The translations under genes were made by a program, and so were the position numbers. The notes under the pieces are model-generated. The model had not been told where the DNA came from and ran no database searches. It saw nothing but the letters and a program-made list of their open reading frames with translations. A stretch of DNA of 31,719 nucleotides, from IMG/VR virus record IMGVR_UViG_3300044675_005591, positions 1 to 31,719 of that record, one strand, 5' to 3'. Source of the stretch: a virus (lineage: Duplodnaviria; Caudoviricetes). This document shows positions 1-31,719 of the stretch, piece after piece; positions within the stretch are counted from its first letter, which is position 1; every line of letters starts with the position of its first letter.

Positions 1-63
1 GCCAGCGGGCTTAAAATCCGCTGCTCTGTGAAGGGCTTCCGGGTTCGAGTCCCGGCATCGGCA
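1..63 (+). tRNA. tRNA-Leu(TAA), 3' part (5' end lies outside the window); probable prophage attachment site
   Basis: Anticodon stem GCGGG/TCCGC with loop CTTAAAA (TAA at 12-14), long variable arm GCTCT-GTGA-AGGGC, T arm CCGGG-TTCGAGT-CCCGG, discriminator A63, no encoded CCA. It sits directly upstream of an integrase. Confidence 0.9.
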
Positions 64-174
64 CTGGGGAAAGTAGGCTTTACGTGGGGGAATGGGCTGG
101 CGCTGGGCGGGTTTGAGGGAGTGGATGGAGGGCGAATTGAGGCGTAAATGGGATGTATATAAACGTATATAGGC

Positions 175-204
175 TTGACGGAGTGTGACGTTGGGTGTTA
201 CAAA
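175..204 (+). promoter_or_regulatory. Possible sigma70-type promoter for the integrase
   Basis: TTGACG (175-180), 18 nt, TACAAA (199-204), just before the ATG at 212. Confidence 0.3.
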
Positions 205-211
205 GTGTGAC

Positions 212-1468
212 ATGAGCGACCGCAACGACTCTTCCCCTGCCCTTTCCTCTGCCGTGTCTTCGGGTTCTTTGGTGCCTTCGGGTGCTGCACAGGGCGTGAA
301 GGCGTCTCGGCCGGCTTCGCTGAAGCGACGCATTGCGGGGGTGAAGGTGCGGTTTTATAAGCGCACGGTGGCATCGAATCTGAGCATGGATTTTGAGCTG
401 GAGGGTGAGCGGTTTCAGGAGTCCACCGGGTGGCCGCACATCGCGGATGCGGAGCGGGTGGCGCTGCGGCGGATTGAGGAGATCAAGGCGGCGCGTTTTG
501 CGCTGGGGGCCGGTGCGCTGGTGCGTGGCTCGATGGCGACGGTGGGGGATGTTTGCGAGGCGGTGACGGGCGGGGATAAGGTGATGGAGGATCGGACGCG
601 GGCGCGGTATCTGGAAGCGTTGAAGCGGCTGGCGCGGGTGGTGGATGAGGCGCGGCCGGATGCGGTGGCGCTGGATGCGGTGCTGAATCGCGGGCTGCTG
701 GAGCGGTTTGTGAGTGTGGGACAAGGCCGCGATGGCCGAGGCGTGAATTGGCATGATGCGCTGCCGGGGAATGTGGGCCTAAATTCGACGCTGCGGAATG
801 CGGCGAGTGTGTTTCAGGAGCGGATTGTGGAGCGGCACCTGAAGGGGTTGCGGCTGCCTCCGCTGGATGCGCTGCGGAAGTTTCCGGCGCTGCCGACGCC
901 GCCGACGCATTTTGTGCCGTGGCCGACGGAGAATCTGGCGGCGATGGATGCGGCGGCGCTGGTGCTGAAGGTGGAAGAGCCGGAGCTTTACCTGTGCCAC
1001 ATCATGCTGCGTCGCCTCGGGCTGCGGGATGCGGAGCTGCTGACGGCGCGGGCGAGCTGGGTGCAGTGGAATGAGGCGGAGGGGAAGGCGTGGCTGGATG
1101 TGCGGCCTCGGGCTGCGGAGGGTGGCGAGCCGGGTTTCAGGCTGTTGAAGGGTGGCAGGCCGCGGCGTTTGGCGCTGGATGCGGAGATCCAGGGGCTGCT
1201 GAAGGGGCGCGCGGGGTTTTTGATCGGTGACGGCTGGACGGATTCACGCCGCTATGATTTCATTTATCGGGATCATTGCGAGTGGCTGCGGCCGTTTGTG
1301 CCGGCGGGGCGCTCGAAGGTGAACCATGAGCTGCGGAAGCTGAGCGCGAGTCGCGTTTATACGGCGCACGGCATCGCGGCGGCGGCGTATTTCCTGGGGG
1401 ATTCGGTGGCGACGACGGAGGGCTATTATGCGACCTGGACGGGCGAGGCTCCGGTGGTGGAGTGGTGA
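212..1468 (+). CDS. int: Phage integrase (tyrosine recombinase)
   Basis: Motifs GLRDAEL (R), HELRK (HxxR), YFLGDS...TTEGYY (Y); adjacent to a tRNA 3' end. ATG at 212 preferred over GTG at 185. Confidence 0.85.
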   Translation: MSDRNDSSPALSSAVSSGSLVPSGAAQGVKASRPASLKRRIAGVKVRFYKRTVASNLSMDFELEGERFQESTGWPHIADAERVALRRIEEIKAARFALGAGALVRGSMATVGDVCEAVTGGDKVMEDRTRARYLEALKRLARVVDEARPDAVALDAVLNRGLLERFVSVGQGRDGRGVNWHDALPGNVGLNSTLRNAASVFQERIVERHLKGLRLPPLDALRKFPALPTPPTHFVPWPTENLAAMDAAALVLKVEEPELYLCHIMLRRLGLRDAELLTARASWVQWNEAEGKAWLDVRPRAAEGGEPGFRLLKGGRPRRLALDAEIQGLLKGRAGFLIGDGWTDSRRYDFIYRDHCEWLRPFVPAGRSKVNHELRKLSASRVYTAHGIAAAAYFLGDSVATTEGYYATWTGEAPVVEW

Positions 1469-1534
1469 GCGGAACAAATGTCGAAATCAGAATGAGGAAA
1501 CCAAAATGAGGAATGAGGAAGCGCCGAGGCGGTA

Positions 1535-1589
1535 TTTCTGGTTTTGCCGGTGCTATCCAGAAATGTGTTCTGGATAATCTTTGTTCGCC
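1535..1589 (+). other. attI-like site, locus 1 (crossover G/TT at 1583)
   Basis: 1535-1585 aligns without gaps to the reverse complement of 15333-15383 at 35/51 positions (manual count), ending at GTT. It heads an attC array. Confidence 0.65.
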
Positions 1590-1933
1590 TGATAGGGATT
1601 TCGTCCGAACAGGCAGTCAGCAGCGACAACGGAGTTGCCATTCATCGAGGTCCACATGCCTTCTTTGGCAAGTATCTCGATGATGGGCCTACCGATGCAG
1701 ATCGGGATTCTGGCGGCGTCTCGTTCGCGTTCCAGTTTTCTGGCATGGATACTCAGCGACAGATAATGTTCTGACCATTCGGTGGCATCCTTTGGCATGT
1801 GATCCACTAGAGCGGCATCAGTCTCAGGCGTCTCCGAAACAGAAGAACAAGCCTGCTGGAGACAACCCCCTTGGGCGTCTTGATCTTCGATAGCGTCTAG
1901 CTCCGGCGTGGGTGCATTGGTATTCGTTGTCAT
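1553..1933 (-). CDS. Cassette ORF, phage-type hypothetical protein (TPETDA...ARKLERERD), 126 aa
   Basis: Starts inside attC 1842-1975 and ends inside the attI-like site; ATGA overlap with the upstream ORF. Confidence 0.7.
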   Translation of the reverse strand: MTTNTNAPTPELDAIEDQDAQGGCLQQACSSVSETPETDAALVDHMPKDATEWSEHYLSLSIHARKLERERDAARIPICIGRPIIEILAKEGMWTSMNGNSVVAADCLFGRNPYQANKDYPEHISG

Positions 1934-1975
1934 TTTGTGGTTAGGTCAGGGGTTGTCTCATCAGGGTCGTTCTGC
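1842..1975 (+). other. attC-like site A
   Basis: GAAGAAC...GCTG[G]AGACAACCCC // GGGGTTGTCTCATC-AGGGTC-GTTCTGC: paired arms, one unpaired G in the left L box, AAC/GTT ends. Confidence 0.8.
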
Positions 1976-2208
1976 GGATACATGAAACTCGGGTAGGCCG
2001 TTCCTATCAAATCTTCCACCCGACAATGCCACTCATCGAGTTCGTGAGATTTTGCCCATGCCTCCATGATCGGCTCAACCAGCACGAGGATTTCCAGCAT
2101 AGCCTTTTCTCGGCACGCGCAGGCGTGGTGGTGAGTTGCGCCAACTGCCGAACAAGGCGAGGCAGCGCAACCCTCAGGAGCGGGCAAGTTTGTTTTTGGA
2201 TCAGGCAT
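1930..2208 (-). CDS. Cassette ORF, hypothetical protein with THHHACACRE motif, 92 aa
   Basis: ATG at 2208 lies in the loop of attC B and overlaps the upstream stop (ATGCCTGA); stop lies in the loop of attC A. Confidence 0.65.
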   Translation of the reverse strand: MPDPKTNLPAPEGCAASPCSAVGATHHHACACREKAMLEILVLVEPIMEAWAKSHELDEWHCRVEDLIGTAYPSFMYPQNDPDETTPDLTTK

Positions 2209-2249
2209 CTGGGGCGCTCCTTTCGGGTTGCTGCTCTTTTGCGTTGAGG
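2147..2249 (+). other. attC-like site B
   Basis: GCCGAAC-AAGGC-GAG[G]CAGC-GCAACCC // GGGTT-GCTGCTC-TTTTGC-GTTGAGG. Confidence 0.8.
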
Positions 2250-2497
2250 TCACAAAACATCTGGCATTGGCAGTCGGGGCATTGGCAAAGCGTCGAGTCA
2301 TATTCGCGATTGCATTGGAGGCAGCGGCGCCGGAGTCCATGCTGTGGGAGCAGTGGCATGCCAAACATGAGCCGGAACCGATTTCCTGCATGCAGCTTTG
2401 AGAGTGCGCGGTGATTGGCCGCGCGCTGTTTCGGCGTGGGAATTGGAACAAGATCGCCGCATGGGGGCTGATCGTTGGCGTGCATGGAATTAGGCAT
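2201..2497 (-). CDS. Cassette-associated ORF with Cys-rich (zinc-ribbon-like) C-terminus, 98 aa
   Basis: CLQC...CPDC motif; reads through attC C and stops inside attC B. Confidence 0.55.
   Translation of the reverse strand: MPNSMHANDQPPCGDLVPIPTPKQRAANHRALSKLHAGNRFRLMFGMPLLPQHGLRRRCLQCNREYDSTLCQCPDCQCQMFCDLNAKEQQPERSAPDA
2372..2480 (+). other. attC-like site C (degenerate)
   Basis: CCGGAAC-CGATT-TCCT[G]CAT-GCAGC // GCCGC-ATGGGGG-CTGATC-GTTGGCG; more mismatches than the other sites. Confidence 0.55.
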
Positions 2498-3044
2498 TTG
2501 ATGGGACGGTGGAGAGGATCTCGGCCTCGATGACCGTGCTGCTTTGCTGTTCGAGGGCGGCGGCTTTGGCGGCGGCGGCTTTGGCGCGGGCCTCTGCTAA
2601 GCGATCCTGGGCGCTGATCGTGACGACGGCTTTGATTTCGGTGGGCATGCCGTTGAGGGAGCGCTCGATGTCGTGGGCGAGTTTGCTGCTCATGGAGACG
2701 GCCATGAGGTCGGACTTTTTGGCGTCGGGGATGAGCTCGGCCATTTTGCTGGTGCCCTGAAGGCGGGCGATGGCGGCGTTTTTGGCGGCGAGGTCGGCAA
2801 GCTGCTCGATGCTGAACTCGCTGCGCATGAGGGCGGCAATGGTTTGGCGGGATTTGTCGATTTCGAGGGTTTTGAGTTCGCGCTGGAGATCGGAGATGGA
2901 GGTGATGCCGTGCTGGGTGATCATCTCAATGCAGACGGCGTAGGAGTCGGGGTCGCTGGACTTCCAGTTTTTGGCGGTGTGTTCGCGCCAGGCGTCGATG
3001 GGACGCGGGGGGAGATCGGCGAGGGGGAGAGCGGGGGTGTCCAT
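2490..3044 (-). CDS. Hypothetical helical protein, possibly terminase small subunit-like, 184 aa
   Basis: HTH-like N-terminal region, helical middle, VIEAE-type tail. The TerS call is inference only. Confidence 0.6.
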   Translation of the reverse strand: MDTPALPLADLPPRPIDAWREHTAKNWKSSDPDSYAVCIEMITQHGITSISDLQRELKTLEIDKSRQTIAALMRSEFSIEQLADLAAKNAAIARLQGTSKMAELIPDAKKSDLMAVSMSSKLAHDIERSLNGMPTEIKAVVTISAQDRLAEARAKAAAAKAAALEQQSSTVIEAEILSTVPSNA

Positions 3045-3045
3045 G

Positions 3046-3117
3046 GGGAGACTGGGAGACTGGGAGACTGGGAGACTGGGAGACTGGGAGACTGGGAGAC
3101 TGGGAGACTGGGAGACT
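3046..3117. repeat. Perfect tandem repeat (GGGAGACT) x9
   Basis: Read directly; it ends 1 nt from the ATG (3044) of the 184-aa gene. Confidence 0.97.
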
Positions 3118-3145
3118 AGGCGGCGCGATGCAGTGCGGCGAAGGG

Positions 3146-3180
3146 GATGACTTTGTTGACTGCATTGACGTTGTTGACGG
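3146..3180. repeat. 9-bp periodic (T)TGAC repeat after the intI stop
   Basis: TGAC at 3148, 3157, 3166, 3175; related arrays at 6363-6392 and 6767-6805. Confidence 0.8.
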
Positions 3181-3188
3181 GGTAAGAA

Positions 3189-4211
3189 TTAGGCGGCGCG
3201 TTGATGAGGGGTGAAGGGCACGACGTTGGAGGCTGGCTGTGGCAGAGAGTCGAGGGGACTGCGGATTTCGCTGGCGAATTGGCGGATGCAGTGGGTGTAG
3301 AGCTCGGTGGTTTCGAGATGAGCATGGCCTAGCAGTTCTTTGAGCTTGTGGATGCTGCCGCCGTTTTCGAGGTAGGCGGTGGCGAAGCTGTGGCGGAGGG
3401 TGTGGACGGTGATGCGTTTGCCGATGCGGGCGCGCTGGGCGGCTTTTTTGAGGGCTTTGGCGAGGGTGTCTTCGTGGAGGTGATGACGGCGAATGATGCC
3501 GGTTTCGGGGTCGCGTGAGGGCTGGCGGCCGGGGAAGAGGAATTGCCAGGGCCAGTCTTCGCCATAGCGGGGGTATTTGCGGGCGATGGAGTCTGGCAAC
3601 CAGACGCCGGGGAGGTTTTGGCGGCGATCGGCTTGCCAGAGGGCTTCAAGACGCTGGAAACGGGCTTGAAGGACGGGGATGAGGCTGGCGGGTAGGCAGG
3701 TGGTGCGGTCTTTGTCGCCTTTGCCGCCGCGGACGGTAATGAGGCGGGCGCTGAGGTCGATGTCGCGGATGCGGAGGCGGAGGCCTTCGTTGAGGCGGAG
3801 GCCGCTGCCGAACATGATCTGGGCGATGAGAAGGCAGGGACCTTCGAGATGATGGGCGAGGGCTTGGAATTCGCTGCTGGAGAGCCAGACGGGGAGGCGC
3901 TGTTTTTGGGGTGGTTTGACCCATTCGGGCATTTGACCCAAGGGGGTGCCGAGGCCGTGCTTGTAGGCGAAGACGAGGGCGTTGAGGGCCTGCTGCTGGG
4001 TTTTGGGTGAGCAGCCGCCGGGGCGTGTGGCGAGATGGGCGAGGTAGCGGCTGACTTTGGTTTCTGAGTCGGCTGCATGAAGGCCGGGCTGACTGAGGAG
4101 CCACAGGGCGTAACGTCGTGCCCAGCCTGCGTAGCATTGCCACGTTTTGCGGGCTTTGTGGTCGCGTTTGGCGGCACAGATGACTTGCTCGATGAATTCG
4201 GAGGTTGTCAT
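3189..4211 (-). CDS. intI: Integron integrase
   Basis: Tyrosine recombinase motifs GLRLNE, GKGDKDR, HTLRHSFAT, LLGH and TTELYTH, plus the IntI-specific insertion PGVWLPDSIARKYP...WPWQFLFP...RHHLHE. Confidence 0.93.
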   Translation of the reverse strand: MTTSEFIEQVICAAKRDHKARKTWQCYAGWARRYALWLLSQPGLHAADSETKVSRYLAHLATRPGGCSPKTQQQALNALVFAYKHGLGTPLGQMPEWVKPPQKQRLPVWLSSSEFQALAHHLEGPCLLIAQIMFGSGLRLNEGLRLRIRDIDLSARLITVRGGKGDKDRTTCLPASLIPVLQARFQRLEALWQADRRQNLPGVWLPDSIARKYPRYGEDWPWQFLFPGRQPSRDPETGIIRRHHLHEDTLAKALKKAAQRARIGKRITVHTLRHSFATAYLENGGSIHKLKELLGHAHLETTELYTHCIRQFASEIRSPLDSLPQPASNVVPFTPHQRAA

Positions 4212-4218
4212 GATAACT

Positions 4219-4252
4219 CAGAATGGAGGTGGGGTTAATTCAACTGTTAGGC
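4219..4252 (+). other. attI site, locus 2 (core GTTAGGC at 4246-4252)
   Basis: Canonical GTTRRRY about 35 bp upstream of the intI start. 4219-4240 matches the locus 3 site at 17/22 positions. The core is the exact complement of the next attC's GCCTAAC. Confidence 0.8.
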
Positions 4253-4585
4253 AGAAGGCACCGTATGCGGTCCATATTTACGAAGCCGGGTGAGCGTTCG
4301 CTCCATGTTCTCAACGTCGCGCTCCAGTTGCTCGGCCCACATCTTGTTTTTGCGGGTCGTTCGTCCGAGCGCAACGTCGTGGTCCCCGAGCAAAGAGCGT
4401 GTGTGCTCAAGGCCAGCGTCGAGCGCGTGAATCGCGGCGTATATGTCATCCTTCTGAACCGTCCAGAGTTCGGGTTGGTATTCGGTAATCATAAAATTAA
4501 AAACTGAGCCTAACAAGGCGATGGAGACAAGCCGAGTGCTTGCCACGTTTTCATTCGCGGGAGGTTTTTGGTTCGTGGGAATCAT
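4247..4585 (-). CDS. Cassette ORF, hypothetical coiled-coil protein (112 aa; start may be the internal MITEYQ)
   Basis: The TAA stop is part of the core site; the annotated start lies inside attC 4508-4615. Confidence 0.7.
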   Translation of the reverse strand: MIPTNQKPPANENVASTRLVSIALLGSVFNFMITEYQPELWTVQKDDIYAAIHALDAGLEHTRSLLGDHDVALGRTTRKNKMWAEQLERDVENMERTLTRLRKYGPHTVPSA

Positions 4586-4615
4586 TGGTTCGGCTGTCTC
4601 ACCTTGTCGTTCAGG
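4508..4615 (+). other. attC site 1
   Basis: GCCTAAC-AAGGC-GATG[G]AGA-CA[A]GCCGA // TCGGCTG-TCTCACC-TTGTC-GTTCAGG: R''/L''/L'/R' geometry with two extrahelical bases. Confidence 0.88.
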
Positions 4616-4651
4616 GCACTCACGTTAGTCTTTCGGACTTCGTGAGCGCCC
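4614..4651 (-). terminator. Stem-loop downstream of the 103-aa cassette gene
   Basis: GGGCACTCACG..AGTC-TTTCG-GACT..CGTGAGCGCCC; no clear U tract. Confidence 0.4.
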
Positions 4652-4664
4652 GTCACAGGTGGCG

Positions 4665-4976
4665 TTACATTTTCAGTCCGTCAGCCGTCGGCTCGATCAC
4701 GAGCGATGTCGGGTCTTTGCTGTGCGGGTATGGATTCGGCGTGTTCTGCGCCTTGAGGTCCATGCCGAGCCACATGATTGCTTCCTCGATCTTGGTCACG
4801 GCGAGGCTGCGTTCACGCGATGAGCGCACGGGATGGTCTGGCGCACGTTCTCCGGTGTAGCCTTTGTCACTGCCTTGTTTGAGGCGTTGGAGGCATTCAT
4901 CGAGGTCTTTGCGCCATTGCTTCGTCTGGAAGACAAAGGCTTCTTGCTGGTCTGGGTTTGGTGTCGTGGTTTCCAT
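4665..4976 (-). CDS. Cassette ORF, Acb2/Tad1-like helical-hairpin protein (candidate anti-defence nucleotide sponge), 103 aa
   Basis: SSRERSLAVTKIEEAIMWL resembles the Tad1 (SSRENACALTHVEEALMW) and Acb2-family helix, as recalled from memory. Confidence 0.6.
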   Translation of the reverse strand: METTTPNPDQQEAFVFQTKQWRKDLDECLQRLKQGSDKGYTGERAPDHPVRSSRERSLAVTKIEEAIMWLGMDLKAQNTPNPYPHSKDPTSLVIEPTADGLKM

Positions 4977-5024
4977 GTTATCGTTGTCGTTTGGTTTCTA
5001 CTTCGGCAGTCTGGGGTGCCGTGC

Positions 5025-5117
5025 CCTGAACCATGCGCTGGTGGCAACGGCTCGAAATTTATCTGTCACGGTTGCGGGGCCTCAGTGCTCGCCGTCGCCA
5101 CAGCTTCGGCGTTCTGC
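5025..5117 (+). other. attC site 2
   Basis: CCTGAAC-CATGC-GCTG[G]TGG-CAACGGC // GCCGTCG-CCACAGC-TTCGGC-GTTCTGC. GTGCCCTGAAC (5021-5031) is the exact complement of the cassette start GTTCAGGGCAC (4609-4619). Confidence 0.88.
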
Positions 5118-5431
5118 TCACCGACTAGCGCGACGCACTTCGAGTGCAGCAAGGTGCCTCCAAAGCCCGCTGCCATGATTGGCACGTTTTTCACCACTGA
5201 GCGCAAGACAGATTCGCATTCGTGCAAGCGGCGAGTCATTGCGTCCGGTGGCACATAAAAGTTGTGGCTGCATCCGCCGCAGCACACATCAGCAGCGTGA
5301 CCGTCGTAAAGCCAGAGTTTGCCGCAGTTTGGACATTCAACGAACTGCTTGACCACGAAAGCGGAACCAGCGGATGCAGGCAACCCAGTGGGTCGGTTTG
5401 TCGGAGTTTGAGAGTCGGTTTCTTCGGTCAT
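5066..5431 (-). CDS. Cassette ORF, zinc-finger-like protein (CPNC...CGGC), 121 aa
   Basis: Starts in the loop of attC 3 and stops in the loop of attC 2. Confidence 0.7.
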   Translation of the reverse strand: MTEETDSQTPTNRPTGLPASAGSAFVVKQFVECPNCGKLWLYDGHAADVCCGGCSHNFYVPPDAMTRRLHECESVLRSVVKNVPIMAAGFGGTLLHSKCVALVGEQNAEAVATASTEAPQP

Positions 5432-5497
5432 GTATTTGAGGCTGGTGAGTGTCTTTCGTGGTTATGCCCCAGGGTTGCCTGATCCTGGTCGTTCACT
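5361..5497 (+). other. attC site 3
   Basis: GCGGAAC-CAGCG-GAT[G]CAGG-CAACCC // GGGTTG-CCTGATC-CTGGTC-GTTCACT. Confidence 0.87.
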
Positions 5498-5951
5498 TTT
5501 CGCCGAGGATGAGGTTGACGGTCTTGATGAACCATTTGGCGAGGGAGTTGTCGGCCTGGATGGCGGATTGGAGGCGGTGCCAGGCTTCTAAAACTGCGGC
5601 GGGGCTGGTGTCGATGTGGCCGGTGGTGTGGGCGGTGACGGCTTCGCGGAGGGTGCCGGGATCGGACTCGGCGATGGCGGCGATGGTGATCTCGAGGCGC
5701 GGGAGGTAGTCGGGCGGGCAGTCGTCGCGCAAATAGGCGATGAGCCAGCGGCGGGCGGTTTCGTCATCGACGGCGCGGAGGAGCTGGCCAAAGCGCTCGG
5801 GGCGCGGATGCTGGTCGCGGCGGATGCTGTCGATGGTGCCGCGTTTGAGGCCGGCGGTGTTTTCGAGGCTGAGGATGGTGCGCGTGGGGTTGCGCTGAAG
5901 GTAGTCTTCGAGTTGGACGGATAGATGGCTCATGCGTCCAGCTTGGTGCAT
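5493..5951 (-). CDS. XRE-type HTH protein, repressor-like
   Basis: N-terminal HTH-like segment TILSLENTAGLKRGTIDSIRRDQHPRPERFGQLLRAV. Its stop codon overlaps the last GTT core of the array. Confidence 0.65.
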   Translation of the reverse strand: MHQAGRMSHLSVQLEDYLQRNPTRTILSLENTAGLKRGTIDSIRRDQHPRPERFGQLLRAVDDETARRWLIAYLRDDCPPDYLPRLEITIAAIAESDPGTLREAVTAHTTGHIDTSPAAVLEAWHRLQSAIQADNSLAKWFIKTVNLILGEK

Positions 5952-5964
5952 TAAATCGTTGTTT

Positions 5965-6288
5965 TCAACAATTTTTTGATGCGGGAGGGTGTGCGGGCTT
6001 TTGAGTTTGGGCGCGGGGCTTTTTAGCTCCGGTGTGTGTGTGTGGAGGGGTTTGAGGCCGTGGATCCTCGGTGCTTTGGCTGGGGGCTGCGGCGGGGCTG
6101 GGAACGGCTAAAATGGCGGCCTGGAGGGCGTCGGCGAGGCTGAGGCGGTGGGCCTGGGCGTAGGCGAGGAGGTGGGCGTGGGCGGTGGCGCTGACGCGCG
6201 GGAGCGTGGTGCGGCGGGGCTGCTGGAGGGCGGGACGGCCGCGGCTGCGCTTGCGGGCGGTGGTTTTGGTGTTAGGCTGGGGGATCAT
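5965..6288 (-). CDS. Small DNA-binding protein (RGRP motif plus ribbon-helix-helix-like segment)
   Basis: From ATG 6288: RSRGRP...TTLPRVSATAHAHLLAYAQAHRLSLADALQAAI. Confidence 0.5.
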   Translation of the reverse strand: MIPQPNTKTTARKRSRGRPALQQPRRTTLPRVSATAHAHLLAYAQAHRLSLADALQAAILAVPSPAAAPSQSTEDPRPQTPPHTHTGAKKPRAQTQKPAHPPASKNC

Positions 6289-6320
6289 GGCGTTGGTGAA
6301 TGCTGGCGCTGTTTGTGATG

Positions 6321-6354
6321 AGCCCCCGGCGATTTGCGGTCGCCGGGGGCTTTG
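6321..6354. terminator. GC-rich hairpin, terminator-like
   Basis: AGCCCCCGGCGA-TTTGCGG-TCGCCGGGGGCT, a 12-bp perfect stem in an intergenic gap. Confidence 0.6.
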
Positions 6355-6362
6355 TGCGTTTG

Positions 6363-6392
6363 GGTGACGTTGTTGACCTGGTTGACGGGTTA
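6363..6392. repeat. 9-bp periodic GTTGAC repeat
   Basis: 25 bp (GGTGACGTTGTTGACCTGGTTGACG) identical to 6767-6791. Confidence 0.85.
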
Positions 6393-6644
6393 GGCGGCTT
6401 CGGTTTCGGTTTCGGTGGCCAACAGGCTGATGGTGTCGCCTTCGTGGAGCTGGCACTCGCCTTCCAAGATGACCCAGCCGCCGCGCAGGTTGCCGCCTGT
6501 TGAGCGGCCGATGCCTGTGCAGCGTTGGCCGAGTTGGCCGAGGTCGAAATCTTCGACAGTGTGGTCGTCTGGGCCGGACCATTCCAGGTGGGCGGTTTTG
6601 ATGCCGTGGTTGTCTTCAATGCGGGTGATGGTGGCGGTGGTCAT
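6390..6644 (-). CDS. Hypothetical protein, 84 aa
   Basis: Compact ORF between a promoter-like repeat and a 3' repeat/hairpin. Confidence 0.6.
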   Translation of the reverse strand: MTTATITRIEDNHGIKTAHLEWSGPDDHTVEDFDLGQLGQRCTGIGRSTGGNLRGGWVILEGECQLHEGDTISLLATETETEAA

Positions 6645-6650
6645 GGCGGT

Positions 6651-6742
6651 GTTTGTGAGGTGGTGGTTGCGTTTGCGGTGCAGTGCTCGGGATGAGCATG
6701 TGGGAGCTTAATGCGTGATTTGTTGCGTGCAATAATTATTTG
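6651..6742 (-). promoter_or_regulatory. Duplicated leftward promoter/leader, copy 1
   Basis: Minus strand TTGCAC-N16-TAAGCT followed by a TGCTC..GAGCA hairpin; closely similar to 8163-8261. Confidence 0.6.
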
Positions 6743-6766
6743 TTGAAATGTTTAACGGTGACGGAC

Positions 6767-6805
6767 GGTGACGTTGTTGACCTGGTTGACGTTGTTGACG
6801 GGTTA
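6767..6805. repeat. 9-bp periodic GTTGAC repeat
   Basis: TGAC at 6769, 6778, 6787, 6796, directly after the TAA of 6803-7210. Confidence 0.85.
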
Positions 6806-7210
6806 AAGATCCCAATGAATGCCGCGCGTGCCGTAGTAGGAGGTCGCAGCGGCTTCGCCTTCTTTGTGGGCTGTGGCGTTTCCGCACGGGGTGCAGACGC
6901 CATAACCGGTGTCTCTGTTCCACCATTGGCGGCCTTTGGTGCGCTGACCGCAGCAACAACAACTGAGGTTGCGCGCTGGGCGAACGGGGGCCGCGCTTTG
7001 ACGGCGGAAGATGGTCGCGAGATCGGGCAGGAGGTAATCGCCGCTAGGCTGTAAGCGCGGGCGGTGGGCAAGGCCGCGACTGCGGGCGGCGCGCAGAAGA
7101 TAAGCAACGCGGGCACGCGGCACATCGTGTGCGCGCTGCTCGCTGTAATAAACGAGGCTGAATGCGGCTTTGATGCGGACGGGCTGGGCAGGTGTTTGGG
7201 GAATGGACAT
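6803..7210 (-). CDS. Hypothetical protein with Cys motif (CCCCG...GRQWWNRDTGYGVCTPC), 135 aa
   Basis: ORF track; likely metal-binding C-terminal domain. Confidence 0.65.
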   Translation of the reverse strand: MSIPQTPAQPVRIKAAFSLVYYSEQRAHDVPRARVAYLLRAARSRGLAHRPRLQPSGDYLLPDLATIFRRQSAAPVRPARNLSCCCCGQRTKGRQWWNRDTGYGVCTPCGNATAHKEGEAAATSYYGTRGIHWDL

Positions 7211-7268
7211 GGGATGATGAGCGGTAAAAGTTTGCCCGCGTGTGGGATGCGCGGCCCCCGTGTGGGGT

Positions 7269-8153
7269 TTAGGCTTTGAGTTTCTTCATCTCTTCGGCCA
7301 AGGCCCAGAGGGCGCGGTTGACGGTGGTGTTTTGGTCGATGCCGCCGATCTCGCGTGTCTGGCGGCGTGCCACACGGCGGCCTTTGTCGTCGCGCTGGAC
7401 GTAGCGGAGGCCGCCGCGAATGAGGCTTTCTTGCACGGTGTTCAGCGTGTTCCAAATGGTCGGCGCGGCGTCTTCATGGCGGCGAAGGGTAAGCACCTGG
7501 TCTGGAGTGACAGGAGCGGCTTTGTCTTCGTAGCGTGCGACGAGTGCGGCGGTGGCAAAGGCGCGTTGCTCGCCTGCGGTGAGCTGCATGCTGGCCATGC
7601 TGCGGACGCTTTCATTGACTTCGGGGAGCTTTTCCATGAGGGACACGCATCCGTCGATCACCTGGCCGGTGACATCGCCCTTGTGAGGGACGCGGATGTC
7701 TTCGATCATGTTTTGTGCGACGACGAGGCCGTTGCCGCAGACGAGGCGGAAGATGCCTGCCATGAGGCGATAAGAGCTGGTGCCGTCGTGCGAATTGAGC
7801 AGGACGATCTCGTTGTGATTGCCGCCGACTTCGAGTTTTTGGCTGTCGTGGCGGAGGCGAATCAGATGCTTGGTGAAGCCGCGCTTTTCTTCGTCGCGAG
7901 AGCCGCCTTGCATGACGGCGTAAGGGCGGAAGCCTTCGCGCATGAGGCTGGTGAGGACTTCGCTGGTGGGGATGTAGCTATAAACGGCGGAGCGGCTGCT
8001 GTGGGCCTGCTCGGCGAAGATGCTGGGGGCGATGCTGCGGAGCTGGTCGAGATCCAAAGGCTGGCGGGAGGTGTAATTGACCGCGCCGTTGCTGCGGGTG
8101 TGGGTGCGAGCGAAACGGGAGATGTGGGAGGAGTAGGAGCCGAGGATGTTCAT
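7269..8153 (-). CDS. DUF932 (DUF945) family protein
   Basis: Motifs APSIFA..AHSSRS..YSYIPT, FTKHLIRLRH, LLNSHDGTSSYRLMAGIFRLVCGNG; start at ATG 8153. Confidence 0.85.
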   Translation of the reverse strand: MNILGSYSSHISRFARTHTRSNGAVNYTSRQPLDLDQLRSIAPSIFAEQAHSSRSAVYSYIPTSEVLTSLMREGFRPYAVMQGGSRDEEKRGFTKHLIRLRHDSQKLEVGGNHNEIVLLNSHDGTSSYRLMAGIFRLVCGNGLVVAQNMIEDIRVPHKGDVTGQVIDGCVSLMEKLPEVNESVRSMASMQLTAGEQRAFATAALVARYEDKAAPVTPDQVLTLRRHEDAAPTIWNTLNTVQESLIRGGLRYVQRDDKGRRVARRQTREIGGIDQNTTVNRALWALAEEMKKLKA

Positions 8154-8162
8154 GATGATGCT

Positions 8163-8261
8163 GTTTGTGATGTGGTTTGAAGTTCGCGTTTGCGGCGCGG
8201 TGCTCGGTGATGAGCACGTGGGGAGATTAATGCGGGAATTGTTGCGTGCAAGTATTAATTG
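8163..8261 (-). promoter_or_regulatory. Duplicated leftward promoter/leader, copy 2 (divergent control region)
   Basis: Minus strand TTGCAC-N16-TAATCT, then hairpin GTGCTC-ATCACC-GAGCAC; AT-rich. Confidence 0.6.
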
Positions 8262-8342
8262 CAGGAAAATGTTGTTTGCGTCTTTTTGGTTGACTATGGG
8301 GTAACCTGTGTAATTCTTCGGCGTATCCGTTTTCTCAACGCT

Positions 8343-8546
8343 ATGCCGAACGACGACACTCCGCCCCCGACGCCGCCCGATTTGATCGTGCTGGAAGCCC
8401 TCAAGGAGACCTGCGAGCAGGTGCGCCGCCACAATAGCAATCCGGAGGTGGCGAAGGCTGCGCTCCAATGGGAGACGCGCTTTGCCGCGAGCATGAAGAA
8501 GCACGAAACGGGAGGCGCTGGCCGCGAGGTGGCGACGACGGCGTGA
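8343..8546 (+). CDS. Hypothetical protein, first gene of the rightward operon
   Basis: ATG 8343; stop overlaps the next GTG. Confidence 0.55.
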   Translation: MPNDDTPPPTPPDLIVLEALKETCEQVRRHNSNPEVAKAALQWETRFAASMKKHETGGAGREVATTA

Positions 8547-8740
8547 TTTCGGATCTGCAACAACGCATTTCCGCCGCTCTGCGCAAGGGCAAGCGGCAGG
8601 TCGAGGCCACGGGCGCGGGAGCGCTGGGGAGTGCTTCCCGCGCCCCGGTGGCCCGGGCTTACGAGGTCCGGGAGTCGTGCGGTAATGTGCGGCGCTCTTT
8701 TTTGCTGTGGCATCCCCTTAAACAAGGAGGTCGGCCATGA
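8543..8740 (+). CDS. Hypothetical protein
   Basis: GTGA and ATGA couplings at both ends. Confidence 0.5.
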   Translation: MISDLQQRISAALRKGKRQVEATGAGALGSASRAPVARAYEVRESCGNVRRSFLLWHPLKQGGRP

Positions 8741-8910
8741 TCGCGGCGGCTTTTTTTGTGCTGACTCTCCTGGTGATCTGGCTGGGCGCAGCGGCGGTGG
8801 CGGCTCTGGCGCTGCCTGAGCGCGATTGGCGCGCGGAGGATTTCGAGCTTCGCGAATACGCGCAGTGGAAGCGGGAACGTGAGGGCCGCGGCGATGCCGA
8901 CGGCAAGTGA
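8737..8910 (+). CDS. Small membrane protein, 57 aa (below the ORF-track cut-off)
   Basis: AAGGAGG RBS; MIAAAFFVLTLLVIWLGAAAVAALAL hydrophobic N-terminus. Confidence 0.6.
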   Translation: MIAAAFFVLTLLVIWLGAAAVAALALPERDWRAEDFELREYAQWKREREGRGDADGK

Positions 8911-8944
8911 TCGGGCGCGCCTTTTCTTTTTTTTGACTCTTACC

Positions 8945-9337
8945 ATGTCGAAGCGGGCTTTCTCCACTCCTACGGCTGCGGCGGTGCTCCAGAACGGGCG
9001 CTGGTCGGCCGCTGAGGTGGCGACGCTGCTCGATGTGCCGGTGTCGCTGGTGGAGCGCTGGGCGCAGACCGGCCTGGTGCCGGGGTGCTCAGTGGTGGCA
9101 GGCCGCTGGATGCTGCCAGGGCGCTCTCTTTTTCTTTTTTTGGGCCGACGCATTGAGCCACACTATTCTGTCGAGACAGTGGCGACGCTGTTGGATCGGC
9201 CGGTGAAGACGGTGCGCGGATGGTTGCGGCTGGGTCGGCTGTCGAGCGTGAAGCTCGGGCTGGCGCGGTCATCGGCTTGCCTGGTGCCGGAAAGCGCGGT
9301 GATCAGACTGCTGCGCGGGGAAGGAGGTGCGGCATGA
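8945..9337 (+). CDS. Tandem excisionase/MerR-type HTH protein
   Basis: Two repeats: WSAAEVATLLDVPVSLVERWAQTG and YSVETVATLLDRPVKTVRGWLRLG. Confidence 0.75.
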   Translation: MSKRAFSTPTAAAVLQNGRWSAAEVATLLDVPVSLVERWAQTGLVPGCSVVAGRWMLPGRSLFLFLGRRIEPHYSVETVATLLDRPVKTVRGWLRLGRLSSVKLGLARSSACLVPESAVIRLLRGEGGAA

Positions 9338-10011
9338 CTGCGTCACAAAATGTGGTGCAATCCGGCGCGCTCAATGTGTGTGTGGCTGAGGCTGCGCTGG
9401 CCGGTCCGGATGCCGGGATGGATTGTGTGGCGGGGGAAGTTTCGGCAATGGGCGCGGCGGTCGCGACGGTGGCCGCTGGGCCGGATCGGGTGCCTGGCGC
9501 GGCTGCTGTGACGGCGTCAGCGGATGCGGAATCCGCTGTGCGTTTCGGTTTTACCTGCGTAAATGCGGCCTTGACTGCGCCATGTCACACTTCTTGCCAC
9601 ACTTCGACCGGGCAGAAGGCCGACCTGGGCGGCGCGGTCTCGGTGGTTTTGAACGAGGGGGGGCGGGGGTCGGTCGCGACGACGGCCGGCGTCCCTATAA
9701 TCGGATTCGAGGTCACAGAAAATTTTGTCAATGTCCATGCCGCCGCGTTCACCGATGCAGGCCAGTTGCTGGCGCGCGAGATCCGCACCGGAGCCATCGT
9801 GCTGGTGCAGGTAGCGGCTGGGCTGGATTGCTCGACGCTTGCGCTTCCGGCTGTTTTGGCCTGCCGCAAAAAAAAGGGCGGCGCGCTGGTGTTTGAAGGA
9901 CCGGTGCCGGAGTGGAAATGCCCGCAGTGCTGGCTTGCCCAGCCGCGCGATTGCATGGAGCAGCCTTGTGGCTGGCAGGACAAACCCAAAAAAAAGGGGG
10001 GCGCGGCATGA
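9334..10011 (+). CDS. Hypothetical protein with Cys-rich C-terminus
   Basis: GGAGG RBS, ATGA couplings at both ends; N-terminal half is low complexity. Confidence 0.5.
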   Translation: MTASQNVVQSGALNVCVAEAALAGPDAGMDCVAGEVSAMGAAVATVAAGPDRVPGAAAVTASADAESAVRFGFTCVNAALTAPCHTSCHTSTGQKADLGGAVSVVLNEGGRGSVATTAGVPIIGFEVTENFVNVHAAAFTDAGQLLAREIRTGAIVLVQVAAGLDCSTLALPAVLACRKKKGGALVFEGPVPEWKCPQCWLAQPRDCMEQPCGWQDKPKKKGGAA

Positions 10012-10310
10012 GCACGGCCACCGTCAGCCTTTGGGACACCGCACCGGCCACCGCGGCCGTGCGTGAGCGTCCCGTGCACGAGCTGCTGCACCAGCGCTCC
10101 AAGCTGGACGAATGGAGCGAGCAGATCCGCGTCATCCGCGATTTGCTGCCCGATCCCGATGTGAGCCCAACCGAGCGCTTGGCGCTCAGCATGGAGCTCG
10201 CCGTCGCCAAATGCGGCGCGCTGGCTTGTGCCAACGCCATAACCGCCTGCGAGGAGCGCATGCGCCAGCAGCACGCCCGCATGCAGCGCACCCATGGTCA
10301 TTTGCTTTGA
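10008..10310 (+). CDS. Hypothetical protein
   Basis: ATGA-coupled start. Confidence 0.55.
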   Translation: MSTATVSLWDTAPATAAVRERPVHELLHQRSKLDEWSEQIRVIRDLLPDPDVSPTERLALSMELAVAKCGALACANAITACEERMRQQHARMQRTHGHLL

Positions 10311-10319
10311 ATTTTCCCC

Positions 10320-10595
10320 ATGAACGACAACGACTCCCCAACTGACTCCTCACCGCCTGAGTTCACCATTCAGGTGCTCCGGCACAAACCGAATGCGCAG
10401 ACCCGCGTGCTTGAGCCTTGGCCCATGGCCACGATCAACATCACGCAGGCAGGCACCGTCTGCTTCTCTGGCGATGCCAGCAAAAGCTACGGCCCCATGC
10501 AGCAAGCCTTTGAGGCCACCGTCACCGCCTTTGCCCAGGCCGCGGCCAAGATCATCGAGCGGCAAATCATTGTCAAAGCCGACAAAACTCTATGA
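10320..10595 (+). CDS. Hypothetical protein, 91 aa
   Basis: ORF track; operon position. Confidence 0.6.
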   Translation: MNDNDSPTDSSPPEFTIQVLRHKPNAQTRVLEPWPMATINITQAGTVCFSGDASKSYGPMQQAFEATVTAFAQAAAKIIERQIIVKADKTL

Positions 10596-10906
10596 GCTAT
10601 GAAACTCACCGCCTGGGTGCGCGAATCCGCCGCCAATCTCCGCGTCAAGCCGACCACGCTCTGGCGCACCCTGTATCGGCAACGGCTCCCGTGGCCGGCC
10701 ATGATCAAAAAAAACCGGCGCGTGTTCGACGTGCTGGATCCGCCGCTGTTCCCGTCGTGCGTGCCATCTGGCGTGATGCCACGGGCACGCGCGTCCGCCT
10801 CACCTACGTCACCCGCGGCACCGTCGATTACCAAAACCTCGACACCGGCGGCCATGGCGTCATGAGCCGCGCTTGGCTCGAGAAACACTTCACTCCCCTG
10901 CCCTGA
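10592..10906 (+). CDS. Hypothetical protein (competes with the overlapping ORF 10599-10865)
   Basis: Coupled at both ends; frame ambiguous. Confidence 0.4.
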   Translation: MSYETHRLGARIRRQSPRQADHALAHPVSATAPVAGHDQKKPARVRRAGSAAVPVVRAIWRDATGTRVRLTYVTRGTVDYQNLDTGGHGVMSRAWLEKHFTPLP

Positions 10907-11886
10907 TGCACAAGTATTGGAGACACATCGGCGATTACGCCAAGGACACTCGGCACCTCTCCATCCTGGAGCACGGCGCTTTCACCCTCATGCTCGACTG
11001 GTGCTATGCCTCCGAAAAGCCGCTGCCCGAGGATGAAAAGGTGCTTTTCCGGCTTTGTGGAGCCTTCGACAAGGCCGAACAGAAGGCCGTGTTGGCTGTT
11101 CGCGATGAATTTTTCACCCGCGAGCAGTCCGGCTGGACACAGAAACGCGTGCTGGAAGAGATCGCTGATTTCCGCGACAAGCAGGCCAAAGCCAAGAAGG
11201 CAGCAGACGAAAGTTGGAAGAGCAGGCGCAATGCGGACGCAATGCAGACGCATAGCGAACGCATCCAAAATGCAGAGTCGAATGCAATGCCTCGCGCGCA
11301 CGTTCCAACAACCAACAACCAACAACCAGCAACCAATCTACTCTTGCTCGCACCTCACGGTGCTGAGCCGACGGCCGATGATCCCGAAGGCTCCGCCGCA
11401 GCCACCCCAGAAGGTTCTGGCGAAAAAAAGAAAAGGGGGGCGGCGGTGGAAGACTTGGCCTGGGCACCGGACACGGGTTGGACGGGCTTCACGGACACGC
11501 TCATGGACGAGCTGGCTGGCGCTTACCCGGCCTGCGACATCCGGCGGCAGATGCTTGCCATGGAGCAGTGGTTGAAGGCGAACAAGGCCAAGGCTCGCAA
11601 GAGCAACTGGCGCAAGTTCGTCACCAACTGGCTCGCCAAGGAGCAGGATCGCGGTGGTGATCTGCGCGGCAAGACACCCTTCCAAGCCTTCTCGGATAGC
11701 TTTGGCGCGAAAAAAGAAGCGCCGCCGCTCACGGTGGAGCTTCCGCCGGACGGCTACGAGCAGGCCATGACCGCTCTTTGGGGCGATGGCTGGGAGGGCA
11801 CCGTGCCCGGCTGGCCGCAAATGGTCGCCAGTGACAAAGCACAGGTCCGCCGCTGGCTCGCTCAGCATGGGAAGGAGGCGGCGTGA
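10906..11886 (+). CDS. YdaU/DUF1376 family phage replication protein
   Basis: N-terminus MHKYWRHIGDYAKDTRHLSILEHGAFTLMLDWCYASEKPLP; upstream of a DnaB gene. Confidence 0.8.
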   Translation: MHKYWRHIGDYAKDTRHLSILEHGAFTLMLDWCYASEKPLPEDEKVLFRLCGAFDKAEQKAVLAVRDEFFTREQSGWTQKRVLEEIADFRDKQAKAKKAADESWKSRRNADAMQTHSERIQNAESNAMPRAHVPTTNNQQPATNLLLLAPHGAEPTADDPEGSAAATPEGSGEKKKRGAAVEDLAWAPDTGWTGFTDTLMDELAGAYPACDIRRQMLAMEQWLKANKAKARKSNWRKFVTNWLAKEQDRGGDLRGKTPFQAFSDSFGAKKEAPPLTVELPPDGYEQAMTALWGDGWEGTVPGWPQMVASDKAQVRRWLAQHGKEAA

Positions 11887-12890
11887 ATGAGCTGGCTCTT
11901 TTCGCGGGCGCTGGTGGTGGCATTCTCGGAGGGAAGCTCCTGGGATGGCGCTGCGTGTGCGCTGTGGAGTGGGATGCCTATGCCGCAAGCGTGCTTGTGG
12001 CACGGCAAAACGATGGATGCCTGGAGCCGTTTCCCATCTGGGATGACGTGCGCACCTTTGACGGAGGTGCATGGCGAGGCCGTGTTGACGTGGTTTCTGG
12101 CGGGTTTCCCTGCCAGGACATTTCCTGCGCTGGCAAAGGAGCGGGCATCGATGGGGAGCGAAGTGGGATGTGGGTGGAGATGGCCCGGATCATCGGTGAG
12201 GTGGGACCGCGATACGTGCTCGTGGAGAACTCGCCAATGCTCACTGTTCGGGGGCTTGGAACAGTTCTCGGGAACTTGGCCTCGCTGGGGTATGATGCGA
12301 TCTGGGGAGTGCTGGGAGCTGATGATGCCGGAGCTCCACACCGACGGAAACGAATCTGGATCATGGGATGGCGAAGAGACGTGGCAGACGCCGACGGCGC
12401 AGGATGCGAATGGTCGCACGCACCACAATCAACGCGATGGCTCCAAGCGTGCGAGCCTGCTGGGGCAGGTGGCGATGTGGCCAACGGTGCGCAGCAGCGA
12501 CGGAGAGAGAGGTGGACGCGGCGATTTGATCCAAGCGGTGCGGGGCAATCCAAACAGGCATTACAAACTCTGGCAGACGCCAGTGGCGGACGATGCGGTG
12601 GACCGCAAAACAGGGAAGTGGAACTCGCGAGGCGAGGCCAAGTTGTCTGCTCAAGTCAAGATGCTACCAACGCCAACGGTGCAGGATGCGAGCAACAACG
12701 GCGGTCCTGCTCAGATGGAGCGGAATGCACTGCCGCTAAATGCGGTGGCTGGTGGTGCGCTGAACCCGACGTGGGTCGAGTGGCTGATGGGGTGGCCGCT
12801 CGGGTGGACCGATTGCGGTGCCTCGGCAACGGACAAGTTCCGGCAGTGGTGCGGCTCGCATGGCAAACCTTTAACCAAATCAACGCATGA
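11883..12890 (+). CDS. DNA (cytosine-5) methyltransferase, catalytic polypeptide
   Basis: Motif I FAGAGG, IV GGFPCQD, VI ENSP, VIII HRRKRIW, X LRCLGNGQVP. Confidence 0.9.
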   Translation: MNELALFAGAGGGILGGKLLGWRCVCAVEWDAYAASVLVARQNDGCLEPFPIWDDVRTFDGGAWRGRVDVVSGGFPCQDISCAGKGAGIDGERSGMWVEMARIIGEVGPRYVLVENSPMLTVRGLGTVLGNLASLGYDAIWGVLGADDAGAPHRRKRIWIMGWRRDVADADGAGCEWSHAPQSTRWLQACEPAGAGGDVANGAQQRRRERWTRRFDPSGAGQSKQALQTLADASGGRCGGPQNREVELARRGQVVCSSQDATNANGAGCEQQRRSCSDGAECTAAKCGGWWCAEPDVGRVADGVAARVDRLRCLGNGQVPAVVRLAWQTFNQINA

Positions 12891-12894
12891 GTGA
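11887..12894 (+). CDS. Overlapping alternate-frame polypeptide with motif IX-like segment (putative methyltransferase beta subunit)
   Basis: 335 open codons, four W/L-P/Q-T-P/V repeats and LNPTWVEWLMGWPLGWTD; ATG 8 nt after AAGGAGG. Confidence 0.6.
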   Translation: MSWLFSRALVVAFSEGSSWDGAACALWSGMPMPQACLWHGKTMDAWSRFPSGMTCAPLTEVHGEAVLTWFLAGFPARTFPALAKERASMGSEVGCGWRWPGSSVRWDRDTCSWRTRQCSLFGGLEQFSGTWPRWGMMRSGECWELMMPELHTDGNESGSWDGEETWQTPTAQDANGRTHHNQRDGSKRASLLGQVAMWPTVRSSDGERGGRGDLIQAVRGNPNRHYKLWQTPVADDAVDRKTGKWNSRGEAKLSAQVKMLPTPTVQDASNNGGPAQMERNALPLNAVAGGALNPTWVEWLMGWPLGWTDCGASATDKFRQWCGSHGKPLTKSTHE

Positions 12895-14551
12895 TCAACC
12901 TGCCAAAGACCGCGCCGTGACCACCGAGGAGCGGCTGGCCAAAATCAACCGCGCCCTTCCCTTCTCCGATGAGGCAGAGAAAGGGCTGCTGTCCTGCCTC
13001 ATGCAAGATCCCGAACGCATCGCCGAAGTGCGCGCCAAGCTGCCGGCCGAGGCGTTTTACCACGCGGGCAACCGCACCTTGTTCGAGGTCATGCTGGAGA
13101 TGCTGGATAAAAACCTGCCGGTGGAACCGGTGTCTCTGACACACCGGCTGCGTGATCAGGAAAAGCTCGAGCGAGTGGGCGGCGCTGCGCACGTAAGCGA
13201 GCTTTACGATTTCACACCGATCGCCGCGCATTATCCGCATTACGTGCACATCATGCGTGAGAAATGGGCGCTGCGGCAGACCATTCACGCCTGCGCCGAA
13301 AGCATTGACGAGTGCTTGCATCACGGCACGGAAACGAATGACGAAGACATTACGGCCGTGGTCGGTCGCGCGGAGAGCCGCGTGTTTGAATGCGTGCAGG
13401 CGCTGCAAGCCTCCGGCGAGTATTCCACCGGCCCCGTGCATGCGCGGCGCGGCGTGATTGATTGGGTCGAGCGCACGGAGCAGACCATCGCGAATCGTGG
13501 CAAGATCATGGGCCTCGAAACCGGCATCTTGGAGCTCGATCAAACCGTGCACGGACTCGATGATGCACAGGGCGAAATTGTCGTCATCGCGGGCCGTCCC
13601 GGCCAGGGCAAGACCGCCATGGCGACCACGCTCATCCACAACCTCGCCGTCGAGCGCAACGTGCCCGGGCTCGTGTTCTCCGCCGAAATGAGCAGCGTGC
13701 AGCTCTACGACCGCATCATTCTCGGCGGTGCCAGCATCGACACCAGCAAAGCAATCACCGGCATGTTCTCCCGCGCCGACCAAGACGCCATGCAGGGGAA
13801 GGTGCGCCAGGTGCAAACCGCGCCGTTGCTCATCTCCGACGGCTCCGCCATCTCCACCGCCGACATCCGCAGCCAAGTGCAAGTAGCCAAACGTCAGCAC
13901 GGCATCCGCTGGATCGTCGTCGATCACCTGCACCTCATCAAAGCCGTCAGCAAGCGCGGCCTCAAAGACGAGCGCGAGGCACTGGTCGAGGTCATGGAGA
14001 CGCTGCAATTCGTCAAAAAGTTCTACAAGCTCACCGTGCTGCTTATGGTGCAGCTCAACCGCGAAACCGACCGCAACGCAGGCAAGCCGCCCGTGCTCGC
14101 CGATCTGAGCGGCAGCGCCGCGATTGAGTGGTATGCCGATCACGTTTGGATGCTGCATCGCGACCCGTATTTCTTCGGCTGGCACACGCTCAGCGAGGAG
14201 AAGAAAAAAGGCTGGGCCGATGCCGTCGAGCCGCGTCGCGAGCGCAACCCGCAATGCTGGAGCAGCGGTGGCAAATACGGCGAGGAAGACGGCGGCTGGC
14301 CCCGCGAGGACTACGAGCAGGACGCCAAAATCTACGTCCGCAAGAATCGCCGCGGCCCGACACCCGAGCTCCATATGCGCTTCGAGGACTGGCGCACCTG
14401 GTTCAGCAGCCGCATGCCCAAACTCAACAGCACCGACTGGCGCGACTGGCAGTTTGGCAGCTACGCCGTGCCCAAGAAAGAGCCCCGCAGCAAACCCTCC
14501 GGCAAATCTAAACGCACCGACGACGGCTGGGACGCCGATTTCAAAGATTGA
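12887..14551 (+). CDS. dnaB: Replicative DNA helicase, DnaB family
   Basis: N-terminal LPFSDEAEKGLL, Walker A GRPGQGKT, FSAEMS, VVDHLHL, QLNR, DLSGSAAIE, KNRRGP. Confidence 0.93.
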   Translation: MSDQPAKDRAVTTEERLAKINRALPFSDEAEKGLLSCLMQDPERIAEVRAKLPAEAFYHAGNRTLFEVMLEMLDKNLPVEPVSLTHRLRDQEKLERVGGAAHVSELYDFTPIAAHYPHYVHIMREKWALRQTIHACAESIDECLHHGTETNDEDITAVVGRAESRVFECVQALQASGEYSTGPVHARRGVIDWVERTEQTIANRGKIMGLETGILELDQTVHGLDDAQGEIVVIAGRPGQGKTAMATTLIHNLAVERNVPGLVFSAEMSSVQLYDRIILGGASIDTSKAITGMFSRADQDAMQGKVRQVQTAPLLISDGSAISTADIRSQVQVAKRQHGIRWIVVDHLHLIKAVSKRGLKDEREALVEVMETLQFVKKFYKLTVLLMVQLNRETDRNAGKPPVLADLSGSAAIEWYADHVWMLHRDPYFFGWHTLSEEKKKGWADAVEPRRERNPQCWSSGGKYGEEDGGWPREDYEQDAKIYVRKNRRGPTPELHMRFEDWRTWFSSRMPKLNSTDWRDWQFGSYAVPKKEPRSKPSGKSKRTDDGWDADFKD

Positions 14552-14587
14552 TTCACCCACAACCCACACACCACACCGACACCCACC

Positions 14588-14992
14588 ATGCCCAACAAAC
14601 TCAACGCCTACATTGACCCCGCCAAGCTGCAAGGAGCGCATCTGATGCAGATCAAAGACCGCGCTGGCACGCCGCAGGAATGCCTTGTCATCGTGCTCAA
14701 GGACTCGCGCATCCGTCGCTCCGAGAAATCGGGCAAGCTCGGCCTTTCCATTGACATCGTGCCCAACAAGGACGGCAAAGACGAGTATGGAAACACGCAC
14801 TGGATCAAAGAAAGCACCACCAAAGCCGAGCGCGAAAGCCCGCAGCCTCCCAATCTGCACTTCCTCGGCAATGCCCGTGAGTTTGAACTTGGTGGCCAGC
14901 GCACCGCCCGCCCCGCCGCAGGCTCGCCCGTGACCGGCGGCAGCGAGGCACCCATGGCCGACGGCATGGAGGACGATGACATCCCGTTTTGA
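14588..14992 (+). CDS. Single-stranded DNA-binding-like protein
   Basis: Acidic tail EDDDIPF; follows the helicase. Confidence 0.65.
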   Translation: MPNKLNAYIDPAKLQGAHLMQIKDRAGTPQECLVIVLKDSRIRRSEKSGKLGLSIDIVPNKDGKDEYGNTHWIKESTTKAERESPQPPNLHFLGNAREFELGGQRTARPAAGSPVTGGSEAPMADGMEDDDIPF

Positions 14993-15010
14993 ACTGTGAA
15001 GGGAAATGCA

Positions 15011-15104
15011 CGCCAACCGTCGAAAATCAGGCGACGGCGAGCGCCAAGCCTGATTTGCACGACAGATGATCTTCGAGCCGCGGCCTGCATTTTCTTTGTT
15101 CAGC
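15011..15104 (-). other. attC-like site, locus 3
   Basis: Minus strand GCTGAAC-AAAGA-AAAT[G]CAGG-CCGCGGC // GCCGTCG-CCTGATTT-TCGACG-GTTGGCG; shares CGGCTCGAA..ATCTGTC and GCTCGCCGTCGCC with attC 2. Confidence 0.78.
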
Positions 15105-15135
15105 ATCAAAGTCCAAACATCAACCTTATCACATT

Positions 15136-15333
15136 ATGACCCCCGAAAACTTTTGTTATTGGCTGCAAGGCTTGTTTGAGGTGCAAAACCCCCGAGCACT
15201 GACCGAAGCACAAACCGCCGTGGTGAAGGAACACCTTCAAACGGTATTCAATAAACGCACAAAGAAGACCGTCGAGCGCACTGAATCGCTCCCGGCTCAG
15301 TCGCCTCCAACGCGGGGTGGCCGCATATGCTGA
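15136..15333 (+). CDS. Cassette ORF, phage-type hypothetical protein (MTPENFCYWLQG...), 65 aa
   Basis: Flanked by GTTCAGCAT (15098-15106) and ATGCTGAAC (15327-15335); its stop is part of the core site. Confidence 0.75.
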   Translation: MTPENFCYWLQGLFEVQNPRALTEAQTAVVKEHLQTVFNKRTKKTVERTESLPAQSPPTRGGRIC

Positions 15334-15383
15334 ACGGTAATTATTCCAACCACCATTCCGCATAATACCCGCAAAACCGGAAA
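15329..15383 (-). other. attI-like site, locus 3
   Basis: Minus strand TTTCCGGTTTTGCGGGTATTATGCGGAATGGTGGTTGGAATAATTACC-GTTCAGC; similar to both other attI-like sites. Confidence 0.7.
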
Positions 15384-15398
15384 CATCCCCATTACCCC

Positions 15399-17339
15399 AT
15401 GATCTCACCCGACACCCAGCTTGTCATTGAAGCTCTGCATGCAGGGCAAGAGGCGCATCCGGTGATTGAGCCGTTGGCGCTGGATGAGTTGCTGGTGCTG
15501 GGCGAGGAAGGCGCGGCGGAGGCGGTGGCGGCGCGGGCGGATGCGATTCGCGAGATGGCGGAGCAACCGCTGGATCAGGGCTGGGTGCCGCAGGATTGGT
15601 GGCTGTTCTTGTTGGAGCTGTGCCGGAAGCGTCTGGAGCATCCAGGGCGCGTTCTGGAGGTGCTGGTGAGCGGAGGGATTCGTGCGGGCAAAACGCATGT
15701 GGCGGCCTCGCTGGCGGTGCAGCATTGGAAGCATGCGCAGAAGGCCACGGTGTTCTGCATGAGCCGTCGCGAGGAGGACTCGCAAAACCTTCAGCAGAAG
15801 CCCATCGAGTCCTTTCTGCCGCCCGAGGCGCTGGGCGGTGCGGCGGGCAAGATCAAGCAGGACAAGCACCAGAAGGCGAAGTTCAGCGGCGGCAAGTTCA
15901 CCGACAACCAGTTCAGCCGTTACCTCATCGTCACCGGGGCCAATGGCGAGCGCTACACTGGCGGCGGCATGGTGCAGTTTCGTTTCTTCACGCAGGAACT
16001 GGAGAGCTTCCGGGGCTACGCGCTCACGTTTGTGTGGTCCGATGAAGGCATTCCCGTCGATCACGTCAAAGCGCTGAAGGATCGTCTCGCGTCGCGAGCC
16101 ATCGAAACGCAGCGCGATGAGCATCGGAAGCAAATGCTGGCGCTGCAAAGCTACCTCGTGCCGCTCGCGGATGGCGTGCCCGGTGCCAAACGGCCGCATG
16201 GCGAGCTGCTCGGGGCGCTCATGCACGGCGTGCATCTCATCACCTACACGCCCGAGGAAGGCTTTACGCCGACGGTGCGCTACTTCATGCAGGGCGCGGT
16301 GAAGCCCGACAAGTTCAAGGTCATTGCCCCCGAGCTGGCGGCGAAGGGCGGCTGCAAAGATCCGCGTGTGCCCAAGATCGCGTATCCGCTGGAGCCGACC
16401 CGGTTGGTTTGTTACCTGCACACCGCCGCGAACAAATACGTCAACGTCTATCCCCAGCTCTCCAAGGACTACGCTGGAGCCGATGAGAAGACCGTCCGCA
16501 TCAAGCTCTACGGCGACGCCGAGGCCGCCAGCCGCAGCGAGTTCGAGGCCGTGTGGAAACCGGAGCAGCACCTGTGCGATTGGAAAGACCTGCCTCGCGA
16601 TGGCACGCTCTACGAGATCATCGACGGCGCGGAGGCCAAGCCGTTTTTCATCGGCTGGTTCATCGTCGATCCGATGGGGCGGTTCTGGCAGGCGCAGGAA
16701 TGGCCGTGTGAAAGCATTGCGATCGACGACATGATGCCCGGCCCGTGGGCTGTGATGAGCGAAAAGGACCGCATGAATGGCGACGAAGGCCCGGCGCAAA
16801 AGCTGCGTCTCGGCTGGAACTTCGAGCAGTATGCCGAGCTGGTGTGGCAGATGCGGCATCGCCTGCTGGAGAAGATGAAGGAAACCGGCGGCGAGTGGCA
16901 GGGCCGCACCGTGCAGCATCCCGTGAAAAGCGGCGATGCCATCCTGTGCGCCGAGCCGTTCGAGACGTATGGCGATCCGCGTTGGAGCCAGTGGAAGAGC
17001 GGAGCCACCGGAGCGACCATCCAGCAGGAGTTCTACGACCTGCCCAATGGCTTCACCATCCTCGTGCCCGAAGGTGTGCGCGTGCAGGAAGGGCTCGCCC
17101 TCGTGCGCGATGCCTTCGCCACCACCATCCTCATGCAGCCCAAAGCCCGCGTGAACCGCGAATGCACCAACACCATTTTTGGTTTGCAGAATTTCACGAT
17201 CCCCGACTACGCCGAGCAGACCAAACGCAAAGACGAAGCCTGCAAAGACCCCGTGGACGTGTGGCGCTACTTCTGCCTCGCCGGGCCGGAGCATGTGCCG
17301 CCCGCGGGTTTGGAGATCGTCAGGGGCGGGAGTTATTGA
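15399..17339 (+). CDS. Terminase large subunit
   Basis: Walker A SGGIRAGKT, Walker B FVWSDE, C-terminal nuclease-type acidic residues (IIDGAE, KDPVDVWRY); precedes the portal. Confidence 0.82.
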   Translation: MISPDTQLVIEALHAGQEAHPVIEPLALDELLVLGEEGAAEAVAARADAIREMAEQPLDQGWVPQDWWLFLLELCRKRLEHPGRVLEVLVSGGIRAGKTHVAASLAVQHWKHAQKATVFCMSRREEDSQNLQQKPIESFLPPEALGGAAGKIKQDKHQKAKFSGGKFTDNQFSRYLIVTGANGERYTGGGMVQFRFFTQELESFRGYALTFVWSDEGIPVDHVKALKDRLASRAIETQRDEHRKQMLALQSYLVPLADGVPGAKRPHGELLGALMHGVHLITYTPEEGFTPTVRYFMQGAVKPDKFKVIAPELAAKGGCKDPRVPKIAYPLEPTRLVCYLHTAANKYVNVYPQLSKDYAGADEKTVRIKLYGDAEAASRSEFEAVWKPEQHLCDWKDLPRDGTLYEIIDGAEAKPFFIGWFIVDPMGRFWQAQEWPCESIAIDDMMPGPWAVMSEKDRMNGDEGPAQKLRLGWNFEQYAELVWQMRHRLLEKMKETGGEWQGRTVQHPVKSGDAILCAEPFETYGDPRWSQWKSGATGATIQQEFYDLPNGFTILVPEGVRVQEGLALVRDAFATTILMQPKARVNRECTNTIFGLQNFTIPDYAEQTKRKDEACKDPVDVWRYFCLAGPEHVPPAGLEIVRGGSY

Positions 17340-17367
17340 GACAATCAAACAAGGAGACAATCAGACT

Positions 17368-17532
17368 GTGAACGACACACCAACAACACCAACATCCGAC
17401 TACGGCGAGCCGTGGAAAGTCGGTCGCATTGATCGCCCAATGGAAGACCGTCATGGGCACGATCCACTGATGCTGCACCGCACTGCCGACGCCATGATCG
17501 CTTACCGCAATTCCACCTCGACAAAGCCATGA
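17368..17532 (+). CDS. Small hypothetical protein
   Basis: AAGGAG then GTG at 17368; ATGA coupling to the next gene. Confidence 0.4.
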   Translation: MNDTPTTPTSDYGEPWKVGRIDRPMEDRHGHDPLMLHRTADAMIAYRNSTSTKP

Positions 17533-17762
17533 CCACCACCCCAAAACCCACCGCTGCCGCCAAAGCGCCAAGCAAGCCCGCGTTGAAAACCTTGATCACC
17601 TGGGCGGAGGTGATGGCGCATGCGCGGCGGGCTCGGATTGGCGAGCACACGGCGCGGAAGATCATCTGCCGGCAGGAAAGCCCGGCTAGAATCCTCTTGC
17701 CATCCATGGGCAATTACCGCTATGATGAGGCCGTTGTGCTGCGGGAGTTTGGGCTGCTTTGA
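17529..17762 (+). CDS. Small hypothetical protein, possibly DNA-binding
   Basis: ORF track; operon position. Confidence 0.55.
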   Translation: MTTTPKPTAAAKAPSKPALKTLITWAEVMAHARRARIGEHTARKIICRQESPARILLPSMGNYRYDEAVVLREFGLL

Positions 17763-17783
17763 TCCATTCCTGCCCGCACGGCC

Positions 17784-20063
17784 ATGCTCACTTCCGACCT
17801 CGAAACCGGCGAAACCTACGTCGTCGCCTCCGATGAAACGCTCGATCCCACTTGGGTGATCGACGAGATGACGCTTTCGCTCACCGATCTGGGGCCGTGG
17901 ATTCAGGACATGCAGGACCATGAACGCACCGCGCTGGCCGTTTGGGCCGGGCAGTCGCAGGATGGGCGCAAGCATGCCGCAAACTACGGCAAAAAGGTGT
18001 TCCCCTTCGAGGGCTCCGCCGATTCCCGCGTGCATCTGGCGGGCGAAGCCATCGACCAGCTCACCATGCTGGAGATGCTGGCGATCGAGAGCGCCAAGGT
18101 GCAGGTGATCGCCATGGAGGCCAGCGATGCGGCCGCTTCCAAGAAGGTCGAGACGCTGATGAAATACGAAACGCGGCAACGCCTGCGGGCCGAGCTGTGG
18201 CGCGAGCGCAATTTCGCCCGGCAGATCAAGCACACCTGGGGCCATGCCGTGATGCACGTCGGCTGGGAGCAGCGCATGGGCACGGCGCAGGTCACGCTCA
18301 GCATTGAGGATCTGGTGCAAGATCACACGCAAACCAAACTCGCCGAGGCTCGTCTGCAAGCTGCCGAGGCGGGCATGCAGCCCATCGACGCCGATGGCGA
18401 ACTGCTCACGCCTGAGCAGCAGCTCGCCATTGCCGATGCTGCCGAGGCTGAGCTCAACGACTTGCTGCGGGCGGAAGATGTCGCGCCCATCGTTGCGATG
18501 ATCCGCCGCCGTCACCCGCTGCTCTCGCCCGTGCGGGCGCGGCGTGTGGCGCGTGAATTGCGCACCGAGGACAGCGTGACTTTCACGGCACCCTACCGCA
18601 AACCGGGCAAACCCTGCGTCCGCGCCTACCTGCCCGGCATTGATGTGTTTTACCCGCACTGGTGCGGACAGGTGGACCGCGCTCCGTGGGTGGCGCACGT
18701 CGAGCAATACACCGAACCTGAGATCAAAGCCAAAGCCAAGACCGACGGCTGGAACGAGGAAGCCATCGACGCCCTGCTGGACATGGGACCGAAGCCCGTT
18801 GTCGATACCTCTGCCGTGCTCAATACCACCGCCGCCAGTGTCGAGCGCATCCTGAACGAGCCCGCCCGCGACACCTTCACCGCCCGCTATCGCAACCGCG
18901 AGCAGACCTGGTATGAGGTGCTTCGCATCACCGTGCAGACCGTCGATGAGGAAGGCTATCCTGCCGTGCAAGAGCTGATCTTGCATCCGTCATTGGTCGG
19001 CAAGGATCGCCGCAAAGCGGACAAGGAACTCGTGTTCGTGAACCGCTTGCTCGATTACTACTTTGACGGCGGCTGCTACGTCGATCTGCGTCGTGAATAC
19101 AAGGCACGCCCGTTGTTTGAGAGCCGCGGCGTGCCGGAAATGGTTGGCACGCATCAATACCTGCTCAAGAGCACGCGCGATGCCAGCATGGACCGCACGA
19201 GCTTTGCCACCATGCCCATCGTCAAGGTCACGGGCCGCCGTGCTGGCAGTGGTGCCCGCTGGGACTACGAGCCCGGCACGAAGCTGCCCGTCGAGTCTGG
19301 CGGCGATGCCGACTACATGCGCCCGCCGCCCTTGGATCAAGGCACGATCCTCGATGCCAACGAGATCCGCAAAGACGTGGCCAATCTGCTCGGCCTGCAT
19401 CACCGCGAGATCGACGTGGCGAAGGTGCAGATGCACCAGCAATGGATCGTCGCCGGAGCCCTCATGGAAGAGCGTGAGATCCTGCGCCGCATCCTTGCGC
19501 TCGATCAGCAGTTCATGGACCCGCTCTATGTCAGCCGGGTGCTCGGCAATGGTGCGCAGCCCTTCCAGGTCACCCGCGAAGAGATCGCAGGCAGCTTCGA
19601 TTTCGTGCTCGAGTTTGACGTGAAGAGCCTCGACATGGAGTATCTTCAAAAGCGCTGGTCCGCTCTCAAAGATGCCTTCAGCATCCCCGGTGTCGCCGGT
19701 CAGGTGCCCACGGTGCCCGTCGTGTCGTGGCTGCTCAACAACATCGACCCCGGCCTGGCCGATCTGGTCACCGGCAGCCTCAGCGAGCGCAATGCCGCCG
19801 AGGCTGAGGAAGAGAAGGCCGCCATCGCCATGCTGCTCACCGGCGTGGAGCCCACCGTCACCGAGAGCATGGATGCCGCCACCCGTTTGCAGGTGGATCA
19901 AGAGCAGATGCAGAAGAACCCCGCCGTGGCCCAAGCCTACGCCGCCGGTGGCATGTTCACCGAGATGCTCAACCGTCGCATGGCCGCCTTCCAGTTTGCC
20001 GTGCAGCAGCGCACGGAAAATGCGCAGGTCGGGCGCACCGGTTTCAAACCTGTTGTTGAATAA
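17784..20063 (+). CDS. Portal protein (large type), 759 aa
   Basis: Size, position between TerL and head genes, helical Q-rich C-terminus. Confidence 0.72.
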   Translation: MLTSDLETGETYVVASDETLDPTWVIDEMTLSLTDLGPWIQDMQDHERTALAVWAGQSQDGRKHAANYGKKVFPFEGSADSRVHLAGEAIDQLTMLEMLAIESAKVQVIAMEASDAAASKKVETLMKYETRQRLRAELWRERNFARQIKHTWGHAVMHVGWEQRMGTAQVTLSIEDLVQDHTQTKLAEARLQAAEAGMQPIDADGELLTPEQQLAIADAAEAELNDLLRAEDVAPIVAMIRRRHPLLSPVRARRVARELRTEDSVTFTAPYRKPGKPCVRAYLPGIDVFYPHWCGQVDRAPWVAHVEQYTEPEIKAKAKTDGWNEEAIDALLDMGPKPVVDTSAVLNTTAASVERILNEPARDTFTARYRNREQTWYEVLRITVQTVDEEGYPAVQELILHPSLVGKDRRKADKELVFVNRLLDYYFDGGCYVDLRREYKARPLFESRGVPEMVGTHQYLLKSTRDASMDRTSFATMPIVKVTGRRAGSGARWDYEPGTKLPVESGGDADYMRPPPLDQGTILDANEIRKDVANLLGLHHREIDVAKVQMHQQWIVAGALMEEREILRRILALDQQFMDPLYVSRVLGNGAQPFQVTREEIAGSFDFVLEFDVKSLDMEYLQKRWSALKDAFSIPGVAGQVPTVPVVSWLLNNIDPGLADLVTGSLSERNAAEAEEEKAAIAMLLTGVEPTVTESMDAATRLQVDQEQMQKNPAVAQAYAAGGMFTEMLNRRMAAFQFAVQQRTENAQVGRTGFKPVVE

Positions 20064-20071
20064 TTGATCTC

Positions 20072-20377
20072 ATGCCACGCCCAGCCAAACGCCCAGCCAA
20101 ACGCTTGCTCATTGAAACCTGCATGGAGGCCGGTCCTTTGACCGAAGGCCAGATTGCGGATGCACTCGAAGCCACGCATGACACGCGGGAGATGCGGGCC
20201 GTGATGAGCTTGCTGGAATGTTTCATCGGCGAAGCGCATGCGGAGATGACCGTGCGCAATCAAGAGCCGCGCATCCGCGATGAGGCCAGCGGCGCGGCGC
20301 GATACCTGAAGGACTTGCGAGCAGACATCATCCGCCTCACGGCACGGAAAAAGCTGGAAGCCAAAGCGGAAAACTGA
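20072..20377 (+). CDS. Hypothetical protein, 101 aa
   Basis: Small helical ORF after the portal. Confidence 0.65.
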   Translation: MPRPAKRPAKRLLIETCMEAGPLTEGQIADALEATHDTREMRAVMSLLECFIGEAHAEMTVRNQEPRIRDEASGAARYLKDLRADIIRLTARKKLEAKAEN

Positions 20378-20380
20378 GCC

Positions 20381-20430
20381 GCACATCACCTCAGATCGCC
20401 TCACATTGCGGCAGATCGTGTCAGATTCGG
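20381..20430. repeat. Five imperfect 10-bp repeats (KCASAT core)
   Basis: GCACATCACC TCAGATCGCC TCACATTGCG GCAGATCGTG TCAGATTCGG. Confidence 0.6.
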
Positions 20431-20496
20431 AGCGCGTGAGATTGTCGGCAGGCAGGTGGTGTGATGCAGTGGCGGCGTGCGCAGGGCGCACGTCTT

Positions 20497-21753
20497 ATGT
20501 TCATCTCATCTTATGCGGTTCCAAACGCACCGGCTGCCCGCTCGGCAGGTGGTGATGTCGCCTCCGCAGGCGGCACGGGCTCGAACGCACCCGTAGAAGC
20601 TGGCGTTCAGGGCGGTCCTGGCGGATCTCCGTTGTCCATTTTTGAGTCTCTTGCCGGCCACACGGTTGCCGAGCAGTTGGCCGCGATGGGTGCAGCGGAA
20701 GGAGTCAAGACAGAGCCGGTGAAGGCCAAGGCCAAAAGCCAGCCGACACAAGCCGCCGCAAAACCGAAGTCTCCACCTGTCACCTCGACAGCCGACGATG
20801 ACGACGACGCGGGAACCGATGACGCCGATGAGTCCAACAACACGGACGGGACCAATCAGGACCGCGATGCGATCCTGCCCGACGATGAGGATGAGTCTGC
20901 CGAGGTGACCGCCGAGGACGAATCGGATGCTGACGAATCCAACGACGATGCGGACGACGGGGAAGCAGGCGACAATGACGACGCTCCCGAGGACACGAAG
21001 GAAGCCGCCGCCAAGCTCAAGGCACTGGAAAAGGACAATTTCAAGACGCGGGCCAAAAACCGCGAACTGCGCGAGCAGCTTGAGAAAATCCAAGCCCGTG
21101 TGCAGGAGCTGGAAAGCCAGGGCACCACAGCAGGCACGCCGCTCTACGGCATGCCGGAAGGATTCGAGGCCGTGAAAACGGAGCAGGATCTGACCCAGCT
21201 CGAAGCGCAATGGCAGGCAGCCAAAGAGTGGGCCGAGGATCACGAGCAGGAAGGCTACACCGGCAATGACGCACAAGGCAACGAGGTGGAATACACCCCG
21301 CAGCAGGTGCGCCAATACCGCCGCCAGATGGAGAAAGCACTGAAGCAGGCCGACAAAGCCCGCAGCGTGCTGAAGGACCGCCTGGCCAAGGAGTCCGATG
21401 CCAAGGCCATCGCCAGCAGGAAGTATCCCTTCGTGCTCGATGCCACCAGCAGCCGCCATGCCCTCGTGAAAGAGATCGAGTCCGAGCATCCCGAGATCAG
21501 CCTGAGCCCGCAGCGCGCCCTTCTTCTGGGCCGCCTCGCCGTGGCGAAGCTGCTCGAAAGCGGTGCTTATGAACTCGTGAAGAAAGGCAGCAGCAAACCC
21601 GCCGCCGCCAGCGTCGCCAAGAAAGTCGCCCCGCCTGCTCCCCCGCCGCCTGCTCGCCGCCAGGCATCTGCCTCTGACGCCTCCGCACCCTTTGCCAGTC
21701 TCGCCATGAGCCTCGCGCAAAACACGGTCGCCAGTCTGAAGCATGCCGCCTGA
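20497..21753 (+). CDS. Scaffolding-like protein
   Basis: Very acidic D/E tract plus coiled coil, immediately before the major capsid gene. Confidence 0.65.
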   Translation: MFISSYAVPNAPAARSAGGDVASAGGTGSNAPVEAGVQGGPGGSPLSIFESLAGHTVAEQLAAMGAAEGVKTEPVKAKAKSQPTQAAAKPKSPPVTSTADDDDDAGTDDADESNNTDGTNQDRDAILPDDEDESAEVTAEDESDADESNDDADDGEAGDNDDAPEDTKEAAAKLKALEKDNFKTRAKNRELREQLEKIQARVQELESQGTTAGTPLYGMPEGFEAVKTEQDLTQLEAQWQAAKEWAEDHEQEGYTGNDAQGNEVEYTPQQVRQYRRQMEKALKQADKARSVLKDRLAKESDAKAIASRKYPFVLDATSSRHALVKEIESEHPEISLSPQRALLLGRLAVAKLLESGAYELVKKGSSKPAAASVAKKVAPPAPPPPARRQASASDASAPFASLAMSLAQNTVASLKHAA

Positions 21754-21814
21754 CCTGTGAGACCCGGACCTTTTGCGGAAAACCTGAACCTCAAACTTCA
21801 CCTTTTCCAAGATC

Positions 21815-22810
21815 ATGCCCGCCACCTTTGAACGCACCCAAGTGGGACGCCGCGAAGACCTCGCCGACGCCATCTACAACATCGACGCGAAGGACTATCC
21901 TTTGCTCTCCGCCATCCCGAAAGGGAAAGCCGCCGTCAAGACCCGCTTTGACTGGCAGGCCGACAGCTATGCCACCCCGAGCACCGACGGCGTTGTCGAT
22001 GGTGCCGACGTGAGCACCTACGAAGACGCCGCCGAAAATCGCGGCCTGCTCTCCAACTACGTCCAGAAGGTGCGCCGCACCCCGATGGTCACGGAGATGG
22101 CGCAGGACGTGTCCGACGTGGCCGGCCTCGCATCCGAAATGGCCGGTGCCATCGCCAAGAAGACCATCGAGTGCAAACGCGATGTCGAAGCCACTCTCGG
22201 CAGCGACAACGAAGCGCAGGCCGACAACGGCACGGTGCCTTACAAGACGCGCGGCCTCGGCAAGTGGGCGCTCAGCACCGCGCAAGCCGTGCTTCCGGTG
22301 CCCTCCGCCTTCCGCACGCCCTCCGCCAGCATCGACGCCACCGCGCTTGCCAGCGTGACCCGCGCCGTGGTGAACAACGTCATGAAGAGCCAGTATGCCC
22401 AGACCGGCAAACGCGGCACCTACATGTTCGTGTGCGGCACCAGCCTCAAGGCCCGCTTCACCGAAATGGTCGGCTACTCGCCCACCGTGTCCAACTTCAC
22501 CGCCATCACCCAGACCAATCGCGGCCAGGGCTCGAAGTGGAGCGACACGATCGAGAGCTTCACCGGTGACTTCGGCACCTACGACCTCGTGCTGTCCAAC
22601 TGGCTCGGTTTCTCCGCCGGTGCGGCCGATGCCCGCCGCGGCTACGCCATCGACCCCTCCATGATGGAACTCAAGTTCAACAAGCAGTGGGCCTACAAGG
22701 CGCTGCCTGACCTGGACGGCGGCCCACGTGGTGTGATCAGCGCCATCTTCGGCCTCGCGGTCAAGAACCCGCTCGGCCTCGCGAAGTTCGCCGCTACCGC
22801 CGACAGCTAA
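21815..22810 (+). CDS. Major capsid protein (DUF5309/SU10-like), 331 aa
   Basis: GRREDLADAIYNI, FDWQAD, NYVQKVRR, KRDVEA, KTRGL patterns; strongly biased codons; followed by a terminator. Confidence 0.82.
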   Translation: MPATFERTQVGRREDLADAIYNIDAKDYPLLSAIPKGKAAVKTRFDWQADSYATPSTDGVVDGADVSTYEDAAENRGLLSNYVQKVRRTPMVTEMAQDVSDVAGLASEMAGAIAKKTIECKRDVEATLGSDNEAQADNGTVPYKTRGLGKWALSTAQAVLPVPSAFRTPSASIDATALASVTRAVVNNVMKSQYAQTGKRGTYMFVCGTSLKARFTEMVGYSPTVSNFTAITQTNRGQGSKWSDTIESFTGDFGTYDLVLSNWLGFSAGAADARRGYAIDPSMMELKFNKQWAYKALPDLDGGPRGVISAIFGLAVKNPLGLAKFAATADS

Positions 22811-22818
22811 CCCTGACA

Positions 22819-22854
22819 CCGGGGCCGCGTGACGAGCGCGGCCCCGGATTTCTT
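22819..22854 (+). terminator. Rho-independent terminator after the capsid gene
   Basis: CCGGGGCCGCG-TGACGAG-CGCGGCCCCGG then ATTTCTT. Confidence 0.7.
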
Positions 22855-22899
22855 CCCCTCGCAGATTCATTTTCACCCACTTTTTGAAAGGACACCTTT

Positions 22900-23397
22900 A
22901 TGGCTGACCAAGCAGTTACCCTCTCCACCGCCACCAGCGCCAGCAATGGCGTCAAGATCGCCGTTCTCTCGGCAGAAGTCGCCGCGCAGACCGGCTTCAC
23001 GCACGCCTTCCGCGTGCCGTTCGACATCCTCAACAACTCCTCGTGGACCACGCAGGGCGACACCGTCACGGTCACGCTCGGCACCACTTCGGCCCGCTAC
23101 CAGGTGGACCGCGTGGCGGTCAACGTCCCCACGGCCTTCGCCACTACCGGCACGCTCACGATCAGCGTCGGCACCAGCAGCAACACCGCGCTGGCCCTCG
23201 CCGCCGCGAGCTGCAAGAGCGACACTCAGCTCACCGCTGCCGCTGGCTGTGTCACGGCCAACAAGGTCGAAGGCACCAGCGCTGCCACGCTGCAATGCCG
23301 CTTCACCACGCAGGGCAGCACCGGAGCCCCGTCGGACATCACCGCAGGCGTCGCCGAGATCTTCCTGCGGATCATCGACGTGGCCGCGCTGATCTAA
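22900..23397 (+). CDS. Virion structural protein (decoration/cement-like), 165 aa
   Basis: Thr/Ala-rich beta-type sequence after the capsid gene; AAAGGA RBS. Confidence 0.6.
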   Translation: MADQAVTLSTATSASNGVKIAVLSAEVAAQTGFTHAFRVPFDILNNSSWTTQGDTVTVTLGTTSARYQVDRVAVNVPTAFATTGTLTISVGTSSNTALALAAASCKSDTQLTAAAGCVTANKVEGTSAATLQCRFTTQGSTGAPSDITAGVAEIFLRIIDVAALI

Positions 23398-23538
23398 TGC
23401 TTTGCCGTCGATCCTGACGGCAAACCCAACGCCTCACAGCACAACCTGCTGCGACTCGGATCAAACCGGGCCGCAGCAGGGGTGAAGGCGGTTCCTTGTT
23501 CGTTGTTCTTTGTTCCTACCTTCTGCCTTTCCTGACTC

Positions 23539-23970
23539 ATGTTTGACTCCGAAGAACTCATTGCCGAGCTGCACGCGCAGGGTGGACCCTCGCTGGTGGC
23601 TGCTGTGGAGCGGGAGTTTCGCACGGGCTGGGAATTGCAGAAGCACTGGGCCATGCAGAAGGAGCAAAGCCGCGCTGAAGTGGGCCATGCCCGCAGCGCC
23701 GCCGTCGATGGCCTGGGTTACATCTCCAGCAGCATCGACTCCAATTCCTACTTCTACTGGCTGAACAAAGGCCGGAATGAACTCGGCTGTCAAAACGTGT
23801 GGGCGGAGGACGAATTTCGCCGCGACTACGCCAAGAAGAACACGCAGACCGTGGTCAAGTATCAAAGTGCGCAACCGCGCAGCGGCTGGACGCCTGACAT
23901 GGATACCTCACGCGGCACCGCGCCGCAGCTCGTGCTCGGCAGCAAATACGGAATGGGGGTGGCTGCATGA
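23539..23970 (+). CDS. Hypothetical phage protein, 143 aa
   Basis: ORF track; coupled to the next gene. Confidence 0.7.
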   Translation: MFDSEELIAELHAQGGPSLVAAVEREFRTGWELQKHWAMQKEQSRAEVGHARSAAVDGLGYISSSIDSNSYFYWLNKGRNELGCQNVWAEDEFRRDYAKKNTQTVVKYQSAQPRSGWTPDMDTSRGTAPQLVLGSKYGMGVAA

Positions 23971-24650
23971 ATGGCGTCGCTTTCAAAACGCTGCGTGACG
24001 GCTGCATCGAGGACGCAGGCCTGCTCAGCGCGCAGGACTCCACGCTCAATGCGCGGTTCACCTCCTACATCAACACGGCGCTCGATTACGCCTATCCGTG
24101 GAATCTCGACGGCTGGCGCGAACTGCGAAAAGCCACCTCCGAAACGGTGACTTCGCAGGTCATTGATCTGAATGCCGTTGGCGCGGGCTACTGGGGCGTG
24201 TGTCACGTGCTCGGCGTCACCAAAGAGCACCCGTGGAAAAGCAGCAACCCCACGCCGCGCGAGTATGACGTGGCCGGCACGGACATCATCGTGCCCGACA
24301 CCGTGACCGATGCCACGCTGTGGGTCGCGCACATCGAGGCACCGCCCGTGTTCTCCAGCACCGCCTGGGCCACCGGCACCCCGTATGTCGTCGGCGATGT
24401 GCGGCTCGAAGGCAACGATTGCTACTACTGCCTCACCGCGCACACCAGCGGCACCTTTGCCACCGATCTGGCCGCCAGTAAGTGGGCCATCGTCAAGGTG
24501 CCCGGCTTCCTCAACATCCCCGTCCGGCAAGCCGTCGTGCAGGCCTATCTCCGCACCGATGGCCAGGAGCAGACCAGCCAAAGCATCCAGCGCCTGCTCG
24601 ATACTCATCTCAATCAAATCGCCACCCGGCACACCCCAGCCATCCGCTGA
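23967..24650 (+). CDS. Probable head-tail adaptor with an inserted carbohydrate-binding-module-like motif
   Basis: Position in the head-tail region; AWATGTPYVVGDVRLEGNDCYYCLTAHTSG resembles CBM5/12-type modules. Confidence 0.55.
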   Translation: MNGVAFKTLRDGCIEDAGLLSAQDSTLNARFTSYINTALDYAYPWNLDGWRELRKATSETVTSQVIDLNAVGAGYWGVCHVLGVTKEHPWKSSNPTPREYDVAGTDIIVPDTVTDATLWVAHIEAPPVFSSTAWATGTPYVVGDVRLEGNDCYYCLTAHTSGTFATDLAASKWAIVKVPGFLNIPVRQAVVQAYLRTDGQEQTSQSIQRLLDTHLNQIATRHTPAIR

Positions 24651-24655
24651 CCGCT

Positions 24656-24976
24656 ATGCAGACCACCATCGACACCAAAAACTTCCAAGGCGCTGGCGTC
24701 CCCAGCAACTACGCCAAAGCCACCGCTGACGGCACCGTGTTCACCCTCGCCAAAGGCGAAGTCGGTTTCATCCAGAACCTCGACGACGCCGCGCTTGCGG
24801 TGAAGTTCGGAGCTACCGCCAGCACGACCAGCTTCAACGTCATCCTCCAAGCCGGATCGGCCGCCGATGATGGCAAGGGAGGCTTCATCTACGTCACCGA
24901 TTACGTCGGCGTCGTCAGTGTCGCCGCCATGAGCGGCACCGCCAACTACATCGCCTGGAAACGCGTGCTTGCCTGA
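24656..24976 (+). CDS. Virion protein, 106 aa
   Basis: ATG 24656; beta-rich composition. Confidence 0.6.
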   Translation: MQTTIDTKNFQGAGVPSNYAKATADGTVFTLAKGEVGFIQNLDDAALAVKFGATASTTSFNVILQAGSAADDGKGGFIYVTDYVGVVSVAAMSGTANYIAWKRVLA

Positions 24977-24980
24977 CCTC

Positions 24981-25883
24981 ATGACGCACTTGCTCCGCAG
25001 TCCTTCGCAACTGGTGAACCCGCTGGCCCGTCAGCGGTTCCTGGGGTTTGGGACGGCTCCGGGCGGGGCGGCGTTTGTGGGTGCGCTGGACGCCTTTACG
25101 GCTGGCCTGAGTGGCGCGTGGAGTGTGGCGAGGCGTTTGGTGGCATCTTACACGAGTGCGTTGATCCGTGTGCGGCGCAGTTCCGATAACGCAGAGTTAG
25201 ACATCAATGCCTTCAATGGTATTTTGGATGTCGCCAGCATTGCCAGCTTTTGCAGTGGCACCACAGGCTTTGTCAGCACGATTTATAACCAATTCGGCAT
25301 TGCGAGCAATCTCACCGCAGCAGCGGCGAACCAAGGGCGCATTTATAATGCGGGCGCTGTCATCGTGAAAAATGGACTTCCAATGATTGAAGTGCCTCCA
25401 GCTGCCACCGTTGGTTACGCCGCCAGTTTTGCTGCTCAAACACCCACTGCTGTTTCTTATGCGGGTGTGGTATCTCCAGTTGGAATTGGCAATTACCATG
25501 GGCAAGTGGGGAATCCAAGCACCTCGTTTGCCCCCAACGGAGCCATTTTGCTTTACGAAAGCAGTGCCACCACGATGCAGCCTTTTGTCGCTTTTGGGTC
25601 GCGGGGCAACGCCATTGCAACCACATCCGGCACGTTGGTTTCAGCGGGGTGCGTGATTGGTGCTAGTAACACCACGGTTTACAAAAATGGCACTCCAACA
25701 TTGGCGGCAGCTTACACGCCGACGTTTAACTTTGCTGGATATGGATTCTGGAATGCTGGCGCGACAATCTCAGGAACAATCGCCGCTGGCGCATGCTGGG
25801 CAGAAGGTATTCTATGGACAGGTGAACGCGCTTCAAGCGTTGCGGCCATCACTGCCAATCAACAAACTTACTTTGGCACATGA
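24981..25883 (+). CDS. Putative receptor-binding/tail protein with lectin-like (concanavalin/arabinofuranosidase-B-like) domain
   Basis: AWSVARRL..YTSALIRVRRSSDNAELDI...VSTIYNQ pattern; codon usage shifts to AT-rich after about 25150. Confidence 0.55.
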   Translation: MTHLLRSPSQLVNPLARQRFLGFGTAPGGAAFVGALDAFTAGLSGAWSVARRLVASYTSALIRVRRSSDNAELDINAFNGILDVASIASFCSGTTGFVSTIYNQFGIASNLTAAAANQGRIYNAGAVIVKNGLPMIEVPPAATVGYAASFAAQTPTAVSYAGVVSPVGIGNYHGQVGNPSTSFAPNGAILLYESSATTMQPFVAFGSRGNAIATTSGTLVSAGCVIGASNTTVYKNGTPTLAAAYTPTFNFAGYGFWNAGATISGTIAAGACWAEGILWTGERASSVAAITANQQTYFGT

Positions 25884-26284
25884 TCCGTTACGTCCCATCA
25901 CCTACCGCAGCCGACTTGACTATTGCCCTTTGGGGGCTAGCCCGCCCAGTGCATTTACGCACGGCAAACGACACCCGCGAGATGTTTGGATGGGTAGATG
26001 ATCTTCAAGACCCGCCGAAGCGTTGGTTGGCGGTGGATACGGAGTTTGTCGTTACGATTCACCCGGAAGCCTCCGTGGATGAAGTGGCTAAAATTTTGCA
26101 GCCATGGGTAACTGCCGGACACCTACCAGCCAACACGATACCTGATTTGACTTCGCTCATTGACGCAAACCGAGGTATGCCAATGGCCGCTTGGGATGCC
26201 TTTCCGCAGTTCTTCAAAGATCAGAGCAAGACTTACGCCGAGATGATCGCGGCAGGCTTTTTAACAGAAGGGGGAATGTCGTGA
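25880..26284 (+). CDS. Hypothetical protein, 134 aa
   Basis: ATGA coupling; same lower-GC segment. Confidence 0.65.
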   Translation: MIRYVPSPTAADLTIALWGLARPVHLRTANDTREMFGWVDDLQDPPKRWLAVDTEFVVTIHPEASVDEVAKILQPWVTAGHLPANTIPDLTSLIDANRGMPMAAWDAFPQFFKDQSKTYAEMIAAGFLTEGGMS

Positions 26285-26289
26285 GCATT

Positions 26290-26745
26290 ATGGACGACAA
26301 CCAAGAAATTATTAAACTCGGGACGGTTCATGGGTGGGTATTCAAAATTTCTCTGTGGGCGGCTCCGTTGTTCTTTGTTTGGACGGTTAACACCATCCTC
26401 GCTCATGATCGCGACATTGCCGTGATGAAAATGCAAATCGCGATGCAAAGCGGTGGCAAGGGCAACATCTCCAACAGCATCAACATGGGCAGCGCGGGGG
26501 CGGACACCGAGATGGTGGACAGCGCCAAAACGTGGCTAACTACGAAGGATGTGGCTACTCGCGAGGGCTGCGACGAGCGCACGGTGCTGAATTACATCGC
26601 GCGCGGCCAGATCGTGCCGATGCCCGAGAAGGATGGCAAGAGCTGGCGCATTTCCGCAGGGTTCCGAATCATTCCGAATCCCGCCGAATCTGGCGGAAAG
26701 GTGGCAGCCAAGCTCCAACCTGAATGCGAGGAGGCCACGCCATGA
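26290..26745 (+). CDS. Membrane-anchored protein with C-terminal excisionase-type HTH
   Basis: Hydrophobic WVFKISLWAAPLFFVWTV; WLTTKDVATREGCDERTVLNYIARGQI. Confidence 0.6.
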   Translation: MDDNQEIIKLGTVHGWVFKISLWAAPLFFVWTVNTILAHDRDIAVMKMQIAMQSGGKGNISNSINMGSAGADTEMVDSAKTWLTTKDVATREGCDERTVLNYIARGQIVPMPEKDGKSWRISAGFRIIPNPAESGGKVAAKLQPECEEATP

Positions 26746-27389
26746 GCCGTCGCGTCGTCTATTTCATCCTGAACGGCATCCACACGAACCCGGCGCAGAC
26801 GGACGGCTGGGTGGATGAAGCTGCAACGCTGCTGAACCGGCAGACGCCCGACTACGTAAAGCCGGAGAAATTCGAGTATTACACGACGGCGCTGACGCGG
26901 CGGCTGTTCCAGACGCGCCGCGCGGAGAAGCTGCTGCACAAGGCGCTCGGTTACGCGGAGGACGGCTGGACCGTGCGGATGATCGGGCACAGCAACGGCT
27001 GCGACCTCATCGCGCGCGTGGCGCTGGCGGCGGCCAAGAAACAGATCCCGACTCTGCGACTCGACAGCGTCCACCTCATCGCGCCAGCGGCGGAGGATGC
27101 AGACTTCGCGCAGGCGGTGCAGTGTGGCGCGATTCGTCGCGTGCACATCTACGGCAGCGCGAATGACAAGGCGCTGCAAGCGGCCGGTTTGTCGGCCAAG
27201 CTGCTCAATTTTGTTGGCCTGGGCTTCGGATCGCTGGGCCTGCGCGGCAAAGCGCTGGCTGACTGCTTTCCGGGCCGCGTGTTTGATCACTCGCGGCACC
27301 ACTATGGACACAGCACGTGGATCGGTGGCCTCACGCTGCCGGGCACGGTGCGCGAAATCCTGCAACACGACGACCTTTTGCCAGCATGA
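26742..27389 (+). CDS. Alpha/beta hydrolase-fold protein
   Basis: LNGI oxyanion-type motif, nucleophile elbow GHSNG, late GHS. Confidence 0.72.
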   Translation: MSRRVVYFILNGIHTNPAQTDGWVDEAATLLNRQTPDYVKPEKFEYYTTALTRRLFQTRRAEKLLHKALGYAEDGWTVRMIGHSNGCDLIARVALAAAKKQIPTLRLDSVHLIAPAAEDADFAQAVQCGAIRRVHIYGSANDKALQAAGLSAKLLNFVGLGFGSLGLRGKALADCFPGRVFDHSRHHYGHSTWIGGLTLPGTVREILQHDDLLPA

Positions 27390-27511
27390 AACTGCTTTTC
27401 CAACTCGCTGACCTGCCCCTGCCTGAAGCTGGGGCTCGCATCATTTTGGCCATCGCCGTGATGATCGGGCTGGTGGTCGGCAGCTTTTACTACGCATCCA
27501 AAAAGCCATGA
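27386..27511 (+). CDS. Small single-pass membrane protein, 41 aa
   Basis: IILAIAVMIGLVVGSFYY plus basic tail; ATGA couplings. Confidence 0.5.
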   Translation: MKLLFQLADLPLPEAGARIILAIAVMIGLVVGSFYYASKKP

Positions 27512-27858
27512 GTTCACCCGCTCCATCTGCTGTCTCGCACCTGCTCACCGCGCTCGGTTTTGAGTGCCTGGGCCATTCGCGGGCGCATGACGGCGCGGTG
27601 ATGTGGATGCTGAGCCTCGGCGCGCGGGACATCCTGATCACGCTGCCAGAAAACGCCACCGTGAGCGACGCGGCGGAGTCGATCTACGACGCCGGAGCGC
27701 GCGACAAGCGCGATGAAATCCAAGGCCGCTGGAGCGATTTCCAAAACGCGCTGAAGTATTCCCGCACGGACACGCTCTGGACCGAAGCGCGCGAGCTGCA
27801 ACGCCTCGCCCGCGAGGAGCGGGAGAAAGCGGCGAGCATGCCGAAGAACGAAGCCTGA
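27508..27858 (+). CDS. Hypothetical protein, 116 aa
   Basis: ORF track; coupled start. Confidence 0.6.
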   Translation: MSSPAPSAVSHLLTALGFECLGHSRAHDGAVMWMLSLGARDILITLPENATVSDAAESIYDAGARDKRDEIQGRWSDFQNALKYSRTDTLWTEARELQRLAREEREKAASMPKNEA

Positions 27859-27873
27859 ACTTTGAACCCTTTT

Positions 27874-28440
27874 ATGAAAACCTGCACTTTCATCCTCGAT
27901 CCCGGCCACGGCATGGGCAATCGCACGCGCGGCACCTACGATCCGGGCGCGGTGGCGGCTGGGGTGCAGGAGGCAGACATCGCTCTAGCGTGGGCCAATG
28001 AACTGCGCAATGTGCTCAAGGGCATGGGCCACCAGGTGGTGCGCACGCGGCGCGATCGGCAAGATCCCTGTCATGTGTCGCGGCGCGATGACATCGCCCG
28101 GGCCTACGGCGGCACGGCCATGATCAGCCTGCACTGCAATGCCGCCAGCGGGCTGGCCAACGGCACGGAAACGTTTTACCGCGGTGCCGAGGACAAGGCG
28201 CTCGCCGAGAAACTGAACGCCGCCGTGTGCAGCGCACTGGGCACGAAGTCGCGCGGCGTGAAGACGGAGCAGGAAAGCCAGCACAAGAGCCTTGCGGTGA
28301 TGGAGTTCCCGAACTGCTGGCTCATCGAGCTCGGTTTCATCGACCACGCAGGCGACCGCGCCAAGATGCTCGATGAAAAGCTGATGCTGCTGGCCTGCCA
28401 AAACATCGCCGCTGTGCTGCATGAGGCTTTTGCGAAGTGA
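27874..28440 (+). CDS. N-acetylmuramoyl-L-alanine amidase (Amidase_3), endolysin
   Basis: LDPGHG, E, ISLHCNA, GTET, LIELGFI zinc-amidase motifs. Confidence 0.9.
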   Translation: MKTCTFILDPGHGMGNRTRGTYDPGAVAAGVQEADIALAWANELRNVLKGMGHQVVRTRRDRQDPCHVSRRDDIARAYGGTAMISLHCNAASGLANGTETFYRGAEDKALAEKLNAAVCSALGTKSRGVKTEQESQHKSLAVMEFPNCWLIELGFIDHAGDRAKMLDEKLMLLACQNIAAVLHEAFAK

Positions 28441-28493
28441 CCCCTTTTCCCGAACCACACGCTGAAGCGTGAACAACTTACCCGATCCCGATC

Positions 28494-29240
28494 ATGCCCA
28501 CCACTTATTCCAAGTTTCGACTCTACGACCAGGAGAACGGCGCTTACGTCACGCCGGAGATCCCGAACATCATCGACGTGGTTGATTTGACCAGCGTTTC
28601 CACTTCCAGCGGCAGCAATGAAGTCACGGTGGCCAGCACGACGGGGCTTTTCCCCGGCATGAGCTTGCACATAGCGACGCTGCCGCAGGGCGCTTTCATT
28701 CACGCGGTCAAATCGAGCACGGTGATCGTGGCGCATGCGCCTGCGTTTGATACGGCCACGGGCACCTGGACGGTGAGCGCGGCCAATGCCAACGCCACGG
28801 CCACGGCCAGCAGCATGACGGGCTCAGCCCGCGGCGCGAATGCCATCGGCATCCCCATGGTGGATGCGAATGGCAGCACCTACCGCAACGAGTTTGGCCA
28901 CACCGGCGCGGCTTGGAATGCGCACGGCGAATACACCAGCAGCGGGCCGACGACGAACAAAGCGGTCGATCCGGTGGCGGCGCAGCCGGGCGTCGTGCTG
29001 ACGCCCGACAGCGTGAGCGTGCTGCCCATCGGCGCGGGCACGACGGCGCAGACGGCCGTGAAGCTGTCCGCCACCGCCATCACGCCGAAGATCAGCGACA
29101 GCGTGAAGGGCACGCCGCCGCGTCCGATGCCGCTGTGGACGACGTGGTGGCTGCTGGTGGCCTCGACGGGTGCGGTGACCCTGCTGCGCAAGAGTCCGCA
29201 GGTGCAGCTCGTGCGCACCGGTTCGAGCACGGCCTCGTAA
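28494..29240 (+). CDS. Virion structural protein, Thr/Ser/Ala-rich, 248 aa
   Basis: VTVASTTGLFPGM beta-repeat-like motif; composition. Confidence 0.6.
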   Translation: MPTTYSKFRLYDQENGAYVTPEIPNIIDVVDLTSVSTSSGSNEVTVASTTGLFPGMSLHIATLPQGAFIHAVKSSTVIVAHAPAFDTATGTWTVSAANANATATASSMTGSARGANAIGIPMVDANGSTYRNEFGHTGAAWNAHGEYTSSGPTTNKAVDPVAAQPGVVLTPDSVSVLPIGAGTTAQTAVKLSATAITPKISDSVKGTPPRPMPLWTTWWLLVASTGAVTLLRKSPQVQLVRTGSSTAS

Positions 29241-29262
29241 TTTCCCTTTTTCCTCCCCTCTC

Positions 29263-30081
29263 ATGGATCCGCAAGAAGTCCAAATCGCCGAGCCCGTCGC
29301 CTCGCCCATCCCCGGGGTGCTGGCGCTGCGCTTCCGCGTGCCGAAGAGCAAGCTGCGCCAGGCGATCATGCCGACGCCGCTGGAGACGACGTATCTGGAA
29401 TGCCAGCTCCCCGGCCGCATCCGGCTGGATGAGTTTGGCAGCTACGTGTTCAGCTCGGATCAGGACGGATCTGCGGGGTATCACGAGTTTTTGTTTGTGC
29501 CGGAACGCAGCGCGGCGGAAATCGCCACGCCGGTGCCCAGCCTGAGCCATCCGGACACGCAGCCGTTTCCATGGAAGCCGTGCCTCATTCAGCTCGGTGC
29601 GCTGGAGGACGACACGCAGCCGCTGACGTTTGAGACGGGCCCAGGCACGTCGGTGCAGGTGCCTCGGTTGTTTGGTCGCATGCACCTGCTGCCCGGCGGC
29701 ATGTATGCCAGCGAGATCGAGACGGAAGTGTTTGTGGCGCATCGCCCGTTCACGCGGGAGGAGATGGGCGTGCTGGAAACGCAGGTGACCACGCGCTTGC
29801 AGTGGCAGGGCCGCAACCTCGACGTGGATCTCGACTGCCTGCATGGCTTGGTGGAGTTCCCCGAGACGCAGACGAGCGGGCGCGCGGTGTCCGGCCTGGG
29901 CACGGTGAACAATCCGCTCGTGCTCACGGGCAAGACGGTGTTCCCGCAGACGCCGATGCCGAAGTGGAAGCGTCATTTGTTTGACCAACGGCATGAGCCG
30001 GTGGGCGGCATGTGGCGGCTGACGAATCAATGGGTCAACCCGCCGCGTGGCGCGCGGCGCATCCTGGGGGCGGCGGTATGA
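29263..30081 (+). CDS. Hypothetical phage protein, 272 aa
   Basis: ORF track; coupled to the next gene. Confidence 0.65.
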
Positions 30082-30740
30082 CGCATGCCGAGCGATTCAC
30101 CACGGCGCGGGCGCGGCCTTCGCTGACCGAGGCTTTGCCGCAAGCGGCCAGCGCATCCGCGTTTGGTGGCGGACTGACGGTGCCGAATCGCGTCCGTTCG
30201 TTGGATGATTCGACGCGGCGCGGGCGTGCGGGTGCGGACGGAATTGACGGCCAAGACGGGGCCCCGGGAGCGCCCGGCGCGGACGGAATTGACGGCCAAG
30301 ACGGAGCCCCCGGAGCGCCCGGCGCAGACGGAATTGACGGCCAAGACGGAGCCCCCGGTGAGCAGGGGCCACCGGGGCCCGAGGGTCCAGCGGGCCCCAA
30401 AGGCGGTGACAGCATCCGCACCAATGCGCACGGGACCAAAGCCGTCGGCATTGTGGAAGGCACGCAGGGGCAATGGCTGGACCTGGTGCCGCATGGCGAG
30501 CCCATTGAGCCGTGGCTGGAAGACGAACTGGTGGAGCCAGTGCGCTTTGTGAGTGAGTGCGGGCGCTTTGACCTCATCGTGGGCGTTCCCAAGCACTGCG
30601 AGCACTGGCGCATGCCGACCAAAACGCCGCAGCAAGCTGAGGCGGCCAAGGCGCAGTGGCGGGAGATTTCACAGAACACGCTGCTGGCTCGAATCGAATC
30701 GTTAGAAGATGCCATCGCCCAGATAAAAGGCGTGGCGTAG
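30078..30740 (+). CDS. Collagen-like (Gly-X-Y) repeat protein, fibre-like
   Basis: [15 protein letters not shown] repeats; C-terminal [16 protein letters not shown] coiled coil. Confidence 0.75.
30231..30358 (+). repeat. 45-bp coding tandem repeat, about 3 copies
   Basis: GACGGAATTGACGGCCAAGACGG recurs every 45 bp. Confidence 0.9.
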
Positions 30741-30785
30741 CATTGGTTTTTCAGATAGACTCCACCTCAACCATCACATTCCCTT

Positions 30786-31719
30786 ATGAGTGCCGTTTCT
30801 CAAACCGACGCCATGTTTCGCTGGCACCAGCAAAACCAAGAAGCCCAGGCAAACGCCAAGACGGGCGGCGGCGGGCCTGTCATGTTTTCACTGAATCCGT
30901 TCCTGCGTGATCCCGCAACGGGAGCCATGCCCAGCGCGATGCAGCCGACGCAAGGCGGCATTCCCCCCGTGCTGTTTGGCGGTTTCCGCGCGAAGGGCGG
31001 GCCGGTGCGTCCGGGCCGCGCGTATGTGGTCGGCGAGCGAGGGCCGGAGCTGATGGTGCCCTCCACGCCGGGGACAATCGTGCCCAATTCCGCGCTGAAT
31101 CCTGTGAATGGACGGCCTTCAACCTTTGATGGACAAAGCCGCACAATGTTCTTTGGTAAAGCCATGCAGGATGATCCTTCGCGCGGCCGTGCCGTAGGCG
31201 ATGGCAGCGGGGTGTATGGTGACATCATGCGCGAGGCGGTGGGCCAAGCACCGCGCGTGGATCCGCGCAGCTTTGGCACGGGTGGCAGTCGCTTTGTGGG
31301 GCCGCCGGCTCCTGCTGGCTCGATGCCGCAGACCACGCCGCCGGGACAGGGCGCGCCCATGCCGCCGATGCAGCCCTCAACCGGGATGCTGGTGGCAGGC
31401 CCGGGCGGCAGCACGAAATGGCAGCCGGGCACGGGACCGGGCACGACGCTGCCACCGATGACCGCGCCCAATCAGATGCCGGCACGCCCGCCGGTTCCTG
31501 CTGGCTCGATGCCGCAGACCATGCCGGGACAGGGCGCGCCCATGCCGCCGATGCAGCCCTCAACCGGGATGCTGGTGGCGGGCCCGGGCGGGAGCACGAA
31601 ATGGCAGCCGGGCACGGGACCGGGCACGACGCTGCCACCGATGACCGCGCCCAATCAGATGCCGGCACGCCCGCCGGTTCCTGCTGGCTCGATGCCGCAG
31701 ACCATGCCGACGATGGCCG
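30786..31719 (+). CDS. Virion-associated protein, truncated by the window end (absent from the ORF track)
   Basis: Open from ATG 30786 to the end; contains GFRAKGGPVRPGRAYVVGERGPELMVP, a motif typical of tape-measure C-termini, then Pro/Met/Gly-rich repeats. Confidence 0.7.
   Translation, partial: MSAVSQTDAMFRWHQQNQEAQANAKTGGGGPVMFSLNPFLRDPATGAMPSAMQPTQGGIPPVLFGGFRAKGGPVRPGRAYVVGERGPELMVPSTPGTIVPNSALNPVNGRPSTFDGQSRTMFFGKAMQDDPSRGRAVGDGSGVYGDIMREAVGQAPRVDPRSFGTGGSRFVGPPAPAGSMPQTTPPGQGAPMPPMQPSTGMLVAGPGGSTKWQPGTGPGTTLPPMTAPNQMPARPPVPAGSMPQTMPGQGAPMPPMQPSTGMLVAGPGGSTKWQPGTGPGTTLPPMTAPNQMPARPPVPAGSMPQTMPTMA
31302..31708 (+). repeat. 183-186 bp coding tandem repeat, about 2.2 copies
   Basis: Units start at 31302, 31488 and 31671; near-identical. 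Confidence 0.9.

Follow-up and report, generated by a model that had tools for sequence, protein, structure and literature searches.

Integrons are usually seen as bacterial devices that are rare and accidental in phages. In the available text of Qi et al. 2023 (PMC9892861), 3 complete integrons are counted in 10,705 phage genomes; the phage integrons in print according to that text are of host type, and one has two attI sites. The Shewanella prophage M16-3 described there carries an integron that is complete as well as a CALIN, both of which have an attI, and resembles the system studied here in having one IntI and several attI-headed arrays. The words "antisense" and "in trans" are absent from the main text of that paper; its supplements may show orientations. 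In the literature covered, which is thin on subscription papers, no antisense or multi-attI phage-native integrons are described.

The DNA studied here, called the window below, is a whole virus record of 31.7 kb with genes for head, terminase, helicase and lysis. The features that matter for the following are:

1..63, + strand: 3' fragment of a tRNA, probable phage attachment site (anticodon TAA from the sequence; Rfam tRNA 25.5 bits, below the gathering cut-off of 29)
185..1468, + strand: predicted phage tyrosine integrase, distinct from IntI
1549..1585, + strand: attI of locus 1, type B (crossover between G1583 and T1584; matrix score 42.5)
1584..1969, + strand: cassette A (K9), locus 1 (attC 1842-1975, end boxes complementary at just 2/4; antisense ORF 1553-1933, starting within its attC and stopping within attI)
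1970..2243, + strand: cassette B (K36), locus 1 (attC 2147-2249; antisense ORF 1930-2208)
2244..2480, + strand: fixed last unit of locus 1 (degenerate attC 2372-2480; antisense ORF 2201-2497)
2490..3044, - strand: phage gene separating locus 1 from locus 2; the position of its homologues makes a displaced small terminase likely
3189..4211, - strand: intact integron integrase (IntI), type A (TIGR02249 325.9 bits, above the cut-off of 265)
4212..4248, + strand: attI of locus 2, type A (crossover between G4246 and T4247, 34 nt from the intI start)
4247..4609, + strand: cassette D, locus 2 (attC 4508-4615; antisense ORF 4247-4585; end boxes 4/4 complementary)
4610..5111, + strand: cassette E, locus 2 (attC 5025-5117; antisense ORF 4665-4976, Acb2/Tad1-like helical hairpin)
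5112..5491, + strand: cassette F (K1), locus 2 (attC 5361-5497; antisense ORF 5066-5431)
15017..15334, - strand: cassette X (K0), locus 3 (attC 15011-15104 on the - strand, 22 bits, E 0.001; end boxes 4/4 complementary; antisense ORF 15136-15333 on the + strand, in line with the rightward operon)
15333..15369, - strand: attI of locus 3, type B (crossover between G15335 and T15334; matrix score 28.4)
15399..17339, + strand: large terminase, terL (phrog_2; start codon where relatives have the intI start)

The sequencing runs that contain the window are lake-water metagenomes. Half or more of the words in 1400-7400 are present in 22 runs, 7 of which are possible sources, and no RNA run is among the runs listed as containing these words. 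A 40-kb twin contig (G001) is 99.9-100% identical to the window; the two may come from one population, in which case they lend each other no independent support. In general the contigs compared come from metagenome assembly and probably, in many cases, from the same lakes, which makes counts across contigs non-independent.

The window stops at the tRNA fragment, beyond which the twin contig carries phage-like genes; the prophage state named in the original prediction is putative. ARAGORN found no complete tRNA in 8 pieces from relatives. As a guide to the host the fragment was rejected, its matches in 401 sampled genomes being mostly at 74-85% over 42-64 nt. These 401 genomes belong to the phylum of a Verrucomicrobiia record; the nearest IntI among them, a weak pointer to the host, sits on a Mu-like contig of 3.7 kb. 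That the phage has its own integrase separate from IntI, as the original prediction held, finds support: ESM Atlas places 185-1468 with phage-integrase clusters at 0.99, although HMM searches were blank (no match in Pfam, PHROGs, NCBIfam or, by profile search, PDB), and R281, K322, H381-x-x-R384 and Y415 are invariant across 4 homologues. The gene at 2490-3044 matches no family in Pfam or PHROGs; its homologues sit immediately ahead of the large terminase in G004-G006 and G009.

A few observations concern the rest of the window. Between intI and the next gene, at 3049-3118, lies an 8-bp tandem repeat of about 9 copies, whose length varies among relatives and runs. A C5 methyltransferase region at 11883-12894 has matches in two overlapping frames; in many relatives it is missing as a 1004-bp block and, being without attC borders, it represents a second kind of indel. 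Two copies of about 110 bp, at 6650-6752 and 8162-8273, are 80% identical, and the content around them differs in relatives.

The integron integrase with its IntI-specific insertion, also part of the original prediction, is well founded. The product of 3189-4211 covers positions 3-315 of the 315 in the TIGR02249 profile; 6 IntIs of the family all keep R139, K167, H270-x-x-R273, H296 and Y305 unchanged, and residues of the insertion region are conserved too. The window IntI forms a type-A group with relatives at 63-96%, while type-B IntIs are about 49% identical to it. The two groups are sisters within one branch (99/96, 27 rows). A FastTree tree of 48 rows, in which bacterial sampling is thin, gives the phage IntI branch a value of 99; its sole member from a bacterial genome is located on the Mu-like contig. 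The intI gene is broken, by truncation or frameshift, in G002, G003, L021 and G009, the last of which has many frameshifts and may be poorly assembled. Elsewhere, in Virus Rctr41k (KX853513, GenBank; L130), a run of small genes is followed at 4680-5678 by a gene that resembles intI and carries the annotation xerD; with the family covariance model, the 11.6 kb examined showed no attC.

Three attI-like sites had been proposed as well. Their crossover points, at 1583, 4246 and 15335, are upheld, but the sites are of two types and not one. We built an attI matrix from 11 sites of relatives and compared it with 713 GTT sites and 50 shuffles; both this matrix and the attC model below derive from this phage family, with no outside standard. 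The sites at 1583 and 15335 top the 713, with the next at -7.8 and the shuffle maximum at 4.5. Site 4246 scores -43, and reaches 19.5 only with 2 nt omitted (best unrelated site in the control 0.6): beside the crossover, the spacing of types A and B differs by 2 nt. The attI of locus 2 is conserved next to 63%-identical IntIs up to G/TT and variable beyond. All type-A IntIs observed adjoin type-A sites, and all close type-B IntIs adjoin type-B sites.

The window has one site of the type that goes with its IntI and two of type B, whereas in G007 one type-B IntI is accompanied by three type-B sites. Across relatives locus 3 carries either type, and L023 has one of each. In 10 genomes at 80-100% completeness the attI counts are 3, 2, 3, 2, 2, 2, 3, 2, 1 and 1; at least two are found in 8/10, and two IntI in 0/10. 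G002 has an additional attI-like site with an altered crossover triplet. Further cassette loci, located behind the portal gene and between terminase and portal, are seen in L023 (7457-8357) and G007 (about 13600-14309). Within the type-B attI of locus 1, the two 9-bp arms of a perfect inverted repeat, 5 bp apart, lie at 1554-1576; they might serve IntI as an additional site or act as an operator.

For the attC sites we used a covariance model built from 28 attC of relatives and none of the window, although relatives' sites can share arms with window sites. Six of the seven predicted attC-like hairpins are recovered by it: 5025-5117 at 57 bits, 5361-5497 at 53, 1842-1975 at 40.9, 4508-4615 at 36.5, 2147-2249 at 32.4 and 15011-15104 (- strand) at 22, the next-best match in the window having 11.9. 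The seventh, at 2372, fails, with its right arm alone matching at 10 bits. Its right end is a 12-mer that also closes locus 3 and is similar to an empty attI's right half; the site is probably a decayed last attC. An Rfam scan gave no attC match, and free folding against shuffles did not single out the seven sites (z +0.4 to -2.0). A rigid-spacer attC matrix, which clearly recovered 3/7 and gave one false-looking match at shuffle level, was abandoned for the covariance model. Of the 49 sites in which the first extra base could be resolved (55 are unresolved), 46 have G there on the top strand and hence C on the bottom strand. By spacer lengths and extra base the attC top strand points away from attI, as is usual (rule from the available text of PMC5027507).

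Among relatives the gene content at these loci is not fixed, contrary to what had been named beforehand as refuting the integron: it differs at all three, and cassettes of 98-99% identity change loci. The comparison covers 70 loci and the window, with 181 cassettes in 104 clusters after duplicate-piece matches and two weak matches were excluded. The changes occur at the crossover. In 9/9 pairs, picked because their first cassettes differed, identity drops at G/TT from 52-60 of 60 nt before to 13-33 of 60 after; against G003 the figures are 59/60 and 24/60 at locus 1, and 59/60 and 16/60 at locus 2. In 25 of 31 distinct first cassettes the four bases that follow GTT match the other end of their own cassette, and among 78 distinct later cassettes 67 have complementary end boxes. 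Across relatives the locus-3 gap measures 57, 356, 403-404, 746, 784, 1032 or 1396 nt, the 57-nt gap being an empty type-A site (L023, L024).

Several cassettes of the window are found elsewhere. Cassette A has a 99% copy (343/387 nt) at locus 2 in G002/L012; cassette B matches, at 98% over all 274 nt, the first cassette next to a type-B IntI (L102); and cassette F has 99% copies at locus 3 of 6 other contigs. The joint 5111>15018, which places F at locus 3, occurs in 3 of 4 sequencing runs examined, and its short side spans just 27 letters, at a likeness of 90%, in two of them and 58 in one. Over 10 kb, L005 and the window agree at 100%, but locus 2 of L005 contains an additional cassette of 275 bp. 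At locus 1, three different first cassettes follow one and the same type-B site (G001, G002, G003), and two of these three genomes carry a type-A intI. The last unit of locus 1 is nearly unchanged across G002, G003 and L012. At locus 3, X is the first cassette in all 12 contigs called for this attI, and the second position varies; one contig (L041) ends 5 nt past the site, with a different base. The contig and run variants would fit recombination, both excision and integration, by the family IntI.

Two further variants deserve mention. In L005, cassette K8 lies on either side of the Tad1-like cassette (1-110 and 615-889), a duplication of the kind that excision and re-entry would give, or an assembly effect. 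In L011 (2893-3552) a short-homology deletion joins the F and A cassette genes in frame, and run X16 has the same joint.

The cassette genes run antisense to attC and co-directionally with the phage operons, a layout absent from the original prediction. In 64 of 75 family cassettes the antisense ORF covers more than the sense ORF, and 63 start within attC. This count allowed ORF ends up to 200 nt; a 30-nt limit missed genes running into the next attC and gave 34 antisense against 38 sense (of 75). Further, Pfam matches were obtained for 13 of 75 antisense ORFs and 0 of 74 sense ORFs; 7 of the 13 are DNA methyltransferases and 1 is Tad1-like. The canonical sense orientation, read from an attI promoter, is thus not the rule in this family, and 11/13 bacterial control cassettes are not antisense. 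Along the leftward genes of locus 1, stops and starts overlap, which suggests translational coupling in a leftward operon. In a Terrimicrobiaceae MAG (L126, 4527-5927) there is an integron, possibly a prophage, whose two cassettes look antisense and whose attI core is spaced like type B.

The window holds one intact IntI and three attI-headed arrays. Taken together, we consider it fairly probable that its family runs a phage-native integron working in trans, where type-A enzymes load their own site and type-B enzymes the distant ones. IntI would recombine folded attC strands, as in bacterial integrons. The type-A enzyme would load its own attI and excise cassettes from any array, and the type-B enzyme of related phages would fill the two distant type-B sites. 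The backward genes would be read toward attI by the phage operons, often with overlapping stop and start codons. Judged from sequence, the type-A IntI of the window likely loads just its adjoining site. The assignment of enzymes to sites draws on neighbourhood, the constancy of locus 3 and a review sentence on other integrons.

How the distant sites arose is suggested by what follows them. The distance from crossover to start codon is 34 nt both for type-A intI and for terL, and for type B it is 48/48 and 62/63; in the window the crossover and the terL start are 63 nt apart, and in L057 the intI start lies at 62. Further, the order in G008 is attI, intI, terL, and in the window attI, terL. Since some intI genes are broken as well, the orphan sites are likely integrons that lost their intI frame; they would be whole integrons except for this frame, with attI and the intI leader left before the next phage gene. 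Phages without an intact intI would obtain the enzyme from co-infecting relatives. In its widest form, to which we give slightly better than even chances, this amounts to a distributed phage-native integron network of lake phages with backward cassettes, at most three sites ahead of phage genes and at most one IntI per phage, and two IntI/attI specificity groups drawing on a common cassette pool, where phages with a broken IntI borrow a co-infecting relative's enzyme to acquire and drop genes for methyltransferases and counter-defence.

The original prediction saw one IntI as a plug-in system for all three positions. Of this, the swapping of genes stands, from content, breakpoints, the empty site and the cassettes shared across loci; the loading of all three sites by the single IntI of the window is not supported in that form, given that the distant attI are of the type found beside another IntI clade and that the first cassette at locus 3 is constant in 12 contigs although the second position varies. 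If types A and B were cross-compatible the window IntI could still load all three, and this we regard as unlikely, though a serious contender. The match of the type-A site to the type-B matrix with 2 nt omitted speaks for it, as do the sister relation of the two IntI groups, the presence of both site types at locus 3 and in L023, and the difference at locus 1 between G001 and G003, both of which are type A. It has to contend with the strict adjacency of IntI and site types, the 2-nt difference in spacing and, according to the available text of PMC8946536, a general inefficiency of non-cognate attI/IntI crosses. One IntI for all sites fits G007 better, which from its sequence is the cleanest case.

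The distant arrays could also be relics, with attI kept as leader, promoter or operator of the next gene and with content changed by homologous exchange, since these phages are mosaic and arrays could move that way. We hold this to be improbable. The position of the terL start would agree with it, and so would the inverted repeat of the type-B site as a possible operator, the mismatched end boxes of cassette A, the degenerate 2372 site and the non-integron indels of these phages; but single cassettes are gained and lost exactly at G/TT with matching ends, and a promoter scan gave no clear excess (4 found, 2.5 expected). L046 and L047, two contigs with 99.8% identity over 6169 bp, have different first cassettes at an attI without a neighbouring intI, which suggests that an orphan attI stayed usable. 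This pair, and the four different first cassettes found behind near-identical orphan sites, would under homologous exchange each need a donor with the same attI. A last possibility, that a chromosomal integron of the host was picked up as a passenger or that the assembly is chimeric, is largely refuted and has in our view very little chance of being right. Passengers of that kind have been published (available text of PMC9892861), IntI genes occur in 117 of 401 Verrucomicrobiota genomes sampled, and the attC model also matches attC of Verrucomicrobiota integrons. However, the antisense genes are unlike most of the bacterial control cassettes, and the type-B site is found at no sampled bacterial IntI locus (best score -0.9); the same layout is present in the second 40-kb contig, and the 22 runs noted above contain half or more of the words in 1400-7400.

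If the trans-acting phage integron that we favour is confirmed, some of the mosaicism of phages would have a site-specific mechanism, and the cassette genes could be mined as a set whose likely roles are host takeover and counter-defence. With sites differing by 2 nt in spacing, the two natural IntI/attI pairs make attI specificity directly testable. Cassette E resembles the Tad1/Acb2 anti-defence sponge in passing PF24729 (28.7, threshold 27), in its predicted helical hairpin (pLDDT 83) and in the top Foldseek rank of Tad1, but this rank has E 1.5, the wide fold search returns generic hairpins only, and the profile match to Tad1 (8kbb, E 2.7e-4) extends over 22 residues.

Compared with known systems, the enzyme is an IntI and the element would function in the manner of an integron, while it departs from the canonical layout in gene orientation and attI number. 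In agreement with canonical bacterial integrons (class 1 and sedentary chromosomal), it has a catalytic IntI, an intI divergent from attI, insertion at G/TT, attC core boxes and the extra base on the arm adjoining AAC. Unlike them, its genes are antisense and usually start within attC, each genome tends to have 2-3 attI, and the extra base on the bottom strand is C (46/49), where the available text of PMC5027507 gives usually G. With CALINs it shares arrays without intI that an IntI could serve in trans (available text of PMC9668308); unlike CALINs, these arrays keep a recognisable attI and show first-position differences among near-identical phages. In M16-3, called cryptic in the available text of PMC9892861, the IntI is 95% identical to the host's and attI is of host type, whereas here the IntI clade and the sites are phage-linked, and antisense genes and turnover across many relatives are features of the window family. 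What is new is the multi-site cassette traffic with two specificity types: an integron probably rebuilt for the phage genome and used population-wide.

Follow-up and report, generated by a model that had tools for sequence, protein, structure and literature searches.

The analyzed stretch of DNA, referred to below as the window, comprises positions 1-31,719 of IMG/VR virus record IMGVR_UViG_3300044675_005591 (31.7 kb; Caudoviricetes). Family searches identified genes for a large terminase (terL), capsid, DnaB, and amidase, among others, and three short cassette arrays, each headed by an attI-type site, lie between phage genes (Table 1). A complete twin genome of 40,022 bp, G001, is 99.9% identical to the window across the 14.2 kb compared. 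The window sequence occurs in lake-water metagenomes, with no RNA data set listed among them. In a species-genome collection, no relative of terL was found and relatives of the integron integrase were 34 to 43% identical.

The left end of the window is occupied by the 3' part of a tRNA gene, the only Rfam family detected in the window and likely the phage attachment core. Of 401 genomes from one phylum, 12 gave a match to this piece, with no more than 76 to 85% identity, and in a further comparison one of three matched weakly; in G001, phage-like DNA continues upstream of it. The adjacent gene is a probable phage integrase gene (int), judging from a weak family match and its position. The terS-like protein had no Pfam, NCBIfam, or PHROG match and received no useful name from the Atlas. 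Its homologs (54 to 57%) lie directly before terL in five contigs, all more distant relatives, and its position suggests that it is probably a small terminase displaced from terL. In the window, the gene is found 12 kb from terL on the opposite strand, within a leftward operon. Approximately 10 copies of an 8-nt tandem repeat (3038-3120) separate it from intI, and this repeat is shorter in relatives and lake contigs. The gene upstream of array 3 is presumably SSB-like. Elsewhere in the window, a C5 methyltransferase gene (11883-12890) is skipped (11880 to 12885) in three of four lake runs and absent in contig L004, with no attC boundaries, and the early region contains a direct repeat of about 110 bp (6650-6752 and 8162-8273, 80% identical).

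Table 1 Features of the window that bear on the three cassette arrays
Feature	Position	Strand	Basis or remark
tRNA 3' part, anticodon TAA, Leu-like	1..63	+	Rfam tRNA match, truncated at the 5' end, scoring under the gathering threshold
Probable phage integrase, convergent on array 1	185..1468	+	Weak phrog_216 match, E 0.032; beside tRNA piece
attI site 1, class A, orphan; crossover G1583/T1584	1535..1589	+	Near-identical left half, then three different sequences in relatives
Cassette A	1584..1969	+	attC 1842-1975; ORF 1933-1553 on minus strand
Cassette B	1970..2243	+	attC 2147-2249; minus-strand ORF
Frozen last cassette, decayed attC	2244..2474	+	attC candidate 2372-2480; present in G001, G002, G003, L040, L065
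Array 1 right flank, shared 12-mer	2474..2485	+	Minus strand reads ATG plus three codons
Probable small terminase (terS-like)	2490..3044	-	Assigned from position
Integron integrase IntI-B, intact	3189..4211	-	TIGR02249, 325.9 bits (cutoff 265)
attI site 2, class B, overlaps intI start; crossover G4246/T4247	4198..4252	+	Three different first cassettes in relatives, another in run X8
Cassette D	4247..4609	+	attC 4508-4615; minus-strand ORF starts inside attC
Cassette E	4610..5111	+	attC 5025-5117; ORF 4976-4665
Cassette F	5112..5491	+	attC 5361-5497; cluster 33; in array 3 in other strains
Phage gene; stop codon is right half of site 2	5493..5951	-	Sequence; no family match
SSB-like gene upstream of array 3	14588..14992	+	Acidic C-terminus; PHROG matches of unknown function only
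Array 3 right flank, 23 nt	14995..15017	+	Ribosome-site-like purines, ATG, 12-mer; starts 15-aa leader into attC
Cassette G, 318 bp	15017..15334	-	attC 15104-15011; ORF 15136-15333 on plus strand
attI site 3, class A, orphan; crossover G15335/T15334	15329..15383	-	attI here in 26/29 close terL contigs
Large terminase (terL)	15399..17339	+	phrog_2, E 1.7e-8; starts about where intI-A starts in complete modules

Three attI sites of two classes

A first-pass annotation of the sequence had aligned the heads of the three arrays, and its alignments were reproduced exactly. Positions 1535-1585 (+) and 15383-15333 (-) agree without gaps at 35 of 51 positions and both end in GTT (33/49 when the final TT is left out), compared to 29 and 28 for the next-best 51-mers in the window. 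Similarly, 4219-4240 matches site 3 (15360-15339) at 17 of 22 positions, the next-best match being 14. The former lies 5 nt before its own GTT and the latter 3 nt before, so that the match is shifted by 2 nt relative to the GTT. When 21 sites are aligned, the shift is seen to reflect a two-column insertion beside the core in sites of the site 2 type, and the alignment separates class A sites, with 4 nt between AAT and the crossover GTT, from class B sites, with 6 nt. Sites 1 and 3 belong to class A, while site 2, beside IntI-B, belongs to class B. An attI profile scan of the window gave matches only at the array heads, and the same type of scan found no fourth attI in the rest of G001, where one attC-like match was rejected as apparently lying inside a long gene. 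In addition, a 9-bp inverted repeat (1554-1576) within the left half of site 1, without a counterpart at site 3, faces the end of int and could act as a terminator. A class A-like site in a relative (L087, 6500-6530) has an additional G ahead of the core and may represent a third spacer length.

The window encodes an IntI-family tyrosine recombinase, IntI-B, in which R139, K167, H270, R273, H296, and Y305, which we take to be the catalytic residues, are invariant. In relatives, class A sites are found beside a sister integrase, IntI-A, that is about 50% identical to IntI-B. A tree of 32 IntI proteins, of which 12 are linked to class A sites, three to class B sites, and 14 come from bacterial genome contigs, reflects the two classes: all 12 class A-linked integrases form one group (support of 93/97, just under the strict threshold of the tool), and all three class B-linked integrases form its sister group (100/100). 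Their joint clade (98/94) excludes the 14 integrases from bacterial contigs. Both the window and G001, whose single intI product is 51% identical to IntI-A, encode IntI-B only, leaving one integrase for three sites.

Sites 1 and 3 thus differ in class from the site adjoining IntI-B by spacer, profile, alignment, and tree. On a class B profile, site 3 scores -0.7 and site 1 is not among the top matches listed, with profiles that include the window's own sites. As sites 1 and 3 are of the IntI-A-linked class, their service in trans by IntI-B appears doubtful at attI and likely at attC. This is consistent with published accounts in which attC sites are recombined by several integrases and attI sites are cognate-specific (PMC2095811; PMC8946536), and in which cross recombination between a noncognate attI and IntI is described as "generally inefficient" (PMC8946536); IntI1 is nevertheless described as excising cassettes at truncated attI2 sites (PMC12901181). 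Site 1 has changed neighbors in IntI-B strains, which suggests that IntI-B may serve class A sites. Two of its three neighbors form clean G/TT junctions in IntI-B-linked strains, one of which has its IntI-B deleted. We consider efficient service of class A attI by IntI-B less likely than not.

Cassettes and their exchange among relatives

The three arrays contain seven attC candidates (Table 1), with R''/L''/L'/R' boxes and an extrahelical base. They were found with a pattern scan of our own rather than a covariance model, which yielded 12 candidates in the window versus 1 to 9 in shuffled sequences. The arms pair in the predicted fold for five of the seven, the exceptions being those at 2372 and 15011, and the fold z-scores are weak. 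Given the limited specificity of the scan and these z-scores, the weight rests on comparison with relatives. Since the 2372-2480 hairpin does not fold arm to arm, array 1 ends in a decayed attC at best. Arrays 1 and 3 have no adjacent intI; the former lies about 0.7 kb from the 3' end of the gene.

Across the phage loci examined (up to L095), 175 cassette units were delineated, representing 70 distinct sequences in 59 clusters; a few of these units could be two cassettes run together. Complementarity between R'' and the start of the cassette extends over all four positions in 45 of the 59 clusters. Cassettes are gained or lost as units at G/TT. Left halves that match site 1 at 46 or more of 49 positions are followed by three different sequences, and the same number follows left halves like site 2, which lies at the 5' end of intI and combines a fixed left half with variable DNA after G/TT. 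For left halves like site 3, the first cassette is the same in 13/13 contigs and the second position varies, as expected if attC is used and the attI of site 3 is idle; array contents at this locus are of 11 distinct kinds among the close terL contigs. Individual cassettes also occur in other contexts. Cassette F, last in array 2 here, is second in array 3 in L009, L011, L012, L021, and G003; a homolog of cassette B (cluster 22) is the first cassette in the IntI-A array of L085; and cassette A is also found behind another attC-like arm in run X17.

Lake contigs from six runs, none flagged as a possible source of the window, branch at 1583, 4248, 5111, 5490-5493, and 15015-15018. Branching at 1583 occurs in 4/4 runs, and the joints 5111-15018 and 5493-15014 correspond to cassette F in array 3. 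These counts do not represent independent events, as the same strain may have been sampled more than once, in contigs of separate origin, and cassettes held in common can give rise to chimeric assemblies. Together, the switching at G/TT among relatives and lake contigs bears out the initial proposal that the three sites are of the attI type and homologous.

Several rearrangements deviate from this pattern. A joint from 1922 to 5139 with a 4-nt overlap (runs X16 to X18) links a point within the first attC to the interior of cassette F and is not at GTT. In the G002 1:9478 region (L048) and in 4/4 lake runs, the site 1 left half is followed by G/GT instead of G/TT, an imprecise or mutated junction. 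In L040 (11529-12377), the array 1 cassettes of G002 follow a different class A attI, with a portal-like gene in the place of int, which represents either reassortment at the array or a chimeric contig. Further attI loci are located downstream of terL: a fourth locus in L020 (7457-8405) and, in G005, one before the portal gene (L086, 13618-14336).

The cassette genes are oriented backwards. Of the 59 clusters, 54 have their longest ATG-initiated ORF on the bottom strand (21 to 35 in 50 shuffles), instead of pointing away from intI to be read from Pc, and 46 of these 54 reversed genes start inside their own attC. Because the flanking phage genes point the same way, transcripts would come into each array at its far end, and reading of the cassette genes would proceed from the phage operon upstream, across the array, to attI. 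A consensus scan found no plus-strand promoter-like site near site 2. The scan returned three sites, compared to 1.0 +/- 1.1 by chance, and no weight is placed on it; one of these, 4238-4210 (-), lies inside site 2 and points into intI. Among the cargo, the cassette E ORF (4665-4976, minus strand) has a match to an Acb2/Tad1 hairpin domain (PF24729, E 1.5e-6, above cutoff). The protein had no sequence match in the PDB, and the gene is a candidate for anti-defense cargo.

Origin of the orphan sites and of the shared 12-mer

How two class A sites came to stand in a genome with IntI-B only is best approached through the locus before terL. In G004, a class A attI, intI-A, and terL follow in a row. 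Directly before terL in 29 close contigs, a class A site is found in 20, a class B site in six, a class A site with intI-A in two, and the contig end in one; in five more distant terL contigs, the terS-like gene takes the place of attI. In L019, L020, L022, and L027, the terL ATG occupies the position of the intI ATG in complete modules, an ATG-to-ATG swap, and the class A sites directly before terL in L019 and L027 are almost identical to the intI-A-linked site of L042. In addition, 38 aa of IntI-A survive as a remnant behind one class A site in G002, and intI-B is internally deleted in G003. These remnants and the contigs in which terL begins at the intI start document the loss of intI from a whole module as a route, one by which sites 1 and 3 themselves would have arisen. 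We therefore regard it as reasonably probable that the three attI sites head three short arrays of which those at sites 1 and 3 belong to orphans of class A attI-intI modules that have lost intI, with site 2 keeping the sole integrase. A whole class A module would have shed intI, its attI staying behind. Since attC sites are open to several integrases according to the literature, IntI-B could shuffle cassettes in all three arrays, and would do so mainly via attC. Insertion at the class A sites themselves would require IntI-A from a coinfecting relative, a recombinational swap of the locus, or a weak cross-reaction.

The first-pass annotation had offered a different origin. While its homologous attI sites and its single integrase for three sites have stood, its view of sites 1 and 3 as two copies of one empty attI, comprising left half and 12-mer, that was duplicated to both loci, diverged, and is served in trans by IntI-B is not supported, and we consider it unlikely. 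The idea draws on homologous left halves next to an identical 12-mer, on the single integrase of the complete genome G001, and on the varied first cassettes of site 1. It is also in keeping with G005, in which three class A sites accompany one intI-A and two of the sites are identical at 50 of 51 positions; left-half duplication does therefore occur in the lineage, and G005 fits the idea better than the window does. However, sites 1 and 3 have identical right halves but agree at just 33 of 49 positions in the left half, where site 1 shows greater similarity to the sites of other phages (42/49 to L067 at the same locus and 40/49 to L017 before terL). The integrase of the window is moreover of the other class. 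In the locus 1 arrays of L067 and L070, the 12-mer is missing and the end of the terS-like gene serves as the right half, and L042 retains only a remnant of the left half. The presence of the left half in relatives without the 12-mer (L067 and L042) indicates separate histories for the two, and at locus 1 the former appears to predate the latter.

The empty joins that such a duplication implies were not recovered either. Six empty or inverted junctions derived from the window were absent from 109 loci at up to three mismatches, a degenerate-pattern scan of viral contigs returned one match in an unrelated-looking contig, and no such joint was among the 15 of 22 lake-contig joints listed (six runs). 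As contigs drop rare variants, this absence falls short of proof. The sole empty site found lies at locus 3 in L020 and L059 and joins a class B left half to the locus 3 flank; thus, neither an empty class A allele nor a single history of both halves was found.

The 12-mer itself was reported correctly: it is identical at 2474-2485 (+) and 15017-15006 (-), at the far array ends, and the match does not extend beyond. The window contains many repeated 12-mers, 16 of them starting with GTT, but the two copies of this one mark the ends of arrays. When cassette starts from relatives were compared in 1,596 pairs, just two pairs shared at least 11 letters from TT, and both look like homologous cassettes. 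At locus 3, the 23-nt flank follows the SSB-like stop codon and opens a leader of 5 to 24 aa into the last attC. Most close relatives keep the flank with one or two letters changed, but L029/L036 and L031 lack it; in L031 and L036, the stop-codon region itself forms the right half. At locus 1, the 12-mer supplies the ATG of a cysteine-rich ORF of 94 aa in the last cassette, with homologs that vary at the N- and C-terminal ends, as would be the case for cassette genes starting inside attC. Treating 2244-2474 as a plain phage gene, with array 1 ending at 2243, was set aside; the homologs change at cassette-junction positions, and a truncated one is part of the L036 array. Another protein, P0006, is identical to the ORF of the window as far as the R''-like box (2372-2378) in the 2372-2480 hairpin, where its sequence changes, as though one cassette body had been exchanged for another. 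The best fit is probably that the 12-mer, a start-codon leader native to locus 3, was copied to locus 1 with the last cassette and 12 to 13 nt of flank, after which the attC decayed; none of the relatives shows an intermediate.

A more improbable scenario is that arrays 1 and 2 were once a single array, from int to the gene at 5493-5951, that was split by a block containing the terS-like gene, intI, and attI. Recombination between arrays 1 and 3, whose attI sites are inverted relative to each other, could then invert 13.8 kb, rejoin the terS-like gene to terL as in the more distant relatives, and explain the 12-mer. In G005, one array apparently spans the whole interval between int and the 5493-5951 homolog, running over the ends of the record, L040 has the G002 array 1 with another left flank, and cassettes bounded by attI have been described (PMC12901181). 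Against this, the inverted junction was found in none of the 109 loci nor among the 15 of 22 joints listed, L040 may be a chimeric assembly, and relatives in which the terS-like gene is already beside int lack the 12-mer, which argues that the 12-mer did not travel with that gene. The array split is compatible with the loss of intI from modules, and the inversion is the unsupported part. Finally, it is highly improbable that sites 1 and 3 are secondary, attG-like insertion points that resemble each other by chance or through a shared promoter; IntI can reportedly insert cassettes outside att sites (bioRxiv 10.1101/2022.09.11.507474), and the right halves of the sites are phage gene ends, but the same 49-nt left half stands directly before an intact intI-A in many relatives and the profile matches only array heads in the window, so that class A sites adjoining IntI-A largely refute this reading.

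Relation to known integrons

As far as described for the canonical integron (Cury et al. 2016, PMC4889954; Nivina et al. 2016, PMC5027507), the system shares the IntI family, an attI at the 5' end of intI, the G/TT crossover, the extra base on the R''-side arm of attC, and an R'' complementary to the cassette start. Unlike that type, the genes here face attI, and a genome holds several attI sites. The AAT-to-GTT spacer of 4 nt (class A) or 6 nt (class B) compares to 5 nt in the attI2 core as given in PMC12901181. The site 2 locus is thus an integron except for its gene orientation, and sites 1 and 3 are orphan platforms.

Without an adjacent intI, arrays 1 and 3 resemble CALIN, SALIN, and attG elements as outlined by Cury et al. 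(2016) and Loot et al. (bioRxiv 10.1101/2022.09.11.507474). A CALIN comprises two or more attC sites in the absence of a nearby intI; here, array 1 lies close to intI, array 3 contains a single attC, and both carry an attI. Each keeps a full attI left half, which marks them as orphan platforms and not as stray cassettes. In class 1 and 2 integrons, Delta-attI-type cassettes likewise provide extra attI-derived sites per element and possible cross-class use; according to their description (PMC12901181), however, these are truncated cores replacing attC inside an array, in contrast to the full left halves that head separate arrays here.

Integrons in phages are known, with three complete integrons, one In0, and 17 CALINs reported in 10,705 genomes, including a Shewanella prophage with two attI sites (PMC9892861). 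This prophage, M16-3, is similar in having more than one attI per phage genome, one integrase, and arrays near packaging genes. As presented in that report, M16-3 is a cryptic prophage with an integrase 95% identical to that of its host and the same attI sequence for both arrays. The system described here differs in its phage-contig integrase clade, the mixture of two attI classes, its occurrence as a lineage-wide trait with varying content, and its reversed cassette genes. In the mostly open-access literature searched, we found no account of a phage lineage with two to four attI loci per genome and two integrase-matched classes in one genome.

A broader picture, which we put forward tentatively and consider less likely than not to hold in full, is that of a networked integron. 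Portable attI-intI modules at operon joints, two to four per genome, would shed their integrase and stay as pads served by the resident enzyme or by coinfecting relatives. The two classes, with their 2-nt spacer difference, would be natural orthogonal integrase-site pairs, and the arrays may act as crossover points that reassort genome modules between phages.

In the usual view, an integron is one platform with one attI and its cognate integrase, and phages carry only infrequent fragments of host origin. In the lineage described here, by contrast, integrons serve as permanent sites of variable content at several operon joints, and a candidate anti-defense gene is among their cargo. The two attI classes, which have sister integrases and are mixed in one genome, offer a direct test of whether attI cognacy lies in spacer length or in sequence, and the mixed classes also allow a test of whether orphan platforms are served in trans.

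Follow-up and report, generated by a model that had tools for sequence, protein, structure and literature searches.

Cassette genes on the strand opposite to regularly oriented attC sites in the integron of a lake phage

In the textbook integron, promoterless cassette genes are directed away from attI with the newest cassette first, and IntI recombines the folded bottom strand of attC with attI. The window analyzed here, a stretch of 31,719 nucleotides from a lake phage carrying IntI, three attI sites and six attC cassettes at three loci (Table 1), raises the question of how an integron operates when its cassette genes point the other way. We consider it likely that a temperate phage carries an integron with normal site polarity, whose genes lie on the opposite strand along the local operon, are probably transcribed by read-through, and probably have intI as the next gene of their transcript.

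Table 1. Integron-related features in the window; for cassettes and attC sites the strand is the attC top strand.
Feature	Position	Strand	Remarks
Solo attI, locus 1	1551..1589	+	crossover G1583/T1584
Cassette L1-1	1584..1969	+	attC 1842-1975
L1-1 gene, 126 aa	1553..1933	-	begins in own attC loop; crossover AAC read in frame
attC of L1-1	1842-1975	+	attC model
Cassette L1-2	1970..2243	+	attC 2147-2249
L1-2 gene, 92 aa	1930..2208	-	begins in own attC loop; 8-nt overlap with upstream gene
attC of L1-2	2147-2249	+	attC model
Backbone Cys-rich gene, no cassette	2201..2497	-	last 13 codons from attC of L1-2
IntI, 340 aa	3189..4211	-	TIGR02249, 325.9 bits vs cut-off 265
attI, locus 2	4214..4252	+	crossover G4246/T4247; 35 bp from intI start
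Cassette L2-1	4247..4609	+	attC 4508-4615
L2-1 gene	4247-4585	-	alternative start 4490; stop codon within core site
attC of L2-1	4508-4615	+	attC model
Cassette L2-2	4610..5111	+	attC 5025-5117
L2-2 gene	4665..4976	-	Acb2/Tad1 family, PF24729
attC of L2-2	5025-5117	+	attC model
Cassette L2-3	5112..5491	+	attC 5361-5497
L2-3 gene	5066-5431	-	begins in own attC loop; ends in next attC
attC of L2-3	5361-5497	+	attC model
Backbone gene upstream of array	5493..5951	-	stop overlaps R' box of last attC; conserved in L004
Repeated intergenic element, candidate leftward promoter	6702..6742; second copy 8221-8261	-	repeat family D16
attC of L3	15011-15104	-	attC model; cassette 15334 down to 15017
L3 gene, 65 aa	15136..15333	+	rightward operon just before terminase; stop within core site
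Solo attI, locus 3	15329..15367	-	crossover at 15335

The system has an IntI-family recombinase, attC anatomy, an attI with G/TT beside intI and complementary cassette ends, while the shifting of cassettes as exact units is seen by comparison alone. The IntI-specific insertion of the recombinase aligns with that of IntI1, and R139, K164, H270, R273, H296 and Y305 are invariant in 28 relatives. Since strict scans miss attC sites with 6-base left spacers, a wider model was used for the final sites, and all six in the window (R''/R' and L''/L' boxes, extrahelical base and variable loop) score between 12.4 and 18.1. In 300 window shuffles, sites scoring at least 12 averaged 0.68 with a maximum of 4, and six were reached in 0/300. 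The core site is complementary to R'' at 7/7 positions in three cassettes, at 6/7 in two and at 5/7 in one. Rfam and tRNA scans of the window returned no attC family and only a partial tRNA at 1-63, and region 8180-8560, a candidate third locus, contained no attC. By resemblance only, the PVC-type attC and the lake metagenomes suggest a host among the Verrucomicrobia.

The sequence-only reading had placed the attC top strand on + at loci 1 and 2 and on - at locus 3, and this polarity was borne out. According to a passage in Nivina 2016 (PMC5027507), an extra base on the AAC arm marks the top strand, and in 6/6 window sites the L'' box on this arm carries an additional G as its position 4. Four of these sites gave no fit at all in the opposite polarity and two only 8.6 and 9.4. 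Moreover, the sequence of a relative, L004, departs exactly at G/TT 1583 and G/TT 4246 and resumes at GTT 2243 and GTT 5491, so that each attC forms part of the variable segment. Folding energy was dropped as a polarity test, being contrary or uninformative in the window: the top strand is more stable than the bottom strand in 5/6 sites, contrary to the usual bias, which across viral attC has its normal sign at reduced strength (-0.80 vs -2.29 kcal/mol).

The attI sites lie on the predicted side. With a matrix built from 20 attI sites of other phages, locus 1 ranks first among 713 GTT positions and locus 3 second (14.1 vs 5.0 for the next), whereas the locus 2 site is outside the top 10; its core, however, is complementary to R'' of the first attC at 7/7 positions, and homology to L004 stops at its crossover. 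Likewise, L004 as well as contigs from runs X16 and X21 cease to be homologous at the locus 1 attI, which on the - strand encodes an in-frame tail and the stop of the first cassette gene. The separate attI sites of loci 1 and 3 had been overlooked earlier.

The genes run against these sites. Our own codon model, on which the strand calls for short ORFs rest, prefers the strand opposite the attC top strand in 6/6 cassettes (opposite/top scores 10.6/5.6, 7.7/-5.9, 10.0/4.5, 19.6/-0.1, 7.3/-1.1 and 4.7/-1.4), and homology backs the direction of two genes, 4665-4976 (-, PF24729) and 15136-15333 (+, phrog_28500, E 2.7e-11). None of five competing + frames tested at loci 1 and 2 matched PHROGs; as + frames are also open in cassettes 1584-1969 (76 aa) and 4247-4609 (94 aa), direction there rests on codon score and junction geometry rather than homology. 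The canonical arrangement, with genes on the attC top strand running away from attI, is thus found in 0/6 cassettes. The original count of seven out of seven ORFs pointing toward attI holds for every cassette gene but becomes 6/6, because gene 2201-2497 belongs to the backbone: it is kept in L004 up to G/TT 2243 and has a different 22-residue tail there. The claim that at locus 3 the site is on - and the ORF on + stands (attC 15011-15104, gene 15136-15333). The L1-1 gene overlaps the upstream stop by 4 nt, and the backbone gene at 5493-5951 has no family match in profile searches including PHROGs and Pfam. Nor is this an inverted-integrase integron, intI being on - and the attC top strand on +, or a CALIN, since intI is present in the genome and loci 1 and 3 are attI-plus-cassette arrays distant from it.

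A survey of ORF orientation in homologous arrays, proposed with the original claim, revealed that this inversion is general in phage integrons. Among the fetched loci, 138 of 185 viral-contig cassettes were reversed, 12 normal and 35 unclear, compared with 3, 49 and 24 of 76 in bacterial genomes and 3, 22 and 9 of 34 in metagenomes. Counted per 95% IntI cluster, reversed, normal and unclear cases numbered 54/4/42 of 100 viral and 3/18/40 of 61 genome clusters (Fisher p 3e-11). Pfam matches were found for 27/192 bottom-strand but 3/102 top-strand ORFs, and the latter three all belong to two integrons, one of class 1 and the other of host type. Under this polarity rule, the host integrons L239 and L288, whose attC are of the type seen here, have normal genes, as does the array of Shewanella phage M16-3 with six cassettes normal, none reversed and two unclear. 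Seven GenBank phage records have IntI matches; Rctr41k, with one strong attC apart from its IntI-like gene, is not decisive. Dozens of other phages share this layout, a variant form of integron; our literature search found no description of phage integrons with reversed cassette genes. A single origin of reversed integrons was not supported: in quick trees, strongly supported branches force at least three changes, and one clade of reversed integrons falls among the host IntIs.

Sequence comparison further indicates that whole cassettes are exchanged exactly at G/TT between loci and between phages. Cassette L1-1 is absent from L004, and the sequence from position 1583 on stands in another context in runs X17 and X21. 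The same 277 bp of L1-2 recur at 98.2% in phage L085 as first cassette, next to an IntI of 46% identity, and a cassette related to L2-2 occurs in L089 at about 71-76%. The same 383 bp of L2-3 are found at 99.5% at locus 3 of the sister genome G001/L318, on the opposite strand, where the gene again runs along the local operon and ends in an 11-residue tail vs 14 residues in the window. In lake contigs, the loose ends found at 5111 and 5493 correspond to locus 3 sequence, and the right arm of the L3 attC is joined before 5111 in runs X12 and X16.

The junctions suggest how such shuffling could be tolerated. Genes often start in their own attC loop and exit via the crossover in one fixed frame, with the stop supplied by the next attC or attI. 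The crossover AAC is read in frame 0 by 75/82 ORFs running across it, and 66 of these 75 stop within the next attC; a frame-0 stop is present in 179/215 viral vs 46/87 host attC. An ATG is close by in only 27 of the 75 (11 at -4), and starts and stops overlap at locus 1 (-8, -8, -4) and are separated by 61, 89 and 79 nt at locus 2. Because the crossover frame is fixed and the stop lies mostly in the next attC, shuffling would alter only short C-terminal tails, and together with the attC-loop starts this would keep genes open and closely spaced in any cassette order. Starts and stops inside attC, the in-frame crossover and the anti-defence cargo had escaped the sequence-only reading.

Judged from sequence layout, cassette genes follow the local phage operon, since one cassette occurs at two loci on opposite strands and, in 40/42 viral arrays, the genes that flank the distal end are directed toward the array. 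As the genes always run along the surrounding operon, transcription probably reads through into each array from phage promoters on its far side. The layout also suggests that intI is co-transcribed as the next gene: the spacing of about 35 bp noted beyond the first cassette's stop agrees with the 35 bp between stop 4247 and the intI ATG at 4211. The attI-to-intI distance had a median of 80 bp (n = 55) vs 254.5 bp (n = 30) and was at most 60 bp in 24/55 vs 1/30. Bottom-strand recombination of attC with attI is predicted for the window IntI, and by this chemistry a new cassette would enter beside attI, here the promoter-distal end, so the newest cassette is probably last in the transcript. A scan with the sigma-70 consensus alone detected no Pc match on the + strand near 4246, and two LexA motifs had no match near intI, although the motif of the host may differ. 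Both D16 copies are kept in L004; the sigma-70 scan did not pick them.

Toxin-antitoxin and ORF-less promoter cassettes of bacterial integrons carry their own promoters, and the reversed cassettes could similarly be self-promoted in or near attC, with the first cassette supplying the intI promoter. Two promoter-like matches on the - strand (4516-4488 and 4238-4210), the room left by the locus 2 gaps, and antisense promoter cassettes of Treponema that could drive intI, as a section of PMC8876359 describes, would fit this scenario. However, sigma-70 promoter and terminator scans remained at chance level (3 promoter matches vs 1.6 +/- 0.9 in shuffles), both - matches overlap a start codon, and self-promotion requires neither operon-following, including the strand switch of L2-3, nor a fixed junction frame, which leaves it unlikely. 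Selection mainly for recombination rate, with genes running co-directionally with replication and the bottom strand being both coding strand and lagging-strand template and thereby aiding folding and shuffling, is rather unlikely as the main cause. A passage in PMC13108822 reports that excision is raised by a bottom strand on the lagging template, and array content varies widely inside one population in the lake runs; yet GC skew, which tracks the coding strand, gives no verdict on fork direction. Such selection is compatible with the best explanation, not exclusive of it.

It is highly improbable that this IntI clade recombines the other strand, so that the genes would be normal and the true attI would lie at the far end. 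The more stable top-strand folding in the window and the low strand selectivity of some attC sites, noted in part of PMC5027507, speak in its favour, but the last attC of each array lies in the variable segment, the first cassette has no attC on the attI side, attI-like sites stand where predicted, attC and intI keep their usual divergent relation in 258/261 viral sites (not deduplicated), and the same rule yields normal genes in L239, L288 and M16-3. It is also very unlikely that the arrays are remnants of a host integron taken up by the phage, which now vary through homologous recombination while IntI has ceased to act. The deletion of intI in L004, by which IntI is not always kept, points in that direction, as does a joint between 1922 and 5139, present in 5/7 runs, that shows 4-nt microhomology and costs an attC one of its arms. 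By contrast, host cassettes lack the reversal, the exchanges keep to the exact crossover base while crossing strands and phage lineages, and the window IntI is intact within a 16-member all-reversed clade (SH-aLRT 99). We retain regular sites with genes along the phage operon as the preferred reading.

With respect to cargo, Pfam matches of reversed cassettes are mostly to methyltransferases and nucleotide-signal sponges, and only 25/144 reversed genes have any match. Gene 4665-4976 is predicted to encode such a sponge; its Acb2/Tad1 hairpin domain scored 28.7 bits (PF24729, cut-off 27), and the best match in a PDB search was Tad1, weakly (E 0.1). The cargo may form a pool of small early genes that is specific to phages and in which counter-defence is strongly represented.

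Similar to class 1 and sedentary chromosomal integrons of bacteria, the window phage has the IntI family with its insertion, attC anatomy, G/TT, variable arrays and an intI divergent from the attC top strand. Unlike them, it has its genes on the bottom strand, where they start and stop inside attC in a fixed frame; attI lies 35 bp from intI, two further attI occur without intI, the sigma-70 scan gave no Pc match, and it is phages that carry and exchange the cassettes. Phage-borne integrons and CALINs whose attC bottom strands recombine with attI1 are described in sections of Qi et al. 2023 (PMC9892861), sharing attC and IntI in phage genomes and methyltransferase cargo, but the complete integrons treated there are captured host or class 1 integrons and its orientation passages mention no inverted genes; the Shewanella M16-3 array was normal in our test. 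In Treponema-type integrons, as partly described in 10.1101/2022.02.06.479319 and PMC13323075, intI and cassette genes are also co-directional, but there intI is turned onto the attC strand, whereas here intI and attC are regular and the genes are turned. Synthetic attC within coding sequence, as outlined in Nivina 2020 (PMC7439510), also encode protein and permit in-frame exchange; those sites are engineered, while the phage sites are natural, read on the bottom strand, and provide short termini and stop/start coupling. Integron anti-phage defence banks, as far as 10.1101/2024.07.02.601686 describes them, likewise tie a cassette library to phage-host conflict, and the phage-side cargo (Acb2/Tad1, Tad2, Mom, methyltransferases) is their mirror.

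The same integron chemistry would here serve an opposite genetic design, seen in at least 54 viral-contig IntI clusters, and in-frame junctions hitherto known only as engineered ones occur naturally. The likely benefit is that small genes, some of them for anti-defence, become available to phage operons in shuffled sets, and cassettes beside known sponges and methyltransferases offer a sequence-level route for mining new anti-defence functions. More tentatively, and with slightly more doubt than conviction, phages may run a mirror-image integron of their own, with a pool not expressible from bacterial Pc, attC as coding sequence and stop/start coupler, phage IntI lineages, several attI in different operons and a shuffled counter-defence library. 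A barrier between phage and host cassette pools is predicted. Finally, since backbone genes 2201-2497 and 5493-5951 already end in attC, such backbone-derived ends may show the birth of new cassettes from resident phage genes; the phage system as a whole makes cassette genesis a question that can be tested.

By its enzyme, its sites and the behavior of its cassettes, the element belongs to the integron family, and it fails to show the gene orientation canonical for integrons. Our scanner, which searched for AAC, a spacer, an L box with one extra base, a stem, a spacer and GTT, recognized six attC sites in the window (scores 12.4-18.1), a number reached in none of 300 shuffles. In each of them G is the extra base, and it sits on the AAC arm. 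According to Nivina (2016; PMC5027507), extrahelical bases of the bottom, recombining strand lie opposite its AAC arm, so that the strand whose AAC arm carries the extra base is the top strand, which is + at cassette loci 1 and 2 and - at locus 3. This polarity, already assigned in the sequence-only reading, was also borne out, independently of the extra base, by comparison with the related phage L004 and by an attI matrix. The L004 backbone is 93-97% identical, while its cassettes differ at both loci compared; identity ends at G|TT 1583 and 4246 and returns in the last attC, at its GTT (2243 and 5491). An attC thus moves together with the body on its attI side, as is general for integrons, and the first cassette lacks a hairpin there. 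When 713 GTT positions were scored with the matrix, derived from 20 intI-adjacent attI sites of other phages, 1583 (+) ranked first (20.7) and 15335 (-) second (14.1), followed by a score of 5.0, which points to solo attI sites at loci 1 and 3; the attI at 4246 represents a different type and fell outside the top 10. A 9-bp inverted repeat within the solo attI (1554-1576) may represent extra IntI boxes or the terminator of a convergent integrase gene (185-1468), and in lake metagenome runs X16 and X21 another cassette, whose first letters are not the usual GTT core, follows position 1583. In the intI of L004 (6001-6480; window 3255-3830) the central part is deleted between short repeats that resemble each other, run X22 shows a different skip within intI (3777-4199), and a tandem 8-bp repeat that follows the intI stop, ahead of the next gene (3046-3120), varies among relatives.

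Features of the integron and of its surroundings in the window
Feature	Position	Observation
IntI, integron integrase	3189-4211	TIGR02249 match; IntI insertion present; catalytic residues kept
Cassette gene	1553-1933	start within own attC loop
Cassette gene	1930-2208	start within own attC loop
Cassette gene	4247-4585	may also start within own attC loop; stop within core site
Cassette gene	4665-4976	ends ahead of core site
Cassette gene	5066-5431	start within own attC loop
Backbone gene	5493-5951	stop within core site
Cassette gene	15136-15333	stop within core site
Repeated intergenic element	6702-6742 and 8221-8261	best candidate promoter (putative)

The earlier claim that seven of seven ORFs are reversed, i.e. 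lie opposite the attC top strand, held for the six cassettes, in all of which a codon model favored the bottom strand (two also with family matches there), while the seventh ORF (2201-2497) proved to be backbone. Reversal was also found in a survey of 316 loci fetched with IntI or its alignments (156 viral by IMG/VR label, 80 metagenome, 80 genome), a sample in which three scans spanned 32, 6 and 1 of 64 parts and the best 80 were kept. Among deduplicated cassettes scoring at least 13.5, treated with one pipeline, reversed/normal/unclear counts in this sample were 138/12/35 (viral, including L001, the twin of the window), 3/49/24 (genome) and 3/22/9 (metagenome); for 95% IntI clusters they were 54/4/42, 3/18/40 and 2/16/48, respectively, and 0/1/1 for mixed clusters. 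Pfam served as an independent strand test, with L001 and locus L126 omitted from the reversed set: matches were obtained for 25 of the 144 reversed ORFs and for 2 of 48 ORFs on the bottom strand of the other viral cassettes, against 3 among 102 ORFs on the top strand. The latter comprised all 51 from cassettes that were not reversed and, out of 140 from reversed cassettes, the 51 longest; the three with a match are aadA, in an integron of class 1, and two genes belonging to an integron of host type. The published Shewanella phage integron was scored as normal in orientation, and the same held for hosts among Verrucomicrobiaceae and Planctomycetota that share the attC type. The observation of reversed cassette genes is real and general; searches of open-licence PubMed Central and bioRxiv turned up no account of phage integrons whose cassette genes are systematically inverted. 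A Burkholderiales genome (L238, 1483-1822) carries a reversed first cassette beside an attI near that of class 1; this host integron may contain a cassette of phage type. GenBank phage Rctr41k (L321, KX853513; 4680-8541) has an IntI-like gene within a + operon, together with one strong attC whose strand (-) is opposite to that of the genes on either side (+).

Ten of the 25 Pfam matches were DNA methyltransferases and three Acb2/Tad1 (two above cut-off); the others comprised one Tad2-like, one Mom, one PF13876, one RNA ligase, two PAPS-reductase-like and six further matches, and 119 of the 144 ORFs had no Pfam match. PF13876 is presumably a family named in the Acb4 paper. The same paper (10.1101/2024.12.30.630793) describes Acb2, Tad1 and Tad2 as signal sponges. 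At the attI end of an eight-cassette reversed array (L037, 6898-7905), a Tad2-like gene adjoins an Acb2/Tad1-like gene.

The reversed genes follow a frame rule. All four window genes that run across a crossover read AAC in frame. On the bottom strand, a coding frame reaches the crossover at 111 of 215 unique viral attC sites, 29 ending in the core and 82 continuing; AAC is in frame in 75 of these 82 (binomial p 4e-28 if independent, which the cases are not fully), with a stop within attC in 66 of the 75. A stop inside attC occurs in frame 0 at 179 of the 215 viral sites (120 for frame 1, 106 for frame 2), but at 46 of 87 host sites (54 and 37). A cassette-based count gave AAC in frame in 59/59, from about 28 IntI clusters. 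Starts lie inside the gene's own attC in 57 of 148 genes and within 60 nt after it in 64; a near ATG was present in only 27 of the 75 in-frame cases (mode -4, 11 cases).

Cassettes also move between settings. In the related phage G001, the third locus-2 cassette (383 bp, 99.5%) occupies locus 3, where it lies on the other strand and adjoins the resident cassette, with the junction at the crossover base. In this setting the gene is on +, along the rightward operon, and takes an 11-residue tail from the resident attC, compared to 14 residues in the window. The second locus-1 cassette (277 bp, 98.2%) is the first beside the IntI of phage L085, an enzyme only 46% identical, and keeps its 8-nt start/stop overlap within attC. 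Among the matches listed for contigs from seven lake runs, some of low depth, the locus-3 attC arm precedes 5111 in X12 and X16 and locus-3 backbone follows 5493 in X16; the first locus-1 and third locus-2 cassettes are joined via a short deletion in at least five of the seven.

The window, an entire viral record of 31,719 bases, encodes terminase, major capsid protein, helicase and endolysin (PHROGs/Pfam matches), with left-arm genes on - and right-arm genes on +, and the phage was found in lake metagenomes. Its first bases are a partial tRNA gene, beyond which a 100%-complete sister record (L001; 99.9% identity across 10.2 kb) continues into more phage-like genes, suggesting that the phage is temperate and free, with an attP in a tRNA gene. 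Two 335-aa + ORFs in different frames overlap almost fully (11883-12894), both matching DNA methyltransferase PHROGs; block 11880-12885 is cleanly missing from runs X17, X19 and X22.

Of 42 reversed viral arrays, 40 have distal flanking genes that are directed towards the cassettes. The median attI-intI distance was 80 bp in 55 reversed versus 254.5 bp in 30 normal integrons, some long distances probably reflecting missed attC sites, and was at most 60 bp in 24/55 versus 1/30. Short distance and distal gene direction fit a proposed loss of the Pc/Pint region with read-through into intI. A promoter scan of the window gave matches at chance level; two intergenic elements ahead of leftward genes (6650-6752 and 8162-8273), 80% identical to each other and kept in L004, are candidate early promoters. 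The proposed order, newest cassette last in the transcript, follows if integration occurs at attI.

In a tree of 59 IntI rows with at least two concordant orientation calls, plus outgroup, the window IntI falls in a 16-row clade that is entirely reversed (SH-aLRT 99), and a second clade of 16 rows, 15 of them reversed (SH-aLRT 99), is nested amid IntIs of proteobacterial hosts. Three or more orientation changes are required by the well-supported branches, and another tree gave a similar result; several origins or back-transfers of reversed integrons are likely. Overall, the element is quite probably a phage integron that is embedded in operons and whose cassettes preserve the reading frame.

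What the first reader, a model, noticed from the sequence alone, without database searches (positions are those of the whole stretch)
1842..2249. attC sites are translated and carry start/stop couplings in their loops
Seen: the ATGA overlap at 1930-1933 sits in the loop of attC A, and ATGCCTGA at 2201-2208 sits in the loop of attC B. Starts at 4585 and 5431 and a stop at 5066 also lie inside attCs. The arms therefore encode recurrent peptide ends: N-terminal GCLQQACSS, GCAASPCSA, GLPASAGSA and C-terminal QNDPDETTP, LNAKEQQP, QNAEAVATA, QANKDYP, with the crossover AAC read as Asn in the same frame. Inference: each cassette brings its start in its own attC and borrows its stop from the neighbouring site, so shuffling keeps translational coupling and changes C-terminal tails.
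Basis: partly seen in the sequence, partly recalled or inferred. Interest (0 to 1): 0.82.

Follow-up and report, generated by a model that had tools for sequence, protein, structure and literature searches.

The report
Phage integron with in-frame coding attC
A lake phage carries its own gene-shuffling integron in which the genes run backwards through the recombination hairpins, so that swapping a cassette changes a protein's short tail exactly at one asparagine codon and likely keeps neighbouring genes translationally linked.

Summary
The window is a temperate phage with an intact integron integrase, two attI sites and six attC sites. Cassette genes lie on the attC bottom strand, opposite to bacterial integrons.

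Cassettes B and E, and the gene upstream of B, recur in other phages with other neighbours, and their tails switch at the crossover Asn. 17 of 34 B homologues have that Asn, each with a different tail. Lake contigs place cassette E at a distant sixth site.

Across 126 phage attC clusters, ORFs enter in the Asn frame in 88 (other frames 14, 11), and that frame's stop lies near a loop ATG in 60, versus 0 of 53 host-order chromosomal sites.

Limits: cassette C has its own stop, D its own start and stop; the N-terminal frame is not fixed; one tail comes from attI; translation and coupling are inferred, with no RNA or proteomic data.

Phage integrons are published; this layout was not found in 10 searches. 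This scan noted it before on other phages; new here are natural switches, a phage integrase clade and host controls.

The parts
1530..1589 (-). attI2: second, orphan attI (type found before intI in L292-L299). Crossover GTT 1583-1585; encodes tail N-KDYPEHISG-stop
1553..1933 (-). ORF A (126 aa): ATG in loop of attC A, Asn117 at the attI2 crossover; cassette A = 1584-1969
1842..1975 (+). attC A (top strand +). Crossover GTT 1969-1971; ATGA overlap 1930-1933 in loop
1930..2208 (-). ORF B (92 aa): ATG in loop of attC B, stop in attC A; cassette B = 1970-2243 (274 bp, 98% identical in L299)
2147..2249 (+). attC B. Crossover GTT 2243-2245; ATGCCTGA 2201-2208; AGGAG 9 nt before the ATG
2201..2497 (-). 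98-aa gene upstream of the array; its tail is supplied by whichever attC follows (differs in L004)
3189..4211 (-). Intact integron integrase IntI (340 aa), phage clade
4212..4252 (-). attI1, cognate to the window IntI. Crossover GTT 4246-4248; Asn-Ser-stop in the Asn frame
4247..4585 (-). ORF C (112 aa): ATG in loop of attC C (ATGA 4582-4585), own TAA on the crossover; cassette C = 4247-4609
4508..4615 (+). attC C; R'' GCCTAAC matches GTTAGGC at attI1
4665..4976 (-). ORF D (103 aa), Acb2/Tad1 hairpin domain, candidate anti-defence sponge; own start and stop; cassette D = 4610-5111
4998..5069 (-). 23-aa leader opened by GTG overlapping the stop of ORF E (GTGA) in attC D; translation inferred
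5025..5117 (+). attC D, of a family also found in host-order chromosomal integrons
5066..5431 (-). ORF E (121 aa): ATG in attC E (ATGA 5428-5431), stop in attC D; cassette E = 5112-5491
5361..5497 (+). attC E. Crossover GTT 5491-5493
5428..5496 (-). 22-aa relay ORF: GTG overlapping the stop of the upstream fixed gene, then Asn, ending in the ATGA of ORF E; translation inferred
15006..15104 (+). Site 6: solitary attC 15011-15104 (bottom strand +, crossover AAC 15015-15017) with a leader ATG-CAC-GCC-AAC in the Asn frame; receives cassette E in other population members

Best explanation
This is a phage-resident integron whose cassette genes lie on the attC bottom strand, cross the A|AC crossover as an Asn codon and take their stop from the next attC or attI, so that shuffling swaps short C-terminal tails, while the stop/start overlaps in the loops likely keep the operon translationally coupled. 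Shown: (1) intact IntI, attI and attC anatomy; (2) exact cassette units moving between phages and between sites of this phage, with breakpoints at the AAC; (3) tail switches at the Asn; (4) a shared incoming frame and loop starts in phage sites but not in host-order chromosomal sites. Inferred: (5) the phage IntI does the shuffling by the usual folded bottom-strand route; (6) the array is transcribed from the phage operon upstream of the cassettes, not from a Pc in intI; (7) ribosomes stop and restart at ATGA/GTGA overlaps, with short relay ORFs at array heads and in start-less attCs; (8) the shared frame is kept by selection because it makes any cassette order give terminated, coupled genes, and the tails themselves are probably neutral. 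Cargo is accessory and counter-defence genes.
For: IntI scores 325.9 bits on TIGR02249 (cut-off 265) with catalytic motifs intact. Breakpoints lie at crossovers in L004 and in lake contigs. Joints 5111/15018 (2 runs) and 5493/15014 (1 run) place cassette E at site 6. Tail switches: B in L299, E in L325, the 98-aa gene in L004, and two different ORFs sharing the attI2 tail. 7 of 153 upstream clusters occur with more than one attC family; all 7 are open in the Asn frame and stop inside the site. 17 of 34 B homologues have Asn at the crossover column, each with a different tail. Phage sites (n=126): incoming ORF of 40+ codons 88/14/11 by frame, stop inside 115/59/63, loop ATG opening the next ORF 77, Asn-frame stop near that ATG 60, exact ATGA 38. 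The IntI-selected subset (n=57) gives 39/5/4, 54/25/29, 36, 27, 17. Host-order chromosomal sites (n=53): 16/7/6, 43/36/35, 5, 0, 0. Frame-shift nulls give incoming 20 and 22 versus 88, and outgoing 39 and 31 versus 77. 20 of 20 distinct attI sequences (19 phage, 1 cellular) have an Asn-frame stop within 12 codons. The conserved N-terminal motifs of families A and B lie before any start outside the attC, as do 3 of 10 Pfam domains, with 2 more marginal.
Against: There are no expression data. C and D do not follow the full rule, and 30 of 126 phage sites are preceded by an ORF with its own stop at the crossover. An Asn-frame stop inside the site is nearly as common in host-order attCs (43 of 53 versus 115 of 126, p=0.07), so that part may be inherited. 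Host sites also show some Asn-frame excess of incoming ORFs (16/7/6), because TGA|AC and TAA|C close the other frames. Only 14 of 77 loop ATGs have an SD-like motif. 39 of 77 have an ATG/GTG, and 52 of 77 an ATG/GTG/TTG, within 10 codons after the site. Clusters share ancestry, so p-values overstate independence. The detector has false positives (one lies inside a methylase gene).
Confidence: 0.8

Rival explanations
1. The layout is a by-product of how cassettes form and of phage operon polarity: a gene captured at an in-frame AAC survives only if a stop follows, and the overlap is simply the cassette's own stop and start meeting on the excised circle. Coupling between neighbours is incidental.
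For: On the excised circle the Asn-frame stop does meet the cassette's own ATG (follows from the anatomy). Host-type attCs already carry many stops. Non-cassette homologues of A and B start where the arm ends and run past the Asn. Tails are unconserved, median 13 aa.
Against: It does not explain why all cassettes use one frame (88/14/11), why attI sites of two integrase subclades keep an Asn-frame stop, or why sites whose present neighbour does not read in (C, E, site 6) still have the overlap and relay starts in that frame.
Confidence: 0.12
2. The C-terminal read-through is real but most true starts lie outside the attC; loop ATGs are gene-caller extensions.
For: External ATG/GTG within 10 codons in 39 of 77. 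Databases hold shorter calls for C (P0157) and for B homologues (P0135, P0137). Few SD motifs.
Against: In-frame loop ATGs in 77 of 126 versus 39/31 in shifted nulls and 5 of 53 in host sites. Family motifs of A and B and three Pfam domains precede any external start. ORF C does have an ATG just after its arm, so C may fit this rival.
Confidence: 0.06
3. The hairpins are ordinary cassettes read in the classical sense (gene followed by its own attC), with strand polarity mis-assigned.
For: The same gene body occurs with different attCs joined at the other core (GTT) in 6 of 150 body clusters, 2 of them sharply.
Against: Bulges lie on the arm expected for top strand = +, and the same scan of 101 cellular sites classical. 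Recent exchanges all break at the AAC. attI lies at the AAC side. Chromosomal array L423 holds a classical cassette and reversed ones with the same attC polarity.
Confidence: 0.02

Closest known systems
Integrons and CALINs in phage genomes (Qi et al. 2023, PMC9892861; read abstract, methods and results to section 3.4, plus term search; supplements not opened)
   Same: intI, attI and attC arrays inside phage genomes; phage attCs shown to recombine with IntI1; methyltransferase cargo.
   Different: Those are pieces of host integrons or IntI-less arrays. The main text has 0 occurrences of 'start codon' and does not describe reversed genes, coding attCs or a fixed crossover frame. Here a phage-specific IntI clade sits among phage genes with reversed, coding cassettes.
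ORF-11/ORF-18 of attI1 and short ORFs in attC in class 1 integrons (review PMC8876359; passages and section 3.2 read)
   Same: A reading frame crosses the crossover and borrows its stop from the incoming cassette; termination-reinitiation helps the next gene.
   Different: There it is a short leader on the top strand at attI or an occasional attC peptide. Here the cargo genes themselves begin and end within attC/attI, on the bottom strand, at most junctions.
Synthetic attC sites embedded in protein linkers and lacZ (Nivina et al. 2020, PMC7439510; passages read)
   Same: attC can double as coding sequence and still recombine; crossover between A and C of RYYYAAC on the bottom strand.
   Different: Engineered, single sites; this is a natural population-wide system.
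Chromosomal integrons of the order holding G001 (Verrucomicrobiaceae by the record title of L214)
   Same: Same attC families and GAAC/GTTC cores; the phage IntI clade nests among their integrases.
   Different: Mostly classical layout; Asn-frame stop near a loop ATG in 0 of 53.

Membership tests
Complete integron | IntI-type tyrosine recombinase | tested here: met
   TIGR02249 325.9 bits over cut-off 265; R139, K164, H270, R273, H296, Y305 present
Complete integron | attI next to the 5' end of intI with cassettes inserted there | tested here: met
   Conserved site 37 nt before the intI ATG with different cassettes in L002, L003, L004, L064
Complete integron | attC sites with R and L boxes and extrahelical bases | tested here: met
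   Six sites; same families in host chromosomal arrays; folding z-scores weak
Complete integron | Cassettes move as units bounded at the R' core (A|AC on the bottom strand) | tested here: met
Complete integron | IntI recombines the folded bottom strand | not testable with these tools
   Needs a recombination assay
Classical integron cassette layout | Gene on the top strand, ending before its own attC, which stays non-coding | tested here: not met
   Genes on the bottom strand, starting in their own attC
Classical integron cassette layout | Array transcribed from Pc in intI/attI, divergent from intI | not tested
   No promoter scan or RNA data; cassette genes point towards intI, so a divergent Pc would read them antisense (from the sequence)
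CALIN | No integron integrase nearby | tested here: not met
   Intact intI between the two arrays
Acb2/Tad1 anti-defence sponges (ORF D) | Hairpin domain match | tested here: met
   PF24729 28.7 bits over cut-off 27; homologue in L294 30.7 bits; PDB Tad1 matches only E 0.1-0.4
Acb2/Tad1 anti-defence sponges (ORF D) | Binds cyclic nucleotide signals | not testable with these tools
   No fold or binding test was run

The most novel reading that the evidence does not exclude
These phages are a cassette factory: the attC acts as a portable stop/start junction that IntI inserts into native phage genes at a GTT near the start and an Asn codon near the end, turning them into cassettes with a universal reading-frame interface, and such cassettes then enter host chromosomal integrons. 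This would be a visible route for the unsolved origin of integron cassettes and a natural protein-tail shuffling system. Basis: non-cassette homologues begin where the arm ends and run past the Asn; one attC family joins many unrelated bodies at the GTT core, and one body joins unrelated attCs there; reversed cassettes sit in chromosomal array L423.
Probability: 0.3. Interest if true: 0.92.

Novelty: new variant of a known kind. Interest (0 to 1): 0.78.

Why it matters
attC sites are treated as non-coding spacers that hinder translation of downstream cassettes, and integrases in phages as host leftovers. Here phages keep their own integrase clade and a shared pool of cassettes (methyltransferases, Acb2/Tad1, Lar) built so that any order would still give terminated, coupled genes. 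It is the natural counterpart of engineered protein-embedded attC sites. Because cassette and non-cassette forms of the same genes coexist, it offers a direct handle on how cassettes are made.

Tried and rejected
Rfam and ARAGORN: nothing in the window. Pfam/PHROGs: no family for ORFs A, B, C, E or the 98-aa gene (E has only a sub-threshold DUF5817 hit); 120 of 140 cassette ORFs from relatives have no Pfam hit. The repeat finder missed the attCs. The attI motif scan returned 121 loci, nearly all chance; only L049, L064, L101 and L125 were useful. Metagenome and genome scans with the IntI alignment returned generic integrases, which I used as controls. Isolated phage records hold only 9 distant integrases, under 42% identity. 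Sequencing runs: no RNA holder listed, which says nothing on expression. The careful tree did not finish; quick trees only, and the first lacked the window's own row through de-duplication. L440 (phage-type genes) and L423 (mixed array) were dropped from the host control; with them the set is 25/9/9 incoming and 21 outgoing of 63. Rejected: conserved peptide motifs as functional tags (no conservation after the Asn); a fixed N-terminal frame; classical polarity. Literature: 10 full-text searches found no description of this layout. Most subscription papers are not in the library, papers other than the three cited were seen only as listings, and the supplements of Qi et al. were not opened and may show reversed genes in their annotations.

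Full report
Setting. The window is a virus record with temperate-phage genes: DnaB, a C5 methylase, an SU10 capsid protein and a large terminase. Bases 1-63 look like a tRNA 3' end and 185-1468 like a tyrosine recombinase; both are by eye, with no family hit. At 3189-4211 lies an intact integron integrase. About 33 database proteins are 55-99% identical to it before a drop to about 50%. In a quick tree it falls in an 18-row group (SH-aLRT 98) with IntIs from viral contigs, one IntI from a phage-like MAG contig (L385) and database proteins of unknown context, nested among integrases from the order of G001. A second, smaller phage group lies elsewhere. The host is inferred to be verrucomicrobial from this and from shared attC families. 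The 22 best-holding runs are lake-water metagenomes.

Observation. All stated coordinates and peptides are present. Five attCs have their top strand on +, so all cassette ORFs are on the bottom strand. They form two arrays: C-D-E at attI1 beside intI, and A-B at attI2, which matches the attI of the sister integrase subclade. A sixth attC lies at 15011-15104, again with genes on its bottom strand. In every site the frame that reads the crossover AAC as Asn meets a stop within 21 codons. C brings its start but has its own stop. D has its own start and stop, with only a 23-aa leader opened in its attC.

Natural shuffling. L004 (93-97% identical) changes cassettes exactly at the four outer crossovers. 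There the 98-aa gene ends CDLN-VPALAASPAENSTEAKDSQNGH instead of CDLN-AKEQQPERSAPDA, and an unrelated ORF shares the attI2 tail N-KDYPEHISG. Cassette B occurs as the same 274-bp unit (98%) in L299, whose IntI is 46% identical, and ends N-SDYPEQLSR at attI instead of N-DPDETTPDLTTK. Cassette E is identical in L325 but is followed by an extra cassette and ends N-AGTHPLRAGDAQSQHSKP. Of 153 upstream-sequence clusters, 7 occur with more than one attC family; all 7 are open in the Asn frame and stop inside the site. Identity between such pairs collapses right after the AAC. Of 34 database homologues of B, 17 have Asn in that column with 17 different tails, and 2 more have it one position earlier. 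For A, 9 of 116 homologues covering the region have it, mainly the closest; most others run on without it. In lake contigs, joints 5111/15018 (2 of 4 runs) and 5493/15014 (1 of 4) share three letters and place cassette E inside site 6. These are metagenome contigs and may come from sister strains.

Generality and controls. I scanned 99 phage loci, 160 cellular IntI loci and 36 stretches from the host order with one frame-blind detector and clustered sites at 80% identity. Counts by frame (Asn frame first):
- Phage, n=126: incoming ORFs 88/14/11, stops inside 115/59/63, loop ATG opening the next ORF 77, Asn-frame stop within -14 to +8 nt of it 60, exact ATGA 38.
- Phage loci chosen by IntI only, n=57: the same pattern.
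- General cellular, n=101: 19/22/8, 44/41/62, 12, 5, 3.
- Host order without L440 and L423, n=53: 16/7/6, 43/36/35, 5, 0, 0.
Shifting frames in silico drops incoming ORFs to 20 and 22 and outgoing to 39 and 31. All 20 distinct attI sequences examined (19 phage, 1 cellular) stop the Asn frame within 12 codons, versus 5 and 16 for the other frames. The outgoing frame is not fixed (26/44/18), as expected if only the shared interface is constrained.

Results against. The Asn-frame stop alone does not separate phage from host sites (p=0.07). Host sites show some Asn-frame excess too. 30 of 126 phage sites follow a gene with its own stop. Clusters are related, so p-values overstate. At least one phage hit is false.

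Are the loop starts real? For B, homologues that lack the arm-encoded extension begin at the THHHAC motif, which lies before the first external ATG. For A, family similarity starts at residue 33, before the first external GTG (43) and ATG (46). Among 10 valid Pfam-domain ORFs with loop ATGs, 3 have no external start before the domain, 2 are marginal and 5 have one. Overall 21 of 77 have an external ATG, and 39 of 77 an ATG/GTG, within 10 codons. Loop starts are therefore required in some cassettes, probable in most, and unproven.

Mechanism. Shown: site anatomy, unit boundaries, tail switches, frame bias. Inferred: the phage IntI recombines folded bottom strands at A|AC (crossover position as stated in PMC7439510), rebuilding the Asn codon at each event. 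The upstream gene then runs 2-26 codons (5th-95th percentile) into the new arm and stops at or near the ATG of the new cassette, where the ribosome would restart. Array heads supply relay starts in the same frame (GTG-AAC at 5496, ATG-AAC in L004, ATG-CAC-GCC-AAC at site 6). This is ORF-11-type coupling (PMC8876359) generalised to most junctions and reversed. Because the genes point towards intI, the phage operon rather than a Pc would transcribe them. Cargo with Pfam hits (20 of 140 ORFs scanned, out of 150 extracted) is mostly DNA methyltransferases (12), plus Acb2/Tad1, Lar, RNA ligase and PAPS reductase. This suggests rapid tuning of counter-defence genes.

Comparison and novelty. It is a member of the integron family by integrase, attI, attC and crossover, but not of the classical cassette layout, and it is not a CALIN. 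Phage integrons are published (PMC9892861); the reversed, coding, fixed-frame design was not found in 10 searches. Earlier notes of this scan report the same layout on other phages. They are unchecked, did not set my reading (stated), and gave the lead to Qi et al. This window adds same-cassette tail switches, relocation within one phage population, a resident phage IntI clade with two attI types, and a host-order control. Verdict: new variant of a known kind, interest 0.78.

Noticed in passing
window 15006-15104: Solitary sixth attC far from intI, between replication and packaging genes, with a leader ORF in the Asn frame; holds cassette E in other population members.
   Followed up: yes
window 1530-1585: Orphan attI of the sister integrase subclade, used as an insertion site although the phage encodes only the other IntI.
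   Followed up: partly
window 2444-2485 (minus strand): The 98-aa gene begins with the same 12-mer leader as site 6, followed by a 30-nt AAC...GTT palindrome; possibly a collapsed attC, making this gene a fixed former cassette.
   Followed up: no
window joint 1922/5139: In 4 of the 6 runs laid (X16, X18, X21, X22), cassette E is fused to ORF A at a 4-nt microhomology that removes half of attC A; in frame by my reading, and not at an IntI crossover.
   Followed up: partly
L294 2429-2525 vs L298 7693-7782; L303 vs L359: The same cassette body is joined to unrelated attCs exactly at the R'' GTT core, suggesting top-strand recombination or repeated capture.
   Followed up: partly
L423 8700-10400 (G019): Array beside a host-type IntI, with no phage genes recognised nearby, holding one classical cassette and reversed ones, one homologous to a phage HTH cassette.
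   Followed up: partly
L440 900-4500 (G001:C15): Phage-like region in a Verrucomicrobiaceae MAG with a phage-clade IntI and seven reversed attCs, including duplicated cassettes.
   Followed up: partly
L004 6001-6468; L064 5019-5060: intI is internally deleted in L004 and reduced to a stub in L064, where the array sits among tail genes; lake contigs show another deletion, 3777/4199. Arrays persist without their own integrase.
   Followed up: no
window 4665-4976: Acb2/Tad1-like cassette D is shared with L318, L325 and L294; candidate counter-defence gene.
   Followed up: partly
window 3046-3120: Tandem 8-nt repeat (GGGAGACT, about 9 copies) right after the intI stop; absent in L004 and variable in lake contigs.
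   Followed up: no
window 11881-12884: The C5 methylase gene is cleanly absent in 3 of 4 runs (joint 11880/12885); no attC was detected there.
   Followed up: no
window 6650-6752 and 8162-8273: Two 80% identical copies of an intergenic element with AT-rich cores in the control region.
   Followed up: no
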